Origin: an uncultured Candidatus Saccharibacteria bacterium
GTDB taxonomy: Bacteria > Patescibacteriota > Minisyncoccia > Phycocordibacterales > UBA9973
Length of the DNA stretch: 64,000 bases
Direction of reading: 5' to 3'
Assembly: GCA_964532495.1 (NCBI GenBank)
Contig: CAZHJZ010000003.1
Span: 67,747 to 131,746 of the forward strand
Position 1 is the first letter of the stretch, and every line of letters begins with the position of its first letter. A model generated the notes under the pieces. That model was not told the DNA's origin and made no database searches. It saw nothing but the letters and a program-made list of their open reading frames with translations. Position numbers and translations under genes: made by a program. This document shows positions 1 through 64,000 of the stretch, piece after piece.

Positions 1-302
1 TGTTCGTCGGTGCGGAAGAACGGCGCGGCTCGTCCAATGCAAAAAACGGCGAGCCGCGCCTCACTCCCCGTTCTATAGAGCGCATCGTGAAGCAGCACGC
101 CATCAACGCCGGCATTTCCCGCAAAGTCACCCCGCACGTTCTTCGCCACTCATTCGCAACTGACCTGCTTTCAAACGGCGCAGATATTCGCTCGGTTCAA
201 ATGATGCTGGGCCACGCCAACATTGCAACCACACAAGTGTACACACACGTTACCGACAAGCAGCTCCTCGATGTTCATAAAAAGTTTCACTCGAAAAAAT
301 AA
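1..302 (+). CDS. tyrosine recombinase XerC/XerD family, C-terminal fragment (5' end cut by window)
   Basis: Frame open from nt 3; HVLRHSFAT (RHR box II), LGH, and catalytic Tyr in TQVYTHV. Confidence 0.85.
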
Positions 303-507
303 CCACTAATGTTTTTTTACGGTAGCCGGAAAACCCCGCCCTTTTTCGATCGAGGACTGGCGGCGAGGAGAATGACGTTTGTAACCAAACTGCTTGCGTC
401 CGCCTCCGCAGAGAGGAAAAGGGCGGGGTTTGAAGGCGATAGGTAATTAATGTTCAGTATAGTGTTGTTACCTTTGTATTCAGTTCCCACTGTTCTATAA
501 TACCCAC

Positions 508-1158
508 ATGGATTACTCTTCTCAGAAAAAGTTTTTTCAAACATCATACGCCACCGGAAGCGACCACTGGACTTCCCTTCCCTTTGCCCTCAAAGGCGGA
601 GAACTTATACAATCGCTTCAGCCCGGAGCTATGATTCTCGATATCGGCTCTGGCCGCGGACGATTCCCTTTCGAACTCGCCAAAGATGGATTTAAAGTGA
701 TCGGCCTCGACAACATCCCAGCTCTTATTGAAAAGAACAATCAGGAAGTAAAGAATTTTAAGCTCGAATCAAAAATTAGATTTATTGAAGGCGATATTTT
801 TGACATCCCTCTTTCAGATTCTAGTTTTGACGCAGTCGCTGACATCGGCCTCCTTCATCATATTCATCCAGAAGATTGGAGCGAATATCGAAACGAGATC
901 ATTCGAGTGCTCAAGCCCGGTGCGTATTTTTTCTTGATTACTCTTTCCAAAAACACCACAGCATTTCTCGATTGGAAGCCAAAGCAAAATGCTTTCGGCG
1001 ATTTCAGTCACGATGGAGTCTTCTATCACTTTTTTACAACGGAAGAATTGAACGTGCTTTTCGAAAGCGACTTCGATATTCTTTCCGAACGGACTGAAAC
1101 AGTTACTATTCACAACGATCAGGCCTCATATATTGTCAGCCTCATGCGAAAAAAATAG
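508..1158 (+). CDS. class I SAM-dependent methyltransferase
   Basis: ILDIGSGRGRF motif I, acidic LD motif II, VLKPGAYF motif. Confidence 0.75.
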   Translation: MDYSSQKKFFQTSYATGSDHWTSLPFALKGGELIQSLQPGAMILDIGSGRGRFPFELAKDGFKVIGLDNIPALIEKNNQEVKNFKLESKIRFIEGDIFDIPLSDSSFDAVADIGLLHHIHPEDWSEYRNEIIRVLKPGAYFFLITLSKNTTAFLDWKPKQNAFGDFSHDGVFYHFFTTEELNVLFESDFDILSERTETVTIHNDQASYIVSLMRKK

Positions 1159-1159
1159 T

Positions 1160-1981
1160 ATGAAAAAAAACACGCGCATCATTTCATGGAATACTAACGG
1201 CATCCGCTCAACCATCAAGCAAGGATACTTCGAGCCTCTTTTCAAAGAGCACAATCCTAACATTCTCTGCCTGCAGGAAACAAAGGCGACCCCGGAACAG
1301 CTTCCAGAAGAAGTGCGGAATGTTCCCGGATACTTTTCATGTTTCTCTCACCCAAAACTAAAAAAGGGATATAGCGGTGTTGCTATCTATTCAAAAGAAA
1401 AGCCAATCTCTGTGGCGTATGATTTCCCTGCTGCAATTCTCAAGAAGTTCAACATGAGCGAGGATAAGTATGGCGATCCTACACTCGAGGGGCGATTGCT
1501 TATTGCTGAATTCAAAGATTTTTATGTAGTAAACGTCTATACCCCGAATTCCAAAGGCGACCTGTCTCGCATTCCTCTACGCCACAAACTCTGGGATCCA
1601 GCATTTCTTGCCATGTGCAAGCAGCTCGAGAAAAAGAAGCCCGTGGTTTTTTGCGGAGATCTTAATGTTGCTCACCAAGCAATCGATCTCGCACGTCCAA
1701 AACAAAACGAAGGCTCGCATGGCTTTACCATCGAAGAGCGCGAAGGTGTAGATAAAATAATCAAAGCCGGCTTCGTTGATACCTTCCGACATTTCAATCC
1801 CACTCTCACTGAGGCTTATACGTACTGGGATCAGTTTTCTCATGCTCGCGATCGCAATATCGGATGGCGCATTGATTACTTTTTTGTTTCTAATTCTCTC
1901 GTGCCAAAACTAAAAACAGCCAGCATTCTTGCTGACTATTATGGAAGCGATCATTGTCCGATCGTTATAGACTTTAAATAG
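1160..1981 (+). CDS. xth: exodeoxyribonuclease III / AP endonuclease
   Basis: IISWNTNGIR...ILCLQETK N-terminal motif and SDHCP C-terminal motif of ExoIII family; start chosen at MKKNTRIISWN. Confidence 0.85.
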   Translation: MKKNTRIISWNTNGIRSTIKQGYFEPLFKEHNPNILCLQETKATPEQLPEEVRNVPGYFSCFSHPKLKKGYSGVAIYSKEKPISVAYDFPAAILKKFNMSEDKYGDPTLEGRLLIAEFKDFYVVNVYTPNSKGDLSRIPLRHKLWDPAFLAMCKQLEKKKPVVFCGDLNVAHQAIDLARPKQNEGSHGFTIEEREGVDKIIKAGFVDTFRHFNPTLTEAYTYWDQFSHARDRNIGWRIDYFFVSNSLVPKLKTASILADYYGSDHCPIVIDFK

Positions 1982-2648
1982 CTTCTTTCTTTTTCTTGTA
2001 TACGCCCGGTATCCATGTGCGTTCTTTTTTACTGCCAGTTCGAGCGAGGACATACTCACCGAAGGCGATGTCACGGATGAATTTAGAAAGGGCGAACAAA
2101 ATGGCAATGCCTATCAAGATAAGGAAAATATTTCGCACAGTTCCCAGTCCGTTTACGATCAATTGAAAACGATCTTGGAAATAATCCCCTACCAAAAGCA
2201 GTACTGGTACATATATAAGGAGGGCGGCAAGCTCATACTTCAAGAATTTCATGTATGGCATTTTCTTCTGTCCGGCGAGGAACGGCCCAAGGAATCTGAA
2301 TTGCATCATGAAGCGAGTGTAGAAAATCACTCTGCCCGGATTTCTGTCGATCCAGTCCTGTCGTGAGCTCAATGTTTTTGCGAAGAATCGGTCGTAGAAA
2401 GCTGTTAGAAGACGAGCGCCACGTCGAGCAAGCAGATACATGACAGTGTCGCTGATAATAAGCCCGAGCAAAATGATAGGAAATGCGATAAAGCCGTTGA
2501 TCACTCCAGTACCCACAACGTATCCCATGACCAAGATAACGATCTCTTCTGGGAACGGTACGACAACATTGGCGAGGATAGATATGACAAAAACGCCGAG
2601 GTATGAGAATGCGCCGATATTGTCTATAAGTATTTGTGTCTCAGTCAC
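1974..2648 (-). CDS. DedA/SNARE-associated (TVP38/TMEM64) family membrane protein
   Basis: Multi-TM protein with the VPFPEE ... G motif typical of DedA. Confidence 0.65.
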   Translation of the reverse strand: MTETQILIDNIGAFSYLGVFVISILANVVVPFPEEIVILVMGYVVGTGVINGFIAFPIILLGLIISDTVMYLLARRGARLLTAFYDRFFAKTLSSRQDWIDRNPGRVIFYTRFMMQFRFLGPFLAGQKKMPYMKFLKYELAALLIYVPVLLLVGDYFQDRFQLIVNGLGTVRNIFLILIGIAILFALSKFIRDIAFGEYVLARTGSKKERTWIPGVYKKKKEAI

Positions 2649-2757
2649 CGAGAAAGTATAGCAGAATCAAGCTCGTTTGACATCACGGGGGTATTTTAGT
2701 AGAACTAGGGCAAAACCGCAGTTATTTTGACTGTGCGAACTTAAAAACAAAACCATT

Positions 2758-4221
2758 ATGGCGATTAAAAAAATTAAACCAGGAGGCAAACTAAACAACA
2801 ACGCAAAACTGACAGACGATGAGCATGCCCTGCTCGCCCTTTCTCCACTCGATGGTAGGTACAAAAACACTACCAAAAAGCTGGGAGAGTATTTTAGCGA
2901 ATTTGCACTGCAAAAATACCGCTTATTGATTGAGGTTTTATACCTTGAAGATTTTTGCCGGATTACTGGTATTGATATATCGGGACGCCAGCAGAATATA
3001 TTGGATACTATAGTGCCGAATTTTTCCCGCGCAGATGCTAAGCGCATTAAAGAAATCGAAAAAGGCAAAAAGAACAGCAAAGGAATAATAACAGTGCCTG
3101 GCATTAACCACGACCTTAAATCAGTAGAAGTATTTTTGCGTGAAAAATTAACTGCGTTAAAGTTTAATAACAAAATTCTGGGCGCTATTCATTTTGGCCT
3201 CACCAGCGGCGATATCGATAATATCGCCAGAACGTGGATGCTGGCTGACGCTACGAATATTATGATGAAAGACACCTACGCAGTGATAGACAGGCTAAAA
3301 GCAGATTGCGAAGATTATGCCAGCTTGGCTATGGTTGCCAGAACTCACGGACAGCCGGCTGTGCCGACTACATATGGCAAAGAGGTAAACGTGTTTAAGC
3401 GTCGGCTTACCCATCAGTTAGGCACACTCACCGAGTTTACTTTCTCTGTAAAATTCGGAGGCGCGGTAGGAAACTTCAATGCGTTGCACGTTGCATACCC
3501 TAAGATTGATTGGGAGAAATTTGCTGATACATTTGTGGAGAAAATTTCAAACCGCATGATTTTTGGTAAATTACTGCGTGAAAAAGTTACTACGCAGATT
3601 GATTCCTACGATTCGCAGGCTGAATTTTTTGCCGTGTTTACTCGCTTCAATACTATATTGATGGGTTTATGCCATGATATGTGGGAAATGATAAGCGACG
3701 ATCTATTGCTTCAGAAAAAAGTAAAAGAAGAAGTAGGCTCATCCGCTATGCCGCAAAAGGTTAACCCGATTGATTTTGAAAATGCTGAAGGCAACCTGGG
3801 GTTGGCAAACTCGCAGTTTTTCCACTTTATGGCCAAACTTCCTATTTCTCGCCGTCAGCGAGATCTAACTGACTCGACGGTGGTTAGGAATATAGGTGTT
3901 GCATTGGGGCATAGTTTGATTGCATACCAATCGCTATTGAGAGGGTTGAATAAAATCAGCCCGAATGTTGATAAAATGCAGGCCCAACTTGAAGCAAACC
4001 CTGAAATAATTACCGAAGGCATACAGACGATTTTACGGAGAGAAGGTATGCCGGATGCTTACAATATGCTCAAAGACTTAAGCCGTGGAAACAAACTGAC
4101 ACGCGCAATGATTGCCCAGTTTGTACATGAGCTGAAAGTTAAGCAAAGCGTGAAGCAAGAGATTTTGGCAATTACGCCGCAAAATTATTTGGGGTATGCC
4201 AAAAATTTAGCCTGGCAATAG
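2758..4221 (+). CDS. purB: adenylosuccinate lyase
   Basis: Fumarate-lyase signature SSAMPQKVNP, TSGDIDN, HGQPAVPTT; ~487 aa long-type PurB. Confidence 0.9.
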   Translation: MAIKKIKPGGKLNNNAKLTDDEHALLALSPLDGRYKNTTKKLGEYFSEFALQKYRLLIEVLYLEDFCRITGIDISGRQQNILDTIVPNFSRADAKRIKEIEKGKKNSKGIITVPGINHDLKSVEVFLREKLTALKFNNKILGAIHFGLTSGDIDNIARTWMLADATNIMMKDTYAVIDRLKADCEDYASLAMVARTHGQPAVPTTYGKEVNVFKRRLTHQLGTLTEFTFSVKFGGAVGNFNALHVAYPKIDWEKFADTFVEKISNRMIFGKLLREKVTTQIDSYDSQAEFFAVFTRFNTILMGLCHDMWEMISDDLLLQKKVKEEVGSSAMPQKVNPIDFENAEGNLGLANSQFFHFMAKLPISRRQRDLTDSTVVRNIGVALGHSLIAYQSLLRGLNKISPNVDKMQAQLEANPEIITEGIQTILRREGMPDAYNMLKDLSRGNKLTRAMIAQFVHELKVKQSVKQEILAITPQNYLGYAKNLAWQ

Positions 4222-4251
4222 GACTAGTAGTACTTATATTTAATTCATTAA

Positions 4252-4283
4252 AACGGTCTCCAAATGGAGGCCGTCTTTTTTTA
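4252..4283 (+). terminator. rho-independent terminator after purB
   Basis: acggtctcc-aaat-ggaggccgt stem followed by a T7 run. Confidence 0.7.
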
Positions 4284-4316
4284 CCCACTTTCCGCTCATA
4301 ATGCTATACTATATAT

Positions 4317-4580
4317 ATGCAAGAAGTACTGCACGCAAATATATTCTTCATAATTACGGCAATCGGGGTTGTGGTCATTACGATCCTTCTTTCGATCTTG
4401 CTCGTATACGGCATCAAGCTGGTCAGAAACCTTTCGGATATTAGCCGAGAAGTGAAGGACGAAGCTCACGAGTATGTGGATGCCGCCCGAACGTTTCGGG
4501 AGAGAATCATGGACCTCCCTATGGTGTCCTGGTTTGCAGGAAAAAAGCATTCTCGCAAATCGAAGCGGGATCAGGATTAA
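4317..4580 (+). CDS. small membrane-anchored hypothetical protein
   Basis: 87-aa ORF with N-terminal TM helix and charged C-terminus; first gene of a two-gene unit between two terminators. Confidence 0.4.
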   Translation: MQEVLHANIFFIITAIGVVVITILLSILLVYGIKLVRNLSDISREVKDEAHEYVDAARTFRERIMDLPMVSWFAGKKHSRKSKRDQD

Positions 4581-4593
4581 TTTTTTACACGCT

Positions 4594-4995
4594 ATGGCAA
4601 AGAAAGCAATGTCTACAGGAGCAAAAGTAATGGTTGGTACAGGCTTGGCTGCTCTCGCAGTCGCAGGAGTAGCTGGCGCATATTTCCTCTATGGAAAGGA
4701 TGGTGCAAAGAATCGCAAAAAAGTAAAAACATGGGCAATGCGAGCAAAGGCTGACGTCATCGACAAATTGGAAAAGGCCAAGGTTGTTTCAGAAGAGAAC
4801 TACCACATGATCGTTGATGGCGCGCTTAGCAAGTACGCAAAGGTCAAGGATATCGGTCCAGAAGAACTCGCAGCTCTCTCAAAGGAACTCAAGTCACACT
4901 GGAAGACTATCAAGGCTGAACTTTCTCCAAAGGTAAAGCAGGCAAAAGGCGCTGCGAAGAAAGTAGTTGCGAAAGCAAAGAAAGCTGTTAAATAA
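4594..4995 (+). CDS. YtxH-like small protein (N-terminal TM anchor, lysine-rich tail)
   Basis: MAKKAMSTGAKVMVGTGLAALAVAGVAGAYFLYGKDG resembles YtxH/DUF948 N-termini; internal start chosen within ORF 4474..4995. Confidence 0.4.
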   Translation: MAKKAMSTGAKVMVGTGLAALAVAGVAGAYFLYGKDGAKNRKKVKTWAMRAKADVIDKLEKAKVVSEENYHMIVDGALSKYAKVKDIGPEELAALSKELKSHWKTIKAELSPKVKQAKGAAKKVVAKAKKAVK

Positions 4996-5010
4996 GCTTT
5001 AGGAAAAAAG

Positions 5011-5043
5011 AAAAGGGCGCCGGCGAAGCCGGCGCCCTTTTGC
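5011..5043. terminator. bidirectional rho-independent terminator
   Basis: aaaagggcgccggc-gaa-gccggcgcccttttg perfect GC stem flanked by A and T runs, between convergent genes. Confidence 0.8.
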
Positions 5044-5057
5044 ATTGTATTTTTTTC

Positions 5058-5543
5058 TTACTTCGCTACCGCAACCGTCAACGTATCCGGATTCAATCCC
5101 CCACTTGGATTGTCTTCAGTAAATTTCAATGTCATCCGTCCTGTGTAAGCAGGATTTGAGATTGAAGTAATAGTCGCAGAATACTGAGTAGCGTTTGATG
5201 TCATCCAATCGCTTGTTGTGCTGAGCGGTACCATTGCAACAACGTTTCCATTTTGATCCAATACTTCAACTGGTCCAGCCTGTGCTTCAAACACTGTCCA
5301 TGCACAGCCAAGAGATTGTGCCTGTGTGTTGTCCACTGTTGCATTGATGGTAAGCGGGAAGGTCACAGTATCTCCTGGAAGCGGGCTGTTTACTGTCAGT
5401 CCGCAGTGACTTGCCGCTACTGCTTGCTGCTGACCTTGGTTGTTATTATTTGTGCTTGGTGCAACAGCTCTATTTTTGCTGATAGTGTATGCACCAAGGC
5501 CGATAACAATGATAATAAGAATAGCTAAAAGTGTATTTTTCAT
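5058..5543 (-). CDS. secreted Gmad2-like immunoglobulin-fold domain protein
   Basis: Signal/TM MKNTLLAILIIIVIGLGA; SPLPGDTVTFPL ... FEAQAGPVEVLDQNGNVVA pattern of GerM/Gmad2 Ig-like domain. Confidence 0.45.
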   Translation of the reverse strand: MKNTLLAILIIIVIGLGAYTISKNRAVAPSTNNNNQGQQQAVAASHCGLTVNSPLPGDTVTFPLTINATVDNTQAQSLGCAWTVFEAQAGPVEVLDQNGNVVAMVPLSTTSDWMTSNATQYSATITSISNPAYTGRMTLKFTEDNPSGGLNPDTLTVAVAK

Positions 5544-5658
5544 GATTAAATGATTACTTATTAATGCTACATGTATACTATATATAGTATACCACCAAAA
5601 AATGTCCGCTTGACACTAACCCCTCTGACCGATAAGGTAAAGAAAAAACTTCTTCCCG

Positions 5659-6357
5659 ATGAAATATTCCCCCGAAACTCCTTTAAAAGTATTCGTATTT
5701 TTTCAAAACGGCGCAAGCGGCATTCGCTATTGCATGGAACATGATCCGTACTACGCTACCTCAAAAAAGTATACAGTAGTTGGCGTGTTTACTGATAACA
5801 AAAATGCCACGGCGCCTCCCTACTTTACAGAAAAAGGAATACCAACTTTTTGTCTGGATGTAGATGACTTCTATGCCCCATTCGGCGTACGGCCCAAAAA
5901 AGATCCTGATTTCAAAATTCGCGAAGAATATTGCAAGCAGGTATATGAAATGATTAAGGATCTCGACTTCGACCTTATATTATTTTCCGGTTTTGATTTG
6001 CTTATCACCAAATCGCTGATTGATCCGTATCCAAAACAGATCATCAACGAGCATCCTGCCGATGTACGTCCGCAGGAAAATGGCAAACCTAAATACGCTG
6101 GCCTGCATGACAAGCCCGTACAGTTGGCCATTGATGCTGGTGAGAAAGTTCTCTACTCAAGCGTTATATTCGTTGAAGGAACAGAAGCCGATACCGGAGC
6201 TATCGTATGTGTTTACGATGAAGAAGGTGTTACGGTTGATACCCAGCAATTTACTACTACGCAGCACCGCGAGCAGCTTAAGCCCTTCGGCGGAAAGTCG
6301 ATCCAAAAAGCATTGCATATGATTTGCGACGAAGAAATTGCTATCGGCGTTGAATAA
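5659..6357 (+). CDS. purN: divergent phosphoribosylglycinamide formyltransferase-like (formyl_trans_N fold)
   Basis: EKGIPTFCLD and IINEHPADVRP...AGLH align to PurN motifs (AGIPTFVLD; IINIHPSLLP..GLH); sits between purB and purD. Confidence 0.55.
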   Translation: MKYSPETPLKVFVFFQNGASGIRYCMEHDPYYATSKKYTVVGVFTDNKNATAPPYFTEKGIPTFCLDVDDFYAPFGVRPKKDPDFKIREEYCKQVYEMIKDLDFDLILFSGFDLLITKSLIDPYPKQIINEHPADVRPQENGKPKYAGLHDKPVQLAIDAGEKVLYSSVIFVEGTEADTGAIVCVYDEEGVTVDTQQFTTTQHREQLKPFGGKSIQKALHMICDEEIAIGVE

Positions 6358-6517
6358 CGTTTGATAAAAAAGATATAGAATTATATATGGTTACATTGGT
6401 TTACGATATGGTTTGGCTGCGTCTTGCGAAAGCGAGGCGCGGTTTTTTTATTTGCCCAAAGCCAGTTCCTGTGGTAATACTAAGGCATCACATTTTTTTA
6501 AACGTAAATAATTAATT

Positions 6518-7867
6518 ATGAAAACAACCTCTTTCAACATCCTCATTTTAGATAGTGGGGGCCGCGGTACTGCGCTAGCGCAGGCATTACGCGAAAGCAG
6601 TAAGAACAACAATCTTTTAGGTAGCCTCTATGTTGCTCCTGGCAATGCAGGTACAGCGCTTGTAGCGGAAAATGTACCCATTGGTATGAACGATTTCGAA
6701 GCGCTTAAAATATTTTGCTTACAAAAAGAAATTGATGTAATTATCCCTGGCTCGGAAGAACCGCTGGCTAATGGCATTAAAGATTTTTTTGCAAACGATC
6801 TGTCAACCAAAAGTATCTGCGTAGCAGGCCCGACCAAGGCAGCTGCTCAGATCGAATCAAGCAAATCCTTTGCGAAAGGGCTTATGCAAAAAAATGGCAT
6901 TCCGACTGCCGACTACCAGGTATTTACTCTGGATACTATTGCGGAAGGATTCGATTTTATTGATGAGTTTACTGGTCCGGTTGTTCTAAAAGCAGATGGC
7001 CTTGCCGGCGGCAAGGGTGTGATTATTTGCAAAGAAAACGGCGAAGCAAAAGAAACATTGAAAGCGATGCTTGAAGGCAAATTCGGCGCAGCGAGCGCTA
7101 CGGTTGTTGTTGAAGAATTTTTGGAAGGGATTGAATTTTCCGTGTTCGTGCTAACCAACGGCGTTGATTATTTTATTTTGCCGGTGGCGAAAGACTATAA
7201 GATGTCGCACAATGGGAATACTGGATTGAATACCGGTGGCACAGGAGTTGTTTCTCCGCTTCCATTTATTACATCATCCTTTATGCAGAAAGTTGAAGGG
7301 CGTATTATCAGGCCGATATTGCAGGCAATGCAGAATGAGAAAACGGCGTTTGCTGGCTTCCTCTACGGCGGACTGATTAAGGTTGGTGATGACCCGTTTG
7401 TAATTGAATTCAATTGCAGGCTGGGTGATCCCGAAACTGAACTATCGCTGCTTCGTTGCAAAACCAATTTCCTTGAATTGCTGCTTGCATATAAAGGTGG
7501 CACTTTGAAAAGCGTTGAAGATTTGGGCGACAAAGCCGGCTACAAAGTTGCAGTTGTAATTATGGACGAAGGTTACCCTGAAACCGTAAAACATAAAGGC
7601 AGAATAATAGAACCAAGCGACCCATTGCTACACAATTCTAATTTTATTATTTCCGGCCTTCAGATGAATGCCGAAGGAAAATTAGTTGTAACCAGCGGCC
7701 GTATTGGCGTATGTATCGGCAGCGATCCGAGTTCTCTTGCCTTCGCGAAACGGAATGCGGATGAAAACGCAGAAATTGTAATGGAAGCGCTTGGACCTGG
7801 GTTCCGTTACCGTACAGATATTGGCGATGATATTATTTCGCTTCAGTCGCAAGTTGCAGCTAAGTAA
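6518..7867 (+). CDS. purD: phosphoribosylamine--glycine ligase
   Basis: ILILDSGGRGTALA, VAPGNAGTA, ATP-grasp core (VLKADGLAGGKGV), PurD C-domain. Confidence 0.9.
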   Translation: MKTTSFNILILDSGGRGTALAQALRESSKNNNLLGSLYVAPGNAGTALVAENVPIGMNDFEALKIFCLQKEIDVIIPGSEEPLANGIKDFFANDLSTKSICVAGPTKAAAQIESSKSFAKGLMQKNGIPTADYQVFTLDTIAEGFDFIDEFTGPVVLKADGLAGGKGVIICKENGEAKETLKAMLEGKFGAASATVVVEEFLEGIEFSVFVLTNGVDYFILPVAKDYKMSHNGNTGLNTGGTGVVSPLPFITSSFMQKVEGRIIRPILQAMQNEKTAFAGFLYGGLIKVGDDPFVIEFNCRLGDPETELSLLRCKTNFLELLLAYKGGTLKSVEDLGDKAGYKVAVVIMDEGYPETVKHKGRIIEPSDPLLHNSNFIISGLQMNAEGKLVVTSGRIGVCIGSDPSSLAFAKRNADENAEIVMEALGPGFRYRTDIGDDIISLQSQVAAK

Positions 7868-7934
7868 TATAACTAAGTACAGATTATATAGAATGCTAAA
7901 GCATCTGCTTCACAATCGTGAGGTAGGTGTTTTT

Positions 7935-8693
7935 TTATTTCTCACTCTCCCACAATTTTTTAAATACTTCTCTCATGTTGTGCGCCAATACCGCATCATG
8001 AATTTCTACAAGATAGAACGGCCGCTGTCCGGTCACTACGAGAATAATATAATCTCCGCATATCCACTGTGTGCCGGTGAATTGATTCTCCCCTTTCCAA
8101 AATTTGATGAATCGCTTCTCCGCATATTTTCCTTCCATCATGTCTTCGGCGGCAGATTTGTTGCTGAAGAGTTTCAGTACCATTTCTTTCGGAGCGCGAT
8201 TCCATTCCCAATCAATAATGTGCTTGAAGTGTTCAACATACGTATGATCTTGAAAGCCCCAATATGTCAGGTCATGCATCTGCATGCTTTGATGCCATCG
8301 CGGAATAGCTTCGTACAGATACGATTCAAGATCTGCCTCGTCAACGAATCGGATTTTTGGAATTGAAAACGTTTTGGATTCTGGAATATTTTTGAGAACT
8401 TCTTGGAGTTCGTGGATGGAATTTTCTTTTTCTTTCAATACTTCGTGTTCACGCGAAATGATTTTCTCAAGTTCTTCTTGCCGCGCAGGCATGTAGTAGA
8501 GTACTTTGCCGCCAAGGTCTTCGACGATCAAGCCTTTTTCCTGCAATTCCTTCGCTACGCTATATACAGTTGTGCGATTGATCTTGGTCAGCCGAGAAAC
8601 TAGCGCTGGAGCGATCTTGCCCCGTTCAAGTATTAGTTTATAGATGATTTGCTCTTTATTACCGAGTCCAAGCTTCTCCAAGATTTTTTCCAT
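7935..8693 (-). CDS. TrmB-family transcriptional regulator (paralog 1)
   Basis: N-terminal wHTH GLGNKEQIIYKLILERGKIAPALVSRLTKINRTTVYSVAKELQEKGLI plus TrmB-type C-domain; paralog of 15262..16044. Confidence 0.7.
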   Translation of the reverse strand: MEKILEKLGLGNKEQIIYKLILERGKIAPALVSRLTKINRTTVYSVAKELQEKGLIVEDLGGKVLYYMPARQEELEKIISREHEVLKEKENSIHELQEVLKNIPESKTFSIPKIRFVDEADLESYLYEAIPRWHQSMQMHDLTYWGFQDHTYVEHFKHIIDWEWNRAPKEMVLKLFSNKSAAEDMMEGKYAEKRFIKFWKGENQFTGTQWICGDYIILVVTGQRPFYLVEIHDAVLAHNMREVFKKLWESEK

Positions 8694-8862
8694 ATAAGCT
8701 TACTGTAGCAGAGTTGTTGGAAAAGTGCCAACAGTATTTGCAGAAATATGGTTTATATATTGATAAATAAAGGTATTTTAGTCACATATTTATTGACATT
8801 ACGTAGAATTATGGCATTCTAAGAGAAAAGAATCTAATTTCCTCACTCTTTAATACAAATAT

Positions 8863-9477
8863 ATGGAAAAGAAAAAATTCTATGAAGGCTATGGCAAGCA
8901 ACTGTCTTTCATCTATCATCTCTATCCCCGCACTTGGAAGTTTACCGGTTCATTTTATTTAGCAGTGCTTTTTGGGATATTGGCACGGGATTCTATATTT
9001 AACGAACCTAGATCAATATGGCTTACTTTGCTGATGATTCTTGTAATTGCAGTATCTTGGATGTTCCGTCTTGCATATCTATACCAAATTTTTGCAATGC
9101 ACTATGAATACTACGGAAAAGGCTTTTTTGTGAAAAGATGCTGGGTATATGGCCGGAGGTTTTTTAAAAAAATACTAGTCTACCTAAGAGTTGCCGGTGC
9201 CATCATTATATTTATTTTGTATGCAGGAATTACTCTTTCTGTCCTAATGTGGACAGGACCTATAGTAATTGGAACTTTTGGTACCTGTATGTGGCTAGGT
9301 TTAATGATCTACGATATTGCCTTATCGCACGGAATTGAAGAACACATAAGCATACTGATCGGATTCACAGAAGTTTGTATCTACCTAGGTTTGGTTATTG
9401 TCCCCATAGACTTATATGGAGAGAAATTCCTTAAATGGTGGTTCGGCCTTTACGAGAAAATTGGTGAATTAGTGTAA
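8863..9477 (+). CDS. polytopic membrane protein, hypothetical
   Basis: 204 aa with ~6 hydrophobic helices; first gene of the 8863-11895 operon. Confidence 0.45.
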   Translation: MEKKKFYEGYGKQLSFIYHLYPRTWKFTGSFYLAVLFGILARDSIFNEPRSIWLTLLMILVIAVSWMFRLAYLYQIFAMHYEYYGKGFFVKRCWVYGRRFFKKILVYLRVAGAIIIFILYAGITLSVLMWTGPIVIGTFGTCMWLGLMIYDIALSHGIEEHISILIGFTEVCIYLGLVIVPIDLYGEKFLKWWFGLYEKIGELV

Positions 9478-9561
9478 TTAAAACGGAGATACTTCGGTAT
9501 CTCCTCATTCTTCAGCCCACGAGCATTCGCTGGCTGATTATGGGATAATGGGTTTACCAAT

Positions 9562-10137
9562 ATGAAAACAATCATCGATGTGAGTACCGACCAGGAAGTG
9601 CTTATCAATCAGGATAGTTTGCCTCTTATGATCCACGGACAGGATCGTTCGGGTGCGTCGTTCTTTACTATCTCGCTAGCCGCTCAGTTTCACGCTGCCG
9701 GAAACAAGCTGCTTATCTTCACTGCCTTTCAAATGGCAAAAGAAGAATTTTTGAATCAAGTTGCGGAGACAGTAGACAAAGTGTTTTATCTGGAATCCGA
9801 AAACGATTTTGAAAAAGCAAAAGAATTTCAGACCATCTATGTTCAAAGCGGCAATGTTGATCTGTTTATGAAAATACTTTCGCAAGCAACTGACAGAATT
9901 GTGTTTGTAAAAAATATAGAATCGATTGATCAGGATATTTTTACTGAACTATCGAGACACCCATTTATTGTTTCTGGTGACGTAGAAGTGAATCCAAAAC
10001 AAAAAGTTTTTCTTGATCATGCATATGCAACAAAAATACTCTTCTCCTCTCTTCCTGATGTAACCCTTCCCGCGTTGGCTAAATACCAGGCTTTCCTTCA
10101 AACAAAAAGCGCCGAACACATTATTGCTCTAAATTAA
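9562..10137 (+). CDS. hypothetical protein with degenerate RecA/KaiC-like P-loop
   Basis: LMIHGQDRSGASFFTISLAAQ resembles Walker A (GxxxxGK[ST]) but lacks the Lys/Thr; DRIVFV Walker-B-like hydrophobic-Asp; 7 nt upstream of the next gene. Confidence 0.4.
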   Translation: MKTIIDVSTDQEVLINQDSLPLMIHGQDRSGASFFTISLAAQFHAAGNKLLIFTAFQMAKEEFLNQVAETVDKVFYLESENDFEKAKEFQTIYVQSGNVDLFMKILSQATDRIVFVKNIESIDQDIFTELSRHPFIVSGDVEVNPKQKVFLDHAYATKILFSSLPDVTLPALAKYQAFLQTKSAEHIIALN

Positions 10138-10143
10138 TATCAT

Positions 10144-11895
10144 ATGAATCAAAACTGTCAGGACTGTAAAAAAGAATTTGTGATTGATGCTGAAGACCAA
10201 TCATTTTACGAACGAATGAAAGTCCCCGCTCCGACATTTTGCCCATCATGCCGATGGAAGCGTCGCGCAGCGTATCGTAACGAAGGGAAACTATTTCGAG
10301 TACAGAATGCTTTCACTGGAGAAACTATTTTTTCATTGTTCCCGCCCGAAGCTGGATTGAAAGTCGTAACGCAGGAACAATGGTTCTCAGATTCATGGAA
10401 CGCCATGGACTACGGCCGCGACTATGATTTCTCCCGAAACTTTTTCGAGCAGCTGTTTGAGTTGTACAAAGACGTGCCTGTCTATAACCTGAACGTAAAG
10501 CAGATGATCAACAGCCCATACTCCGCTAACGCTTCATTTCAAAAGAACTGCTACCTTGTTTTTAATGCTAGTGAAAATGAAAATTGCATGTACGGCAATG
10601 GAGTGGATTTTTGTCGCGACTGCGTTGATGCCTCCTGCATCAATCATTGCGAACGGTGCTACGAAGGATTCTGGCTAGAGAATTGTTACAAGTGCCACTT
10701 CACCATCTTGAGCGTAGATTGCCAGAATGTCTTGTTCTCTCGCGACTGTCTGGGATGCACGGACTGCTTTGGCTGCACCAACCTCCGAAAGTCGTCTTAC
10801 TGTATTTTCAACCAGCAGTATTCCAAAGAGGAATATGAGGCCAAGATCGCAGAAATGCGGTTGGATACTCATGAAGGAGTAACTGCTGCTCGGCAGGCCG
10901 CCCGCGCCTTCTGGAAAACTCAGCCCAACAAATACCACCAAGGTCTCAAGAATGTGAACTCCACTGGTTCATATGTTTCACACTCCAAAAATGTCCGTGA
11001 CAGCTACCTTGTCCGAGAGAGTGAGAACATGCGCTACTGTCAGAACATGCTCGTTCCAGCCAACAAAGACTGCTACGATACTTCATTTTGGGGAGAAAAG
11101 ACGGAGTTGAACTATGAAACAAGCGTTTGTGGAGAGAACTCGTACAACCTGAAATTCTCATGGGACTGCTGGCCGAATGTGCGTGAAACTGAGTATTCAA
11201 TGCATTTGAAGTCTTCCTCCGACTGTTTTGGGTGTGTTGGCATGAAGAAAGCCCAGTACTGTATCTTGAACAAGCAGTACACCAAGGAAGAATACGAAAA
11301 ACTTGTTTCACGGATAAAGGAACAGATGAATGAGATGCCATATATCGGACATGATGGTTCCGTGTATCGCTATGGCGAGTTCTTCCCTATCGACCTTGTT
11401 CCGTTCGGCTACAACAATTCCCTGGCCCAAGAATATTTTGAGATCACTATAGAAGCCGCAGAGAGAAAAGGCTACCCTTGGATCGAAGTAGATCGCGGCG
11501 ACTATGCGATCACCCTAAAAGCATCCGAACTTCCCTCTTCTATAGATGAGGTGTCGGATACCATCCTCAAGGACATTATCGAATGTGAAACATGCGGTTA
11601 TGCCTTCCGTATCATGCCTGAAGAGCTGACATTCCTCCGCAAAGAAGACCTCCCGCTTCCCCGTTCGTGCAATAATTGCCGCCACAAGCAAAGATTGCTC
11701 GACCGACTTCCCGCAGATCTGCATGAAACACATTGTATGTGTGCTGGAGAAAAAGATGCCACAAATCAGTATCAAAACTCAGTTTCACACCCGCATGGAA
11801 GCGTGCCGTGCCGTGAAAGCTTTCAAACAGGATACTCACCGACCTCGGGGGCGATCGTGTACTGCGAAAGTTGCTATCAGCAAGAGACGGTTTAA
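10144..11895 (+). CDS. cysteine-rich protein with N- and C-terminal zinc-ribbon modules (paralog A)
   Basis: N-term CQDC-x24-CPSCRWKRR..RNE; C-term CETCG-x24-CNNCRHKQR; central run of ~9-12-residue Cys-pair repeats; no signal peptide. Confidence 0.6.
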   Translation: MNQNCQDCKKEFVIDAEDQSFYERMKVPAPTFCPSCRWKRRAAYRNEGKLFRVQNAFTGETIFSLFPPEAGLKVVTQEQWFSDSWNAMDYGRDYDFSRNFFEQLFELYKDVPVYNLNVKQMINSPYSANASFQKNCYLVFNASENENCMYGNGVDFCRDCVDASCINHCERCYEGFWLENCYKCHFTILSVDCQNVLFSRDCLGCTDCFGCTNLRKSSYCIFNQQYSKEEYEAKIAEMRLDTHEGVTAARQAARAFWKTQPNKYHQGLKNVNSTGSYVSHSKNVRDSYLVRESENMRYCQNMLVPANKDCYDTSFWGEKTELNYETSVCGENSYNLKFSWDCWPNVRETEYSMHLKSSSDCFGCVGMKKAQYCILNKQYTKEEYEKLVSRIKEQMNEMPYIGHDGSVYRYGEFFPIDLVPFGYNNSLAQEYFEITIEAAERKGYPWIEVDRGDYAITLKASELPSSIDEVSDTILKDIIECETCGYAFRIMPEELTFLRKEDLPLPRSCNNCRHKQRLLDRLPADLHETHCMCAGEKDATNQYQNSVSHPHGSVPCRESFQTGYSPTSGAIVYCESCYQQETV

Positions 11896-11952
11896 TAAAA
11901 TAAGAGCGATGCTGCGTAGCAGCATCGCTCTTTTGTATATACTTCTGTCGTT

Positions 11953-12582
11953 TCACGAACTTTGTTTAATTCTAATTATCTCAAATGTGTAGGTGCCAAG
12001 GAATTCTTTTTTGTAAGAGAGTGAAACCTCAAGGCGTACTCCAGCGGGGATGCCTTTCTGCTGTTTCTCGCTAATCAAAAAATCATAGAGCTCCTGTTCC
12101 TTTAGGCTGATAATGGCCTTTAGAGTGTCCAGTCTATCGGACAAAATGTCCTTTTTGTTATTTGCAGTCTCTATCAGTGACCAGGTAAGGGTAGCTAAGG
12201 CTGACAGCGAATCCGATCTGGTTCCATATTCTTCTATGAGCTTAAGCACCTCATTCTCCTGAATGCCGGATTCTGATAAAAGTGCCACTGAGTCATTGTA
12301 AAGATTTGCATACCCGGTGTACCTCTTTGTGGTTGCCATCAGTTCAGTCACTACTGTTTTTACTGATTCCAAGGATTGCTCCGTAGTATCTTTTTGAAAG
12401 TAGAGGCGCACCAATTCATTTTTATAGATATTCCAATACTCTTTTTGTATGGAATTAAGAACAATGGGCCGTTTCAGTACCGTGTCATGGTTGGCCGCAG
12501 CGGATTGCTTTTGGAAAGTTTGTGCATACGGGGCAGTCAAAAAGGCGCAGGCAGTCAGCAAAAGTAGGATTCGTTTCTTCAT
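11953..12582 (-). CDS. secreted hypothetical protein
   Basis: Signal peptide MKKRILLLLTACAFLTAPYAQ; start chosen at internal Met of ORF 11953..12642. Confidence 0.45.
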   Translation of the reverse strand: MKKRILLLLTACAFLTAPYAQTFQKQSAAANHDTVLKRPIVLNSIQKEYWNIYKNELVRLYFQKDTTEQSLESVKTVVTELMATTKRYTGYANLYNDSVALLSESGIQENEVLKLIEEYGTRSDSLSALATLTWSLIETANNKKDILSDRLDTLKAIISLKEQELYDFLISEKQQKGIPAGVRLEVSLSYKKEFLGTYTFEIIRIKQSS

Positions 12583-12688
12583 GGTAAATAATTTTTTTTT
12601 CTTTACTTTGCCCTTTTTCCCAGCGTAAGTCAACCATGACATATTGACATAAAATCTTTATGAAGATATTCTCAAGAAAAACTAAAGA

Positions 12689-13165
12689 ATGACTAACAAC
12701 CGAAAAACCCACAGTGCCGCTGTAAAAGTCCTCCCTATTTGGTACACATACCGAGTGCAGATCGCCCTTGAACTTTCCAGGCTTCGCTTCCGGCCAGACT
12801 TTGTTGACCGAGTACTTGAATTTAAAGAGAAATTCGCCGGTACGACAAAATGGCTTATAAGTCAGGAACCTGATGAAGAAACGTATTCGGCACCCGAGAC
12901 ATCTTCCGCATGGGGAAAACATTTACGCCGCTGGCAAAAAAAACTATTGAACGAGAAAAAGAAATTGTTCAAATCATGCCCCGTTTTCTCTGACGCGCAG
13001 TGGGGTGACGATAAAGAGATATTATTCACTATGCTCTTCATGAGCATAACAAGCGAACTCAATTCGCTTGAAAAACCAGAAATTCCTTTTATCCAGCAAT
13101 TCAAAAAAATAAACAAAAGCAAGGCAAAGAAAAAGAAAAAGCGCAAAAACAAATCCCGGACCTAA
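12689..13165 (+). CDS. hypothetical protein with highly basic C-terminal tail
   Basis: 158-aa ORF ending KSKAKKKKKRKNKSRT; terminator overlaps its stop. Confidence 0.35.
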   Translation: MTNNRKTHSAAVKVLPIWYTYRVQIALELSRLRFRPDFVDRVLEFKEKFAGTTKWLISQEPDEETYSAPETSSAWGKHLRRWQKKLLNEKKKLFKSCPVFSDAQWGDDKEILFTMLFMSITSELNSLEKPEIPFIQQFKKINKSKAKKKKKRKNKSRT

Positions 13166-13185
13166 GGCCCGGGATTTTATTTTTG
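13153..13185. terminator. bidirectional terminator between convergent genes
   Basis: atcccgg..ccgggat hairpin with a T run. Confidence 0.6.
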
Positions 13186-13189
13186 ATCG

Positions 13190-14869
13190 CTATTGAATTT
13201 CCTGCTGATAGCAAGGCTCGCAATATACCTGCTCTGTTCGTTCTGGTGCATAGCTTGTCTCAAATTGATTGGAGCAGCTGCCACCCTGGTGACCGATATG
13301 TTCTTTGATAGTGCACATGCATGATCGCTTCCAGAGTTCGCGCGGCGTTCGTTTTTCCATTCGAGCTTTGTGTCGGCACTCGAAATCTTTATGCGGGATC
13401 GGCAGATGCATTCTCTTGTAGAAGTCGAGTTCAGCTTTGATCAGACGATAATTTTTACCGCAATCACTGCAAGTAAAGATATCTTGTAGAATCGAATCAG
13501 CAACTCCCTCTATCGTTTTTGGCATATCCGCTTCTTTCATTGTTTCTTTGCCGAATGTACCAGTGTTTGATTCTCGCCAACTAAATCCTTGAGCGAGTGC
13601 TTGTTCCTTTTCCATTGGGAAAAAGTCATGAGCCAAAGTCTCGTTGTAGCCGAAAGGTGCGATATCCGGCGGGAAGAACTGACCATAATTTTTGTCAGTT
13701 TTAAGTTGGTCTTCAATGTTACTTCGCAGTTCAAGATAGTCTTCTTTTGAATATTCTTTATTCAAAATCATATATGACCCTTTTCTGACGGCAATACATC
13801 CAAGAGCGTTAGATAGGTGGTGGCAACTTTCACAATATTCAACTTCGTTGCAGTAAAAGACAAAAGCGGAATTTTTTAATCTGCTCCCCTCCAGCGCTCC
13901 CATGATGTTGTAACCGAAAGAAGGCTTGTAGTAGTAGTTGTTGCAATCCATGCTGTCGGTCGGGCTTTCGGTGTCAGTCATATACGAACAATTTTTTGCA
14001 TCGTATGTATCGTAGAGTAATACCCCATCATGACAGTTGTACAGATAATTCCCAGTAACGTTGTTGCACTTTACTTGTGAGGCGAATTTTCTTATAGCTT
14101 GGCTTTTCAATATCTCAAATTCTTTTTTTGCCTCCTCGATACTTTCAAAGCTTGAAAGTATTTCTTTCTTCTTCTTTTCAAATTCTTCCTTAGAATATTT
14201 TACATTAAGTATCGCATTGGATACATGTCTCCCATTTGTAGAGAAAATACAGTTCTGGCTGTCTCGCATGTTGTAACAAAAGAGAAGATCGCTTGAAGAT
14301 TGGCATTGTTCAGAAAACATGCAGTTAAAACACTGTCTGCAATCAATACACTCATAACACAATTCAGATTCATGTAGAAAGGCGCAATCTACGCATTGCT
14401 TGTCGCGCTGAAGCAATCTTCCGTAAAGACAATCTTCATTGTAATCTGCGGCAAAAATAAGATAGCAGTCTTTGTTTTCTGCCGAGCCGTTTGTGTAGTC
14501 GCTCCGAACATTATTAAAGGCCATAAGGCTTAGTCGAGGAACTTTCTGTTGCAAGCTTTTATATTGTTCAAAAAAAGGCTTAGTTAGATCATAGTCTACG
14601 CCATAATCTTTGGGATCCCATTTATCACTCCACCAGCACTCATGACAGTACACAGTATATGGCGAGCTTGGCGAATAAACAGAAATCATATCTTTCTTAC
14701 AAAGATCGCAGGGTCGTTTGTAGAAAGTTCGTTCATTTCTGAAAACCAGCCGTTGTTTCATTCGACAATCCGGACAGTGTATAGGTTCCGCGACTTTCAT
14801 TTGCGTATAAAAAACCTGATCTTCAGGACGGATTTCAAATTGTGCGCTGCAAGTTTTACAGGTGGTCAT
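13190..14869 (-). CDS. cysteine-rich protein with N- and C-terminal zinc-ribbon modules (paralog B)
   Basis: N-term CKTC-x24-CPDCRMKQR..RNE; C-term CSDCG-x~24-CRHKARM; same architecture and Cys-repeat core as 10144..11895. Confidence 0.6.
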   Translation of the reverse strand: MTTCKTCSAQFEIRPEDQVFYTQMKVAEPIHCPDCRMKQRLVFRNERTFYKRPCDLCKKDMISVYSPSSPYTVYCHECWWSDKWDPKDYGVDYDLTKPFFEQYKSLQQKVPRLSLMAFNNVRSDYTNGSAENKDCYLIFAADYNEDCLYGRLLQRDKQCVDCAFLHESELCYECIDCRQCFNCMFSEQCQSSSDLLFCYNMRDSQNCIFSTNGRHVSNAILNVKYSKEEFEKKKKEILSSFESIEEAKKEFEILKSQAIRKFASQVKCNNVTGNYLYNCHDGVLLYDTYDAKNCSYMTDTESPTDSMDCNNYYYKPSFGYNIMGALEGSRLKNSAFVFYCNEVEYCESCHHLSNALGCIAVRKGSYMILNKEYSKEDYLELRSNIEDQLKTDKNYGQFFPPDIAPFGYNETLAHDFFPMEKEQALAQGFSWRESNTGTFGKETMKEADMPKTIEGVADSILQDIFTCSDCGKNYRLIKAELDFYKRMHLPIPHKDFECRHKARMEKRTPRELWKRSCMCTIKEHIGHQGGSCSNQFETSYAPERTEQVYCEPCYQQEIQ

Positions 14870-15261
14870 AATTATTTAGTATAACTTATATATCATTAAC
14901 TCTATAAAGCAGATAAGATGTGTGCACCAACTTCTCTACTTTAAAAGCCAATGCTTGGCTAATGTAGCTCAGTTCGACCATTTCTCGGAGGAAAGATGGC
15001 CACTACTACCCATAAAATCACGATAATGAAAATTATGATGGCGACTATTTTCATAAGGGATGTGTTACGTGTTAAATAGTTCATCTATTCGACAGACAGA
15101 TAAACTAACACAAGACTAGTATAGCAGATCCAAATTTATATGTCAATAGATATCGTCAATTTAACTTCAGAAATAAGCCTAAAAATAAGGTGATTTGCAC
15201 TAAAAAAGAATTTTGTGGAAGAATATTGACACAAATACCCTCCATAAAGTATACTTAAAAC

Positions 15262-16044
15262 ATGAAAAAAGACGATGTGAAACTCAAAAATGCCCTAGTT
15301 GAAATAGGTCTTTCTGATAAAGAAGCCGGAGTATATTTAGGGCTCCTGGAATTGGGTCGCGGCACTGTTTCTCAGATTTCTCGCAAAGCGAATATTAATC
15401 GTACAACCGGCTACGATATTTTGGATACATTAGCGCAAAAGGGTTTGGTGAGTATTTCTGGAAAAGAACCAAAACAAGAATATACTGCTGAGTCCCCCGA
15501 AAACTTGAGTACCTTTATCGCGCATGAAATCCAAACAAAGCATGAAGCACTTCGAAAAACAGAAAGCTTGATTCCTGAATTGAAATCTCTTCACAATGTA
15601 ACCGATAGACCCCGAGTAAGATTTTATGAAGGAATCGAAGGACTTACTCAGGTATATGAGGACACACTCACCTCTCATGAAACGATCCGCGCCTTTGCAA
15701 CAGTAGATGACATGCATGCCGCGCTGCCCAATTATTTTCCAAAATACTATAAGCGGCGAGCAAGTGCCGGCATTGAAATACGGGCGATCATACCTTCTAC
15801 TGAGATCGGAAAGGAACGTGCATTGCGTGATAAAGAGGAAGCTCGCGAAAGTGCTCTCGTGCCAGCGGATAAGTTTTACTTTTCTCCTGAGATCAACGTC
15901 TATGACAACAAAGTAATGATCGCTTCGTGGAGAGAAAAGCTCGGCATCATTATCGAATCAAGCGAGGTTGCCGATGCTATGAAAAAGATATACGAGCTTG
16001 CGTGGGCTGAAGCAAAACGACTCGATCGAGATATTCGACAATAA
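15262..16044 (+). CDS. TrmB-family transcriptional regulator (paralog 2)
   Basis: wHTH LSDKEAGVYLGLLELGRGTVSQISRKANINRTTGYDILDTLAQKGLV; same domain order as 7935..8693. Confidence 0.7.
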   Translation: MKKDDVKLKNALVEIGLSDKEAGVYLGLLELGRGTVSQISRKANINRTTGYDILDTLAQKGLVSISGKEPKQEYTAESPENLSTFIAHEIQTKHEALRKTESLIPELKSLHNVTDRPRVRFYEGIEGLTQVYEDTLTSHETIRAFATVDDMHAALPNYFPKYYKRRASAGIEIRAIIPSTEIGKERALRDKEEARESALVPADKFYFSPEINVYDNKVMIASWREKLGIIIESSEVADAMKKIYELAWAEAKRLDRDIRQ

Positions 16045-16069
16045 ATCAAAGTAATAATATACTTTATGT

Positions 16070-16486
16070 ATGGAAGGATCATTTCGCCAAGGTGCACAAA
16101 AACCAAACTCATCCCGAGAGATGTCGCAAGCGGAAGCGCACAAAAAATTTATTGCCGAACATATTGCTAAGGAAGGCATCCAAGGCACTATCTTAGGAAT
16201 GCATGATTATCGTTCTGATTTGCGAGAACTTGGATCTCACTTCTCCAAAAAAACGCCGCAAGAATTCTTTGAGCACATCAAAGCTCACCCCGTCCGATCA
16301 TTTAAGGATTATTTTAGAAATGTGGTTGCTACAAATTCAGATCTCCATAGAAAGATCCTCAATGATATGGCTCTTTATCCTGGCATCGTAAATAGATTCG
16401 AAGGAAATATTTTAATGCTTAATCAGGCCAAGACCCCAGAAGAAGCACGGTATCAATTTGAAGAGCTCAAGAACTTTTTCTTATAA
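16070..16486 (+). CDS. hypothetical protein
   Basis: 138-aa ORF immediately downstream of the TrmB paralog; no recognisable motif. Confidence 0.35.
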   Translation: MEGSFRQGAQKPNSSREMSQAEAHKKFIAEHIAKEGIQGTILGMHDYRSDLRELGSHFSKKTPQEFFEHIKAHPVRSFKDYFRNVVATNSDLHRKILNDMALYPGIVNRFEGNILMLNQAKTPEEARYQFEELKNFFL

Positions 16487-16532
16487 TTGACTCGCACCAT
16501 GCCTTGTAGTAGGCTTTAAAAAAAGTTCTACT

Positions 16533-17057
16533 ATGATAACAAATTTTACAATCAAACGAGTTATTGGCACCCTTACCCTCGAAGATGTTTCTTCTATCTG
16601 CTTTCAGCTTGGAGGAAAAGCAAGTTCGGTTTCATATTTTTGGGACATGGAAAATACCATTGCTTCCGGGGATTTCAGAGTTGAAATTAGCCGAAAGCAA
16701 TTGCTATCGCTATCAGGATGCAAAGTGCATTTTGTTACTGAGAGTACAAAACTCTCACACAGCGTTGATGAGAAATTCAATTTCTTGTGCATTGTTGTTC
16801 AGCAGCCAAACAAAAAAATTCATTGCGTAAACTCTAAAGATCTTGAATTCAAGAAGCATATCGATCTTGCCCCTCCCTATGACAAGTCTGTGCCCGTGTT
16901 GCTTATGTTTGAAGTACCGTGCGGACGCGACATTGACTATCTTTTTTTGATTGAGCCGCATGACGATGTAACTTCTCTTTCGTTTGAAGAAACAGACAAG
17001 ATACCAACACCGGTAGTTTTATCGAGTGAAGAAGAATTTGGATTTTCATACAGCTAG
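16533..17057 (+). CDS. hypothetical protein
   Basis: 174-aa ORF followed by a strong terminator. Confidence 0.35.
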   Translation: MITNFTIKRVIGTLTLEDVSSICFQLGGKASSVSYFWDMENTIASGDFRVEISRKQLLSLSGCKVHFVTESTKLSHSVDEKFNFLCIVVQQPNKKIHCVNSKDLEFKKHIDLAPPYDKSVPVLLMFEVPCGRDIDYLFLIEPHDDVTSLSFEETDKIPTPVVLSSEEEFGFSYS

Positions 17058-17078
17058 CATTTTATATTTAGGTATAGC

Positions 17079-17110
17079 AAAAGCCCGGTCTAAAACCGGG
17101 CTTTTTTATT
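17079..17110. terminator. bidirectional rho-independent terminator
   Basis: aaaagcccggt-ctaaa-accgggctttttt. Confidence 0.8.
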
Positions 17111-17114
17111 GCTG

Positions 17115-17609
17115 CTATTCTTTTGGCATTGGGTCCATTCCCGCCCACAAGTTCATTGTGTTGAGATGGGTCTGCCCCGTCATTTTCAAATACATGAAGA
17201 GCTGGAGCTTGTAAGCTGACGCCCATTTGATCGGGCCGTTCAAGAGGTGGAGCGCGCGAGTCTGCTTGCGTCCGAAGATTTCTACTTCTTCGTTGAGGTC
17301 ATCCTCTGACATTTCACCCACTACTTTTCTAAAATAATCCTCTTCTTTTTTCATGTGTTCGTTAAAGTTTTCAAGCGTCACTACGGACTGTTCATGTTTC
17401 CATTCTGTATCAGGAGTGCTTGTTCCCTGTTTGATGCTGTCTACTGCGTATCCGAATATTGTTGTAAGGAAATGCATGAGTTCGTGCATCGAGCGCTGTT
17501 TCGGGGTCGGTCGGAATTCGAATGTGTCAGCCTGCACTTTGCTTCCAAGATGGCGGATAACGTTAAATTCAAAACAGACTGAGTCGATATATTGTTGCTT
17601 AGTGATCAT
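17115..17609 (-). CDS. DinB/YfiT-like four-helix-bundle protein (putative)
   Basis: ~160 aa with spaced His residues (HLGSK, HELMHFL, HLLNGP) reminiscent of the DinB_2 family; weak. Confidence 0.3.
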   Translation of the reverse strand: MITKQQYIDSVCFEFNVIRHLGSKVQADTFEFRPTPKQRSMHELMHFLTTIFGYAVDSIKQGTSTPDTEWKHEQSVVTLENFNEHMKKEEDYFRKVVGEMSEDDLNEEVEIFGRKQTRALHLLNGPIKWASAYKLQLFMYLKMTGQTHLNTMNLWAGMDPMPKE

Positions 17610-17703
17610 AATGATTAATTAGCTGATTAATGGATGGAGTATAGCAAATATGCACACAAACAAAAAACCATCCTTGCGGATGGTTTTTTGTTTGTCAGAT
17701 CGC

Positions 17704-17901
17704 TTACGCGCGCTGAACGTTTACTGCGCTCAATCCTTTCGGTGAGTCTTCTGTTTCGAATGAAACTGCATCGCCTTCGCGGAGTTCATCAAAAGTTACA
17801 CCAACGAGAGAGTTTGAGTGGAAGAACAAGTCCTTCGCCATTCCTTCTGCAGTGATGAAACCGAAACCTTTGTCAGTAATCTTTTTGATTGTACCTTTCA
17901 T
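17704..17901 (-). CDS. cspA: cold-shock protein CspA family
   Basis: MKGTIKKITDKGFGFITAEG...VNVQ; RNP1 motif KGFGFI; start trimmed to MKGT. Confidence 0.85.
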   Translation of the reverse strand: MKGTIKKITDKGFGFITAEGMAKDLFFHSNSLVGVTFDELREGDAVSFETEDSPKGLSAVNVQRA

Positions 17902-18115
17902 AGTTTTAGTTTGATTTGTTGATAATGTCCAAAAATAAAATAAGAAATTCGACTTCCTACGCGCACTAACTTTTGTGTACATTCATTATAGCACACTTGC
18001 TTTTAAATGTACACTATATGGGATACGGAGCAGTTTCTCCTCGGAAGATGAGAGTTTTTGAAATTATAGTTGACTTGTCCTCTCTACATGCTACTTTTGA
18101 AGAAAACCTACAACT

Positions 18116-18643
18116 ATGTTCTTAAAACCGTATATCCATTTCCCCTACTCGAACGATTTTACCGAAATTAAGATAGAAGAAATATGTGAAGCACTGGGAG
18201 GAAACGTTAAAACGCTTTCCTGCTCATATACAAACGAAAAAGAAATTGAGCATGCAAGCTTTGCTGTCAGCCTTAAGCAAAAGGAGTACGAACTTATTTC
18301 TGGTGATTGTACGAAGTTCATGCATGTGAGCCCGCTGTGCCGTCCCCTATATGAACGCAATATGCTTGTAGAGTTTACCTGCATCGTTACCCTTTCTTCA
18401 TATTCACGCATGCTCCTCATTCATGATGCCATGCCTGGAAAAGACGGTTTGATAACGAAGTCAGTAGCTTTATATAGCGGCAAGCCCCATCTTTCATTTT
18501 TTGAAAACAAACGCGGACATTCCTTCAACTATCATTTCTACTTGCCGGACTCTAAGCCCCGAGTTGAAGTAACAGTCTTTAAATTTACACCGATACCACA
18601 AAATAAAATACGAACGAGTTCAGATGAATTTTCTGATAATTAA
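18116..18643 (+). CDS. hypothetical protein
   Basis: 175-aa ORF with no recognisable motif. Confidence 0.35.
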   Translation: MFLKPYIHFPYSNDFTEIKIEEICEALGGNVKTLSCSYTNEKEIEHASFAVSLKQKEYELISGDCTKFMHVSPLCRPLYERNMLVEFTCIVTLSSYSRMLLIHDAMPGKDGLITKSVALYSGKPHLSFFENKRGHSFNYHFYLPDSKPRVEVTVFKFTPIPQNKIRTSSDEFSDN

Positions 18644-18680
18644 AAAAAGCGCCTTCTCGACATACTGAGAAGGCGTTCCT

Positions 18681-20243
18681 TTATTTTACCCCGTGCTTGC
18701 CTCGGATTCTTGCTAGCTCTTCTTCTTCCGTTTCTTCCTTCGCTTTTTTGCCTTCCTCCCCTTTTGCTTTCAATTCGGCGTCGGTGAGGGTGTTCAATTC
18801 GAGTGTTCTCTTTTTCAAATATTCAATTTCATTTTTATCCGGATCTTCCAGTGATTCTTCGAGGAGAGTGTGGAGTATCCATCCCATGCGAGGGCCGGGG
18901 CGAATCCCAAGTTCTTTGATGAGCACTTCCCCATTGATCTTGAGCATGCCTACTGAAGTCGGTGCGCGCAATGCTTCCTCTATCATCGCATGGTATTTAC
19001 GGAGACGATATGGCGCTTCAACTTTCTTCATGCCCACACGGTCGCACTCGCGGATCTGCATCAATTCCCAAATATGTTCCCTGCCGATATTTACTATCGT
19101 TCGGCGGACCGCTGAAAGTGTGATTGCTTCTGTATCCGAGAAGAACATATGATAGCGGACAAGCTTCACTACGAGATCAGAAAGTTCGCGCGGATATTTC
19201 AATCGCTCCATAATCTTTGCTGCCATGCGGCCGCCCACTACTTCATGGCCATAAAATGTATATGCCTTTTTAGATCCAGGTCGTCGGGTTCGCGGCTTTC
19301 CTATGTCATGAAAGAGCGCGGCAAGCCTGATAGAGAGAGGCCAATCTTTTCCTGAAGCATGTCCCAGAGCTTGCAGTAGATGCTCGAACACATCATATAT
19401 ATGTACGCCTCCCTGCTCGCAGCCAATACCCTCACGAAGTTCGGGCACTATGTGTTCAAGCAATCCAAGCTTCTCCAATAGTCCCACTCCAATCATCGGA
19501 TCAGTAGATTCTATAATCTTCGTAAATTCATCACGTTTTCGTTCCCACGAAATATGTTTGAGAAGACCAGAGTTTTCCACAACCCCCTGCATCGTTTCTA
19601 CTGAGATGGCAAAACCTAATTGTGTGGAAAACCTTACCGCCCTCAACATGCGCAAGGCATCTTCTCTGAATCGTTCATCTGCGCTCCCTACTGTTACGAT
19701 GACTTTGTCCTTCAAGTCACGGACACCATTAAATTCATCTACAAGAAGTCCTTGAGATGGATTGTATGCCATAGCATTGACCGTAAAGTCACGTCTTTTT
19801 AAATCATCAAGTAAATTAAGGCTAAAAGACACATCATCAGGGTGCCGACTGTCACTATACCCTGCCTCTAACCTGTATGTTGTTATCTCTATGACCTTTA
19901 TCGTCTCATCGGTCTCCTCTTCGTTTACAATTGCTACTGTCCCAAAGATGTTTTCATAGACCGTTTTTGGATATAATGCTTGAATTTGAGCTGGAGTAGC
20001 GTTTGTTGTAATATCCCAGTCTTTGGGTTTTTTGTTCAGCAGAAGGTCTCGTACGCATCCACCGACGATGTATGCTTCGTATCCCGCACTTTCAAGTACG
20101 CCAAGTGTCGTTATGACTGATCCTGGTATTTGTTCTTTATTTATTGTGCCGTGGCCTTGGTTTTCCAATGTGACCATTAAATTGTGTGCGGGTAGGGAGA
20201 ATCGGACTCCCGTCTCATCCTTGGCAAGGACGTGTTCTACCAC
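18681..20243 (-). CDS. cca: CCA-adding tRNA nucleotidyltransferase with HD domain and Lys/Glu-rich C-terminal tail
   Basis: GGCVRDLLL..DWDITT polymerase-beta head motif; HDIGK HD domain; C-terminal KAKGEEGKKAKEETEEEE extension. Confidence 0.85.
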   Translation of the reverse strand: MVEHVLAKDETGVRFSLPAHNLMVTLENQGHGTINKEQIPGSVITTLGVLESAGYEAYIVGGCVRDLLLNKKPKDWDITTNATPAQIQALYPKTVYENIFGTVAIVNEEETDETIKVIEITTYRLEAGYSDSRHPDDVSFSLNLLDDLKRRDFTVNAMAYNPSQGLLVDEFNGVRDLKDKVIVTVGSADERFREDALRMLRAVRFSTQLGFAISVETMQGVVENSGLLKHISWERKRDEFTKIIESTDPMIGVGLLEKLGLLEHIVPELREGIGCEQGGVHIYDVFEHLLQALGHASGKDWPLSIRLAALFHDIGKPRTRRPGSKKAYTFYGHEVVGGRMAAKIMERLKYPRELSDLVVKLVRYHMFFSDTEAITLSAVRRTIVNIGREHIWELMQIRECDRVGMKKVEAPYRLRKYHAMIEEALRAPTSVGMLKINGEVLIKELGIRPGPRMGWILHTLLEESLEDPDKNEIEYLKKRTLELNTLTDAELKAKGEEGKKAKEETEEEELARIRGKHGVK

Positions 20244-20331
20244 TAAACCATACCCGCATAGTTATCTAGTAACGCGGATCATTATATACTGTGTTTCACA
20301 ATTTCGCAATTCGTGTATAATAGACCGGCAT

Positions 20332-20403
20332 GCACCCATGGTGAAATGGATATCACAACGGTCTTCGGAACCGTTATTGGGGGTTCGAATCCCTCTGGGT
20401 GCA
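20332..20403 (+). tRNA. tRNA-Arg (anticodon TCG)
   Basis: Cloverleaf: acceptor GCACCCA/TGGGTGC, anticodon stem ACGGT/ACCGT with loop CTTCGGA, T-arm GGGGG-TTCGAAT-CCCTC; CCA not encoded. Confidence 0.8.
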
Positions 20404-20451
20404 CATACATGAAAAAACCGCCTCCCGGGCGGTTTTTTCATGTATGTGCAC
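20399..20451 (+). terminator. 27-bp perfect hairpin overlapping the tRNA-Arg 3' end
   Basis: GTGCACATACATGAAAAAACCGCC-tcccg-GGCGGTTTTTTCATGTATGTGCAC; 22-nt arms (20399-20420/20430-20451) plus inner 5-bp GC stem. Confidence 0.7.
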
Positions 20452-20779
20452 CCAAGCTCGTTTGTCCCCTTCGGGACCGATGAGGCATCGCCTGCGCCTC
20501 TTGCGCGACCGAAAAGCACCCGCCACGGTAGCGGAGAATCCCTCTGCTGTCTTATTATATTATTTGACACTTCCCTGTCCCTTGTATAATTCTGTCAATG
20601 TCCTTTTAAAGTCCTTTTCCACATGATTTATCCTTGTATTTATTGGAAAATGGGGATAACCATGTGCATTATGTTGATAAGAGACACTAAATCTGTTGCC
20701 TAATTTGTACGTCTTTTATACATGATATCCTTATATACCAACGTATTTTACTTATTTTGACTAGAATATGGGTTTTCAA

Positions 20780-20979
20780 CTGTACATTCGTTTCACGTGA
20801 AACAGATTTAAAGTGTTACACATGAAACTTAAGATTAAGGACTCTAAGACATTTAAATACTAGATATCTAACAGATTGGGTAATACTGCAGGCTTAGGTT
20901 ATGTTTCATGTGTAACACTTAGATACATCTTTATTTAGTTTTTATATATATTTCATGCTGAATTGCTAGTATTTGTTTC
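20780..20979. promoter_or_regulatory. four operator-like inverted repeats GTTTCA-N2-TGAAAC upstream of yraN
   Basis: 20780-20793 GTTTCACGTGAAAC; 20805-20818 GTTACACATGAAAC; 20893-20906 GTTTCATGTGTAAC; 20964-20979 TGTTTCATATGAAACA; in a ~30% GC intergenic block. Confidence 0.5.
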
Positions 20980-21012
20980 ATATGAAACAGGTAAACGTAT
21001 TATATATAAGAT

Positions 21013-21423
21013 ATGCCTAGAGTTTTTACATCAAAAAGACAGAAGCTTGGCCAGCTAGGAGAGTCAATTGCTGTCACGTTCTTAAAAAATCATGGATTTC
21101 GCGTATTAGAAAGGAACTATACTCGCAAGTGGGGAGAATTAGATATTATTGCTGAAAAGGATCAAGAACTGCATTTTATTGAAGTTAAAGCTGTTTCACG
21201 TGAAAAAAATAGAATTAATACAAAGGATATAAGAGACCAATATAGGCCAGAAGAGAATATGCATCCTATAAAACTTCGCAAAATCTATCGGACAATACAA
21301 AGTTATCTAATAGACAGACATATACCAGACTCTATGGTCTGGCAAATTGATCTTGTGTGCGTATATCTTGATTCAGTCCGAAAGCAAGCAAAAGTTAAAA
21401 TTATAGAAAATATAGTCGGTTAG
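21013..21423 (+). CDS. yraN: YraN/UPF0102 family endonuclease-fold protein
   Basis: GQLGESIAVTFLKNHGFRVLERNYTRKWGELDIIA...LHFIEVKA matches the YraN signature. Confidence 0.75.
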   Translation: MPRVFTSKRQKLGQLGESIAVTFLKNHGFRVLERNYTRKWGELDIIAEKDQELHFIEVKAVSREKNRINTKDIRDQYRPEENMHPIKLRKIYRTIQSYLIDRHIPDSMVWQIDLVCVYLDSVRKQAKVKIIENIVG

Positions 21424-21608
21424 GGGATTGCAAGGAAGGCACTTCGGTTTCATGTAAAACGCCAGAAAATGAATATTTATGGCATGAGTCGGCCGCTGGT
21501 TTTATATAAGGATTACTAGTTGAGCGTAGTAACTGGCAATATCTCCAGCCATTTTTCGATATTTTCGTTGTAAAATTAAAAAAATATGCTACTATAGTCA
21601 CGTCGCAT

Positions 21609-21679
21609 CGGGGTGTAGTATATCGGTAGTATACTTGTTTTGGGAACAAGAGGGCCGAGTTCGATTCTCGGCACCCCGA
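21609..21679 (+). tRNA. tRNA-Pro (anticodon TGG)
   Basis: Acceptor CGGGGTG/CACCCCG, anticodon stem CTTGT/ACAAG with loop TTTGGGA, T-arm CCGAG-TTCGATT-CTCGG; D-arm pairing imperfect. Confidence 0.65.
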
Positions 21680-21687
21680 CAAAGAAT

Positions 21688-22041
21688 ATGGATATCAAGA
21701 ACGTCAAAGTGTCTTTTCCGACAGATAAGATAAAAAGCCCAATACAGGGGTTTGTTACTTTTATCCGTGAGCAGGGGATTGTTGGCCTCGCTGTTGGTTT
21801 TATCTTGGGAGGGGCTGTCTCGAAGATAGTCGCTTCGCTTGTAGAGAATGTTATAAATCCTCTCGTAGGTATTCTCCTTGGCAAGGTTAACCTTGTTGAC
21901 CGAATGTGGACAGTGGGAACCGCAACGCTTAAATATGGAGCTTTCCTCAGTACTCTCATAGATTTCATCATTATCGCCGCTGTTGTGTATTTTGGAGTCA
22001 CTTGGCTCGGATTGAACAAGCTTGATAAGAAGAAGGAATAA
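21688..22041 (+). CDS. mscL: large-conductance mechanosensitive channel
   Basis: GFVTFIREQGIVGLAVGFILGGAVSKIVASLVENVINPLVG and C-terminal LNKLDKKKE; start trimmed to MDIKN after the tRNA. Confidence 0.85.
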   Translation: MDIKNVKVSFPTDKIKSPIQGFVTFIREQGIVGLAVGFILGGAVSKIVASLVENVINPLVGILLGKVNLVDRMWTVGTATLKYGAFLSTLIDFIIIAAVVYFGVTWLGLNKLDKKKE

Positions 22042-22069
22042 GTAAAAATACATACTTAGAAACACATAA

Positions 22070-22098
22070 AAACACCTTAAGACTTAAGGTGTTTTTAT
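22070..22098 (+). terminator. rho-independent terminator after mscL
   Basis: aaaacaccttaag-ac-ttaaggtgttttt. Confidence 0.8.
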
Positions 22099-22153
22099 GT
22101 GTTTGACGAATGAATTCAGTACTGTATAGTGAGTTTAAATAAAACTCGTTACT

Positions 22154-23155
22154 ATGGCAAAAAAGGCTGAAATGGGCAATTCTAAAAAAATGCCACATAC
22201 AATACACAGGAACAACAAGGAAATACACAAGGAAAGAGGGAAGATGATAATATGCAATTTTGATAAGCAATCCCCGCAAGAACTTCCGTTCACAAACGTT
22301 AGTGGAAAGATTGGCATCAAAATCGAATTGCGTTTAAAAACCAACGAAGAATTCTTCTTTTATTCCTGCGATAGTACCATCGATGACAGTGAAGATCTGT
22401 TCACCGCACCGGTTAGCAGCAGGAAAAACCTTCGTTTGGTATATATCACACTTGCTCTCCGCCCGTCGACCCCAGGCCGCGGTTCAAAGAATGCTTTCTA
22501 TCTTTCTGTTGTTAATTTTAAAACAGGAGAAGGGTATACCTACAAAGTTGGAGTAATGAACGTTACGCCGGAAATGTCGGATAAGCAAATTTCCTATTTT
22601 GTTAAATGCAAAATCACTCCGCATTATCTTTGGAACAAAGGCAGCAAAATGCCAGAGATAGAATCTTTCATTGATGTGCCGCTTGATCAATTCTTGTGCC
22701 GGATGGGAAACAAGAAAGAAAAGTTTGCAATGCTTCCACGCAAATATCGCAAGCTAAAATTTCCGTATCCTAAACGTCCTCGCACAGAGAACACTGCACG
22801 CAATGTGTTCTTTGATCCTTTCGAAGGAAAGGGTATTGCGCTTACGCATCAGGGACAGCTAGCAATGTATGGCATTGAGTATTTGGAAACTAAGTTCTCA
22901 ACTATTTTCCCAAAAGAAGGTGAGAACTTTAAAGATTTCTTTTCTGTACCGCTCTACGACGCTACAAACCGACTTATTACGCATGTGGCAGTACGTAGAA
23001 AAAGTTTCGATGAAATTAAGAAAAGAAAAAAGAAGTACAACTACCAGGCTTCATACAATGAAGAAAAACTTAACCAGCTGTTCGACATACAAAGCTTTTA
23101 CCAGATAGGCGAAACACAAGGAGCAATTGTGCTTAGTAATTTCCTCTCCGATTAG
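22154..23155 (+). CDS. hypothetical cytoplasmic protein
   Basis: 333-aa ORF without signal peptide or recognisable domain; start uncertain. Confidence 0.35.
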   Translation: MAKKAEMGNSKKMPHTIHRNNKEIHKERGKMIICNFDKQSPQELPFTNVSGKIGIKIELRLKTNEEFFFYSCDSTIDDSEDLFTAPVSSRKNLRLVYITLALRPSTPGRGSKNAFYLSVVNFKTGEGYTYKVGVMNVTPEMSDKQISYFVKCKITPHYLWNKGSKMPEIESFIDVPLDQFLCRMGNKKEKFAMLPRKYRKLKFPYPKRPRTENTARNVFFDPFEGKGIALTHQGQLAMYGIEYLETKFSTIFPKEGENFKDFFSVPLYDATNRLITHVAVRRKSFDEIKKRKKKYNYQASYNEEKLNQLFDIQSFYQIGETQGAIVLSNFLSD

Positions 23156-23245
23156 GAACCAATCTAATAAAACCTAAATCCTCCGATAGCAAGGGGGATT
23201 TCATTTGTCTTTTTGTGAATTTTTGCTAGTATAGTGGATACCAAT

Positions 23246-23319
23246 GCGGGATTAGTTAAATGGTATAACTCTAGTTTTCCAAACTAGTGTCGGGAGTTCG
23301 ATTCTCCCATCCCGCACCA
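23246..23319 (+). tRNA. tRNA-Trp (anticodon CCA), CCA 3' end encoded
   Basis: Acceptor GCGGGAT/ATCCCGC, anticodon stem CTAGT/ACTAG with loop TTTCCAA, T-arm GGGAG-TTCGATT-CTCCC, terminal ACCA. Confidence 0.85.
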
Positions 23320-23326
23320 ATCAAAT

Positions 23327-24334
23327 ATGATAACAATTGTTCTACTTGTGCTTCTCGCATTTTCAGCCCTATTCTCAGGACTGACTATTGGTTTGATGGG
23401 TCTTGATGTATATACTTTGCGCCGTAAAATCAAAAGCGGGAACAAAGACGCCCTCAAGGTCTACGAAATCCGAAAGGAGGGGACGCTTCTTCTCACTACA
23501 CTCCTTTTTGGGAACGTAGCTATCAATGCAGTCGTATCTATCATCCTCGGTGAGCTCTTAGGAGGCGTATTGGCGGGCTTTATTGCTACTGGAGTTATCT
23601 TTATTGCTTGTGAGATTGTTCCACAAGCTGTGATGAGCAGACACGCGCTTCGCTTTGGTGCGACGTTTGCCGGTGTCGTCCGGTTCTTCATGTGGGTTTT
23701 GTATCCTATCTGCGGACCGCTTGCTTGGATCCTCAACCGCTTTCTTGGACATGAACTTCATCATCACCTCAGCAAGAAGGAATTGATCAGCATGATTGAA
23801 GAATACGAAGCGCATTTGCCTGAAAGTGCAATCGACGTCGATGAACAGCGCATCGCAAAAGGCTCACTGATGTATTCGCATAAAACCGTCGCCGATGTTA
23901 TGACGCCAACCACCGTTGCTATCGTTGCCGAACTTTCACAAGTCCTTGATCAGTCGACCATTGATCTTCTCAAGCAGTCCGGACTTTCTCGATTTCCAGT
24001 CTATGAAGATGATAGAAATAATATAATTGGAATCTTGTATTGGCGCGATCTCGTCGGAGTACAGCTTGGTACGCCGGTAAAAGATATTTATGATCCCTAT
24101 GTTCATTTTGTTAGCCCCGAAGACAAGCTCGACAATGTGCTCAATCAGTTTATCCAGAAGCGCGTGCACTTGTTCGTAGTTCGCGATGAGTTCGGATCAT
24201 TCCTCGGTGTGATCTCTCTTGAAGATGTGCTTGAACAAATTGTCGGAGCAGAGATTGTTGACGAAGACGACAAGCATGCCGACCTTCGAAGCGTCGCTCG
24301 AACTATGGCTGACAAAAATTCGAAACAAAAATAA
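23327..24334 (+). CDS. CNNM/DUF21 + CBS-pair membrane protein (HlyC/CorC family, no CorC_HlyC C-domain)
   Basis: N-terminal 4-TM DUF21 region, then two CBS motifs (VADVMTP..., ILYWRDLV..., LGVISLEDVLEQIVG). Confidence 0.7.
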   Translation: MITIVLLVLLAFSALFSGLTIGLMGLDVYTLRRKIKSGNKDALKVYEIRKEGTLLLTTLLFGNVAINAVVSIILGELLGGVLAGFIATGVIFIACEIVPQAVMSRHALRFGATFAGVVRFFMWVLYPICGPLAWILNRFLGHELHHHLSKKELISMIEEYEAHLPESAIDVDEQRIAKGSLMYSHKTVADVMTPTTVAIVAELSQVLDQSTIDLLKQSGLSRFPVYEDDRNNIIGILYWRDLVGVQLGTPVKDIYDPYVHFVSPEDKLDNVLNQFIQKRVHLFVVRDEFGSFLGVISLEDVLEQIVGAEIVDEDDKHADLRSVARTMADKNSKQK

Positions 24335-24335
24335 A

Positions 24336-24364
24336 AAAAACATCCGAAAGGATGTTTTTTTTTG
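24336..24364. terminator. rho-independent terminator (bidirectional)
   Basis: aaaaaaaacatcc-gaaa-ggatgttttttttt. Confidence 0.8.
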
Positions 24365-24410
24365 TTTTCTCTCTTTAGCTAGACTAACTTGCTTGCAGGC
24401 AAGAGAGTCA

Positions 24411-24683
24411 TTATTTTACTGAGTCCTTCAACCCTTTGGCTGCGCGGAACTTAGGGACTTTTGTAGCGGCAACTTTTACCTGCTCTCCAGTCTTTGGGTT
24501 TCGAGCCATACGGGCTGCACGAGCTTTCACGGAAAAGATTCCGAAGCCTGAGACCGAAACTTCGCCACCTTTTTTCAAGGTTGCGATGATTTGATCGAAC
24601 AAGCCATCGACAATCTGTTCGGCCTGCACTTTTGTGCCACCGAGCTGTCCATGAACCCAGTCAACGAGTGCTGCTTTGTTCAT
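24411..24683 (-). CDS. hup: HU family DNA-binding protein
   Basis: MNKAALVDWV...GFGIFSVKARAARMARNPKTGEQV arm motif of HU/IHF. Confidence 0.85.
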   Translation of the reverse strand: MNKAALVDWVHGQLGGTKVQAEQIVDGLFDQIIATLKKGGEVSVSGFGIFSVKARAARMARNPKTGEQVKVAATKVPKFRAAKGLKDSVK

Positions 24684-25108
24684 AGTCGAAAGTTTTTTGG
24701 TTGCTAAAGTTCGACCTACAGCTTCCTGCTCCCAGTTGCAGCATGCTGCCCAAGAGCCTTCTGTAAGCTAGATACATTATATACCCCCTTTTAAAATAGG
24801 CAATGTTTTCAAGGGAAGTTGGGGATTTCACCAAAAGTTGACAAAATCAAAATTTAGGTTAGTATTATCCCCATCTCATTCTTTTACAGATTCTTCTCGA
24901 TCCGGCAATTTGAGTTTTCTCGCAATCGGTCTTTTCAATTGGAATACTATAGGAGCAATTCTATATCCAATATACCGAGAAACTCGCTATTCCTTGCGCG
25001 CTAGCGCCTAGAAAGGGGAATAAAACCAAACAATTGTCGCCTAAACCATGCAATAGTATGGCCGTGGATTGATCTGGAAAAAGAAACAAAAACAAAAACG
25101 TAACTATT

Positions 25109-26151
25109 ATGAAAAAATTATTTTCTGCCCTTGGCACAAACTGGAACACTATCATCTATTTTACTGTAAATGGTGATTTTAAACGCCTGAAGAACAATAC
25201 CAACCCGGTTAGTTTTACACTACAAAAGGCGAACCAAACCAATGTAACTGAAGCCAATGCCAAATTTTTCGGCAATTTGAACTTACCAAACTTGAAAGTA
25301 AAAACTGTAGGCAACCCCGCCACCGGCGAAGGCTATGTGTTTACATCTGTGTTTAGAAATACCTTAGCAGGTACTAAGAACCCGGTATATTCGCTGGTAA
25401 CCATACCTATAACAAGCTGGGATGTACAACCTACCGCAACCGCGCAACTATGCAATATAGATGGCGTAACCCAAACAGGCGAAACTACCTCTACCGGCCA
25501 AAATCAACTTAACTTTGTAGAAGAAGCCGGAAGAGGCGCTATACACGGTACGTTTAAAAACACTACCTACAAAAAGTGGTTAGATGTTAGTGATGGTACT
25601 GCAGGTACTGATACGGTAACTTCGGTTGAACTATATAACAGCGCAGGTTTGAAATACGGCAATTTCGATTTTAACGCCTTAAAACAGGAAGATAAAAAGA
25701 AATTTAGCGCTACAGAAAAAAATCCGCTATTGTTGTTAACTTAGATTTTGCCGCCGGCGATAATGGTACGTTTATAACTAAGGCCAATCAGCAAGGTGCA
25801 GTTAACTCGGGTGATACTCAGCCAAAAGAGGCTTCTGATGAAATTACTGAAAAGCCGGTTATAACCGAATTGTTTGAAAAAGCGCTGAGCAATAATGCCG
25901 TTGTAAAAGGTAGCACTAACGTAAGTGTTGAGGAACTACAAAAAGTTGCCGGTACTACAGGAGGATTACTTGCAGATTTAACTGGTTTTAACAACGAAGA
26001 CTTTGGTCCGGTAGTGTTTGAAAACGTTACAAGTAGCGAAGATACGTTTAAAGCAACAACCCGGGATAGCAAAGTAGCTTTCGATTTAACTGTATTAGGT
26101 ACTACTGTTACTTTTAGCGCTACAGCACAAGGCCAGGCAGCTAACGGTTAA
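25109..26151 (+). pseudogene. hypothetical 347-aa protein split by a +1 frameshift in an A7 run (or assembly indel)
   Basis: Frame 2 (25109..25744) stops at TAG 25742; frame 1 is open 25708..26151; one extra A in the A7 run 25716-25722 fuses them. Confidence 0.45.
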
Positions 26152-26200
26152 ACAACCTACAAAACAAAAAGAATAAAATCAATTAACTAACCAATTACTA

Positions 26201-26234
26201 AAAAGGCGTTCCATTTGGGACGCCTTTATTTTTT
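26201..26234 (+). terminator. rho-independent terminator
   Basis: aaaaggcgttcc-attt-gggacgcctttattttttac. Confidence 0.75.
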
Positions 26235-26446
26235 ACCCAGAATACATTGACAGATAAAGGGTATTTGTATAAAGTTTGAAGATTCATGTTCTTTGGAAGT
26301 TAAATACCATTAAAGACTACATAAACCCGCACCGAGGAGGATGCACACAGGGGACCTTTGCTCCAATTACGAAGCAAAGTTTAGTATAATGAACGCTATT
26401 TCTTTTTGAAAGATCTGAAGATTTATATTACGAAATCATAATCAAT

Positions 26447-27094
26447 ATGAAACGTTATTTATTTCCCGCGATGTTTATGGCCGCACTGCTTTTCGGCATA
26501 AACGTAATCGCCAATTCAAAAACTGTGGTAATGAAAGAAAATACCAATACAGTTAGCAAGCACATTTCTACACCCTTAGTAAAAGCCACCTGCAACCCGT
26601 GCCACGATTGCTCTCCTCCGCCACTGGCAACAGTAAGCGACATGAAGAAAAATTTCGGCAAAGCGGTAGCAAAAAAAAGCGGTAGCAACATTAGCAACCT
26701 TAGCAATAACGGCATAATCAGTACCAGCGCTTCGTGCGATGTACCCATACCCCTGGTATCTACTACTTCTGCATATATAAATAAAGAAAGCGATGCTGCT
26801 GGCGTAAACGTAAATTGCCCAACCGGGATAGAGGCTAAAGCTAACGGGTGGAACAATCCTCAAAATATATCTGTTGTTGCTGCGCCTACATACATGGCGT
26901 TCGACCCATATATAATAAATCAGGGTTGCTACAAAAATTCTACTGGTAATACATACACAAAGGGTGCTGAAGTTCCCTTACCAAATGTATCAACCGTAGT
27001 AACTACTACCGCGAGCGTAAACAAAAATATACCGGGCGCAACAACTAACGTGACAGTTATACCACCAAATGTGGACTATAACATGACTACTTAG
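26447..27094 (+). CDS. secreted hypothetical protein (Thr/Asn/Ser-rich)
   Basis: Signal peptide MKRYLFPAMFMAALLFGINVIANS; low-complexity T/N/S-rich mature region. Confidence 0.45.
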   Translation: MKRYLFPAMFMAALLFGINVIANSKTVVMKENTNTVSKHISTPLVKATCNPCHDCSPPPLATVSDMKKNFGKAVAKKSGSNISNLSNNGIISTSASCDVPIPLVSTTSAYINKESDAAGVNVNCPTGIEAKANGWNNPQNISVVAAPTYMAFDPYIINQGCYKNSTGNTYTKGAEVPLPNVSTVVTTTASVNKNIPGATTNVTVIPPNVDYNMTT

Positions 27095-27273
27095 GCCAAA
27101 AGCGAAAGGCGCGGGTAGCCTAGCTATCTGCGCGATGATTTTAGATAATTAGACAATTTGAGAGAGTATGTATTTCCGAAAGGGAGTACATGCTCTTATT
27201 TTTTTATATGGCCATGATGTAGAAAATATGCAGAAGGTAGCGTAATCGCTGTAACTATCTTATACTCTCTGGT

Positions 27274-27909
27274 ATGGAAAGTTATTCATTAGGAAAACAC
27301 GAAATTCTTCCGCCACTGGAACAGAAACGAAATAAGGTAATGGAGGGTGCCCGAGAGGGGCGCGCTAAAATCTTTGATGATTTTTTTGAACAGGCGAAAC
27401 TCCAGCTGCAAAAGAACCTTCCTGAATTAAAAAAGGCGGGAGTTTTTGTTCTCGATTTCGTTCTTACTGCACCCTCGATGGGCAAGCAAGCATATCAAGG
27501 CAAAACGTTTGATGGCAAGAAACTTTCTAATGTAGAGCGCATGACGTATGGAATCACTGCTCTCAGTAGTGGAAGTTTTTATGCATGCAGCGGGTACGCA
27601 GCAGCGAGTGCTTACCTTGGATTGCCGGGGACGCAAGAAGCGCTTGAAGGCATGAAAGTTGCCGGCACCATGTCATGGCTTGTTTTTCTAGATCAAAAAG
27701 GATTAGATATACTGCAAAGTATTCACAGTACCGCTAAGGCGATTCAACCTAAATTAGCAGCATTTATTGAGGCCGGACAGAAACTCTTTGAACGAAAAGG
27801 CATAAAAAATATTCAGGAGTTGGTTCAAAAAGTCGAAGGACCAATCGTAAAAAATGATACATTAGAAGAAGTCGAAGAATTAGTCGAGGAAGAAGAACAT
27901 GTCGGATAA
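27274..27909 (+). CDS. hypothetical protein with acidic C-terminus
   Basis: 211-aa ORF; overlaps the next small ORF by 11 nt (coupled). Confidence 0.35.
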   Translation: MESYSLGKHEILPPLEQKRNKVMEGAREGRAKIFDDFFEQAKLQLQKNLPELKKAGVFVLDFVLTAPSMGKQAYQGKTFDGKKLSNVERMTYGITALSSGSFYACSGYAAASAYLGLPGTQEALEGMKVAGTMSWLVFLDQKGLDILQSIHSTAKAIQPKLAAFIEAGQKLFERKGIKNIQELVQKVEGPIVKNDTLEEVEELVEEEEHVG

Positions 27910-28084
27910 AAATATTTCAAAGGAGTATGTTACGAAGCTGATCAGTGATCTCGTCGCCGAAGGAGAGAGCAAAGAAGAGCTCGATCTGTGGCTTGATATA
28001 TTCAATACCATGGCTCCCGAGCAGCAACAAAAGCTCGTAGGGAACTTGGAAGCAGAGCTTGAGGAACTGAAGAAGATACAATAA
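27899..28084 (+). CDS. small acidic hypothetical protein
   Basis: 61 aa; start ATG overlaps upstream stop; followed by a strong terminator. Confidence 0.3.
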   Translation: MSDKNISKEYVTKLISDLVAEGESKEELDLWLDIFNTMAPEQQQKLVGNLEAELEELKKIQ

Positions 28085-28094
28085 TCAAAAAAGA

Positions 28095-28127
28095 AAAACC
28101 GCCACTTGGGCGGTTTTTCTTTTTTGA
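28095..28127. terminator. bidirectional rho-independent terminator
   Basis: aaaaaccgccac-ttg-ggcggtttttcttttttg between convergent genes. Confidence 0.8.
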
Positions 28128-28134
28128 GAGTATA

Positions 28135-29655
28135 TTATCTCGCGTATTCTACAATTCGATTTTCACGGATGAGCGTGACTCGAATTTCTCCTGGATACTT
28201 GAGTTCTGCTTCGATCTTCTTGGCGATTTCGCGAGCCATGTCTTTTGCTTCGACATCGCTCACTTTTTCTGGAGTGACAAAGATGCGGATCTCGCGGCCA
28301 GCTGAGAGGGCGTATGATTTCTCAACGCCACCGAAGCCGTTAACGAGCGCTTCAAGTTCCTGCAAACGCTTCAAGTAGTTTTCTACACTGTCGCGTCGCG
28401 CACCTGGGCGTCCGCCTGAGATAATGTCGGCTGTCTGAACGATAACTGCTTCCATAGATTCGTGAGGGCAGTCGTCGTGGTGAGACTTCATAGCAGTGAT
28501 CACACGTGGATCAGCACCGAACTTCTGAAGGATACGCATACCGATGTCGATGTGTGTTCCCTGAACTTCGTGGTCGAGAGCCTTACCGATGTCGTGAACG
28601 AGAGCACCAGCTTTTGCGACAGCCACGTCAGCACCGAGCTCTTCTGCGAGCATGCCGGCGATGTGCGCCATTTCAATAGAGTGCTGAAGCACATTTTGTC
28701 CGTAGCTGGTTCGGAAGTAGAGTCGTCCGACGATAGCGATCACGCGAGGATCAAAGTTGAAGATGCCGCATTCGAATACTGCTTCTTCACCTTTTTGCTT
28801 GATGATCTTGTTGATGTCTTCCTGAGCCTTGATGACCATTTCTTCGATCTTGGCTGGCTGTATGCGTCCGTCCATTATCAAGTTCTCAAGCGCAAGTCGA
28901 GCGACCTGGCGGCGAACTGGATCGAATGAAGAGATGATGATAGTACCAGGAGTTTCATCGACGATAAGTTCAACACCTGCTGAGCGTTCGAAAGCTCGAA
29001 TGTTGCGGCCTTCCTTTCCGATAATCTTTCCTTTGATTTCATCGTTTGGGATACTGACAGCAGTTGTCATCATCTCGCCTGCAGTTGATGAAGCGAGACG
29101 CTGGATAGTCGTAGAAAGAATATCTTTCGCGCGGCGTTCGAGTTTGTCCTGAGAATTCTGTTCGAGTTTCTGCATGCGTACCAAGAAGTCTTCTTCGTAC
29201 TTGCGTTCCACTTCGATCATGAGCTGGTCGCGTGCTTCTTCGGATTTCAATCCGGAAACGCGCTCGAGCTCCTTTCGCTTTTCTTCACTAGCGTTATCAA
29301 TGCGTTCTTTGATCTTCTTGATCTCTTCCACTTTGGATTTGATGTTCTCGACTTCTCGGTCGATCTCGATCTGTCGAGTATCAAGGAGTTCTTCTTTTTT
29401 GATCAGGCGCTTTTCAGTCTCTTTGAATTTCTCGTCCTTTTCGCGTTCGAGATTTCGAAGTTCGACGTCTTTTTCGTCTGCCTTTTTCTTGGCCTCATCG
29501 ACGATGCGATTGGCCTCTTCTTTGGCGCCGACGAGCATTTCCTTGATTTCAAGTTCGATCGAACCTTTCTGTCCGAGCGACTTGATCATCCGCAGGTAAT
29601 ACCCGATCCCTGTTCCCAGGGCGAGGGCGGCGATTGCTACTATAATTGTAATCAT
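28135..29655 (-). CDS. rny: ribonuclease Y
   Basis: N-terminal TM anchor, coiled-coil, KH domain (IGKEGRNIR), HD domain (HSIEMAHIAG...VHDIGK). Confidence 0.9.
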   Translation of the reverse strand: MITIIVAIAALALGTGIGYYLRMIKSLGQKGSIELEIKEMLVGAKEEANRIVDEAKKKADEKDVELRNLEREKDEKFKETEKRLIKKEELLDTRQIEIDREVENIKSKVEEIKKIKERIDNASEEKRKELERVSGLKSEEARDQLMIEVERKYEEDFLVRMQKLEQNSQDKLERRAKDILSTTIQRLASSTAGEMMTTAVSIPNDEIKGKIIGKEGRNIRAFERSAGVELIVDETPGTIIISSFDPVRRQVARLALENLIMDGRIQPAKIEEMVIKAQEDINKIIKQKGEEAVFECGIFNFDPRVIAIVGRLYFRTSYGQNVLQHSIEMAHIAGMLAEELGADVAVAKAGALVHDIGKALDHEVQGTHIDIGMRILQKFGADPRVITAMKSHHDDCPHESMEAVIVQTADIISGGRPGARRDSVENYLKRLQELEALVNGFGGVEKSYALSAGREIRIFVTPEKVSDVEAKDMAREIAKKIEAELKYPGEIRVTLIRENRIVEYAR

Positions 29656-29851
29656 GGCGACCTTTAGGCCGACGAATTAGGAGCGAAGTTTGGCTTCAAT
29701 AGGGTGCAACATATTTGATTGGGAGATGAGGTGGAAAGTCATGCAATGTGGTCACTAATTGGGCAGTTCGTTCGTAATGCGGAGGCCAACTAACTTATTA
29801 AAATTCAACAATTTCATCTTAGCAACAAAAGGGTATTCTGTCTATGCCATA

Positions 29852-29880
29852 TTGACTTAATGCTGTCAATAGGGTATAAT
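29852..29880 (+). promoter_or_regulatory. sigma70-like promoter (TTGACT-17-TATAAT)
   Basis: TTGACT 29852-57, 17-bp spacer containing GTCAATAGGG, TATAAT 29875-80; upstream of small ORFs 29902/30003. Confidence 0.5.
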
Positions 29881-29901
29881 ACATACAAATAAAAATCCTT
29901 T

Positions 29902-30105
29902 ATGCAAATAATGTATGTACTGTTAAAAACCGGAAATCCTCACAGTGATTTCTATGCCGTAATGCTCAGCAATTTAATTCCCGCCGCACTCATCATCGCC
30001 ATGTGTCTTTTCTTGCGCAAGCGCAAAGAAAAACAAGAGACAGCTGGAGAAACAATGATGAGCAAAATCAGGAAAAATGTAATGAGTTATTCTTCAAAAA
30101 ACTAA
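29902..30105 (+). CDS. small hydrophobic hypothetical protein; may be frameshift-linked to 30003..30290
   Basis: 67-aa ORF with one TM-like segment right after a consensus promoter; overlaps a second small TM-containing ORF in another frame. Confidence 0.25.
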   Translation: MQIMYVLLKTGNPHSDFYAVMLSNLIPAALIIAMCLFLRKRKEKQETAGETMMSKIRKNVMSYSSKN

Positions 30106-30306
30106 ACCAAAAAAACAGAAACATGCATTTCACACCTTTAGCCATTATTTTGGCAATCCCTATCGTACCTGCTACTCTCGCAATTTGCGCGATACTCACT
30201 GTACCTTTTACCCTTACTTCTTGGGGTAAAGATGAAAAGAGTGTATCTACGCAAGAGGCTTTAGAGCAAGCCGTTTGGTACAAAAACTAATTTACTGGCT
30301 TCGGTC

Positions 30307-30347
30307 AAAAAGCAAAAGCGCTCAGGTTTTATCCCGAGCGCTTTTTT
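30307..30347. terminator. terminator of clpP (bidirectional)
   Basis: agcgctcagg-ttttat-cccgagcgct; the single mismatch becomes G-U on the minus-strand transcript; A/T runs on both sides. Confidence 0.65.
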
Positions 30348-30353
30348 ATATGC

Positions 30354-30938
30354 TTATTTCTTCTTTGTTCCGATGATCTCATCGATCAAGCCGTATTTCT
30401 TTGCCTCTTCTGCTGACATGTAGTAGTCGCGGTCTGAGTCTTTTTCGATCTGTTCGATCTTCTTGCCGGCATTGTCAGCGAGGATCTTGTTCAATTTAGC
30501 CTTTGTTTTCAAGATATGTCGGGCTACGATCTCAATATCTGATGCCTGTCCTTCAGCTCCGCCCATAACCTGGTGGATCATGACTTCTGAGTTAGGGAGA
30601 CAAAGACGCTTGCCCTTGGTTCCAGACGAGAGAAGAACGGCTGCAGCAGAGGCTGCGATACCCACGCATATCGTTGAAACGTCTGGCTTGATGTGGTTCA
30701 TCGTATCATAAATAGCCATAGCCGCAGTAACTGAGCCGCCAGGTGAGTTGATATAGAGCATAATGTCCTTTTTAGGGTCTTCGTGCTCGAGATGGAGCAG
30801 CTGCGCGATGACAATATTGGCTACATTGTCATCAATACCTCCGCCGAGGAAGATAATGCGCTCGTTCAAGAGACGAGAGTAGATATCGTACGCTCGCTCG
30901 CCGAACTGTGATTTTTCGATAACTGTTGGAATTAACAT
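30354..30938 (-). CDS. clpP: ATP-dependent Clp protease proteolytic subunit
   Basis: [19 protein letters not shown], catalytic Ser/His/Asp context ([15 protein letters not shown]). Confidence 0.9.
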
Positions 30939-31004
30939 TGATTTACAAGGGTTTATTACAGGTTACTAATGTATCTCCAAACAGTATAGCAGATAGGAAG
31001 GAGC

Positions 31005-31034
31005 TTGACAATAGGGTATGTATTGTGCTATAAT
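31005..31034 (+). promoter_or_regulatory. sigma70-like promoter (TTGACA-18-TATAAT)
   Basis: TTGACA 31005-10 ... TATAAT 31029-34; shares GTCAATAGGGTAT with the 29852 promoter. Confidence 0.45.
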
Positions 31035-31147
31035 AGATGGGTAAGGTTCTTTGAAAAGGATGGCGGAAGAATGTTTAGCCGAGGGCTCAATACTTGAGCT
31101 TTGGACTAAACATTCTTAATCCTAACCATTTAAATAATAATTATTGT

Positions 31148-31690
31148 ATGAAAACTTCAAATTTAACCTTAATCCTGATTGCAATCGTATTAGTAACCTT
31201 CAGCTCTTGCCGCAAGAACTGCAATGACACATTAGATTGTGGCCAACAGCAGCAACAGTATGGCAACTACCAACAGAGTATTATCGGTAACTCGAGCAAT
31301 ACTTACACCAACACCACTACTACTACGAATACCAACACTACAACTACTACGAACTACGTTACTGACAGTACTTACTTCAACTTCAGCGATCCCGGAGCAA
31401 TTCTGAGCTTCGATGATTCTCCTGAAAGCAATGTAGGCGATACTGTATGGGTTTTAACAAGCTGTACGCTTGATGGCCCTAACGAAACTGGTACTGTTGT
31501 AAATGATGCTGAGCATGTAATTATTACAAGCGCTACTACTTATAGAAAAGTAGGCCCAAGTTACAATGCTTGCCATGCAAAACTGGCACACTACCGGTCT
31601 GATATGCCGAAATTAAAAGGTGATATTTTTGAAAGATTCCGTCCCGGAACAGCAAGAAATATGCTGATAGTAAGAATTTCAGAAATATAA
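31148..31690 (+). CDS. lipoprotein, hypothetical (Thr/Asn-rich linker)
   Basis: MKTSNLTLILIAIVLVTFSSC lipobox-like signal; TNTTTTTNTNTTTTTN low-complexity linker; terminator hairpin at 31717-31765. Confidence 0.45.
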   Translation: MKTSNLTLILIAIVLVTFSSCRKNCNDTLDCGQQQQQYGNYQQSIIGNSSNTYTNTTTTTNTNTTTTTNYVTDSTYFNFSDPGAILSFDDSPESNVGDTVWVLTSCTLDGPNETGTVVNDAEHVIITSATTYRKVGPSYNACHAKLAHYRSDMPKLKGDIFERFRPGTARNMLIVRISEI

Positions 31691-31830
31691 ACAATTAGTG
31701 CAAAATACAACAATGAAGCTAACAACGGTGGGAAACCTGAGTTAGCTTCTTTTTTTTACCCAAAATACGAAATATGCTAAAGAAAAACAGCGCACTCTTG
31801 CAAGTACGCCGTCGTTCTAAAAAAGTTTTT

Positions 31831-32904
31831 TTATTTTCCTTCCAAGATCTTGAATACTGCTTCGTTGATCTGGATCTGTTCTACATAATCCTTCGCTCGT
31901 CCTCGATCTGCTCCTGGGTATCCGCGCATGATTTCTTCAATCTGCTTTTCGGTTTCAGCGGCATCGGGAACTACTTTTTCTTGCTTCGCGATTTCTGCGA
32001 TGAGGAGTTCCATCTTCACTCGCTTCTCAGCATCAGCTCGGAGTTCGTCGCGCATCTGCGCTTCCGATTTTCCAAGATGCTTCATGTAGTCATCGTATGA
32101 AAGTCCCATTCCTGAAATATCCATTCGCATTCGATATGTCATGCGGTCGAGCTCAGCTTCAACGAGAACGTTTGGGATAACAGTCGTTGTTCCTTCCAAA
32201 ATCTTTTCCATGATATTCAATCGGTTCGCTTCGCGAGCGCGATTTTCTTTTTCAAGCTTCATGTTATCTCGGAATTTTGTCTTGAAGTCTTCGACGTTCT
32301 CGACATTGCCGAGCGTCTTTACGTATTCGTCAGTGAGTTCCGGAAGTTCTTCTTTGACTGCTTCCGCGCCCTCGACTGGTTCTGGGTTGGCGATGCCTTT
32401 TGCCATGTTTTCTTTTTCGATATTTTCCTTGATTCCTTTCGCGCGCATTTCTCGGATTTCCATCAATGCTTTTTCGAATTCCTCATCGGTAACATCGGTA
32501 GATTCGTCTTTGTGTTCAGCCTTTGCGATCTTCTTATAGTCAGGGAGTTTTACTTCCGGCATGACCGCTGTCTTGATGACGAAGCCGAGAGGATTGCCTT
32601 TGGCGATCTTGGTGATCTGCACTGCAGGTGATCCGATGGCTTCGACTTTGTGTTCAGCAAGAAGCTTTGGGTACATATCCATGATGGCGTGGTTAGCCAT
32701 TTCTTCAAGGATTGCCATTTCTGGAACATTCTTTTCGATAATGCTTTCTGGAGCTTTTCCTTTTCGAAATCCTGGGATCTCGAGATTGCCGCCAACGTGA
32801 CCGATGGCGTGCGAGCGGTAGCTGTCGAAGACTTCAGCGGCGATCTCGCCAGTGAATTCTGCTTCGCCTCCGTCTAATTTTTTGTAAGTTGCTGTGTATG
32901 ACAT
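31831..32904 (-). CDS. tig: trigger factor, short form lacking the FKBP-type PPIase domain
   Basis: N-terminal ribosome-binding domain with GFRKGKAP signature; C-terminal TF arm domain; 357 aa with no PPIase segment. Confidence 0.75.
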   Translation of the reverse strand: MSYTATYKKLDGGEAEFTGEIAAEVFDSYRSHAIGHVGGNLEIPGFRKGKAPESIIEKNVPEMAILEEMANHAIMDMYPKLLAEHKVEAIGSPAVQITKIAKGNPLGFVIKTAVMPEVKLPDYKKIAKAEHKDESTDVTDEEFEKALMEIREMRAKGIKENIEKENMAKGIANPEPVEGAEAVKEELPELTDEYVKTLGNVENVEDFKTKFRDNMKLEKENRAREANRLNIMEKILEGTTTVIPNVLVEAELDRMTYRMRMDISGMGLSYDDYMKHLGKSEAQMRDELRADAEKRVKMELLIAEIAKQEKVVPDAAETEKQIEEIMRGYPGADRGRAKDYVEQIQINEAVFKILEGK

Positions 32905-32906
32905 GA

Positions 32907-33143
32907 TTAGAAACTATTATCTGTAATGGTTGAACTTGGTGCTTGAATGACAGTAGCTTGGTTGTTCTCGACTGGCGTAAGGGCGAGAGAGTCGCCGTTC
33001 TTGTAAATAAGTACGCCTGCGGTGATGGTGCTTGCGATGATGAGACAAGCAAAGATGAATTCTTTGATATCGTTCAAGCTATGCTTCGGCGGTTGTGAAT
33101 TGACTCCGTTGTTGTGCATAATATTATTTATTCTTAGTAGCAA
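32907..33143 (-). CDS. small membrane protein, hypothetical
   Basis: 78-aa ORF with one TM helix, immediately upstream of tig. Confidence 0.3.
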   Translation of the reverse strand: MLLRINNIMHNNGVNSQPPKHSLNDIKEFIFACLIIASTITAGVLIYKNGDSLALTPVENNQATVIQAPSSTITDNSF

Positions 33144-33750
33144 TAAATTGCATAAGTACTGCTGCCGTTCGTCCTTCGTCGATCATTCCTTCAAGACACA
33201 TCTGTTGTACCTCAGAGAATGGCACCCATTTTGAATCTGTGATCTCTTCCGCTTCTTCATGAGAATGATCATGAGCACTTTCAGTCGGGTTCTCAGCGAT
33301 AAGATAATACAGATCCCATTCTACCGAAGCGCCGCACGAAGATTTTTTGAACAATTCAAGAGTAGTTGCTTCGAGCTTTGCTTCTTCTCTGAGTTCTTTT
33401 TTTCCTGCTTCAACAATGATATCTAGCGGAATTGCTTTGCCAATGTACTGCGCGTAGTCTTCAAAGCTGTCGACTACTTTTCCTCCCGGAAGGCGCCAGT
33501 CGTAGCCAGTTGCTGATTCGAGGCGTCGTTCGCGATGAAGATATATCGTATCGCCTTTGCAGGCAATAATGCGAGTGCCGGGCGGTCGGGCGAAACGCTC
33601 AAACATTTTCTTTACATAGCCGTTGCCTTGATCAACTAGAACTGGGAATGAAACGATAGCTCCGAGCTTTCCTTTGGAACCAATAATCGGTTCGCCATCC
33701 GGAATGATGAGTGGTTCGTCAGAATTTCGAGGCCGTACGATATCGCTCAT
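33124..33750 (-). CDS. NUDIX hydrolase
   Basis: Nudix-box-like LPGGKVVDSFEDY...AGKKELREEAKLE; start trimmed to MSDIVRP, 4 nt after the ppa stop. Confidence 0.5.
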   Translation of the reverse strand: MSDIVRPRNSDEPLIIPDGEPIIGSKGKLGAIVSFPVLVDQGNGYVKKMFERFARPPGTRIIACKGDTIYLHRERRLESATGYDWRLPGGKVVDSFEDYAQYIGKAIPLDIIVEAGKKELREEAKLEATTLELFKKSSCGASVEWDLYYLIAENPTESAHDHSHEEAEEITDSKWVPFSEVQQMCLEGMIDEGRTAAVLMQFIATKNK

Positions 33751-33754
33751 ACTA

Positions 33755-34339
33755 TTAATCAAGCAAGTGAGCGTAATCCTTTTGGTAGCGCTCAGTGCAT
33801 TCATCAATAATCTTGAGAGCTTCTTCAGTGTCAAAGAATCCTTCAACGAGACATGAATTCATTTTTTTGAGGTCTTTATAATGTTCCCAATAATTCTGAA
33901 TTTCTTTTTTTACATGTTCGCCGAACTGGTCGATTGAAGTAATGTGATCCATTCGCTTGTCATCATTCAATACTGCGATAACTTTGTCATCGACTTCTCC
34001 ACTGTCAGTGAATTTCATGATGCCGATAATTCGTGCTTCAACGAGACAGCCGGGAGCAAGAGGTTCGTTTGTTCCTACGATCTGAATATCAAGCGCGTCG
34101 TTATCTTGGTCGAGTGTTCCTGGTATTGCGCCGTATGCGACTGGGAATGCGAGTGAAGAGTATCCAACTCGATCAAGTTTGAGCTGGCCAGTTTCAGTGA
34201 TCAATTCGTATTTGTTGATCGTACCTGGGTTGATCTCGATGATAGCGTTTACTACCTTGCGTGATTCGTCAGTGAATGGAGGAAGGACATGCAGCAAGTT
34301 GAGCATGTACTTTGATGGTTTGTGATTGATGTTTGCCAT
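33755..34339 (-). CDS. ppa: inorganic pyrophosphatase (family I)
   Basis: EINPGTINKYE, DALDIQIVG, DDKVIAVLNDD active-site motifs. Confidence 0.9.
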   Translation of the reverse strand: MANINHKPSKYMLNLLHVLPPFTDESRKVVNAIIEINPGTINKYELITETGQLKLDRVGYSSLAFPVAYGAIPGTLDQDNDALDIQIVGTNEPLAPGCLVEARIIGIMKFTDSGEVDDKVIAVLNDDKRMDHITSIDQFGEHVKKEIQNYWEHYKDLKKMNSCLVEGFFDTEEALKIIDECTERYQKDYAHLLD

Positions 34340-34382
34340 AATGAATAGTAGTTAGGAATAAGTATTCTTCTATTTCAATTAT

Positions 34383-35648
34383 TTATTCGGCTGCCTCTGC
34401 TTCTGCCACAGCTTCGCCGGTAACTTCTGTTGGAAGATTTTCTGCTGCTGGTTCAAGCGCTTCTGGTTCGCCGGTTTTTGCATTGTCTACTTCGACAGAT
34501 TCGCCGTCAGATGAAACAACTTCGTCAGACTTTACGCCCTTGATGTCGATTCTCCATCCAGTAAGTTTTGCAGCGAGACGAACGTTCTGTCCGCCTTTGC
34601 CGATTGCGAGAGAGAGGACATCGTCAGTAACTTCAACGCTTGCTTTGTGTTCAGCATCGTCAACATTTACCGAAAGAATGTTCTGAGATTTTACTGGTGA
34701 AAGTGCTTTCGCAACATATGTCGCAGTATCCGGTGACCATTCAATGATGTCGATTTTTTCATTTCCAAGTTCGCTCATGACAGTTGTCACGCGAATGCCT
34801 TTTTGTCCGACGCATGATCCTACTGGATCAACATGCTCGTCGTTTGACCAGACCGCGATTTTTGATCGTGAGCCTGCTTCGCGGGCGATTGATTTGATTT
34901 CAACTGTTCCTGATGCAACTTCCGGAGCTTCGATAGCAAACAATGCTTCGATAAGCTTAGGATGCGTGCGGGACAATTTTACAGATACGCCTCGTGGCGT
35001 GTCTTCAACCTGGTAGAGGTATGCTTTGATGCGTTCGCCGCGGTTCCATCGTTCGCCAGGGATTTGTTCTTCGTAAGGAATGATTCCTGTTACGCGGTTG
35101 ATATCAACATAGAGAACTCCGCGCTCGAATTTCTGAACAACGCCGGAGATGATATCTCCTTCGTGTCCGCCGAATTCTGCCAAAACGCCTTCGCGTTCAG
35201 CTTCACGGATTTTTTGAATAATGACCTGTTTTGCAGTTTGAGCTGCGATGCGGCCGAAGTCATCCTGAGTTTCGAGCGGGAAGATGAGTTCGTCGCCTGG
35301 TTTTGCGCCTTTTTTGATGAGTTGAGCGTTTTCTACGAGAATGTGATGTTCTTCATTGAAGCGTACGCGTTCGTCGCCTTCGGGAGTTTCTGGTTCTTCT
35401 GCCGCTTCTTCGCCTTCAACCGGCATGCGGACTTCAGTAGGGTCGACAACGAGCTTAACCTGATAGAAATCGGTCGTTCCTGTCTCTTCGTTGAAACGGG
35501 TACGGACGATCTGACCGCGCTTTCCGTAGTCTTTCTTGTAAGCAGCCGCGAGTGCCTGTTCGATGGCCTCGAGGATCTTCGCTTTTGGTATTTTGCGTTC
35601 TTCTTCGAGCTGAGTCAAAGCAGAGTGCATAGTTTTGAGATCTAACAT
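34383..35648 (-). CDS. nusA: transcription termination/antitermination factor NusA
   Basis: NusA N-domain, S1 and two KH domains; acidic C-terminal tail. Confidence 0.9.
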   Translation of the reverse strand: MLDLKTMHSALTQLEEERKIPKAKILEAIEQALAAAYKKDYGKRGQIVRTRFNEETGTTDFYQVKLVVDPTEVRMPVEGEEAAEEPETPEGDERVRFNEEHHILVENAQLIKKGAKPGDELIFPLETQDDFGRIAAQTAKQVIIQKIREAEREGVLAEFGGHEGDIISGVVQKFERGVLYVDINRVTGIIPYEEQIPGERWNRGERIKAYLYQVEDTPRGVSVKLSRTHPKLIEALFAIEAPEVASGTVEIKSIAREAGSRSKIAVWSNDEHVDPVGSCVGQKGIRVTTVMSELGNEKIDIIEWSPDTATYVAKALSPVKSQNILSVNVDDAEHKASVEVTDDVLSLAIGKGGQNVRLAAKLTGWRIDIKGVKSDEVVSSDGESVEVDNAKTGEPEALEPAAENLPTEVTGEAVAEAEAAE

Positions 35649-35815
35649 ATGTAGTTTTGCGGTTTTTTCTTAGATATCCTTATTTTTTAAGGGTCTAATA
35701 GAAAACCAGACTATTAAGTTTTAATAAAAAGAGTCGGGCGAAACCGACCGACTAACGTAGGGAATATACCAAAAAACACCCTAAAAGGCAATCTGGTGCT
35801 GTTTTGGATTTGGGG

Positions 35816-35928
35816 GCGCTACGTCATACATCCTTCAGAGGCAACGCCATAAAACTTAGAGAAGTTTTTGGCTCCTGCTCGCGCCGTCGCGCTCCGCAAG
35901 TGCCTCTAAAGGATGTATGACGTAGCGC
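35816..35928. repeat. inverted repeat / hairpin A (28-nt arms, 27/28 complementary, 57-nt loop)
   Basis: GCGCTACGTCATACATCCTTCAGAGGCA (35816-35843) vs TGCCTCTAAAGGATGTATGACGTAGCGC (35901-35928). Confidence 0.8.
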
Positions 35929-35932
35929 TTTG

Positions 35933-35977
35933 ACATCTTCTCTCTATATTCCAATCATCCTCTTTACCGTAAGAGTG
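35933..35977. repeat. copy 1 of a ~50-nt dispersed intergenic repeat (second copy at 43634..43684)
   Basis: Identical 17-mer ACATCTTCTCTCTATAT and 15-mer TTTACCGTAAGAGTG in both copies, divergent middle with shared AATC. Confidence 0.75.
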
Positions 35978-36013
35978 TATTTTGATAATGAGTGGGGCGA
36001 TGAGATGCTCAGG

Positions 36014-36120
36014 GCGCTTGCACTATGTGGCCTTGGAAGGGGCTTGCGGACTGCAGGAGCAGGAGCAAAAATCTCTCAAGATTTTATGCGTACCCTTCCA
36101 AGGCCACATAGTGCAAGCGC
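36014..36120. repeat. inverted repeat / hairpin B (28-nt perfect arms, 51-nt loop)
   Basis: GCGCTTGCACTATGTGGCCTTGGAAGGG (36014-36041) vs CCCTTCCAAGGCCACATAGTGCAAGCGC (36093-36120). Confidence 0.85.
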
Positions 36121-36185
36121 ACAACGATAATATAAATTCAGCATTAAACAGAAAACAATACTGTATGTGATAGAAGTGAATATGA

Positions 36186-36203
36186 TTATCCACATTATCC
36201 ACT
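36186..36203 (+). promoter_or_regulatory. two tandem DnaA-box-like 9-mers
   Basis: TTATCCACA (perfect consensus, 36186-94) directly followed by TTATCCACT (36195-203). Confidence 0.4.
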
Positions 36204-36277
36204 CGCCAGCACTTTACCAATACATATATGTGATACAATATACTCACTATCACTTAATAGAGTATTTATAACTCGTT

Positions 36278-37495
36278 ATGCAAAAATTTTTTACAAAAGA
36301 AATCATCCAAGCGCTCAAGGTCATCGTTCTCGGTCTTGTCCTTGGACTCGGTGTCTCAGTCGTTTCAGCTGACTGGGTTCAGCCATCAGCGCAAGCTCCT
36401 ACTTGTCAGAGCGGCAATCCTGGTTGTGACGCTCCTATCAACGTCTCTTCAAGCAATCAAAGTAAAGATGGACCAGCGTTGGCTTCAAAGTTCAACGTCT
36501 ATGGAATCTTTTCTGCTGATAAGGTTCTCGCATTTAATCAATTGTGGGTAAAGTCAAACACTGTTTCACCAATCAGCCCAACCGCAATTCAGTTTGGCGG
36601 ACGAGCAAACATTGATCTCAGCGATTGGAATCAAGACCCAGCAGTGAATGGTAATGCACGCGATGCTATTCAGATCACAGGTGGTCCTCGAGAGAATTCA
36701 GTTGGTATCATTACAAACAAGCCTCAATTTTACTTCTGGAATACTCCAGGTAATGGATACGCAACAGTGCAGGCAAAGAACATTCAGTTGACTGACGGAA
36801 CTCAAGGCGAAGGAAAAGCTTTGGTGTCAGACGCAAACGGACTTTCTTCATGGAAAGACATTACTCCACCGACACCAACAGTAACTGTCACAGGAGGTGA
36901 TATGGATGTTGTGATCATGGGACACAAGCGTAATGTCACAAACATGTCTGAGTTCAATACTGAAGCATACTGCCCAGCATCTCATCCTATCTTGCTCGGC
37001 GGAGGCGGCGACTGTCAAAGTCCAGCTGCAATAATACAGTCTCACCCAACATATCCTGGCAATGCTCGTCCTCGAACAGAGTATAACTACGATATCGAAA
37101 GTAATGAGCCAGCACAATCAGGATGGACAACAGTCTGCCGCATCCCATCAACTCCGAACGGTAAAGATGTGCACTCATGGGCAATTTGTGGAAAACTTAA
37201 CCCAGTAAGCGTAGTCTTGAATGCACCTGCAACTCCTACTCCAAACTGGGTTCCAGTTGGAAATGGTCCATTGCGAGGTCAAGATAACATAAGCTGTCTC
37301 GCATGGGTTCGTGGCTTGTATCCTACACATACTATCTCGGTAAATGATCTACGAGTAGGTACGCAAACAACTCTTGTTGGCAAATGCGGATACCTTCCAA
37401 TAGGAGGAGGAAACATCATTTATTATCCTGCAGATCAAGCTGTTACCGGAAAATATCCAGTTAACAATACTAACCTCCAGGTTAATCTCTACTAA
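36278..37495 (+). CDS. secreted hypothetical protein
   Basis: N-terminal TM/signal VIVLGLVLGLGVSVVSA; Gly/Asn/Thr-rich mature part. Confidence 0.45.
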   Translation: MQKFFTKEIIQALKVIVLGLVLGLGVSVVSADWVQPSAQAPTCQSGNPGCDAPINVSSSNQSKDGPALASKFNVYGIFSADKVLAFNQLWVKSNTVSPISPTAIQFGGRANIDLSDWNQDPAVNGNARDAIQITGGPRENSVGIITNKPQFYFWNTPGNGYATVQAKNIQLTDGTQGEGKALVSDANGLSSWKDITPPTPTVTVTGGDMDVVIMGHKRNVTNMSEFNTEAYCPASHPILLGGGGDCQSPAAIIQSHPTYPGNARPRTEYNYDIESNEPAQSGWTTVCRIPSTPNGKDVHSWAICGKLNPVSVVLNAPATPTPNWVPVGNGPLRGQDNISCLAWVRGLYPTHTISVNDLRVGTQTTLVGKCGYLPIGGGNIIYYPADQAVTGKYPVNNTNLQVNLY

Positions 37496-37512
37496 ATAAA
37501 GTATTGATAAAT

Positions 37513-37546
37513 AAAAAGCCCGGCGCCGTAGGCGCCGGGCTTTTGT
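37513..37546. terminator. bidirectional rho-independent terminator
   Basis: aaaaagcccggcgcc-gta-ggcgccgggctttt. Confidence 0.85.
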
Positions 37547-37633
37547 ATTGATTAGGATCATCTATACAAACAAATAAAAAAACTGCATATCCAAAAGGAT
37601 ATGCAGCGTTGTATTTTAAAATCGAATTTCGAA

Positions 37634-38965
37634 CTATTGAACTATTAATTTATGGCCGTTTACAAAATGTAAACCGGTTGAAAGTGTTTGCGTGTTAATT
37701 GTTGTTTTGGTTCCTATCGACGAAGCGATAAGTTCTGTCCTACCAAGTAAATCGGTAATAACTATATTCTCTCCCTGTGGAACGCCATCAATAGTGATGA
37801 AGTCTTTTGTCGGGTTAGGATACATTGTTATTCTTGTAGAAGACAGATTTTGAATACCTGAAACCAAACTTGTTGGAGTGAAAATCCCACCCATAGACCA
37901 ACCAACGTAATTGTTTGGAGCTACTTCTAGTAGGTTTGTCATTCCGATATCAAGTCCTCCAATGGGAGATTGTTCTACAGTATTTGTACTTTCGTTAAAT
38001 ACTAAGCTTTTACCCATTATTGAGGTGGTATTGTCAGCCAAAGTCAGGCCGTCAAACCCACTCATTGTAGTTATTGCCACTTTGTCGCCTAGTAGACCTA
38101 TGCAACGGATGCCGAAGCCTCCATTGTGTTCAAAGGCAATTAATGACCAATCAGCAGAGCCGATTTTACGGTAGATGCAATCACCCAATGAATTAGGGCC
38201 TGCTGCATATACTGTGTCACCGTGTCCAATTAAGGCATAACATGCATTCATTTCCAAACCATTTGAAAGGTTAGTGAATGTTTGCGCGTGTAGGTCATAC
38301 ATAGTTGCGCCTGCGCGGCCTGCTATGTAAACCTTGCCATCCGGGGAGCAATAAATGCGCCCTGGTGTGTTGTAGGTTCCGAAACCGTCGCCAACTTTTA
38401 GAACTTCACCGGTAATAGTATTTAATGTGCAAATACCATTTACTTCTACGCCGTTCACATATTTCATGTATCCAATCAGCAACAAAAGTGAGTTGTTTAT
38501 TGTATACATATTGGTAATGGTGGTATCAGCGGTAAGTGTTACAGTTGTGGAAGTTTCAGTCGCAAGATCGTATTTATACAATCGAACTTCGCCTGAATAT
38601 AAGCCTGCATAGTACATACTATTGCCCTGAAAGGCTAAGCTCGTAACAGCGTCGCCCGAACTTAGAGATGCTAAGCCAGGTAGTGCGGTTGGGTTGCTGC
38701 TATTGCCGTTTTCAAATTTGGCAATGCCGTTGAAGCTCTGAGTAAGGCCATTTGATATTGAGGTCCCAGTTATGGGGCCTGTAGCATAGTAGTCGTTACC
38801 GTGAACAGTCATGTTTACGGTTTTTACATCGCTCGAGTTATCGAACGGTAGTGATGTTCTAAATACAAACTCTGGTCCAGAATTGCCTGCTGCTTGTGCA
38901 GTAGAAATTCCTGTAATAGCCAAAAGGGCTATGAAAAGCGCGAGTGTACGGAAATTTGGTTTCAT
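37634..38965 (-). CDS. secreted protein with T9SS (Por) type-A C-terminal sorting domain
   Basis: Signal peptide MKPNFRTLALFIALLAITGISTAQA; C-terminus ITMYPNPTKDFITIDG...ITDLLGRTEL...TGLHFV...KLIVQ matches the Por_Secre_tail pattern. Confidence 0.6.
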   Translation of the reverse strand: MKPNFRTLALFIALLAITGISTAQAAGNSGPEFVFRTSLPFDNSSDVKTVNMTVHGNDYYATGPITGTSISNGLTQSFNGIAKFENGNSSNPTALPGLASLSSGDAVTSLAFQGNSMYYAGLYSGEVRLYKYDLATETSTTVTLTADTTITNMYTINNSLLLLIGYMKYVNGVEVNGICTLNTITGEVLKVGDGFGTYNTPGRIYCSPDGKVYIAGRAGATMYDLHAQTFTNLSNGLEMNACYALIGHGDTVYAAGPNSLGDCIYRKIGSADWSLIAFEHNGGFGIRCIGLLGDKVAITTMSGFDGLTLADNTTSIMGKSLVFNESTNTVEQSPIGGLDIGMTNLLEVAPNNYVGWSMGGIFTPTSLVSGIQNLSSTRITMYPNPTKDFITIDGVPQGENIVITDLLGRTELIASSIGTKTTINTQTLSTGLHFVNGHKLIVQ

Positions 38966-39219
38966 ATTTTCTATTATTTTTTTTGATTGTGAAAGGACGG
39001 AAATCGGCTAGTAGTTAGCCTAGGCATATAGTTTACCATAAACAATACCGCTTGTCAATATTAAATCATAAAATGCTTGATTTGTATAGGTTTACTTATC
39101 CACACGCAGGGGAAAACCTGCTTACTCTCAGCGCTTACTGTGGTACAATAATTCAAGTAATAATAATTTCTTTTCTTATGCGAGAAACACTTCACACTAT
39201 CTCACCGCTCACTAATCCG

Positions 39220-39525
39220 ATGGATCAAATGCGATCCAGACGGGGAATTGCAATCGGGCTTATCTTGGTCGGTCTTCTTATCGTCGCTGCCGCAGTTGGA
39301 TATTATTTTTATCGAAAGCATGTAGCTGAAACTATTTCAAATCGCGTGCTCACTACTGAAGAGAAAAACGCCATCATTAGCGAAATGAACAAGCTTGGCG
39401 GACCAACACTTACTCCTGCTCAAAAAGAATCCGTCATCGAAGCACAGAGCAAAGTAGTTGCTGATACCAAAACCCTCAGTGCTGAAGAAAAATCTGACAT
39501 TATCAAGCAAATGAATTCACGCTAA
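39220..39525 (+). CDS. membrane-anchored small protein, hypothetical
   Basis: MDQMRSRRGIAIGLILVGLLIVAAAVGYYFY anchor; stop 1 nt before the next gene; start trimmed from ORF 39052. Confidence 0.35.
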   Translation: MDQMRSRRGIAIGLILVGLLIVAAAVGYYFYRKHVAETISNRVLTTEEKNAIISEMNKLGGPTLTPAQKESVIEAQSKVVADTKTLSAEEKSDIIKQMNSR

Positions 39526-39526
39526 T

Positions 39527-41584
39527 ATGAAAAACATTTTTTCGTTTAGAAATATCTTTCTCGCCTTTGCGTTCGTATTGGCAATTTCATTCTCACAGTT
39601 CTTTTCTGTACAAGCCCAACTTGTTGGCGGCCAGCAGATCGGACAGATCGGGGTTCAGTGCAATCCAACAGCATACAATGTTCATGGACAGATTTTTCAT
39701 TCTACTATCGGATGGATTTATCTTAACTGCGCTGACTATACGAATGGCATTACTCGAAATTTTGGAGTACAGCAATTTACAGATGGAACTTGGAGCGGAT
39801 ACGGATGGTCATCATCAATGGGATGGATTAAGTTCGGCGGCGTAGGCTGTCCTCCAGGCGCATCAGCGGCAACCGGAGCAACAAACTGCGAGGTGCAGCA
39901 TTTGAACCTAGCAGGAGCTTCATATCCTCTCGTGGGATGGGCTCGCGCATGTACGATGGCCCCAGGTTCTTCTGGCTGCGGAAGCAACCCAACCAATAGC
40001 CAGCCTACTACGACTTCCAATGATGGCTGGATCTCCATGAGTGGATTGAATGACCAAAACTGGAGTGCAGGAGGCGTTCAGACAACTAATAAATATGTTT
40101 CTAATCTTGGTTTAGCTCCTAACGGACGACAGCCAGTCAACGGTTATGTATGGGGAGGCGATGTCATGGGTTGGGGAAAATTTATGGGAGCATATGTTGA
40201 TGTTAATAACAGTTCTATCGGAGTAAACATCACACTCACTTCTAGCCTCGCTTCAGTAACCACTCAAAATGTAGTTCTTACGTACAAGATGGATGATCCT
40301 ACACAAAAGGCATACTTCACTGGTCAGCCATGTACCGCAACAACAACTACGACTCCAGTTTCTGGCAGCCCATGGGATGGTAGTAAAGCAAACTTCTCCG
40401 CAAGCTCAACAACATTTAGCAAAGATGTACAAAACGTTGTAGTTCCTGCACCAATCGGTTCATCGACGACTTACAAGATCAGCTGTCCGGTAAGCGGCAT
40501 TCCTAACTCAACGCAGAGTGAAGCAGTTGCGACTGTTACTGTCGAGAAGACAGGACTCAGTGGTACTCTCACTATCCCAACACATGATATGTGTATTGCG
40601 GGATCACAAGGAAATCCTCAGAACACTACTGCTACATGGATTGGCCCTGCAGGAGCAGTAACTGCAAAATTGTTCCAGGACGGAGTTGTTACTAATATTC
40701 AAAGCCAGCAAGTTATGGTAGGTTCGATGGTACTCGGTCCATTTACTACGGCAACATCATCACCAAACTATGTTACTCCGACTGCGCCAGGCAGCCACCA
40801 TGAATATTGGATGGAGTGGTATGACGCATCAGGCACATTGCTTGCTACAAGCAACAACGGCCAGCATGAATTCCTTGGTGTAGCACCTGCAACATTCCAT
40901 GGAGCTACTGCGAATGGAACCCTCGATTGTACTCAGGCAGAATGGGGTATCAGTCTCGGCGGCGGAGGCATTATCTGTCCCGCAGATCCTGGAACTCTTG
41001 CTTGGGAACCATGGGGAACTATTCCAGCTCAATATACAAAAGCAAAGTTGTTGCTCAGTACTAATGGTGTAAATGGCGCATACTCTACAACGGTAGGAAG
41101 TCATGATCGTTTGAGAGATAGTGAACCTAACGTCTTCCTTGCTGGCTGGTATAAAGTTGCTTACTACGACATTAACGGAAATGAAGCACCAATCTCAAGT
41201 CCTCCAATCAATGTCACTCTCAGTCCTAATGATCCAAGCGGAGGATGTTCGCATCACTTCAATGGAATCACGAGCGCTGGCCCATTCTGTCCTGCAGGAT
41301 CAGTAAACACCGCTGCTCTCTTGCCAAAGACATACGCATGGACTTCTGACGCTGCAAGCTGCGCCCTCAATACTATGGGCGGCGTAACATTGCCAGCAAA
41401 CGGTTCCACTACGATTTCAAGCCTCAATGTCGGATCAACATCTACGAGAGTGCTTACCTGTACTTGGACTGACGGATTTACTGCAACAAGCAGAGCCGTG
41501 TTTGGCCCAATGAAAACTGCGGATTCTGACTTCTGTAAGTCGATCCACAAGCCGGGAGGTTATCCAAGCGTTATTGAGAACTAA
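39527..41584 (+). CDS. large secreted hypothetical protein (685 aa)
   Basis: Signal peptide MKNIFSFRNIFLAFAFVLAISFSQFFSVQAQ; Gly/Thr/Ser/Asn-rich, Cys pairs. Confidence 0.45.
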   Translation: MKNIFSFRNIFLAFAFVLAISFSQFFSVQAQLVGGQQIGQIGVQCNPTAYNVHGQIFHSTIGWIYLNCADYTNGITRNFGVQQFTDGTWSGYGWSSSMGWIKFGGVGCPPGASAATGATNCEVQHLNLAGASYPLVGWARACTMAPGSSGCGSNPTNSQPTTTSNDGWISMSGLNDQNWSAGGVQTTNKYVSNLGLAPNGRQPVNGYVWGGDVMGWGKFMGAYVDVNNSSIGVNITLTSSLASVTTQNVVLTYKMDDPTQKAYFTGQPCTATTTTTPVSGSPWDGSKANFSASSTTFSKDVQNVVVPAPIGSSTTYKISCPVSGIPNSTQSEAVATVTVEKTGLSGTLTIPTHDMCIAGSQGNPQNTTATWIGPAGAVTAKLFQDGVVTNIQSQQVMVGSMVLGPFTTATSSPNYVTPTAPGSHHEYWMEWYDASGTLLATSNNGQHEFLGVAPATFHGATANGTLDCTQAEWGISLGGGGIICPADPGTLAWEPWGTIPAQYTKAKLLLSTNGVNGAYSTTVGSHDRLRDSEPNVFLAGWYKVAYYDINGNEAPISSPPINVTLSPNDPSGGCSHHFNGITSAGPFCPAGSVNTAALLPKTYAWTSDAASCALNTMGGVTLPANGSTTISSLNVGSTSTRVLTCTWTDGFTATSRAVFGPMKTADSDFCKSIHKPGGYPSVIEN

Positions 41585-41599
41585 GGATAGATACAATAC

Positions 41600-41630
41600 A
41601 AAGGGCGGCCGCGAAGCGGCCGCCCTTTGT
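41600..41630 (+). terminator. rho-independent terminator directly upstream of tpiA
   Basis: aagggcggccgc-gaa-gcggccgccctttgtg. Confidence 0.8.
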
Positions 41631-41644
41631 GCTACAATATCTTC

Positions 41645-42418
41645 ATGCAACAAAAAGTTTTGATCATCGGTAACTGGAAAATGAACCCTGCTACTGAAAA
41701 AGATGCCATCATCCTCGCCAAAGCGTACAAGGTTATGGAAATTCCTAAAGACGTGCAGCTGGGCTGTGCTGTTCCGGTACCTTTTATGCCGGCAGTAAAG
41801 AAAACAATTGGCAGAGGGAAGATCATTCTTGGCGTACAAACTATCAATGCTGACAAAACCGGCGCTCACACAGGAGAAGTATCTTTCCCAATGATTGCTC
41901 ACTTAAAACCTGAATTTACGCTTGTCGGACATTCTGAACGACGAGCAATGGGCGAAACAGACGCTGTTGTAAACTCTCAAATACTTACCGCGCTGAAAAA
42001 TAAAGTTACCCCTATTCTTTGTATTGGAGAAAAAGATCGCGATGAGCATGGATTTTTTCTCAGAACGATCGAAGAGCAGCTCAAACAATGTTTAGCGAAT
42101 ATTCCCAAAGCCTCTCTATCCCGAATCATTGTTGCATATGAACCGCTGTGGGCAATAGGTTCGCATGCAACCCGCGAAGCAACTCCCGAAGAATGCAGAG
42201 AGATGGTCATCTACATCAGAAAAGTAATTTCTGATATAGCGGGTGGCGTGCAAAAAGAAATGCCGTCAATATTGTATGGAGGATCAGTAAATGAATTGAA
42301 CGGACATTTGTTTATAAGCGCAGGCGCTGACGGATTGCTTCCAGGCAGGCTCTCGCTTGAACCGAAGAAGATGCAGAAATTAATTAACAGTTTGCAGCCA
42401 GTAGCATTAAAAAAATAG
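41645..42418 (+). CDS. tpiA: triose-phosphate isomerase
   Basis: GNWKMN, GHSERR, AYEPLWAIG, YGGSV motifs; start at MQQKV; TACAAT -10 box ~7 nt upstream suggests a near-leaderless mRNA. Confidence 0.85.
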   Translation: MQQKVLIIGNWKMNPATEKDAIILAKAYKVMEIPKDVQLGCAVPVPFMPAVKKTIGRGKIILGVQTINADKTGAHTGEVSFPMIAHLKPEFTLVGHSERRAMGETDAVVNSQILTALKNKVTPILCIGEKDRDEHGFFLRTIEEQLKQCLANIPKASLSRIIVAYEPLWAIGSHATREATPEECREMVIYIRKVISDIAGGVQKEMPSILYGGSVNELNGHLFISAGADGLLPGRLSLEPKKMQKLINSLQPVALKK

Positions 42419-42419
42419 T

Positions 42420-43529
42420 ATGACATCAATCACCAAAGCAAAAATCAAAAAAGGAACTCGAGTGCTTGTGCGTGCGGATTTCAATGTGCCGATTCAAAAT
42501 GGCAAAGTAGTTGATCCATTCCGCATTATTAAGACACTGCCTACGCTTTCGTATCTCCTCAAAAAAGGCGCGAAGGTAATCATCATTACTCATGCAGGTG
42601 AAGGTGACCAGACGCTTGAACCAGTTGCTGCTGTTTTGAAAAAGTATATTCCTGTCACATTTATTCCAGCGCTTTCGGGAGCGAGTGTGGACCATGCATT
42701 AGTAAACCAGAAAAATGGAACAGCTATCCTGCTCGAAAATCTCCGAAGCGAAGCTGGCGAGAAAAAGAACGATCCTAAGTTTGCGAAACAGCTTGCATCA
42801 TACGGAGATATTTTTGTGAACGATGCATTCCCGGTTTCGCATCGATCGCATGCTTCTCTTGTTGGTATTCCTAAATTCCTCCCAAGCTTTGCAGGATTCC
42901 AGCTCGAGCAAGAGATCAAGCATCTTGCTATTGCTCATACGCCGAAGCATCCATTTCTCTTCATCCTCGGCGGAAATAAGTTCTCTACCAAGATGCCACT
43001 ACTCAAGCGATTTGCAAAAACTGCTGATCATATCTTTGTGGGCGGAGCATTGCTCAATGATCTTCTCCGAGCGAAAGGATATGAGATCGGCATATCTGCA
43101 TTCGAAGACGGGTACAATGTAGACGCTATTTTGAAAAACAAAAAACTTATTCTTCCAATCGATCTCGTTGTTGCCAAAGGTTCAAAGTCTCGAATCTGTT
43201 CTCCCTACGAAGTTGCTCGCGATGAATCCATTATGGATGTCGGACCGGAGACGACCAAGTATATTGTTTCGGTGGCGAAAATTTCTAAATTTATTTTGTG
43301 GAACGGACCAATTGGATTTTATGAAAAGGGGTTTGATGAAGGTTCAAAAGCACTTCTTAAAGGCTTTGCTGCTTCAAAAGCAGATACGATCATCGGCGGA
43401 GGGGATACTGTTGAACTGGTGAACAAGCTCAAAATGGAAAAGAAATTCAAATTCGTTTCTACTGGAGGAGGCGCGACGTTGGACTTCTTGGTAGACGGAA
43501 GTTTGCCTGGTGTAAAAGCGCTGAAGTAA
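42420..43529 (+). CDS. pgk: phosphoglycerate kinase
   Basis: RADFNVP N-terminal motif, IIGGGDT C-terminal motif. Confidence 0.9.
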   Translation: MTSITKAKIKKGTRVLVRADFNVPIQNGKVVDPFRIIKTLPTLSYLLKKGAKVIIITHAGEGDQTLEPVAAVLKKYIPVTFIPALSGASVDHALVNQKNGTAILLENLRSEAGEKKNDPKFAKQLASYGDIFVNDAFPVSHRSHASLVGIPKFLPSFAGFQLEQEIKHLAIAHTPKHPFLFILGGNKFSTKMPLLKRFAKTADHIFVGGALLNDLLRAKGYEIGISAFEDGYNVDAILKNKKLILPIDLVVAKGSKSRICSPYEVARDESIMDVGPETTKYIVSVAKISKFILWNGPIGFYEKGFDEGSKALLKGFAASKADTIIGGGDTVELVNKLKMEKKFKFVSTGGGATLDFLVDGSLPGVKALK

Positions 43530-43633
43530 AAAGCCGGAACATCGTTCTCGGAGAAGCCTTCGCAGCACTTTATGATCGACTCGGCCCTAACCACAAAGGC
43601 CTCGCGCTCAAAAGTACTGCTCAGTCATCCTGA

Positions 43634-43684
43634 ACATCTTCTCTCTATATGTATTAACAATCGCCACTCTTTACCGTAAGAGTG
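43634..43684. repeat. copy 2 of the dispersed intergenic repeat (see 35933..35977)
   Basis: Same 17-mer and 15-mer cores; here embedded in the pgk/HIT bidirectional terminator hairpin. Confidence 0.75.
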
Positions 43685-43692
43685 GCGATTTA
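43658..43692. terminator. bidirectional terminator between pgk and the HIT gene
   Basis: atcgccactctt-taccg-taagagtggcgat 12-bp stem. Confidence 0.7.
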
Positions 43693-43744
43693 AAATATAT
43701 ATAGTACGGAGCGTTTGCCGAGAACTTATATTCCAGATATGTAA

Positions 43745-44122
43745 TTACACAAATAGCAGCGCGTCTCGGATCTTTTCGGCGATCAATTCGAATTCTTTTT
43801 CTTCTCCAGTTAGGGCAATGTCAGGCCAAACCCAGATATGGGCATGGAATATCTGCTCGCCATAGATCTGTGAGCGGATGATGTCGTGTCGAAAGACTTT
43901 TTGGAGGGCTTTGGCTATTTTACGGGCTGCTTCAAAGTATTCGCCAGCATTTGGGACATCCCAAACGAACCGATGGTGGTTCTTTGGTATTACCTGCACA
44001 TGGCCGGCTGCCAAAGGATGAATGTCTAAAAAGGCGATAAAATCGTTATCTTCATAGACTATATAGGCAGGAACCTCTCGGGCTACTATTTTGCAAAAGA
44101 TGCAATTTTCGTCGGTGATCAT
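43745..44122 (-). CDS. HIT-family (HINT-like) nucleotide hydrolase
   Basis: CIFCKI N-terminus, GHVQVIPK, histidine triad HAHIWVWP. Confidence 0.8.
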   Translation of the reverse strand: MITDENCIFCKIVAREVPAYIVYEDNDFIAFLDIHPLAAGHVQVIPKNHHRFVWDVPNAGEYFEAARKIAKALQKVFRHDIIRSQIYGEQIFHAHIWVWPDIALTGEEKEFELIAEKIRDALLFV

Positions 44123-44142
44123 ATATATCAGTATATGGTAGA

Positions 44143-45804
44143 ATGCTCTCTATGCAAAGCACTGATTTTCTCGACCGGCTTCTCGAAATTCGCGGCATCT
44201 CCAATGATGACCGCGAAGTCTTTCTTTCTCCGTTGTATGAAAAGCACCTTCATGACCCTTTCTTGATGAGCGATATGGAAAAGGCCGTCACGCGGATCTT
44301 GAAAGCGATGGAAAACAATGAGCCCATAGTTGTTTACTCCGACTACGATGCTGATGGAATCCCTGGCGGCGTCATTCTCCATGACTTTTTTCAAAAGGCT
44401 GGGTACAAGAATTTTAAAAACTATATCCCGCACCGACATGACGAAGGCTACGGACTTCACATGGACGCGGTGAAGCAATTTGTCGAAGACGGCGTAAAGC
44501 TCATCATCACTGTTGATTTGGGTATCACAGCTGTCGCTGAAACCGCATACGCTCAAGAAAATGGCATCGATGTGATCATCACCGACCATCATTTACCGCA
44601 GGCTATCATTCCTGACGCATTCGCAGTTCTCAATCCTAAAAAGCCTGGCGACAAATATCCATTCAAAGAATTGTGCGGAGCTGGAGTTGCGTTCAAGCTG
44701 GTGCAGGCATTGATTACGAAAATTCCTGAACTCGCGAACACTGGTTTTGAAAAATGGCTGCTTGATATGGCCGGCCTTGCAACGCTCTCTGACATGGTTC
44801 CGCTCACAGGAGAAAATCGCGTGCTGGCGTACTATGGATTGAAAGTTCTGCAGAAGACAAAACGCCCCGGCTTGCAGCATCTCTTGAAAAAAATGAAGAT
44901 CGATCCTACATATATTACTGAAGACGATATTACGTTTATGCTTACTCCGCGATTGAATGCTGCTTCACGAATGGATTCTCCGCAGCGCGCGTTTGAAGTG
45001 CTTGCCGAGACTGATCCTGCAACAGCTTCTGCAACAGCAGAGCATTTGATAAAAATAAACGACCTCCGTAAATCCACCGTTGCAACGATCATGAAAGATG
45101 TTCATAAGAAATTGGAAAAACGCGAACTGCATGATGTTATTGTCATCGGACATCCTGAATGGCGAGTGGGAGTGCTTGGGCTTGTTGCTTCGAAAATCAC
45201 CGAGACATATGGCAAGCCGAGTTTTGTCTGGGGAAGCGAGGGTGCGGAAGACAAGAATTTTATCAAAGGCTCATGCCGGTCTGAAGGTTCTGCAAACGTT
45301 GTCGATCTCATGGTAGAGGCGACTGATGCGCTCCATTCATTTGGCGGTCATGAACTTGCGGGAGGATTCGTGGTTACGCATGAAAAAGTTCATTTTCTTG
45401 AAGAGGCATTGAACAAAGCATTTTTGAAAGTTAAGCGCGAAAAAGAAGCTGTTGAAATAAAGAAGCATGATCTCGCTATTACTCTTGCGGAAGTTACCAG
45501 CAAAAACTATCAGCAAGTCGCACTCCTTTCTCCATTCGGCATGGCCAACGAAAAGCCGGTGTTTCTTTTCTCGGGGATTCTTATCTCGGGTATGAAGCAG
45601 TTTGGCAAAGAAAAAGAACATTTGGAGCTTATCTTGAGCCAAGAAGGAAAAATAATGAAAGCCATTTCATTCTTCAAGCAGCCAGGAGATTTTGGCATCC
45701 TTGTAGATGCTGGGCAGCACGTAAACCTATACGCCACGATGGAAATGTCGTATTTCATGGGACGACCGGAGCTTCGATTACGAATTGTTGATATACTCTC
45801 ATAA
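44143..45804 (+). CDS. recJ: single-stranded-DNA-specific exonuclease RecJ (DHH/DHHA1)
   Basis: DHH motifs (YSDYDADGI, ITDHH), DHHA1 domain. Confidence 0.8.
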   Translation: MLSMQSTDFLDRLLEIRGISNDDREVFLSPLYEKHLHDPFLMSDMEKAVTRILKAMENNEPIVVYSDYDADGIPGGVILHDFFQKAGYKNFKNYIPHRHDEGYGLHMDAVKQFVEDGVKLIITVDLGITAVAETAYAQENGIDVIITDHHLPQAIIPDAFAVLNPKKPGDKYPFKELCGAGVAFKLVQALITKIPELANTGFEKWLLDMAGLATLSDMVPLTGENRVLAYYGLKVLQKTKRPGLQHLLKKMKIDPTYITEDDITFMLTPRLNAASRMDSPQRAFEVLAETDPATASATAEHLIKINDLRKSTVATIMKDVHKKLEKRELHDVIVIGHPEWRVGVLGLVASKITETYGKPSFVWGSEGAEDKNFIKGSCRSEGSANVVDLMVEATDALHSFGGHELAGGFVVTHEKVHFLEEALNKAFLKVKREKEAVEIKKHDLAITLAEVTSKNYQQVALLSPFGMANEKPVFLFSGILISGMKQFGKEKEHLELILSQEGKIMKAISFFKQPGDFGILVDAGQHVNLYATMEMSYFMGRPELRLRIVDILS

Positions 45805-45805
45805 T

Positions 45806-46546
45806 ATGAAACCAATTGTTACTGTTTTTACTGACGGCTCATCGCGCGGCAATCCTGGTCCTGGCGGCTGGGGAGCTATCGTTATCGCCAATGCCGATAC
45901 CAGCGCACAGTCGAAGGTAATCGAGCTTGGAGGACGTGATGATCATACAACCAACAACCGAATGGAAATGACAGCCGCACTGGAAGCTCTGAAAACAATT
46001 CGCACGCGGGAGCTAGAGGGAGATGTAGAGATTCACACTGACTCTGCCTATCTCATCAATGGAGTAACCAAATGGATTTTTGGATGGGAAAAAAATAATT
46101 GGCTAACGAAAGAAGGCCAGGCAGTGCTCAATAAAGATTTATGGCAGGGACTTGCAGAAATTGTCCGCGTTTTCAAAATGAAGCGTGAGATACACTGGAA
46201 AAAAGTAGCAGGCCATAGCGGTCTTCGCGGCAATGAGCGAGTAGATGAGATTGCTACGATGTATGCAGACAAAGAATTTGTCCTGCTCTTTACGGGCTCG
46301 CTCGTACAATATGAAACCATGCTTGGTTCTGATATTTTCACCGTAGGGAAAACGGCGGTCAAAAAGAAAAGCGGAAGTTCAGCTAAGGCGTACTCGTATG
46401 TTTCGTTTGTAGACGGAAAAATATACGTTGATGCTACGTGGGCGGCATGCGAGAAGCGCGTAAAAGGAAAAAAAGGAGTGCGATTCAAGAAGTCACTCGA
46501 CGCGGCAGATGAGGCGGCTCTGATCAAGGAATTTACTCAGAAATAA
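45806..46546 (+). CDS. rnhA: ribonuclease HI with C-terminal extension
   Basis: TDGSSRGNPGPGGWG, TNNRMEMTAAL, HTDSAYL, WKKVAGHSG...NERVDEIA. Confidence 0.8.
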   Translation: MKPIVTVFTDGSSRGNPGPGGWGAIVIANADTSAQSKVIELGGRDDHTTNNRMEMTAALEALKTIRTRELEGDVEIHTDSAYLINGVTKWIFGWEKNNWLTKEGQAVLNKDLWQGLAEIVRVFKMKREIHWKKVAGHSGLRGNERVDEIATMYADKEFVLLFTGSLVQYETMLGSDIFTVGKTAVKKKSGSSAKAYSYVSFVDGKIYVDATWAACEKRVKGKKGVRFKKSLDAADEAALIKEFTQK

Positions 46547-46584
46547 TTCATAGTATCTTTAACTGAGTGCAGTAGGATCTGGAA

Positions 46585-48036
46585 GTGCCAGACCTGCTGC
46601 TTTTTGTTATAACATTTGGATTTTTGTCGGGGGTAATGAGCGGCCATGACTTTTTCTTTGGAGCTGCTGCTGGGTTAATAGCACTCTGCGGCACTATGTA
46701 TTTTGGCCGCCAAAGGCAAGAAGGATTTCATTATCGAAAATACGTATTGATCATTCTCATATTTATCAGCATGTTCATTGGGGGATATGCGAGGTATCAA
46801 AACGCGCAGGCCATTCCGCCTGATCATTTTCAATCTCGCCTAGATCAACATATTGAAGTTACTGGCACGATTACTAACGATCCTTCTTCGAGCGAAGGCA
46901 AAGTAACAGCAATTATCTATGTCGATGGGGTCGGTATTCGTTTGACGATCAAGACTGGCACAAAGCTTCGATATTCGGATACGGTCACTGTATCCGGAAC
47001 ACTGTCACTCCCAGAAAATTTCATGACTGATCAAGGAACAGAGTTTGATTATGTTTCTTATTTAAAAAAAGACAAGATACTATATCTTATTTCTGATGCG
47101 AAGCTGGTAACATTTACACAGGATACATCATTCTCACTCAAGCGCAGTTTGTATATGTTCCGTCATGCCGTCGAGGCAAGATTATTTGCAAGCATGCCAG
47201 AACAGGAAGCGGGATTGACTGCGGGAATTCTGTTGGGAACAAAAGCCGCTATAGATGAGCATTTATATAATGCACTGGTCGCAACAAGCACAGTACATAT
47301 TGTGGCTCTTTCCGGATACAATGTTTCGATTGTCGCCGATACTATCGCAAAAATTTTGGGATTATTTTTGCCGCGTATCGCAGGCTTATTTCTTGGCGGA
47401 CTTGGCATCATACTTTTTGTTTTGATGACCGGAGCTTCTTCGACGGCACTTCGCGCGGGAGTCATGGCACTTATCTTAATATTTTCTCGCATCACTGGCA
47501 GATCAACGCATGTCTTTAGAGTAATGGCGCTAGCCGCACTTGCAATGATCATCGCCAACCCAATGTTCCTTGTTTCAGATGTTTCATTCCAGCTTTCATT
47601 CCTCGCCACTATCGGCTTGTTGATCGTTTCACCGACGTATGTTTCATGGCTTGAGAAATATCTGCCTAAGGGCCTGGCAGAAGCAGTTGGTACCACTCTG
47701 GCGGCGGAGACAGCGGTTGCGCCGTTCATCATGTACAAAATGGGAGTCTTTTCTACTATCGCCTTGCCGGTAAACGTTATGATACTTCCATTTATACCGC
47801 TTTTAATGCTCGGTGGCTTCATTGTAATTTGTATTAGTTTCACGATGCCGTTACTTGGAACAATTATTGGATATCCAACATATGTACTTGCAGGGGGACT
47901 GATAGGCTTTATTGGGTTTGCCGCACGGGTACCGTTTGCTTCAGTCCATGTGCCGGAGATCCCTGCGGGAATTATGCTGCTTCTTTACGCATGGCTTACC
48001 TGGTACTTTATTGATAGGACTTTGACACAATCGTAG
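46585..48036 (+). CDS. comEC: ComEC/Rec2 DNA-uptake channel, DUF4131 + Competence domains only (no MBL domain)
   Basis: Polytopic membrane protein with the competence-domain core GASSTALRAGVMALILIFSRITGR; ends without the metallo-beta-lactamase module. Confidence 0.7.
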   Translation: MPDLLLFVITFGFLSGVMSGHDFFFGAAAGLIALCGTMYFGRQRQEGFHYRKYVLIILIFISMFIGGYARYQNAQAIPPDHFQSRLDQHIEVTGTITNDPSSSEGKVTAIIYVDGVGIRLTIKTGTKLRYSDTVTVSGTLSLPENFMTDQGTEFDYVSYLKKDKILYLISDAKLVTFTQDTSFSLKRSLYMFRHAVEARLFASMPEQEAGLTAGILLGTKAAIDEHLYNALVATSTVHIVALSGYNVSIVADTIAKILGLFLPRIAGLFLGGLGIILFVLMTGASSTALRAGVMALILIFSRITGRSTHVFRVMALAALAMIIANPMFLVSDVSFQLSFLATIGLLIVSPTYVSWLEKYLPKGLAEAVGTTLAAETAVAPFIMYKMGVFSTIALPVNVMILPFIPLLMLGGFIVICISFTMPLLGTIIGYPTYVLAGGLIGFIGFAARVPFASVHVPEIPAGIMLLLYAWLTWYFIDRTLTQS

Positions 48037-48040
48037 AAAT

Positions 48041-48646
48041 ATGCTATTATACAAGGAATTTTCAAACCCTATAAAAAAGCAATACGACATGACGACGCCA
48101 CAAAAACAGAAACACACGCAACCAGAGGGTGCGTTATTTAAAAACATTATTTTCACCCACTGTACCGATTCAGGCGTTTTTAAGCCTGCAGAAGTTTTTT
48201 TGAAAGATTTGTTTGAAGGTGAAATACCTCCAAATATTTTCCTATCAAACAACGTAGAAGCAGGTGTAAAGATTTTGGAATCAACAACGCACACTAGTCT
48301 GGTTATCTGTTCAGGCAAAACATCTTGGAACGGGAATAGCCTTATGGCTCGCGATTTTGCCGAGGCGATAAAAAACGAACATCCACAAACATTCATGGTT
48401 GCGTATTCGCAATCTACCGAACACAAATCTAATACGAAGGCTTTGGATGCGTTTATTCAAAGAGGAGCGTTAAGTAGTTCGAAGGATTATAAAGCAACAA
48501 GAAAACATAATCATCAAACTTGGTATGACATTTACTTCGGCGAATATCGCATAGCGCAATTTATCCATGCGGCTTGGTATTGCACTACACCGGAAGAAGT
48601 TCAGAAACTTTTTTCTGACGAAGATAAATTGTTTACAGGCGCATAG
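48041..48646 (+). CDS. hypothetical protein
   Basis: 201-aa ORF between the two ComEC-related genes. Confidence 0.3.
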   Translation: MLLYKEFSNPIKKQYDMTTPQKQKHTQPEGALFKNIIFTHCTDSGVFKPAEVFLKDLFEGEIPPNIFLSNNVEAGVKILESTTHTSLVICSGKTSWNGNSLMARDFAEAIKNEHPQTFMVAYSQSTEHKSNTKALDAFIQRGALSSSKDYKATRKHNHQTWYDIYFGEYRIAQFIHAAWYCTTPEEVQKLFSDEDKLFTGA

Positions 48647-48679
48647 CAGCTAATTACTATTTTGATTTAAAAAACAAAA

Positions 48680-48716
48680 CAGCACTCAGGTTTATCCGAG
48701 CGCTGTTTTTTTATTT
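48680..48716. terminator. terminator of sodA (bidirectional)
   Basis: aacagcactcagg-tttatcc-gagcgctgtt; both mismatches become G-U on the minus transcript; loop resembles the clpP terminator. Confidence 0.6.
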
Positions 48717-48722
48717 TCTATT

Positions 48723-49316
48723 TTATCGGGCTTTCTTGAAATTTTCTTCAATCGTTTCCCAGTTGAGATTTTCGAAGAATGCTTCAATATATTTTTTCTT
48801 GTCTCCGGGAGTGTAATCCATGAGATATGAGTGTTCCCACATATCGAGCATAAGCACTGGCTGAAGTCCGGTGAGATGTCCGAGGTGCTGCTCGTCTACC
48901 CAGCTGTGTGTCAGCTGCTCTGTATTTCTGTCCCATCCAATGATAGCCCATCCAATACCGCGAGTGAGCGCCATCGCTTTAAATCCCGCAAGCCACATAT
49001 CGAACGAAGGTGCTTGTTTTTCGATAGCCGCTTTGAGCGTTGAATTTTCTGGAAGTGAGGCCGCACCGCCTTCAAGGGAATGGAAATAGTATTCATGATT
49101 TCGCATGCCGCAAAATTCGAAGGCGAATCTTCGCTGGAGTTCGCCGATCACGTAAGCATTTTTTTCAGAATCTGCCATGAGTTCGCCGATTTTTTCCAAA
49201 ACAAGGTTAGCGTTTTTTACGTATCCTTGATAGAGCTTGATGTGCTCTTCTATTGTTTTTGCAGAGATGCCTTTGAGTTCAGGTACTGAGAATTCGTGTG
49301 GGGTGTATGGTTTCAT
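48723..49316 (-). CDS. sodA: Fe/Mn superoxide dismutase
   Basis: HH..HH N-domain, DMWEHSY C-terminal metal-ligand motif. Confidence 0.85.
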   Translation of the reverse strand: MKPYTPHEFSVPELKGISAKTIEEHIKLYQGYVKNANLVLEKIGELMADSEKNAYVIGELQRRFAFEFCGMRNHEYYFHSLEGGAASLPENSTLKAAIEKQAPSFDMWLAGFKAMALTRGIGWAIIGWDRNTEQLTHSWVDEQHLGHLTGLQPVLMLDMWEHSYLMDYTPGDKKKYIEAFFENLNWETIEENFKKAR

Positions 49317-49360
49317 AGTATTTTTATCAATTATTGATACTGATTTAGTATACTCTCATT

Positions 49361-50236
49361 GTGATAAAGATGCGAAAACTTCCATTGTATGCGCTTGCCA
49401 TGGTGGCAATAGTGGTTTTTTGCTTATGGTATTACCTGCTTTCGCAAAAAAGCGGCACCGAGCTGCAAGTTTCGTTTCTTTCTATAGGCCAGGGTGACTC
49501 TACATATATACAGGCTCCAAACGGCAGGCAAATGCTTATTGACGGAGGACCGAGAGGTTCACTGGTTAAAGTTCTCAAGACTGAGATGCCTCCGGGCGAC
49601 ACTTCGATCGATGTTGTACTGCTAACACATCCTGATGCTGACCATTATGCTGGATTGGTGGATCTCCTTAATACATATAGTGTGGGAACGATTATTGAGT
49701 CGGGTAAAACCTCTACTGCCAAAACATATCAAGAATTAGAGAAGTTGATAGCTGAAAAGCGGATATCTAAGGTGATCGCTCGAACTGGCACCACTATTAC
49801 GCTCGATCAAGACAATATAGTGGTGTTTAAGGTGCTATTTCCTAGTGGTGATGTGAGCAATTTGCCGACAAACGACGCTTCAATTGTTGGGCGGCTGACG
49901 TACGGGGCAACTTCGGTGATGTTTACTGGTGATGCCCCAGTTGCTACAGAGAAAATCCTCATTGCCGGTCAAAAACCGGAAGATTTGGCCAGTACTATCC
50001 TCAAAGTTGGCCATCACGGCTCGCGGACATCATCGAGCAGCGCTTTTTTAAAGATTGTGCAGCCCGAGTATGCCATCATTTCTGCCGGCAAAGGCAACCG
50101 CTATGGCCATCCCCATCAAGAAGTCGTTGATCTTTTAAAAAGTTTGGGAATTACTGTGCTGATTACCAAAGATGAAGGAACGATTACCTTTTTTAGTGAT
50201 GGAATTATATTTAGACATAAAGAATCTTCAAAATAA
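49361..50236 (+). CDS. free-standing ComEC-C-terminal-type MBL-fold hydrolase
   Basis: N-terminal TM anchor; LLTHPDADHYAG (HxHxDH), VGHHGS, GHPHQE motifs typical of the ComEC lactamase domain. Confidence 0.65.
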   Translation: MIKMRKLPLYALAMVAIVVFCLWYYLLSQKSGTELQVSFLSIGQGDSTYIQAPNGRQMLIDGGPRGSLVKVLKTEMPPGDTSIDVVLLTHPDADHYAGLVDLLNTYSVGTIIESGKTSTAKTYQELEKLIAEKRISKVIARTGTTITLDQDNIVVFKVLFPSGDVSNLPTNDASIVGRLTYGATSVMFTGDAPVATEKILIAGQKPEDLASTILKVGHHGSRTSSSSAFLKIVQPEYAIISAGKGNRYGHPHQEVVDLLKSLGITVLITKDEGTITFFSDGIIFRHKESSK

Positions 50237-50337
50237 GAGTTTTCCCCAAGAATATTTTATTTCCGTATCCTTCATGGTGCGAGAAGCGTATACTTAGTTG
50301 TATTAATAGCAGTAATTAGTAGAGAGAATTAAGTTAC

Positions 50338-52995
50338 ATGAAAAAATATATATTGGGGCTTATGCTCGCTTTAACCATCACTGGTTACGCAGCACAGGCG
50401 CACGCTGTATCGTTTGACGATCTTCTGCAAGAGATCAACAATCTAAAACAGCAGGTTTCTAATCTTCGAGGAGAACTCGGGGCGGCAGTTTATCGGGCAA
50501 CAGCAATTTCAGCTCAGCCAAAAGCAATGTCGGCGATAAGTACAAATGTAACAGCAGCAATTGCTACACCAGTTGATTTATATGCCCCAGGACTGACGTA
50601 TCGATATGTGGATGGCGGATGTCAGGCATATGACGGTAACGCATGGGTTGGGACTGTAACTTCTACAAATAGAACATGTGGAGCTATCGTCGTACCTACT
50701 CAAGTTTCAGCTAAGGCCGCTTTAGATGCTAAAGCCGGTCTTAATATCGGAGATATGGGGGAGACAACTTCAAATCAGCCAGGAACAACAGTACAATCAA
50801 ATGAACCTACAAAGCCTGAAGTTCCTACTTCATACATTGTAAGCCAACAGCCAACAGTCGTTGCTGCTCCAGCTGTGACTGTATCTTTTACGCACAACCT
50901 TACAATTGGTGAGCGAGGAGCTGAAGTTAAAAAACTCCAGGACGAGCTTGTTAGAAAGGGTTATCTTACATCTGATAACGCAACTAGCTTCTACGGCAAA
51001 GCAACTGCTGCTGCAGTCATGTCTTTCCAGCGAGCAAATGGCATCAATGATGACGGAACAGTTGTTGGTCCAAAGACACAGATGCTTCTCAATGGCGGCG
51101 TAAGCGCCCAGGCACAGACTCCATCAGGAACTGGAACTCCTGCATCAAGCATTTTGCCACCCGGCTGTACTTCATTCGTTGGATATAGCACGTTTAACGG
51201 ACAGCCTTGCGGCGCAAATATTCAAGTTGCTCAGATAGGATGGGTTTGCCAGTTCAATCCAAATGCAGCTCCTAAGCTTAAAGTGACTTCCCCAGATGGA
51301 GGAGAAATATATACAGCTGGTCAGCCGATCACTGTTACTTGGAAAACATGCAACATTCCTTCATCAGCATATGTTGATATTTTCCTGACTTTCCCAGGTA
51401 TTAACCAAGGAGTGAATCTTACTCACACACTCAATGACGGATCACAAGTAGTGACGTTGCCTTCAACCTCAACTTGGGGACAGATGGTGTATGGTCAGAA
51501 CTACAAGATAACAATTGTCGGGGCAGCAACTGATGCATCGGATAATTTGTTTACGATCAATGCCCCAGTTCAGACCATTGCAGTGCTTTCTGTAGCTAAA
51601 AATACTGCGTACGCAAACCAGACGCAGAGTCCTAACACAGCAGGTGTTAAGATCGGGTCATATGTGCTTCAGAACAACAGCACAACTGAAAGCTTCCGCA
51701 TAACTTCATTTGGTGTCGGTATCAGCGGTACTGCTCCACTTTCAGATCTTTCAAACCTCCGTACTTCAGAAACCTCAGGTTCAGGCTCAGTGCCAATCGT
51801 TCCTCAGGCTTCAAACAATTTCGCAGTTAACTTTATTCTTGCTCCAGGAGCATCAAAGATTGTCGACATTTTTGCTGATACAGGATCAGCAAGCGGCGTA
51901 AATGTTGTTACGACACTTTCTGTTACTGGTGTTAGTATGGTAAACAATGTAACTTTGATTCCTGCTGCAACTGGTCAAACAATTACTTTGGCGGCAGGAA
52001 CGCTTATGACTCCTACTCTCATTGTTTCTTCCTCGACTCAGTCACAGTACATTGCTGCTGGTGGTACTGGCGCAACAGACGCAACACGAGCAACATATAA
52101 CCTTACTTCATCAGGCGGATCGGTAACTATTTCTGATCTCAAATTTACTATCTCTGGTTCAGCAGTTAATCCAGTTACTAGTATTAAAGTGAATGGTAGT
52201 TCTGCACCAGTTGTCGCTAATGTTGCTTGGCTCACTGGCCTCAACATTGCTGTTCCGAACGGAGGGGCAGGGACAAATGTAGATGTTTTGGTAAGCTATG
52301 CTCCAGTCGGAACAAATGGAGTTCCATCAAACACTACTGCAGCTATTAGCCTGACATATGTTAAATACAATTCAGGCGGAGTAGTTTCAGTTATGACTCC
52401 TACAATTCCAGCTCCAACTATGACATTGGTTGGATCAAAGCCTACTGTTAGTGTAAACACTGCAGTAACTTCCGGTTTACTCCTAGGTGCTGAAAATAAA
52501 ATTGGCCAAGTTACTCTCACCGCAGATCCAAAAGGAAACATAAAGATAAACGATCTAGCGTTTACCTACAATCTTGCCAACTTCAATTCATTGGCGATCT
52601 CAAATGTTCGAATTGCTGATGGCCTAACCACAGTGCAAGGCACTAGTTGCGGAATCTCTGATGTAACTGATGCAATTTTCTGTGAGTTTGCCATGACAGG
52701 AAACACAATGTCTTCGGGAAATAACAGCTTTAATACCGAATCAAATTTCGATTTTGACGGGTATACAATTGCAGCTGGTACATCGAAAACATTTAACTTG
52801 TACGCGACATTGGTTGGTACATCAAACGGATATGGAATTGTTTCTACCTCATTAAATCGATATGGATTTAATTGGGATGATACTGCAACAGCATCATTTG
52901 TTGGTGACAACATTTCTGCTACTGGCAGCGGTACGAATTTGGGAGCTCAGTTAATCTATAATTTCCCAACTGGCTCGTACTCAATTAGACAGTAA
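50338..52995 (+). CDS. large secreted protein with PG_binding_1 domain (885 aa)
   Basis: Signal peptide; conserved post-signal module VSFDDLLQEINNLKQQVSNLRGELGAAV; PG-binding domain GERGAEVKKLQDELVRKGYL...DGTVVGPKTQ; T/S/G/N-rich remainder. Confidence 0.55.
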   Translation: MKKYILGLMLALTITGYAAQAHAVSFDDLLQEINNLKQQVSNLRGELGAAVYRATAISAQPKAMSAISTNVTAAIATPVDLYAPGLTYRYVDGGCQAYDGNAWVGTVTSTNRTCGAIVVPTQVSAKAALDAKAGLNIGDMGETTSNQPGTTVQSNEPTKPEVPTSYIVSQQPTVVAAPAVTVSFTHNLTIGERGAEVKKLQDELVRKGYLTSDNATSFYGKATAAAVMSFQRANGINDDGTVVGPKTQMLLNGGVSAQAQTPSGTGTPASSILPPGCTSFVGYSTFNGQPCGANIQVAQIGWVCQFNPNAAPKLKVTSPDGGEIYTAGQPITVTWKTCNIPSSAYVDIFLTFPGINQGVNLTHTLNDGSQVVTLPSTSTWGQMVYGQNYKITIVGAATDASDNLFTINAPVQTIAVLSVAKNTAYANQTQSPNTAGVKIGSYVLQNNSTTESFRITSFGVGISGTAPLSDLSNLRTSETSGSGSVPIVPQASNNFAVNFILAPGASKIVDIFADTGSASGVNVVTTLSVTGVSMVNNVTLIPAATGQTITLAAGTLMTPTLIVSSSTQSQYIAAGGTGATDATRATYNLTSSGGSVTISDLKFTISGSAVNPVTSIKVNGSSAPVVANVAWLTGLNIAVPNGGAGTNVDVLVSYAPVGTNGVPSNTTAAISLTYVKYNSGGVVSVMTPTIPAPTMTLVGSKPTVSVNTAVTSGLLLGAENKIGQVTLTADPKGNIKINDLAFTYNLANFNSLAISNVRIADGLTTVQGTSCGISDVTDAIFCEFAMTGNTMSSGNNSFNTESNFDFDGYTIAAGTSKTFNLYATLVGTSNGYGIVSTSLNRYGFNWDDTATASFVGDNISATGSGTNLGAQLIYNFPTGSYSIRQ

Positions 52996-53081
52996 GAAAC
53001 AGGTCTGAAAGACGAGAACTAAAAACACAGAGCGACGCCTGCGGCGTCGCTCTGTGTTTTATTATATCTATACTTTATTTT

Positions 53082-54884
53082 TTAAATGCAGCTATGATTC
53101 CAAATCGTAGTCGGTACTACCGGAGTCTGCATCTGTCCCGGCGGCGGTGTCGTTTCGAGCATGAAGATCATGTCATAGTTTACGAGCTGTTTTTCTTGAG
53201 AATGGCTGGCATTCCATTGTCGGCACAAAAACTTGCCATACCCAAGCCGATACTCTGAGAAATCGCGTCCCCACAGATTCATGAGATATTTCTGCCAACG
53301 CTGGTTCTTGTACATGTATGCGACCCATTCTGGTTTTGCGTACGATACTCCTTCTTTTCCTGAGAAGACATCTACTGCAGTACCATCGGCCAATTTTCCT
53401 GGGAAGACGTACCATCCATCTTCGGTGAGCGGCGTAGGCGCAAACATATTGAATTTTTGATCAAGGTGAGTGAACCAGCCGATACCGAGAAGTTGCGGCG
53501 GAATGATCTGCTTGCTGTTTCCAAGCGTATCAAGATTCCATGCTACTACGTAGAAGGTCAAAAAAATGACGACTAGTGTGACAATTGTTATGCCAGCCTT
53601 TTTCAACCCAGTTGGTTCTTCTTCGGTTGGTTCTGGAATGCATACTTGTTTTCGTTTATGCGAAAGATACGCATACAATTTTTCTCCGAAGAAATTCATA
53701 AACGGAAGACTAAGTATTGGAGCTGTCCAAAAAAAGATTGGTGAATGTCGAACGAGCGCCACCGCTACGCCCCAGCTTGTGTGTGTTGAGCCTTTTTCGT
53801 CGGTAATAACCCAAGAATTCTTTTTCATCATGTATGCCTCAATCGCAGGATCGGTGTGGGCGGGTTTAATTTCAGTTTCTGGATGAAGTAATAATACTCG
53901 CTTCATGAAGAAGCTTGTCTTGTAGCAAAAGCTGCACTCAAAATCATAATACACAGTAAGCCCTTTTTTGCCTTTGGATGCGATCCAACCGGTAAAGCGA
54001 TTCCACCCATCATTCCAAAAACCAGAGGGTAGTAGTCCGAGTGTCACGACAACAGCTATTGCACCGAAGAGACCAAGACGCATGGAGCTATTGAATCCAA
54101 TTTGCAAACAAGCGAATACAAAGATGCCGAATGTTCGGAAAAATCCTGTTGCAACTGGAGAAAAGAAAAGAAGTACTCCATACATTTCTATATACCAGGT
54201 AACATGGGTGAGTACACTCATTGTTCCTGGGAATTCTCGAAGGATCATTCCGACTGGAGCGATTAGCTGATCAACATTGAGCGCGTAGTAGACAGCAGTG
54301 CCATCATGCCAAGCAGTACCAGTTTTTAATAGTCCGGTAAATACATAGAGCAAGCAGATCTGTATTATGTACGCGACTGTAGCCGCAGAGAAAACCGTTT
54401 CCTTGGTTGGCTGGGGAACGCGATTGAACAACCGATCAAGCGACCATACGCGCCCAAGCGGGAGAAACATCATCCAGAAAAGAACAGAACGGAATAGCAC
54501 ATCTCCTCCTTGAAGTACCATTGGGTTTCGGACATGAAGGGAAATAAGAAGGAACCATGAGACAATCATTGCGAGGCGTGTTCGGTATCCAAAAATCAGC
54601 ATAAGGGCGAAGATGCCGGCAATAACGAAAAGCAATGCTTCAAAACCTGTCAGGCCGCTTGCCATATGAATCGAGATCCACCATTTATTTTCCCAGAGGC
54701 GCAAGAGATCTACTCGAGGCAGCACGCCGGCATCTGAGTAAAATGTTCGCAGATCAAATGACCGCTGAATCAGATCAAGAATAATAATGATTCCAGTTCC
54801 GATTCGAAGGACGGCGAGGGAACGATAGTCTAAGGAGAACCATTCTCGAACTTTGCTGATAATCAGGTACGCAATGTTTTTCAT
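53082..54884 (-). CDS. HTTM (gamma-carboxylase-like) membrane domain fused to DCC/DUF393 thiol-disulfide oxidoreductase domain
   Basis: HTTM N-terminus LAVLRIGTGIIIILDLIQRSFDLRTFYSDAGVLP..., multi-TM; DCC motif TVYYDFECSFCYKTSFFMKRV (CxxC); ~200-aa C-terminal extension. Confidence 0.7.
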   Translation of the reverse strand: MKNIAYLIISKVREWFSLDYRSLAVLRIGTGIIIILDLIQRSFDLRTFYSDAGVLPRVDLLRLWENKWWISIHMASGLTGFEALLFVIAGIFALMLIFGYRTRLAMIVSWFLLISLHVRNPMVLQGGDVLFRSVLFWMMFLPLGRVWSLDRLFNRVPQPTKETVFSAATVAYIIQICLLYVFTGLLKTGTAWHDGTAVYYALNVDQLIAPVGMILREFPGTMSVLTHVTWYIEMYGVLLFFSPVATGFFRTFGIFVFACLQIGFNSSMRLGLFGAIAVVVTLGLLPSGFWNDGWNRFTGWIASKGKKGLTVYYDFECSFCYKTSFFMKRVLLLHPETEIKPAHTDPAIEAYMMKKNSWVITDEKGSTHTSWGVAVALVRHSPIFFWTAPILSLPFMNFFGEKLYAYLSHKRKQVCIPEPTEEEPTGLKKAGITIVTLVVIFLTFYVVAWNLDTLGNSKQIIPPQLLGIGWFTHLDQKFNMFAPTPLTEDGWYVFPGKLADGTAVDVFSGKEGVSYAKPEWVAYMYKNQRWQKYLMNLWGRDFSEYRLGYGKFLCRQWNASHSQEKQLVNYDMIFMLETTPPPGQMQTPVVPTTIWNHSCI

Positions 54885-54953
54885 ATGTGGAAGTATACCA
54901 AACTGTGCATTACTCTAATAGCAGGGTAATTGCCTCGGTGATACAATATATAC

Positions 54954-55541
54954 ATGCAACAGCAAAACACGGTAACAAATTTCCTTTTGGGAATTATCGC
55001 GATCGCATTAGTATTAATTGTGATTTTTTTATTCGTACAAAAGAAGCCTGTAGTTCAGATGCAGAATCAGGATATGTATGGACAGCGGCCAGAGGTTCCT
55101 TTGAACAATCAAAATACTGGAACAATGCAGAATACAACAGGAACACAGGCTAACAGTCCGATTGTTTCTGTAAACAGCTCACAAAGCCAAACGTATCCGA
55201 TAACAGCTATTGCAACAAATAGCGATGATCCTCACATAGCAGGTGCTATCCCTGGTTCAAATGAACCGGCAAATTTTAACGGGCACTATAATGTAGTATT
55301 TATTGGCTGCGGATCAGGATGTGCGAATCCTGCGTTATATGACAGAACAAGCCGTACAATGTACAACTTCCCAGCAGCAATGCTGAGCGGAGCTCTTGCG
55401 GATAATGGCGCTATGGCAGATATTCCTTGGATGAGTTATGACGTAGCAAGTCCTGCTATCAGTCTTAAGAAAAAGAATTCAGCTGGAGCTTTATATATTG
55501 AGCAGTGGAAAATGGTAGGTAGTGGTTTTGTTAAACAATAA
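54954..55541 (+). CDS. membrane-anchored/secreted hypothetical protein
   Basis: TM anchor FLLGIIAIALVLIVIFLFV, Gln/Asn/Thr-rich linker, Cys pair GCGSGC. Confidence 0.4.
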   Translation: MQQQNTVTNFLLGIIAIALVLIVIFLFVQKKPVVQMQNQDMYGQRPEVPLNNQNTGTMQNTTGTQANSPIVSVNSSQSQTYPITAIATNSDDPHIAGAIPGSNEPANFNGHYNVVFIGCGSGCANPALYDRTSRTMYNFPAAMLSGALADNGAMADIPWMSYDVASPAISLKKKNSAGALYIEQWKMVGSGFVKQ

Positions 55542-55562
55542 GAAGGTTACGTGTAATTAATA

Positions 55563-55598
55563 CAAAGAGCGCGCGGGCTTCGCCCGCGCGCTCTTTGT
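55563..55598 (+). terminator. rho-independent terminator
   Basis: aaagagcgcgcgggc-ttcg-cccgcgcgctcttt. Confidence 0.85.
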
Positions 55599-55604
55599 AT
55601 TTCA

Positions 55605-55633
55605 TTGCTAATCCACCTAAGCTATGGGATACT
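55605..55633 (+). promoter_or_regulatory. conserved promoter (TTGCTA-17-GATACT), copy 1 of 3
   Basis: Same -35/-10 hexamers and 17-bp spacing as at 57717 and 59687; ATG start ~9 nt after the -10. Confidence 0.55.
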
Positions 55634-55641
55634 TTTCTCAT

Positions 55642-57690
55642 ATGAAACCATCATTTGCATTGCTAACTCTTTCAGTTGTAGCACTCGGCTTTCTTAGCAT
55701 CGCTCCCATTCATGACTTGAAAACTATTGGTCAAAACAGTCCCGCTGCAGTTCTCGCAGGCTTGCGTGCAGCTACAGACCGTACAATATATACTCCGAAG
55801 ACAATGGAAGGGGTTCTCGAGGTTACTCACTTCGATGACTTCAATTCAGGAGAAAATACTCCTGTCGTCGATCTTGTCACCAAAACAGGCACAGTCCATG
55901 TAGATATTGGAACAATTGATCATGATCAATTACCTGTTTCTGGTTCGACGGTCCGTATCAATGGCAGTTATGGAAACAATACGCTTAAGATTTCCGAGCT
56001 CGCTTCAGTAACTGAATTGAAAAGTGCACCTCAGACGCCAGGAGCAACATTGACTGGAAGCCGTTCTAATCCTACTCCGAAAAAAATATCAATCGTCCTA
56101 TTTAACTACAGCAACGATCCAGGCCAGCCGTTTACCAAGGAAGACGTCCGTAAGACATATTTCGAACCGAATGCAGACTCAGGCATCACCATGTCAGAGT
56201 TCTTGAAAAAATCTACGTATGACCAAATGTCGCTAGAAGGAAAGACATCCGTGAATGGAACGACTGATGTCTGGGGATGGTATACACTTCCAATAACTAG
56301 AACTCATTGTGATTCAGCGCCAGAACTAGTAACAAACGGCCATCGCGCGATCGCTATGGCAGTGCAAGCTGGTATGCAAGTTGGTCCTGATGATATTGTC
56401 GCCGTAGGAACATTTCCATATAGTGGCTGTACTACTGGCGGAGTTGTGTCAGTAGGCAATGCCGGGACTGCTCAGTATCGATCTATACATATGTCCAATA
56501 TGCTTGCATGGGGAGGAGCATTGCATGAGCTTGCTCATATTTCAAAAATTATTCCAGCTACGAGTAGTTTTAATACATCGAATTTTTTACAGCATTCAAA
56601 CGCGTTTGAATGTGTACTTGCTGGTGTTACTGTACCGTATGATACACAAGGTTCAACCTGTGCTATACATGAGTACGCTAGTCCATTTAGTATTCTGGGT
56701 GGATATACTTCTGGAGCCATGCGGGCACGCCTTATGGATGGACAGAACAGAATTGAGGGAGGATATCTCGGAATAAGTAATATTGTCGGTGGTGGAGCGA
56801 CAGGAGGAACATATGATTTAACGAAAGTTAATTACACCGATGCACAGATTTTACGGATACCAATTTATGTACAGCCGATATATTTGAATGGGACGAGAAT
56901 ACATACAGGCCGATCTGCTTATATTGAAGTGGAACCGCGAGATTTTCTTCCATTTGAACAAGCCGCTGATACATTTCCTAACACTGATGTTGTACTTATT
57001 CGCTGGAAAAGAGGTAGTGACTTTTCCGCATTGCTGCGACCCAAGTTAAATAGCAGGTTGCTTGCCCCTGGTCAATCATTTTACATTCCAAGCCTCGGAA
57101 CTACGATAACAAACCAAGGAGCCACGCCCGGTAATAACCGCAAAGTTCGAGTAACTGCTACATATGATACTGGCTCAATAACAGAAATTGAGCCGCAAAA
57201 GATCACATTCGGGTCAATTACTCCACAAAAAACGACTATCCAATCTTCGGGATCATTTGCGCACCCAATGCTTGCAGGTACGATTACAGGAGAATGGGGA
57301 GATCTAGTAGTTTGGCCGCATGACCCTGTTCGAATTTTCCCAGTAGGAGGCAGTCAACCTCTCGACGCTGTTATTGCATCATCCATGAACGGCTGGTCAG
57401 CGCAAGGCATACCGACGGGAACAAATAATTTTAATTTGGACGTATTAGGTGCTTTACATATTAGCCCTACCAAGCTTGTTGGGCAGAGCCGTTCTATTTA
57501 TAAGATAATGGTGAATATTAATCCTTTTAGTTTTAACACTCTTGTACCTGATGTGCCCATCTATCTAATGTATGGAACATTTTCATTTCAAGAACTTACG
57601 AATCTGGGAGTAATAACGATGCCAACTCCAACGGCAGCACAAATCAATCTCACTGGTGCTACGCAGGCGACATTCCCACGACAAAAATAG
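55642..57690 (+). CDS. secreted protein with HExxH motif (putative zinc metallopeptidase)
   Basis: Signal peptide MKPSFALLTLSVVALGFLSIAP; LAWGGALHELAHI contains HExxH; start trimmed from ORF 55624 (MGYFSH extension is promoter DNA). Confidence 0.45.
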   Translation: MKPSFALLTLSVVALGFLSIAPIHDLKTIGQNSPAAVLAGLRAATDRTIYTPKTMEGVLEVTHFDDFNSGENTPVVDLVTKTGTVHVDIGTIDHDQLPVSGSTVRINGSYGNNTLKISELASVTELKSAPQTPGATLTGSRSNPTPKKISIVLFNYSNDPGQPFTKEDVRKTYFEPNADSGITMSEFLKKSTYDQMSLEGKTSVNGTTDVWGWYTLPITRTHCDSAPELVTNGHRAIAMAVQAGMQVGPDDIVAVGTFPYSGCTTGGVVSVGNAGTAQYRSIHMSNMLAWGGALHELAHISKIIPATSSFNTSNFLQHSNAFECVLAGVTVPYDTQGSTCAIHEYASPFSILGGYTSGAMRARLMDGQNRIEGGYLGISNIVGGGATGGTYDLTKVNYTDAQILRIPIYVQPIYLNGTRIHTGRSAYIEVEPRDFLPFEQAADTFPNTDVVLIRWKRGSDFSALLRPKLNSRLLAPGQSFYIPSLGTTITNQGATPGNNRKVRVTATYDTGSITEIEPQKITFGSITPQKTTIQSSGSFAHPMLAGTITGEWGDLVVWPHDPVRIFPVGGSQPLDAVIASSMNGWSAQGIPTGTNNFNLDVLGALHISPTKLVGQSRSIYKIMVNINPFSFNTLVPDVPIYLMYGTFSFQELTNLGVITMPTPTAAQINLTGATQATFPRQK

Positions 57691-57716
57691 ACTGTCTGTA
57701 TTGTGGACTACTTGAA

Positions 57717-57745
57717 TTGCTAACCCGTATCTCATATGGGATACT
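57717..57745 (+). promoter_or_regulatory. conserved promoter (TTGCTA-17-GATACT), copy 2 of 3
   Basis: ttgcta-acccgtatctcatatgg-gatact, then tttcactat ATG. Confidence 0.55.
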
Positions 57746-57753
57746 TTCACTAT

Positions 57754-59616
57754 ATGAAAAAATACATAGTCGGACTCCTAAGCGCGTTCCTGATTCTTGG
57801 GTCGGTTTCGGTCGCGCAAGCTGCCACTCTTGATGATTTGTGGAATCAAGTTTCGACTTTAAGACAACAAATTATTGAACTGCGAAGTGAGCTTGGAGCA
57901 GCTGTTTCTCGAGCAATCACGTCAACGGCTGCATTAAAAGTAATAAGTCCTGATTATCAGCCTGTGACTGAAGCACAAGTTTTAACAAAAACTACGCCAA
58001 GCGTAACCGCAAACGCGGTTTTAATGCCAGCTACAACATTTACTGCAACAGTGGGGAGTGCCGTAGTTCCCGTAAATCCTGCACCAACCCCAGCACAGGG
58101 GCCAATAATTATACCAGGAGGAGTACAGCAAACGGTCCTATACATGCTTGGAGGTTTAAGTTTTAATGGGCCTGTGAATTCGCAAGCACCCCCACTTAAC
58201 GATGTTTATAAATCTACTGACGGAGAAAACTGGCAATTGATTTCTGCAGACACGGCAAACCCGGTTAATAAATGGAATCGAACAGATACAAGCGGTATAG
58301 GTGTGTATTTTAATGGATACTTATGGATCATTGGCGGATCGGATTGTCCCGCAATCTATGGTCCATGCGCGCCGGTTACGAATCACGTATGGCGTTCATC
58401 TGACGGTATAACATGGACAAAAATGGCTAATGCCCCATGGCTTGCTAGAAGAGGTCATACTGTCACTGTATTTGATAATAAAATTTGGGTGATGGGAGGC
58501 GACACTGCATATTCTCTTGTTTCAGATGTTTGGTCATTTGATGGTACTACATGGACGCAAGCATCACCGCAGGCTCCATGGCAGCCACGATTTGTTTCCC
58601 AATCAATTGTATTCAATGGAAAATTATGGGTTATTGGAGGACAAGCAGTTCAGAATAATTCTCAGATCTCGCTTTCAGACACATGGTCTTCAACTAACGG
58701 TGTAACATGGACACAAGGAGCTGCTAGTTCTGGATGGGGGCCCTCTGTTAATTTTTCTGCTCTTGTTTTCCAAAATAAAATGTGGGTACTGGGTGGCGCT
58801 TTTATGATTCCTGGAAGCCACTCAGGAGTTTGGTCGTCTACCGATGGCGTAACTTGGACGCAAGTACAGGCTAACCCTGCCTGGTTGTATGCCGCGCAAA
58901 ATACAACGAATGGACGCCAGGGTCTGCAGTCGTATGTTCTCAATAATAAAATGTATGTTTTGGGCGGTAGCCCTGGACAGCTCTCATACAATGCAAATCA
59001 AGACATTTGGTCATCTGTTGACGGAGTGAACTGGACACAGAGTGTTGTTCCTGGAATTTCTACACGCCGTACCCAGCATATTGTAATCACAGGCAAGCAA
59101 CCGGTCCAAGTTTTTTCTTCCGGAACATCCGGACCTATTCTGTGGCAAGGGAATCCGACAAGGCCTCTGACCCCCACTGTTCAGTCTTTATTGGTAAAAC
59201 CCGATTTGATAGTAGATAGTTTCAGCTGGACTCCTCAGTCTCCTCGCGTAACTTCGATCAATCCAGTAACTGCGCCTACTCCAAACCCAAATCCAAATTT
59301 CCAATTTACTGTACGAATTAAAAATATCGGTACTGCACCCGCAGTACTTCCTCGAGAAACTGAAGTAAGTGTTTCATCAGGAGGCATTAGCTATGGAGCT
59401 ACAAATTTCTTCTACGGTTCGATTACTCTTCAACCAGGACAAACATATGATGTTGTCGTTTATCAAACAGCTAATCCAAATATTTTGGCAACCGCACGAA
59501 CTCTTACACTTGTTGCAACGGTAGATGCGTATGGAAGCGGAACCACTTACAAAATGGTTGATGAATCGGATGAAACAAACAATACATTGAATAAAGTTTT
59601 TACGATATTGCCGTAA
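57754..59616 (+). CDS. secreted Kelch-repeat beta-propeller protein
   Basis: Signal MKKYIVGLLSAFLILGSVSVAQA; conserved module ATLDDLWNQVSTLRQQIIELRSELGAAV; at least 5 repeats of GH..VVF.NK[IL]WV[IM]GG...DVWSS.DG..WT. Confidence 0.55.
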   Translation: MKKYIVGLLSAFLILGSVSVAQAATLDDLWNQVSTLRQQIIELRSELGAAVSRAITSTAALKVISPDYQPVTEAQVLTKTTPSVTANAVLMPATTFTATVGSAVVPVNPAPTPAQGPIIIPGGVQQTVLYMLGGLSFNGPVNSQAPPLNDVYKSTDGENWQLISADTANPVNKWNRTDTSGIGVYFNGYLWIIGGSDCPAIYGPCAPVTNHVWRSSDGITWTKMANAPWLARRGHTVTVFDNKIWVMGGDTAYSLVSDVWSFDGTTWTQASPQAPWQPRFVSQSIVFNGKLWVIGGQAVQNNSQISLSDTWSSTNGVTWTQGAASSGWGPSVNFSALVFQNKMWVLGGAFMIPGSHSGVWSSTDGVTWTQVQANPAWLYAAQNTTNGRQGLQSYVLNNKMYVLGGSPGQLSYNANQDIWSSVDGVNWTQSVVPGISTRRTQHIVITGKQPVQVFSSGTSGPILWQGNPTRPLTPTVQSLLVKPDLIVDSFSWTPQSPRVTSINPVTAPTPNPNPNFQFTVRIKNIGTAPAVLPRETEVSVSSGGISYGATNFFYGSITLQPGQTYDVVVYQTANPNILATARTLTLVATVDAYGSGTTYKMVDESDETNNTLNKVFTILP

Positions 59617-59650
59617 CGTTCTTGGTTTTAGGCAAAAATACTATTTCATA

Positions 59651-59683
59651 AACAGGCCGGGCGCGAAGCGTCCGGCTTGTTTT
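59651..59683 (+). terminator. rho-independent terminator
   Basis: aaacaggccgggcgc-gaa-gcgtccggcttgtttt. Confidence 0.8.
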
Positions 59684-59686
59684 GCA

Positions 59687-59715
59687 TTGCCAACTTCCAA
59701 AACCCATGAGATACT
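59687..59715 (+). promoter_or_regulatory. conserved promoter (TTGCCA-17-GATACT), copy 3 of 3
   Basis: ttgcca-acttccaaaacccatga-gatact, then ttaatcat ATG. Confidence 0.5.
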
Positions 59716-59723
59716 TTAATCAT

Positions 59724-60686
59724 ATGAAAAAATATCTAATCGTATTCGTCCTTGTTGGTTCAGTGGTAATTGGTGCGCAGTCAGCAAAAGCCGTATCATT
59801 CGACGACCTCTCTGCTGCCATCGCCAGCCTCTCGCAGGAAGTTAGCAGTTTGAAAAGCCAAATACTTGAAGTGACATTGGGAAGCATGACGGCACAAGCA
59901 TTGCCTGGTGCGCAAGCAGCAAGCTCATATGTTTTTAGTCAGAATCTTCAGACAGGATCACAGGGTGCCGCTGTTCTCAATCTTCAAAACACACTTATTG
60001 CTCAGGGATATTTGCCGGCTGGTTCAGCGACTGGATACTATGGAAATCTTACAGCAGAAGCAGTTTCGCATTTCCAGAGTGCGAACAATCTTCCAGCTCT
60101 TGGTGTCGTTGGGTCACAAACAAATCATATCCTTAACCTGCAAAGTGCAGTTATTGGTGGCGGTGGAACGATTAGTTCATCAAACAACTTTCAAACAGGA
60201 ACATACCAGGCGGGCGTAGGAGCTCAGTCTGGAGTGATCGGAGCAAGCGGTACAGTAAGCGGAACAGGAGCTCATACTTCAAGCGGTGTGGTGCCAGCGC
60301 AATCATCAGGGTCACAAACTGGATCAATAAATATTGATGCGCAGGCCAATGCCGCGAAGTCTCAGACAAATTCATATGGAAGTACTGGGACCGGCAGCGC
60401 TACAGTTGGAACACTTTCAGCTACAGCTGCTCCAGGAACATTTACATTTACACACGTGCTTCAGTACGGAGAGAAAGGCGATGAAGTAAAAAAATTCCAG
60501 CTCTGGTTGAATACTAAAGGATATCTTGCATTAGATAATGCTACTGGATTTTATGGAATGAAAACAGTTGCTGGGGTAAAAGCTTTGCAAATCGCAAACG
60601 GAGTTCCGACTGGAGATGGAACTGCTGTCGGTCCTAAGACTCAGGCAGCTATTGCAAAAGGAGTAGTAATGGGATCTGTACGATAA
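59724..60686 (+). CDS. secreted protein with two PG_binding_1 domains
   Basis: Signal MKKYLIVFVLVGSVVIGAQSAKA; module VSFDDLSAAIASLSQEVSSLKSQ; PG-binding repeats AAVLNLQNTLIAQGYL... and DEVKKFQLWLNTKGYL...DGTAVGPKTQ. Confidence 0.6.
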   Translation: MKKYLIVFVLVGSVVIGAQSAKAVSFDDLSAAIASLSQEVSSLKSQILEVTLGSMTAQALPGAQAASSYVFSQNLQTGSQGAAVLNLQNTLIAQGYLPAGSATGYYGNLTAEAVSHFQSANNLPALGVVGSQTNHILNLQSAVIGGGGTISSSNNFQTGTYQAGVGAQSGVIGASGTVSGTGAHTSSGVVPAQSSGSQTGSINIDAQANAAKSQTNSYGSTGTGSATVGTLSATAAPGTFTFTHVLQYGEKGDEVKKFQLWLNTKGYLALDNATGFYGMKTVAGVKALQIANGVPTGDGTAVGPKTQAAIAKGVVMGSVR

Positions 60687-60698
60687 ACTTTCACAAAC

Positions 60699-60729
60699 AA
60701 AAAACCGCCACTCGGGCGGTTTTTTGTTT
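60699..60729. terminator. bidirectional rho-independent terminator
   Basis: aaaaaccgccac-tcg-ggcggttttttg; near-identical to the terminator at 28095. Confidence 0.85.
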
Positions 60730-60741
60730 GATGGTTGTGAA

Positions 60742-60984
60742 TTAGAGAATTCCAGCTTTCTTGAGAGTTGCGAATGCTCCTCGCTTTGCGATAGTGCGGA
60801 TTGCGCGAGTAGTGATCTCGAGAGTGATGTATTTCTTGAGTTCAGGTACGTACACCTTTTTCTTCTGGAGGTTTGGGTACTTGCGTACTTTTCCAGTTGG
60901 GTTGAATTTGGTTGCACGAACACGGTTGGAGTAACCCCCAGCGACGCGTGAACCTGTTTTTGTGATTGGACAGACTTTTGCCAT
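60742..60984 (-). CDS. rpmB: 50S ribosomal protein L28
   Basis: MAKVCPITKTGSRVAGGYSNRVRATKFNPTGKVRKYPN...; start trimmed to MAKVC. Confidence 0.8.
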   Translation of the reverse strand: MAKVCPITKTGSRVAGGYSNRVRATKFNPTGKVRKYPNLQKKKVYVPELKKYITLEITTRAIRTIAKRGAFATLKKAGIL

Positions 60985-61080
60985 ATGTCCCAGTACACTA
61001 ACATATAGGATTGAAATGTGCAACTCTTATCTTTCAACTATGATGCGAAAGGCCAATTAAAACGCAATTCTGTAGTGGGT

Positions 61081-61788
61081 TTAGAGCTTGAAGCCTGTGA
61101 GCACTGAATACAAGGCCGTCATAAGGGGAGATATGAAGTCATACTTCCAAAGTACAATAACAAGTATGAAAACGAGGATAAAGCCGCTTCGTTCAAGAGT
61201 ATCGCGAACTCCTCGTAGGCTTTGCGGCAGGAGAGAAAAGAGGATTTTGGAGCCATCGAGCGGGGGAACAGGTAAAAGGTTAAAGAATGCTAGGCCTATG
61301 TTGGCCAAGATGATGATGGATACAATATATAGGAAAGCATCATTGGCAAAGCCGAAGGCAACGCCAATACGGAATACCATTCCAAAAATAAAGGCAATAA
61401 GGAGGTTGGCCAAGATACCGGCAGAAGCTACTGCAAGAGTACCCCAGCGTTTGTTTGAAAGGTTATTTTCGTTGTAAGGCACTGGACGAGCCCAGCCGAA
61501 GGGGAATGGAGACCCGGAAATGATAAGAATGGCTGGTACGAGGATCGTACCGACAAGGTCTACGTGACGAAGTGGGTTGAGTGTGAGACGGTGGGCTAAT
61601 TCTGCTGTCCGATCCCCAAACCACAGTGCCATGTACCCGTGGGAGACCTCGTGGGCAACCACAGAGAGGATTATGATAGCAATACTCGCAATTTGCGTAA
61701 CGGTGTCATTCATGCCTTGAAGTATAGCAAGCGGGGTTCCTTTCCCAAAACTTGCATTATTCCAAGCTATCTTGTATAGTACAGCCAC
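61081..61788 (-). CDS. site-2 protease (peptidase M50) family membrane metalloprotease
   Basis: HEVSHGY (HExxH) in TM context, NPLRHVDLVG, polytopic. Confidence 0.7.
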   Translation of the reverse strand: MAVLYKIAWNNASFGKGTPLAILQGMNDTVTQIASIAIIILSVVAHEVSHGYMALWFGDRTAELAHRLTLNPLRHVDLVGTILVPAILIISGSPFPFGWARPVPYNENNLSNKRWGTLAVASAGILANLLIAFIFGMVFRIGVAFGFANDAFLYIVSIIILANIGLAFFNLLPVPPLDGSKILFSLLPQSLRGVRDTLERSGFILVFILVIVLWKYDFISPLMTALYSVLTGFKL

Positions 61789-61929
61789 AAGTCTCTAGCA
61801 GACTTTTTTGTTTAGGAAATGCTTTGTCTGAAGCCTTCCGGAAACAAACGAGTTGCCCACAAATTTTAGTTAGTTTTCATAATTTAGTCATAGATACCAA
61901 AGCGATTTAGCTTTCGGTTAGCAATACAA

Positions 61930-62358
61930 ATGCCCTCAATTAACCAATTAGTTCGAAACCCAAGAAAAAAAGTTGTTCGAAAGTCAAAAGCTGTCGCTCT
62001 TGCTCGCGGTTTCAACGCGCTCAATAACCGACCTATTTACTACGCATCACCATTCAAGCGAGGTGTGTGTACAAAAGTAACGACAACTACTCCAAAGAAG
62101 CCAAACTCAGCGCTCCGAAAGATCGCCCGTGTACGACTTACGAACGGAATGGAAGTTACTGCCTACATCCCAGGAGAAGGCCACAACTTGCAGGAACACT
62201 CAGTGGTTGTTATCCGCGGAGGCCGCGTGAAGGACTTGATCGGATGCCGATACCACATTGTTCGCGGACGTCTCGACGCCTCTGGCGTTGATAAGCGCCG
62301 ACAAGGTCGCTCTCTCTACGGAAACAAGAAGCCAAAAGCTGGCGCAGTTAAGAAATAA
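61930..62358 (+). CDS. rpsL: 30S ribosomal protein S12
   Basis: PTINQLVR..., [10 protein letters not shown], conserved KDLIG...HIVRG loop region. Confidence 0.95.
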
Positions 62359-62419
62359 TCTAATCAGTATCCCGCTTCCTGTTGTGAAGCAGTAAAAAGG
62401 GAGAAGAAACCATACGCAT

Positions 62420-62890
62420 ATGCGAAGAAAAGTAAAAAATCGAAATATCCCAAAGCCAGACAGCGTGTACAACTCAGCTGAACTCTCAAAGTTGATCAAC
62501 TCAGTCATGCAGTCAGGAAAGAAAGAAACAGCCCTCAAAGTTGTTTATGGAGCACTTGATCTCATCAAAGAAAAAAGCGAAGGAAAAGATCCTCTTGAAG
62601 TCTTTGCTGAAGCAATGAAGAACGCTTCTCCTCTTATGGAAGTCCGCTCACGCCGTATCGGTGGAGCTAACTACCAGGTTCCTCGCGAAGTTCGTCCAGA
62701 ACGACGTCAGGCACTCGCCATCCGATGGATCATCGCAGCGGCACGAGGCAAGAAAGGCCAGCCAATGCACATCAAGCTTGCAGACGAATTGCTTGCAGCA
62801 GCCAAAGGTGAAGGTTCAGCGGTTAAAAAGCGCGAAGACACTCACAAGATGGCAGAATCAAACAAGGCGTTCGCTCACTTTGCTTGGTAA
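62420..62890 (+). CDS. rpsG: 30S ribosomal protein S7
   Basis: MRRKVKNRNIPKPDSVYNS...VRSRRIGGANYQVP...ESNKAFAHFAW. Confidence 0.95.
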   Translation: MRRKVKNRNIPKPDSVYNSAELSKLINSVMQSGKKETALKVVYGALDLIKEKSEGKDPLEVFAEAMKNASPLMEVRSRRIGGANYQVPREVRPERRQALAIRWIIAAARGKKGQPMHIKLADELLAAAKGEGSAVKKREDTHKMAESNKAFAHFAW

Positions 62891-62906
62891 TCTTAAAGAA
62901 TATCCC

Positions 62907-62938
62907 CAAAAAACCTCCAGTTGGAGGTTTTTTGTTTG
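62907..62938 (+). terminator. rho-independent terminator immediately after rpsG
   Basis: aaaaaacctccag-ttg-gaggttttttgtttg. Confidence 0.85.
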
Positions 62939-62948
62939 TGTGGTTTAA

Positions 62949-63938
62949 TTGTCGTATATGGAAAAACCACCAACCCCAGGCAATAACCAGAACCAAGGTA
63001 ACAGTATGAGCCGAGGAAGCTTCTTGAAAAAGCTCGGACTTGGAATAGCAGCAGTGGCTGCTTCAGGTACAGAAGTTTTTGGACAGAATACTCAAGAGAC
63101 AAAGCGGATGGATAATCCTCGCCTAGAAAAAATGCCCGATCATAATTTACCTGACGGTTTTGAACGAATGCATGTATATGTAGAAATTAATGGCAAAAAA
63201 ACTAATGTTGGAAGCGCTAACTTTTTTGAATCAGGAAAAGCAAAAGCATCCTTTGTTACCAATGACTTGCACCCTGAATGTTTCTCTCCCGAAGTTGATT
63301 ACAGTAAAATTGAGAATGTAGTAAAACGTGAAGGGAAAGAAATTGTACTTTCTTTTGCTGGGGCATATGTTTCTGGAGACGGTAATATTGAAGGTGTAGC
63401 ATATGAAAAAGGGGTTTCAGTTGGACAAGCTCAACATGCTGCTTATAGTGGGGTTGTTTATTTTAGCCCATCTGGAAACATGGAGTTTATGCGATGTAAA
63501 GACGCTAACGACCAGTTTGATGAAGCAGCTTTCAATAATATTCAACAGCGTGCAAAAAGTGAAAAAGGCTCGTTCTATCAACAAAAAGCGGGAATTTGGA
63601 ATGGTACACAGACATTGTTTCCTAAAAACCAAAGTCCATTTAAAATGCGTGGAATCTGTGAAGCACATGATGGTAGAAAATTCATGATTAACTTTGCAGA
63701 ACAAACAACACAGGATCAATTTCTGAAGCTTTGTTTAGATATGAAGGATGAACACGGCAATCCTCTGGTTAAAAACCTTCTTTTGACTGATACGGGGGAG
63801 TGTTCATTGGGAATAATCCGCGACAAAAATCAGATCGCTTCTGACAATGCTTCAGGCAGATTCTCTGCCCACGATATGGTTGATTCAGGCTACGAAAACA
63901 AAGCTCGCCATACAAACGCTGTAGTTATTGCTAAATAG
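62949..63938 (+). CDS. secreted hypothetical protein (Tat-like but non-RR signal)
   Basis: MSRGSFLKKLGLGIAAVAASG resembles a Tat signal (SRRxFLK) with RG instead of RR; 329 aa; terminator at 63956-63988. Confidence 0.4.
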   Translation: MSYMEKPPTPGNNQNQGNSMSRGSFLKKLGLGIAAVAASGTEVFGQNTQETKRMDNPRLEKMPDHNLPDGFERMHVYVEINGKKTNVGSANFFESGKAKASFVTNDLHPECFSPEVDYSKIENVVKREGKEIVLSFAGAYVSGDGNIEGVAYEKGVSVGQAQHAAYSGVVYFSPSGNMEFMRCKDANDQFDEAAFNNIQQRAKSEKGSFYQQKAGIWNGTQTLFPKNQSPFKMRGICEAHDGRKFMINFAEQTTQDQFLKLCLDMKDEHGNPLVKNLLLTDTGECSLGIIRDKNQIASDNASGRFSAHDMVDSGYENKARHTNAVVIAK

Positions 63939-63955
63939 TAATAAGCGGTATGACT

Positions 63956-63988
63956 TAAAACAGGCACTTCTCAGTGCCTGTTTTTGAT
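63956..63988 (+). terminator. rho-independent terminator
   Basis: aaaacaggcact-tctc-agtgcctgtttttg. Confidence 0.8.
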
Positions 63989-64000
63989 TTGTAAATCCTG

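Follow-up and report, generated by a model that had tools for sequence, protein, structure and literature searches.

The 443-residue protein p443, encoded by a bacterium whose genes place it among the Patescibacteria/CPR (Paceibacteria type) and outside the FCB/Bacteroidota, ends in a genuine type-A T9SS-type C-terminal domain (CTD). Reviews describe T9SS and CTD-bearing proteins as limited to the FCB superphylum, and p443 presents a canonical type-A CTD outside it, contrary to that stated limit (PMC12398890). The domain is stably inherited behind a conserved predicted promoter and has been kept despite extreme divergence of the rest of p443, in a lineage described as being without the membrane across which T9SS transports its cargo. 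Given that the host group is described as lacking an outer membrane, the CTD in p443 probably does a job other than T9SS tagging.

Results

The gene content of the window, as we call the whole 64-kb stretch of DNA that was analyzed, is compatible with CPR. By PGK, NusA, and RecJ, the closest genomes are Paceibacterota and Nomurabacteria MAGs, with PGK being 83 to 85% identical to Paceibacterota MAGs and 55% identical to Nomurabacteria. RNase Y is encoded in the window, the trigger factor consists of N and C domains only, and ComEC is divided between two genes, one Competence and one Lactamase_B; the view of the initial annotation that this DNA looks unlike Bacteroidota was thereby upheld. A Pfam scan of the ~55 window genes identified no T9SS genes (the machinery set considered being SprA/Sov, PorV, PorU, PorZ, and PorK/L/M/N or GldK/L/M/N), as had also been noted initially. 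Furthermore, T9SS, C25-peptidase, and outer-membrane families were found neither among the genes of the window nor in the Pfam lists precomputed for loci L088 and L089, and no outer-membrane markers were present in the 64-kb window. Patescibacteria are monoderm by description (PMC11665869), and the outer membrane has been proposed to be missing from them (PMC12102498). From the 64-kb window and this literature, we infer that the T9SS machinery is absent from the lineage.

p443 is encoded on the minus strand (37634..38965, including the stop codon) and comprises a signal peptide, a seven-bladed β-propeller, a flexible linker, and the CTD (residues 378 to 443; 37637..37834, minus strand), with a terminator-like hairpin and T-run directly downstream of the stop codon (37582..37607, minus strand). 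Inspection and hydropathy (15-aa peak of 2.29) point to a Sec signal peptide at residues 1 to 25 (38891..38965, minus strand), MKPNFRTLALFIALLAITGISTAQA, with cleavage between AQA and the following A. In the AlphaFold2 model of p443 (pLDDT 81.8), residues 1 to 29 have low pLDDT, and a disordered linker precedes the CTD sandwich. The propeller spans residues ~30 to 365 (37871..38878, minus strand). Besides the CTD, no Pfam family matched p443 at E ≤ 1, including the named propeller families (Kelch, Reg_prop, and others). With a dN/dS of 0.21, the propeller is under purifying selection.

The presence of a type-A CTD at the end of the 443-aa protein, first proposed from reading the sequence, was confirmed by HMM searches. 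Residues 381 to 436 scored 33.2 bits against PF18962 Por_Secre_tail (gathering cut-off 27; E of 6e-8) and the C-terminus scored 30.5 bits against TIGR04183 (cut-off 23), neither value falling below its threshold. The CTDs of orthologues scored 34.9, 33.1, 31.6, and 37.4 bits, and that of L003 scored 20.6 bits, which is under the Pfam cut-off. The family profile also matched solved T9SS CTDs (8glj_D, 8glk_D, PorZ 5m11, lipase 7pzj, and 5jvk), and the top Foldseek match of the p443 model was PorZ, a propeller and CTD protein. An exhaustive phmmer search over 1.84 billion representatives returned 127 matches solely via residues ~365 to 436; all 127 lay no more than 16 residues from the C-terminus of the target, and the same limit applied to the end of the domain in 135/135 proteins that have it.

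In the AlphaFold2 model, the CTD is predicted to fold as a seven-strand Ig-like sandwich over residues 380 to 442 (strands 380-384, 389-393, 400-405, 410-415, 420-424, 431-435, and 438-442; pLDDT 72 to 85). It carries the motifs YPNP (B), (D/N)xxG (D), and GxY/F with a terminal Lys (E), and in an alignment with an HMM built from 124 independent CTDs, all strongly conserved positions were present. Within the family, P383, N384, P385, and G408 do not vary at all and conservation reaches at least 90% at Y382, G431, F434, and K439, while the Asp of motif D is frequently replaced by N and the final β-hairpin is ~8 to 10 residues shorter in most members. The CTD was uninterrupted in all 13 diverged orthologues examined, and it is slightly more conserved than the propeller (mean pairwise identity 40% versus 36%). 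For the CTD alone (66 codons), dN/dS was 0.42 with a bootstrap interval of 0.13 to 1.6, a range that does not demonstrate short-term constraint.

All four open reading frames listed for this block in the initial annotation are present at the positions given there, and the gene order NusA, p405, CTD protein, small TM protein, p685, TIM-PGK is the same in all clade loci that extend across this site. The whole block was found in L002, L003, L005, and L089, and parts of it at contig ends in L082, L094, L098, and L099. The foreign composition that might be expected of the proposed horizontally acquired cargo was not seen, as each of the four genes has GC and synonymous codon usage inside the window's own range (z of -1.36 to +0.53). 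Thus, the CTD gene is vertically inherited in the clade; a recent transfer is not supported by the native composition and clade-wide synteny, and what stands of the cargo proposal is an old acquisition in the clade ancestor, which is plausible. In L004, a more distant Nomurabacteria locus, a p405/p685-type island lies between NusA and TIM, and the CTD gene is missing. Evolution of the block is very rapid. In L089, the relative furthest away (PGK 81%, NusA 86%), the propeller was found only by hhalign profile comparison (97.4% probability, 18% identity), and the CTD is full-length, with 37.4 bits across the complete TIGR04183 model. The nearest full-length relative outside the clade, P0011, is on contigs of <2 kb.

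Signal peptides had been assigned to all four products of the block. This holds, by inspection and hydropathy, for p405, p443, and p685; the small gene instead encodes a signal-anchor that is not cleaved. Its start, previously placed at 39220, is most likely the ATG at 39178, judging from the substitutions at third positions and from the genes called in L082 and L089, which are 117 aa long. The resulting single-pass membrane protein of 115 aa, p115 (39178..39525, plus strand; hydropathy peak 3.08), has a short N-terminal tail, a TM segment at residues ~24 to 45, and an extracytoplasmic part of ~70 residues in which the repeat T/SxEEKxxIIxxMN occurs twice, and its stop codon is 1 nt ahead of the start of p685. 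The secreted, all-β p685 (39527..41584, plus strand; 685 aa, 16 Cys) has a signal peptide ending in ...FSVQA before Q. Its Trp/Gly-rich N-module (residues 1 to 230) is common across Paceibacteria and its C-terminal part is clade-specific, the latter looking like Ig-like sandwiches in an AlphaFold2 model of low confidence (pLDDT 65); ten close homologues were found and no known domain. A GC-rich hairpin with a 15-bp stem (41598..41630) lies between p685 and tpiA. On the other side, the secreted p405 (36278..37495, plus strand; 405 aa, 8 Cys), whose signal peptide ends in ...VSVVSA before DW, had no match in Pfam, NCBIfam, PHROG, or PDB. Its N-module (residues 1 to 120) is common to many Paceibacteria proteins and recurs in L004, L015, L031, L039, and L089, its C-terminal domain was found in the clade only, and its orthologues are 29 to 48% identical. 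The p405 stop codon is followed by a perfect GC-rich hairpin with a 14-bp stem (37514..37544), resembling a bidirectional terminator.

Between the CTD gene and p115 lies a conserved divergent control region (39014..39177), with 76 to 80% nucleotide identity across the clade versus 30 to 50% amino acid identity of the flanking proteins. It contains a predicted promoter for the CTD gene on the minus strand (39058->39030; -35 TTGACA, extended -10 TGgTAAACT), the invariant block TTGTATAGgTTTACTTATCCACA, and, for the plus-strand p115/p685 operon, the extended -10 TGTGGTACAAT at 39139-39149. The CTD gene is linked to the p115/p685 operon via this conserved, predicted divergent promoter region.

With our own CTD HMM on six-frame ORFs, the 64-kb window yielded a single CTD gene, and CPR loci from outside the clade, 722 kb in total, yielded none. 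CTDs are rare in this other CPR DNA, and a multi-protein CTD cargo repertoire was not present in the regions examined. For comparison, Bacteroidota have roughly 30 CTD proteins per genome, with >3000 of type A in 104 genomes (PMC12398890). A second CPR CTD, also canonical, was found on an unrelated 248-aa protein of Candidatus Nomurabacteria RIFCSPHIGHO2_02_FULL_33_12. Among CTDs with a named source, the nearest belong to Bacteroidota, with Chitinophagales/Sphingobacteriales MAGs and Wandonia haliotis among them.

Discussion

On balance, we think it fairly probable that p443 carries an ancient T9SS-cargo-type module, exported by Sec only and retained as a binding or anchoring domain, with a T9SS-like route being unsupported. 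The genes between nusA and tpiA-pgk would form a fast-evolving island of extracytoplasmic proteins, in which p405 and p685 appear to be native CPR modular surface proteins with a conserved N-module and a variable C-terminal part. The minus-strand CTD gene would have been inserted into this native island in the clade ancestor; that the insertion came later is suggested by the wide distribution of the p405 and p685 N-modules in Paceibacteria and by the L004 island, which is without the CTD gene. The source of the module would most likely be an FCB-type T9SS cargo gene, long ago. Transcription of the gene would start from the near-consensus promoter in the control region shared with the p115/p685 operon, and p443 would cross the single membrane via Sec. 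Since T9SS has no task without an outer membrane, the CTD would not be a translocation signal; it may rather be a small, flexibly tethered Ig-like sandwich, holding or presenting a ligand-binding propeller at the cell surface, with its partner most plausibly coming from the co-regulated island (p115, p685, p405) or from the wall. The propeller would then be the variable, target-facing part, evolving fast as symbiont surface proteins do. With no recognizable anchor once the signal peptide is cleaved, p443 may also simply be released.

It could be argued that a T9SS-bearing bacterium was the source of a captured gene and that only the propeller matters, leaving the CTD as a neutral relic. The CTD dN/dS of 0.42, whose interval takes in 1, the CTD conservation barely above that of the propeller, the shortened last hairpin in most members, and the L003 score below the Pfam cut-off would all fit a relic. 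However, a useless 70-residue tail would be expected to be lost in some lineages over such distance, while the CTD is uninterrupted in 13/13 diverged orthologues with P383, N384, P385, and G408 invariant, and in L089 it remains full-length where the propeller is down to 18% identity; we therefore regard this explanation as unlikely. Misassembly or mis-binning of a Bacteroidota gene into a CPR contig, for which nothing speaks beyond the unusual taxonomic combination, has practically no chance of being correct and is effectively refuted by synteny: the CTD gene is at the same site, flanked by CPR housekeeping genes, in assemblies made independently by different projects (NCBI, ENA, JGI, and Logan), and its codon usage agrees with the contig.

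The remaining possibilities give the CTD a recognition partner of the T9SS kind. PorV is the binding partner of CTDs in other bacteria and has been structurally characterized. If the CPR bacterium lived on a T9SS-bearing Bacteroidota host, a displayed or released CTD could dock on the host PorV or attachment complex and so exploit the cargo handling of the host for adhesion or for delivery of the propeller. Residues of the PorV-binding fold are retained in a lineage that would seem to have no need of them, among them the C-terminal Lys, which contacts PorV according to the part of PMC12398890 that cites Lauber 2024. The CTD sits on a flexible tether, its gene is in a quickly evolving surface island of the sort expected where symbiont and host meet, an independent CTD protein exists in a second CPR lineage, and the closest named CTDs are those of Bacteroidota. 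Still, no precedent was found in the literature, the shortened terminal hairpin of most members deviates from canonical CTDs, and the conserved residues may be mere fold determinants, which makes such mimicry quite unlikely in our judgment. The more specific proposal, that the counterfeit cargo tag of an episymbiont fits the PorV/attachment-complex pocket of a Bacteroidota host for docking or processing, we consider very unlikely; if true, a secretion signal would have been turned into an inter-species adhesion or delivery device, and the Nomurabacteria CTD protein would mark a recurrent CPR strategy. A T9SS-like export route in the lineage itself, raised in the initial annotation, or a PorU-like sortase suited to a monoderm envelope, or else a hidden outer layer, would account for CTD conservation throughout the clade and for the canonical CTD on the unrelated Nomurabacteria protein. 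However, each region examined has a single CTD gene and the 722 kb of CPR DNA from elsewhere has none, T9SS, C25-peptidase, and outer-membrane families are missing from the window genes and from the L088 and L089 lists, and reviews confine T9SS to the FCB superphylum and call Patescibacteria monoderm; we therefore view an own CTD-recognizing route as a long shot.

The CTD fold can evidently live outside secretion, and a TIGR04183/PF18962 match in metagenomic bins is neither proof of a T9SS substrate nor a Bacteroidota marker. The four-gene, co-regulated, fast-evolving island also gives experiments on the surface biology of CPR a tractable starting point.

The CTD of p443 resembles those of Bacteroidota cargo in its position at the extreme C-terminus after a flexible linker, in a protein with an N-terminal Sec signal, and in its seven-strand Ig-like sandwich with YPNP, (D/N)xxG, GxY/F, and a terminal Lys. 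It differs in having a host outside the FCB, in being a single gene rather than one of tens per genome, in its mostly shortened last hairpin, and in the lack of machinery genes in the 64-kb window. The best Foldseek match, PorZ of Porphyromonas gingivalis (PDB 5m11; E of 2.3e-11), acts inside the T9SS attachment complex and shares with p443 a propeller and a C-terminal CTD, but PorZ has two propellers in 776 aa, p443 has one of seven blades, and the overall TM-score is low (0.33/0.22). p443 was rejected as a PorZ, as the NCBIfam equivalog NF052228 gave no match and the modeled propeller is single. The periplasmic sensor propellers of Bacteroides hybrid two-component systems (BT4663/BT4673; PDB 4a2l and 3ott) are also among the closest known systems. 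A blade sequence type like that of p443 occurs in P0012 and P0013, CPR pilin-linked or giant propeller-repeat surface proteins on a 494-kb contig, which matched p443 residues ~165 to 266 in phmmer (E of 8e-17 and 7e-8, respectively). Both are extracytoplasmic and are encoded next to further giant genes (2373 and 3487 aa) whose function is unknown, and unlike p443, both are without a CTD. The N-terminus of P0013 is type IV pilin-like, and P0012 has 11 repeats in 2838 aa. Faint Kelch/DUF6923 matches were seen on P0012 only.

A type-A C-terminal sorting domain on a β-propeller protein

The initial annotation had assigned a type IX secretion system (T9SS)-type C-terminal sorting domain (CTD) to p443, a protein with a Sec signal, a seven-bladed β-propeller, and a linker preceding the domain. 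Profile searches confirmed this assignment, since residues 381 to 436 passed the cut-offs of both PF18962 (33.2 bits; cut-off, 27) and TIGR04183 (30.5 bits; cut-off, 23). The p443 family profile also matched the solved CTDs of T9SS cargo or component proteins (5jvk, the lipase 7pzj, and PorZ, 5m11), as well as the F. johnsoniae cargo CTDs 8glj and 8glk. An AlphaFold2 model of p443 obtained with the family alignment (pLDDT 81.8, pTM 0.72) displayed a propeller at residues 30 to 365, a disordered linker at 367 to 376, and a seven-strand sandwich at 380 to 442. In an exhaustive phmmer scan covering 1.84 billion representatives, only 11 full-length members of the p443 family were identified, and 127 further proteins matched p443 solely via residues ~365 to 436. 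The CTD ended ≤16 residues from the C-terminus in 135 of 135 proteins, and the CTD matches that carried an organism name were from Bacteroidota (Prevotellaceae, Wandonia haliotis, Sphingobacteriales, and Chitinophagales). All strongly conserved CTD positions, i.e., YPNP, (D/N)xxG, GxY/F, and the terminal Lys, were present in the p443 family, although comparison with an HMM derived from 124 independent CTDs showed that the last hairpin was ~8 to 10 residues shorter in most family members. We conclude that p443 carries a genuine T9SS-type CTD.

The CTD gene is native to a CPR clade

The host had been described initially as unlike Bacteroidota, and both PGK identity and gene content placed it in the CPR. 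PGK was 83 to 85% identical to that of three Paceibacterota-type MAGs (loci L002, L003, and L005) and ~55% identical to that of Nomurabacteria, and the window encodes many small unknown genes together with the three features already listed in that description, namely, RNase Y, a split ComEC, and a trigger factor without a PPIase domain. The latter (31831 to 32904, 357 aa) consists of Trigger_N and Trigger_C only, the central PPIase domain being absent. In agreement with the initial annotation, which had reported no T9SS machinery in the window, no outer-membrane or T9SS family was seen among the window genes.

The block order NusA, p405, CTD protein (opposite strand), small transmembrane (TM) protein, p685, TIM, and PGK was found in L002, L003, L005, and the more distant L089, and the partial contigs L082, L094, L098, and L099 had the same arrangement. 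The CTD gene was present in every locus spanning the site. All four genes had GC, GC3, and synonymous-codon likelihood values inside the window range (z −1.36 to +0.53), and these values, together with the syntenic block in relatives, ruled out a recent horizontal transfer; the earlier proposal of a horizontally acquired cargo therefore did not hold in that form. With the block conserved and codon usage in range, a recent transfer and an assembly artefact can both be dismissed; the host is a CPR bacterium, and the CTD gene is native to its clade.

Gene layout and control region

Four genuine genes, arranged as three transcription units, occupy the region from 36278 to 41584. Downstream of p405 (36278 to 37495, + strand) lies a strong hairpin (37514 to 37544), and p443 (37634 to 38965, − strand) has its own terminator (37607 to 37582) and a near-consensus promoter (39058 to 39030, − strand) with the −35 element TTGACA and an extended −10. 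p685 (39527 to 41584, + strand) starts 1 nt past the stop codon of the small membrane protein and is followed by a hairpin at 41598 to 41630. The non-coding gap between nusA and p405 (35649 to 36277, 630 bp) is unusually long; its ends (about positions 1 to 148 and 561 to 629) are conserved in relatives, and its middle is not. The only Rfam families found in the window were tRNAs.

For the small TM protein, a mechanical listing gave a 157-aa ORF (39052 to 39525), the initial annotation had chosen a start at 39220, and an in-frame ATG lies at 39178. In an alignment of seven clade loci, invariant promoter elements were located 5′ of ATG 39178 and substitutions 3′ of it were mostly at third positions, and the gene calls at L082 and L089 (117 aa) agreed with this start. 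The other two starts were therefore dropped, and 115 aa is the most likely length (p115). The protein has a short tail at its N-terminus, a single TM helix, and ~70 outside residues with two T/SxEEKxxIIxxMN repeats, and is a signal-anchor protein without a cleaved signal. Thus, among the four genes initially credited with signal peptides, p405, p443, and p685 retain this description, with classical signal-peptide-like N-termini by inspection and hydropathy, and the small gene does not.

The divergent intergenic region (39014 to 39177) that separates the CTD gene from the small TM gene was 76 to 80% identical at the DNA level across the clade, compared to 30 to 50% for the flanking proteins. 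It contains two promoters and an invariant block, TTGTATAGgTTTACTTATCCACA (~39085 to 39110), which has no obvious role and may be an operator. The high identity of this region speaks for an expressed CTD gene that shares its regulation with the p115-p685 operon.

Divergence of the island and persistence of the CTD

Sequence divergence is far more rapid in the island than in its flanks, with identities of 30 to 36% for the CTD protein, 29 to 48% for p405, and 36 to 50% for p685, compared to 86 to 94% for NusA and 81 to 85% for PGK. Against the 92%-identical relative L094, the first 357 residues of p685 were 99% identical and p443 was 92% identical. The dN/dS of the propeller was 0.21 (0.13 to 0.33); that of the CTD alone was 0.42 (interval, 0.13 to 1.6), with too few differences to constrain it. 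At greater distances, the CTD persists longer than the propeller. The positional orthologue in L089 could be matched to p443 solely in a profile-profile comparison (97.4% probability, 18% identity), BLAST detected its CTD only, and this CTD covered the complete TIGR04183 model (37.4 bits).

Occurrence in other CPR loci and origin of the gene

A CTD HMM built in-house was run on six-frame ORFs from the window and 48 CPR loci (781 kb, of which 722 kb lay outside the clade). Only the orthologous CTD gene matched in the full 781 kb, ruling out the CTD as a common CPR module. A protein found elsewhere shows that it does occur, rarely, in CPR beyond this clade. P0015 (248 aa; L090:10001-10747, also L091), unrelated to p443 outside the CTD, has a fully canonical type-A CTD ending in KFLKR, and its contigs encode a ValRS with 100% identity to the one in Candidatus Nomurabacteria bacterium RIFCSPHIGHO2_02_FULL_33_12. 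A possible third case, P0016 (703 aa, canonical CTD; L092:4314-6425, also L093), lies among small genes and a fragmented ribosomal-protein operon (L5, S8, then unrelated genes), with an L5 only ~40% identical to that of CPR loci.

The N-terminal modules of p405 (residues 1 to 120) and p685 (1 to 230) are shared with many loci of Paceibacteria (Nomura-, Yonath-, Taylorbacteria, and others), and the C-terminal parts of both proteins are clade-specific. At the Nomurabacteria locus L004, four p405/p685-type proteins, all on the same strand, lie between NusA and TIM, with no CTD gene among them. Given this distribution, the CTD gene looks like a later insertion, in the ancestor of the clade, into a pre-existing surface-protein island. 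The p405 module consists of a signal and a W..P..AP.. motif, and that of p685 of Trp/Gly-rich GW repeats. Families with these modules and variable C-terminal domains (L004:3817-9160, L006, L009, L015, L031, L038, L039, and L040) are often near tpiA-pgk, and one member in L004 has a Gly_rich_2 domain (PF21722). Neither p405 nor p685 had a sequence match in Pfam, NCBIfam, PHROG, or PDB; the p685 alignment, used as a metagenome-scan seed, retrieved 3 loci only (the family alignment of the CTD protein was too divergent for this use), and the p685 AlphaFold2 model was of low confidence (pLDDT 65, pTM 0.36) and was therefore not used for a fold search.

The p443 blade type also occurs in the CTD-less proteins P0012 and P0013, on a 494-kb contig with CPR-like features, namely, giant neighbouring genes and the type IV pilin-like N-terminus of P0013. 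This contig (ctg50616; L087:1-28517) has four consecutive giant genes of at least 1018, 2373, 2838, and at least 3487 aa; P0012 contains 11 copies of the blade, and in P0013 the pilin-like segment (G|FTIIELLVV) is fused to the same blades. The nearest full-length relative outside the clade, P0011, has a canonical CTD and is on contigs of <2 kb. Either the whole gene or the CTD only may have come from an FCB donor.

Possible roles of the CTD

According to reviews, T9SS and CTD proteins are limited to the FCB superphylum, where the CTD marks a protein for passage through the outer membrane by way of SprA and PorV, with cleavage by PorU and attachment to A-LPS as the next steps (PMC12398890). For Patescibacteria, a monoderm envelope has been described (PMC11665869; PMC12102498), and our literature search returned nothing relevant linking T9SS or CTDs with CPR/Patescibacteria. 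From the 64 kb and this literature, we infer that T9SS genes are absent host-wide. A known sorting domain has been stably maintained in a lineage in which the mechanism known for it would not be expected to operate. If there is only one membrane, export by Sec alone would be enough for p443, and this, together with the lack of a cargo repertoire and of visible machinery, suggests that the CTD has been kept as an Ig-like module on a flexible tether. It would anchor or present the variable propeller, with a putative partner most plausibly from the same co-regulated island, and we consider this explanation probable.

That the CTD is instead a neutral relic seems unlikely to us. The fold-defining and PorV-contacting residues are kept, which lends appeal to the idea that p443 may mimic cargo and engage PorV or the attachment complex of a Bacteroidota host, a putative role that we regard as quite unlikely. 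The T9SS-like export route proposed initially would amount to a cryptic, lineage-specific way of handling CTDs; with neither cargo repertoire nor machinery in sight, nothing spoke positively for it, and we judge it very improbable. An artefact has next to no probability, contamination and chimerism being ruled out by the same arrangement in independent NCBI, ENA, JGI, and Logan assemblies. The retained, anchoring or presenting module remains our preferred reading.

Other features of the window

At 50338 to 60686, the window has another run of large proteins, which are probably extracytoplasmic and have a low GC3 (0.31 to 0.33). It comprises an 885-aa protein with PG_binding_1, a 600-aa HTTM-domain membrane protein on the opposite strand, a 688-aa protein with no domain, a 626-aa Kelch-repeat protein, and a 334-aa protein with two PG_binding_1 domains; none of the proteins in this run has a CTD. 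Between rpsG (S7) and fusA (EF-G, the next gene in L096), a 329-aa ORF without a Pfam match (62949 to 63938) breaks the usual str operon order. Finally, within 18681 to 20257, the mechanically listed GTG start (20243) of the CCA-adding enzyme ORF overlaps tRNA-Gly(GCC) (20186 to 20257) on the same strand, and the true start must be further downstream.

What the first reader, a model, noticed from the sequence alone, without database searches (positions are those of the whole stretch)
50338..60686. HTTM-DCC fusion enzyme embedded in a paralogous family of secreted PG-binding / Kelch / HExxH proteins
The 53082-54884 protein joins a vitamin-K-dependent-carboxylase-like HTTM membrane domain to a DCC/DUF393 CxxC thiol-disulfide oxidoreductase domain. 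This is formally analogous to eukaryotic gamma-carboxylase plus a redox partner, and to HTTM proteins implicated in maturation of secreted bacterial peptides. It is flanked on both sides by large exported proteins: 50338 (PG-binding), 54954, 55642 (HExxH), 57754 (Kelch propeller) and 59724 (2x PG-binding). Three of these share a post-signal module (VSFDDL...L[KR]xQ...L...ELGAAV). The neighbourhood suggests an extracytoplasmic protein-modification or cell-wall-associated system whose substrates may be the adjacent secreted proteins.
Basis: inference. Interest (0 to 1): 0.6.

Follow-up and report, generated by a model that had tools for sequence, protein, structure and literature searches.

The report
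Widespread GGCX-like enzyme, incidental neighbours
The gene at 53082-54884 encodes one member of a very large, uncharacterised family of membrane enzymes related to the human vitamin-K-dependent carboxylase and carrying an inserted thioredoxin-like domain, but the secreted-protein genes around it are a lineage-specific insertion, not a conserved partner set.

Summary
The 600-aa protein has an HTTM membrane domain, a DCC1-like CxxC domain, and a TM helix plus a ~150-aa C-terminal domain. Five exported or membrane-anchored proteins flank it, and three share a post-signal helix.

The enzyme belongs to a large family found in CPR, DPANN archaea, Cyanobacteria, Acidobacteria, Chloroflexi and Proteobacteria. 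Its only significant structural match is human GGCX. The GGCX catalytic Lys (K218 = K187) is invariant, its acidic partner (D263 = E233) is 96% conserved, and F299 = F273 is invariant. The GGCX Glu-pocket residues are not conserved. By GGCX topology the DCC domain is an optional insertion in the cytoplasmic TM8-TM9 loop.

- In 16 of 21 syntenic CPR relatives the gene lies within about 110 bp of rpmB (L28), with no secreted-protein genes between them.
- PG-binding neighbours occur in none of the roughly 60 loci outside the CPR/unclassified group.
- All five neighbours are on the opposite strand, and a strong terminator separates one of them from the enzyme gene.
- The neighbours are Glu-poor.

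The only conserved linkage is cyanobacterial: an acyl-ligase/ACP/MBOAT/flavoprotein envelope-acylation cluster.

Verdict: a new member of a known but unstudied family, of modest interest.

The parts
53082..54884 (-). Gene for the 600-aa HTTM / DCC1-like / C-terminal-domain membrane protein (stop codon 53082-53084). It is monocistronic.
   Evidence: ORF. Pfam HTTM above its gathering score, DCC1-like E about 1e-4. 563 homologs. AF2 model pLDDT 95.4, pTM 0.92. GGCX is the only significant fold match.
53979..54884 (-). HTTM (GGCX-like) membrane domain, aa 1-302, predicted TM1-TM8. Includes the K187 codon (54324-54326), W192, E233 (54186-54188) and F273 (54066-54068).
53610..53978 (-). DCC1-like thioredoxin-fold domain, aa 303-425, with the CxxC motif C317-C320 (53925-53936). 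Inserted between TM8 and the last TM, so inferred to be cytoplasmic.
   Evidence: Pfam PF04134 in 20 of 21 homologs. CxxC is 97% conserved. Exactly this segment is missing in P0034 and P0089. Topology is inferred from GGCX TM1-9.
53085..53609 (-). Last TM helix (aa 426-454) plus the conserved alpha/beta C-terminal domain (aa 455-600). It has the invariant motif LDQxWNMFAPxPLxEDGWYV, the RWQKY motif, and two invariant Cys (C554, C599). Inferred to be extracytoplasmic.
53022..53060 (.). Perfect 18-bp-stem hairpin flanked by A and T runs. A bidirectional terminator between the convergent p50338 and HTTM-DCC genes.
54885..54953 (.). 69-bp divergent intergenic region between HTTM-DCC and p54954. 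It holds an extended -10-like TGGTATACT 7 nt before the HTTM-DCC ATG.
   Evidence: Sequence read. The motif is generic in this genome.
50338..52995 (+). Secreted 885-aa protein: signal peptide, post-signal helix (50407-50490), one PG_binding_1 domain, and a long unannotated C-terminal region. A variable-island gene, not part of the enzyme's conserved context.
   Evidence: Orthologs only in L002 and L008.
54954..55541 (+). 195-aa protein with an N-terminal TM anchor and no family match, followed by a 20-bp-stem hairpin at 55559-55601.
   Evidence: The only match is a 72-aa ORF in L002.
55642..57690 (+). 682-aa exported orphan protein with a single HELAH motif.
   Evidence: No Pfam, NCBIfam or PDB match. 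No homolog among 5.8 billion proteins.
57754..59616 (+). Secreted 620-aa protein: signal peptide, post-signal helix (57823-57906), Kelch beta-propeller, CARDB.
   Evidence: Orthologs in L002 and L010 only.
59724..60686 (+). Secreted 320-aa protein: signal peptide, post-signal helix (59793-59876), two PG_binding_1 domains.
60742..61023 (-). rpmB (ribosomal protein L28), a syntenic anchor. In 16 of 21 related CPR loci it lies within about 110 bp of the HTTM-DCC gene; here it is 5.86 kb away.
49361..50236 (+). Metallo-beta-lactamase-fold (ComEC-associated) gene, the syntenic anchor on the other side. It is directly adjacent to HTTM-DCC in 11 of 16 relatives; here p50338 is inserted between them.

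Best explanation
The 53082-54884 gene encodes a stand-alone member of a very large, experimentally uncharacterised family of prokaryotic GGCX-like (HTTM) membrane enzymes.

**Anatomy.** Eight TM helices form a GGCX-type cofactor pocket. An invariant Lys (K187) sits at the outer end of TM5 and pairs with a conserved Glu (E233). A DCC1-like thioredoxin-fold CxxC domain is inserted in the cytoplasmic TM8-TM9 loop. A ninth TM helix leads to a conserved extracytoplasmic domain carrying two invariant Cys.

**Most likely mechanism (inferred).** As in GGCX and the giant-virus 'gamma-carboxylase-like epoxidases', K187/E233 deprotonates a membrane quinol. Oxygenation of the quinol then yields a strong base or oxidant at the outer membrane face. 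That acts on a substrate held by the C-terminal domain. The cytoplasmic CxxC domain is an accessory that feeds reducing equivalents back to the cofactor, or senses redox state.

**Likely substrate (inferred).** More probably an envelope lipid, glycolipid or acyl group than a Glu-rich protein.

**The flanking genes.** The PG-binding, Kelch and HExxH genes are not its partners. They are lineage-specific cell-surface genes that accumulated at a permissive site on both sides of a syntenically fixed gene, in the backbone S7-S12-M50-L28 | HTTM-DCC | MBL-SOD-ComEC-RNaseH-RecJ.

**Shown:** family membership, fold, conserved catalytic residues, the optional nature of DCC, and the lack of conserved linkage. 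**Inferred:** topology, cofactor, chemistry and substrate class. The confidence of 0.7 applies to the shown part. The inferred mechanism and substrate class would rate about 0.35.
For: **Family and fold**
- 563 homologs, full-length at 35-72% identity, across CPR, Acidobacteria, Chloroflexi and Cyanobacteria.
- At least 445 loci in GTDB species genomes, including DPANN archaea and Proteobacteria.
- The C-terminal domain is present in 4,599 representatives at 50% identity.
- The AF2 model has pLDDT 95.4.
- GGCX is the only significant structural hit.
- The family profile hits only GGCX among PDB sequences, at E = 2e-5.

**Active site**
- K187 aligns with K218 (100% conserved), E233 with D263 (96%), F273 with F299 (100%) and G271 with G297 (100%). 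W192 is also invariant.
- The roles of the GGCX residues come from PMC12589487 and PMC13486548. The latter reports that D263E keeps 25% activity and that viral epoxidases carry E at this position.
- The same residues (Lys189, Trp195, Phe273) are highlighted for a split HTTM-DCC + DUF5819 pair in bioRxiv 10.64898/2026.08.19.745780.

**DCC is optional**
- It is precisely absent in P0034 and P0089.
- Many representatives of about 470-530 aa lack it.

**Neighbours are incidental**
- Synteny and insertion analysis.
- Opposite strands plus a terminator.
- Non-secreted genes occupy the same insertion sites in L011, L015 and L018.
- The neighbours contain 1.3-3.1% Glu.

**Substrate class**
- In 13 cyanobacterial loci the homolog is embedded in a cluster of acyl-AMP ligase, ACAD-like, ACP, MBOAT, a Pyr_redox_2 flavoprotein, DUF1574 and GT genes. 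The gene order is rearranged between Nostocales and Oscillatoriales, yet the linkage is kept.
Against: - No biochemical data exist for any member.
- CPR bacteria are generally described as lacking respiratory capacity (abstract of PMC5220378). A quinol cofactor would therefore have to be scavenged, or be something else. This genome's quinone genes were not examined.
- Topology is inferred from GGCX homology and hydropathy, not measured. Model coordinates could not be inspected.
- GGCX N290 has no clean equivalent: N265 is one column off and only 58% conserved.
- PG-binding or module-bearing proteins lie within about 3 kb of the gene in roughly 10 of 22 syntenic CPR loci (WIN included). That is more than a random genomic position would give. 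These loci share ancestry, so they are not independent events.
- The cyanobacterial context may not transfer to CPR.
Confidence: 0.7

Rival explanations
1. The HTTM-DCC enzyme modifies the adjacent secreted proteins. The shared post-signal helix ([VT][ST][FL]DDL...LGAAV) acts like the GGCX propeptide, which also lies directly after the signal peptide. It docks the substrate so that nearby Asp or Glu residues can be carboxylated.
For: - Three flanking proteins, plus their orthologs in L002, L008 and L010, share the helix immediately after the signal-peptide cleavage site, with an invariant DDL.
- PG-binding or Kelch proteins recur next to the gene in six related genomes: WIN, L002, L003, L008, L010 and L031.
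- HTTM enzymes are reported to carboxylate Asp as well as Glu: MloH, as cited in the preprint.
- The active-site Lys faces the outside, by homology.
Against: - The linkage is absent in 16 of 21 syntenic CPR relatives and in every locus outside the CPR/unclassified group.
- The flanking genes are on the opposite strand, separated by a terminator on one side and a divergent gap on the other.
- The shared promoter-like motif is generic: it also precedes the RNase H gene.
- The proteins are Glu-poor, at 1.3-3.1%.
- The positions aligned to the GGCX Glu-pocket residues N158/N159/H160 are Q/G/G.
- L003's adjacent protein has a variant helix (ATISEL) without DD.
- p55642 and p54954 lack the module.
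- The enzyme family is abundant in phyla where no such module was seen nearby.
Confidence: 0.1
2. A transmembrane thiol-redox relay. The cytoplasmic DCC CxxC takes electrons from thioredoxin or NADPH and passes them through a quinone bound in the HTTM domain to the extracytoplasmic Cys pair (C554/C599). This would reduce or isomerise disulfides in exported proteins. It would be functionally like DsbD/CcdA, or like the proposed role of LMF1 in ER redox homeostasis.
For: - CxxC is 97% conserved and C554/C599 are 100% conserved, on opposite predicted faces of the membrane.
- The membrane domain shows weak LMF1 similarity in 2 of 21 members.
- A Pyr_redox_2 flavoprotein lies 30 bp upstream in cyanobacteria.
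- The link between LMF1 and ER redox homeostasis is recalled from my own knowledge and was not checked here.
Against: - DCC-less variants keep C554/C599 and all the membrane-domain invariants. The Cys pair therefore looks like a structural disulfide, and the core function does not need the CxxC.
- P0084 lacks the CxxC.
- There are no conserved Cys in the TM helices.
- The invariant K187/E233/W192/F273 set is the GGCX catalytic and quinol-binding set, not a thiol-relay signature.
Confidence: 0.1
3. A true protein gamma-glutamyl carboxylase, acting on unlinked Gla-type substrates encoded elsewhere in the genome.
For: The fold and the catalytic Lys/acid pair are shared with GGCX. The C-terminal domain occupies the position of the GGCX substrate-binding luminal domain.
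Against: - The columns aligned to the Glu-pocket residues N158/N159/H160 hold Q/G/G, in a low-confidence region.
- The C-terminal domain, at about 145 aa, is far smaller than the GGCX luminal domain and is not significantly similar to it.
- Viral homologs with the same K/E pair are interpreted as epoxidases only.
- The Leptospira ortholog is reported to epoxidise without carboxylating (own knowledge, Rishavy et al. 2005, not checked here).
Confidence: 0.07

Closest known systems
[quoted passage not shown]
   Same: The only significant fold match and the only PDB sequence hit. Shares the nine-TM plan, with the catalytic Lys at the outer end of TM5 (K218 = K187), an acidic partner (D263 = E233), the pocket Phe (F299 = F273), and an extracytoplasmic domain after the last TM.
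   Different: 12-13% identity. The Glu-pocket residues are not conserved. The extracytoplasmic domain is about 145 aa, against about 350 aa, and is not detectably similar. A DCC thioredoxin-fold domain is inserted in the TM8-TM9 loop. It lacks the C99-C450 type disulfide and has its own invariant C554/C599 pair.
Split bacterial HTTM+DCC1-like protein with an adjacent TM+DUF5819 protein (Melghirimyces thermohalophilus; bioRxiv 10.64898/2026.08.19.745780)
   Same: The same HTTM, then DCC1-like, order. The same highlighted residues (Lys189, Trp195, Phe273). A TM helix plus small domain completes a GGCX-like assembly.
   Different: Here all the parts are one polypeptide. The C-terminal domain does not score as Pfam DUF5819 in the window protein, in 21 homologs, or in 10 further representatives. 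Homology to DUF5819 is therefore unproven.
Giant-virus gamma-carboxylase-like epoxidases and epoxidase-desaturase fusions (VKED; PMC13486548)
   Same: An HTTM core that retains the catalytic Lys and has Glu at the D263 position but lacks the carboxylation determinants. The core is proposed to drive lipid modification rather than protein carboxylation. This parallels the cyanobacterial acyl/MBOAT context found here.
   Different: The viral proteins are truncated or fused to a desaturase, and pair with VKOR. This family instead has a DCC insertion and its own C-terminal domain.
MloH (malonomycin biosynthesis, Law et al. 2018, as cited)
   Same: A bacterial HTTM enzyme with a fused C-terminal region. 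It acts on a non-Gla substrate: an Asp in a carrier-protein-bound intermediate.
   Different: No sequence was available to compare here. MloH sits in a PKS-NRPS cluster. No DCC domain is reported for it.
LMF1 (lipase maturation factor) and SdpB (B. subtilis SDP toxin maturation)
   Same: Members of the HTTM superfamily. They are membrane proteins implicated in the maturation of secreted proteins or peptides.
   Different: LMF1 matches are weak, below the gathering score, and confined to the membrane region in 2 of 21 homologs. No NCBIfam model of any kind matches the window protein. That SdpB has an NCBIfam model (TIGR04033) is my recollection and was not confirmed.
Bacterial VKOR-thioredoxin fusions and DsbB
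   Same: A quinone-binding membrane domain fused to a thioredoxin-fold CxxC domain.
   Different: In VKOR fusions the Trx domain and the catalytic Cys face outward. Here the CxxC domain is predicted to be cytoplasmic, the membrane domain has no conserved Cys, and the fold is GGCX-like rather than VKOR-like.

Membership tests
HTTM superfamily (Pfam PF05090) | Profile score at or above the Pfam gathering score | tested here: met
   30.9 bits against 27.7. 11 of 21 homologs match, the best at E = 1.6e-11.
GGCX-type enzyme | GGCX transmembrane fold | tested here: met
GGCX-type enzyme | Catalytic base K218 with its acidic partner D263 | tested here: met
   K187 aligns to K218 and is 100% conserved. 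E233 aligns to D263 and is 96% conserved, a conservative D-to-E change as in the viral epoxidases.
GGCX-type enzyme | Vitamin K pocket residues (F299, N290) | tested here: inconclusive
   F273 aligns to F299 and is invariant. N290 aligns one column from N265, which is only 58% conserved.
Protein gamma-glutamyl carboxylase (function) | Glu-binding pocket N158/N159/H160 (plus Y395 and R436) | tested here: not met
   The aligned columns hold Q125/G126/G127 (78-90% conserved), in a low-confidence stretch of the alignment. Y395 and R436 could not be aligned.
Protein gamma-glutamyl carboxylase (function) | Luminal propeptide-binding domain | tested here: inconclusive
DCC1-like thiol-disulfide oxidoreductase (Pfam PF04134 / DUF393) | Profile match and an N-terminal CxxC | tested here: met
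   The window protein is below the gathering score (22.5-23.6 against 27.8 bits). However, 20 of 21 homologs match, with scores up to 41.6 bits. CxxC is 97% conserved.
DUF5819 (C-terminal domain) | Match to the Pfam DUF5819 model | tested here: not met
   No match in the window C-terminal region at E <= 10, in 21 homologs, or in 10 further representatives including short forms.
SdpB-type antimicrobial-peptide maturation protein | Match to an NCBIfam SdpB-family model | tested here: not met
   No NCBIfam family matches at E <= 0.01. That an SdpB model exists in NCBIfam (TIGR04033) is recalled from memory.
LMF1 (Pfam PF06762) | Profile score at or above the gathering score | tested here: not met
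   Only 2 of 21 homologs match, at 18.9-20.2 bits against 27, and only in the membrane region.
Proposed 'HTTM-DCC + secreted PG-binding/Kelch' system | Gene neighbourhood conserved across genomes | tested here: not met
   Among 85 distinct loci, PG-binding neighbours occur in 11: WIN, nine syntenic CPR relatives, and L027 (an unclassified MAG). In 16 of 21 syntenic loci L28 abuts the gene. There are no operon links.
Proposed 'HTTM-DCC + secreted PG-binding/Kelch' system | Glu-rich or Cys motif in the shared N-terminal module | tested here: not met
   The module has 0-3 Glu and no Cys. Only DDL and one further Leu are invariant after the signal peptide. The whole proteins contain 1.3-3.1% Glu.
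GGCX-type enzyme | Quinol- and O2-dependent epoxidase activity | not testable with these tools
   Requires biochemistry.

The most novel reading that the evidence does not exclude
CPR and DPANN episymbionts are generally held to lack respiratory chains. They may nevertheless keep a GGCX-like enzyme that uses a scavenged, host-derived quinol. In this lineage the enzyme would carboxylate, or otherwise modify, the invariant Asp-Asp of a propeptide-like helix placed directly after the signal peptide of cell-wall-binding surface proteins. That would be a bacterial counterpart of propeptide-directed vitamin-K-dependent modification.
Probability: 0.06. Interest if true: 0.8.

Novelty: new member of a known kind. 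Interest (0 to 1): 0.3.

Why it matters
**For this finding.** The proposed system dissolves. The enzyme is a syntenically fixed, monocistronic gene, and its neighbours are a variable island of surface-protein genes.

**What remains of value** concerns the family rather than this locus.
- Thousands of prokaryotic proteins keep the GGCX catalytic Lys/acid pair and the quinol-pocket Phe, plus a C-terminal domain that no Pfam model covers.
- Many carry a cytoplasmic thioredoxin-fold insertion.
- No member has a known function.
- The family occurs in genome-reduced CPR and DPANN organisms. In cyanobacteria it sits in a conserved acyl-carrier/MBOAT/flavoprotein envelope cluster.
- That cluster offers a genetically tractable route, through Anabaena or Nostoc, to finding out what bacterial GGCX-like enzymes do.

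Tried and rejected
- **Pfam and NCBIfam on all flanking proteins.** Nothing for p54954 or p55642. p55642 also has no PDB sequence match and no homolog among 5.8 billion proteins. The idea that its HExxH marks a metalloprotease could be neither supported nor placed in a family.
- **C-terminal domain as DUF5819.** No Pfam match in any of 32 sequences tried.
- **afdb50 fold search.** This would have shown DUF5819 and UniProt names, but the library was unavailable.
- **Profile of the post-signal module against the large protein collection.** It returned only one fragment. The query has too little power for this to be used as evidence either way.
- **Co-regulation through a shared promoter.** The conserved 5' cassette of 55642, 57754 and 59724 contains an extended -10 element. 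That element also precedes the RNase H gene and, with different spacing, HTTM-DCC. It is therefore generic.
- **Mobile-element origin of the island.** No tRNA genes, no flanking direct repeats and no composition shift.
- **LMF1 similarity as a clue to the C-terminal domain.** The weak hits lie in the membrane region.
- **Model coordinates.** Distances such as CxxC to K187, and the superposition on GGCX, could not be measured.

Full report
**1. What is in the sequence**

The minus-strand ORF 53082-54884 encodes 600 aa.
- Pfam HTTM scores above its gathering score: 30.9 against 27.7 bits, aa 19-262.
- DCC1-like scores just below its own: 22.5-23.6 against 27.8 bits, E about 1e-4, aa 311-414. A CSFC motif sits at C317/C320.
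- The last 175 residues have no Pfam match even at E <= 10.

The flanking plus-strand ORFs are these:
- p50338: 885 aa, one PG_binding_1 domain.
- p54954: 195 aa, an N-terminal TM anchor, no family.
- p55642: 682 aa, one HELAH motif, no family.
- p57754: 620 aa, a Kelch propeller plus CARDB.
- p59724: 320 aa, two PG_binding_1 domains.

The post-signal motif [AV][ST][FL]DDL...LGAAV occurs in exactly three proteins of the 64-kb window. An all-against-all BLAST shows that the five proteins share only modules: a signal peptide plus helix (aa 1-74, 37-46% identity) in three, and PG_binding_1 in two. p54954 and p55642 share nothing with the rest at protein level.

**2. The enzyme belongs to a very large family**

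- A search of 5.8 billion proteins returned 563 homologs, aligned end to end at 35-72% identity. Sources name them 'DUF393 domain-containing', 'HTTM domain-containing' or 'DCC family thiol-disulfide oxidoreductase YuxK'.
- A scan of one genome per GTDB species confirmed at least 445 loci. They come from CPR lineages, Woese- and Nanoarchaeota, Cyanobacteria (Nostoc, Anabaena, Coleofasciculus, Microcoleus and others), Acidobacteria, Chloroflexi, delta-, gamma- and alpha-proteobacteria, Planctomycetia and Omnitrophota.
- DCC1-like is detected in 20 of 21 diverse members (best E = 1e-12) and HTTM in 11 of 21.
- A profile of the C-terminal 180 residues finds 4,599 representatives at 50% identity, 1,260 of them at E <= 1e-30. 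Lengths cluster near 600 aa, near 470-530 aa and near 160-250 aa.
- The ~500-aa forms (P0034 from a CPR organism, P0089 from Eremiobacterota) lack precisely residues ~303-425, which is the DCC domain. They keep everything else.

The core of the family is therefore the HTTM domain, a TM helix and the C-terminal domain. DCC is an optional insertion.

**3. Relation to GGCX**

An AlphaFold2 model built on 100 homologs is very confident: mean pLDDT 95.4, pTM 0.92.
- Foldseek against the PDB returns only human GGCX structures as significant: E down to 8e-8, probability 1.00, about 590 aligned columns, TM-score about 0.42.
- The family profile hits only GGCX among 177,635 PDB sequences, at E = 2e-5 over GGCX residues 63-311.

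In that alignment, family residues correspond to GGCX residues as follows:

| Family residue | GGCX residue | Conservation in 100 homologs |
|---|---|---|
| K187 | K218 | 100% |
| E233 | D263 | 96% |
| F273 | F299 | 100% |
| G271 | G297 | 100% |
| W192 | (not assigned) | 100% |

The published roles are these. K218 is the base that deprotonates vitamin K hydroquinone, and it is assisted by D263. F286, F294 and F299 line the cofactor pocket. N158, N159, H160, Y395 and R436 form the Glu pocket (PMC12589487; PMC13486548).

The columns aligned to N158/N159/H160 hold Q125/G126/G127 in this family, although that part of the alignment is of low confidence. N290 has no clean counterpart.

The same situation is described for the giant-virus 'gamma-carboxylase-like epoxidases': Lys retained, Glu in place of D263, carboxylation determinants missing. 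Those enzymes are proposed to drive lipid desaturation rather than protein carboxylation.

**4. Topology and the DCC domain**

GGCX has nine TM helices, a cytosolic N-terminus and a luminal C-terminal domain. K218 lies at the luminal end of TM5.

The model's helices map onto this plan:
- TM1: 20-42
- TM2: 79-98
- TM3: 102-119
- TM4: 126-138
- TM5: 167-185
- Cap loop: 186-218
- TM6: 219-241
- TM7: 246-267
- TM8: ~270-302
- TM9: 426-454

The DCC domain (303-425) therefore replaces the short cytosolic TM8-TM9 loop and should be cytoplasmic. The C-terminal domain, with two invariant Cys (C554, C599), should be outside the cell.

This is inference from homology, not measurement. It does mean that the CxxC domain is on the opposite face from both the active-site Lys and any exported substrate. 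The analogy with VKOR, whose catalytic Cys face the lumen, is therefore loose.

**5. The C-terminal extension**

A 2026 preprint describes split systems: an HTTM+DCC1-like protein next to a TM+DUF5819 protein. Their predicted complex resembles whole GGCX, with conserved Lys189, Trp195 and Phe273. That architecture is the closest described relative.

The window's C-terminal domain does not score as DUF5819, however. Neither do the C-terminal domains of 21 homologs or of 10 further representatives, short forms included.

Its equivalence to the GGCX luminal domain or to DUF5819 is thus positional only. As a domain family it is large and has no Pfam model.

**6. The neighbourhood test**

I compared 85 distinct loci: 84 fetched loci plus the window.

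In the CPR clade closest to the window, 21 fetched loci share a backbone with it: EF-G, S7, S12, M50, L28 | HTTM-DCC | MBL, SOD, ComEC, RNase H, RecJ, HIT, PGK.
- L28 lies within about 110 bp of the enzyme gene in 16 of 21 loci. In five of those the enzyme gene is inverted in place.
- The MBL gene abuts the other end in 11 of 16 loci.
- In the window, 5.86 kb (four genes) is inserted on the L28 side, and 2.85 kb (p50338) on the MBL side.

Orthologs of the window's flanking proteins are rare:
- p50338 has orthologs only in L002 and L008.
- p57754 has orthologs only in L002 and L010.
- p54954 matches only a 72-aa ORF in L002.
- p55642 has no homolog in any locus, nor in the 5.8-billion-protein collection.

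Using an HMM built from the window's PG_binding domains, PG-binding proteins lie within 10 kb in only 11 of 85 loci. These are the window, nine of the 21 syntenic CPR relatives, and L027, a MAG labelled only 'uncultured bacterium'. No locus from Cyanobacteria, Acidobacteria, Chloroflexi, Proteobacteria, DPANN or other CPR groups has one.

The same insertion sites hold non-secreted genes in L011, L015 and L018. L003's adjacent PG-binding protein carries a variant helix, ATISELEKIIADLRAQVAELQ, without the Asp pair.

In the window itself:
- All five flanking genes are on the opposite strand from the enzyme gene.
- A perfect hairpin with an 18-bp stem (53022-53060) separates the enzyme gene from the convergent p50338.
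- Only a 69-bp divergent gap separates it from p54954.
- The 5' cassette shared by 55642, 57754 and 59724 contains an extended -10 element placed about 8 nt before the ATG. That element also precedes the RNase H gene and, with 7-nt spacing, HTTM-DCC. It is therefore a generic promoter form, not a regulon mark.
- The flanking proteins contain 1.3-3.1% Glu, and the module has no Cys.

One caveat remains. Surface-protein genes recur near this gene in about ten syntenic CPR genomes, more often than a random position would predict. Shared ancestry and a permissive intergenic site explain this adequately, but a lineage-specific functional link is not strictly excluded.

**7. The one conserved linkage**

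Thirteen cyanobacterial loci share a different set of neighbours.
- **Anabaena subtropica (L081).** A co-directional run: acyl-AMP ligase, ACAD-like, ACP, MBOAT, a 310-aa unknown, HTTM-DCC.
- **Coleofasciculus (L059).** A 20-kb co-directional cluster: acyl-AMP ligase, ACAD-like, ACP, MBOAT, two unknowns, a full-length Pyr_redox_2 flavoprotein ending 30 bp before HTTM-DCC, HTTM-DCC, a second MBOAT, an Omp-like protein, DUF1574, a GT-C-like protein, two GT2 genes and a methyltransferase.

The linkage persists despite the rearrangement between these two lineages, which argues for functional coupling. The cluster points to acylation or modification of an envelope lipid, glycolipid or polysaccharide. 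An NAD(P)H flavoprotein lies next to the GGCX-like enzyme, which would fit a supply of reducing equivalents to a quinone or to the CxxC domain. That last step is inference.

**8. Best explanation and rivals**

The best explanation (confidence 0.7) covers family membership, fold, catalytic residues, the optional DCC domain and the incidental neighbours. The gene encodes a stand-alone GGCX-like membrane enzyme. Its flanking genes are a lineage-specific island.

The mechanistic layer is inferred and less certain, at about 0.35. K187/E233 would activate a membrane quinol at the outer face, generating a strong base or oxidant. That would act on a substrate bound by the C-terminal domain, more likely a lipid or acyl group than a protein. 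The cytoplasmic DCC domain would recycle or sense redox state.

An open problem is the cofactor. CPR organisms are generally reported to lack respiratory capacity (abstract of PMC5220378), and this genome's quinone genes were not examined.

Rivals:
- A transmembrane thiol relay, 0.10. The DCC-less variants that keep both outer Cys disfavour it.
- A true Gla-forming carboxylase acting on unlinked substrates, 0.07.

**9. Novelty and score**

The HTTM+DCC combination is already annotated in public databases, and its split form has been discussed in a preprint. The window's protein is therefore a new member of a known but unstudied kind, and the proposed multi-gene system is not supported.

Useful by-products are listed here:
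- DCC is shown to be an optional insertion in the TM8-TM9 loop.
- The C-terminal domain family is large and has no Pfam model.
- The cyanobacterial acyl/MBOAT/flavoprotein linkage gives a tractable route to function.

Interest: 0.3.

Noticed in passing
L059:606-20880 (Coleofasciculus sp. LEGE 07092), L081:3403-11779 (Anabaena subtropica), and 11 further cyanobacterial loci: The HTTM-DCC homolog is embedded in a conserved co-directional cluster: acyl-AMP ligase, ACAD-like, ACP, one or two MBOATs, a Pyr_redox_2 flavoprotein ending 30 bp upstream, DUF1574, a GT-C-like protein, GT2 genes and a methyltransferase. This is the only conserved linkage found for the family, and it points to envelope lipid or glycan acylation.
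   Followed up: partly
window 53085-53609 (aa 426-600 of the enzyme): The C-terminal TM-plus-domain module defines a family of 4,599 representatives at 50% identity. No Pfam model matches it and it has no significant solved-structure relative. It contains a near-invariant LDQxWNMFAPxPLxEDGWYV motif and two invariant Cys.
   Followed up: yes
P0034, P0089 and many ~470-530-aa representatives: Variants of the enzyme without the DCC domain are common. The deletion is precise (aa ~303-425 replaced by a ~30-aa linker). One cyanobacterial member, P0084, keeps the domain but has lost the CxxC.
   Followed up: partly
window 55642-57690: A 682-aa exported protein with a single HELAH motif has no detectable homolog in a 5.8-billion-protein collection, nor in any of the 85 related loci. 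It is a lineage-specific orphan.
   Followed up: partly
window 55624-55665, 57736-57777, 59706-59747 (weaker at 50320-50361): A conserved 5' cassette (TTG(C/A)AT, 17 nt, TG(G/A)GATACT, about 8 nt, ATGAAA) precedes three flanking genes. This implies near-leaderless transcripts and duplication of a promoter-plus-signal-peptide module. A looser form also precedes the RNase H gene (45789) and HTTM-DCC.
   Followed up: partly
window 53022-53060 and 55559-55601: Two perfect hairpins with 18-bp and 20-bp stems and similar arm sequences (AAAACACAGAGCGACGCC and AATACAAAGAGCGCGCGGGC). They lie after the convergent p50338 / HTTM-DCC pair and after p54954. They may be a repeated terminator element.
   Followed up: no
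window 61081-61788 (M50 peptidase) relative to 60742-61023 (L28): In the window the M50 gene is co-directional with L28. In L001, L002 and the other relatives with the main arrangement, it is divergent from L28. This is a local inversion next to the inserted island.
   Followed up: no
L021, L022, L025, L028, L030: In five CPR relatives the HTTM-DCC gene is inverted in place. It is convergent with L28 instead of downstream of it, yet still lies within about 55 bp. Position is conserved but operon structure is not.
   Followed up: no
L038, L045, L046: Full-length homologs at about 40% identity occur in DPANN archaea (Woesearchaeota, Nanoarchaeota). This suggests transfer between ultra-small episymbiotic bacteria and archaea.
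   Followed up: no
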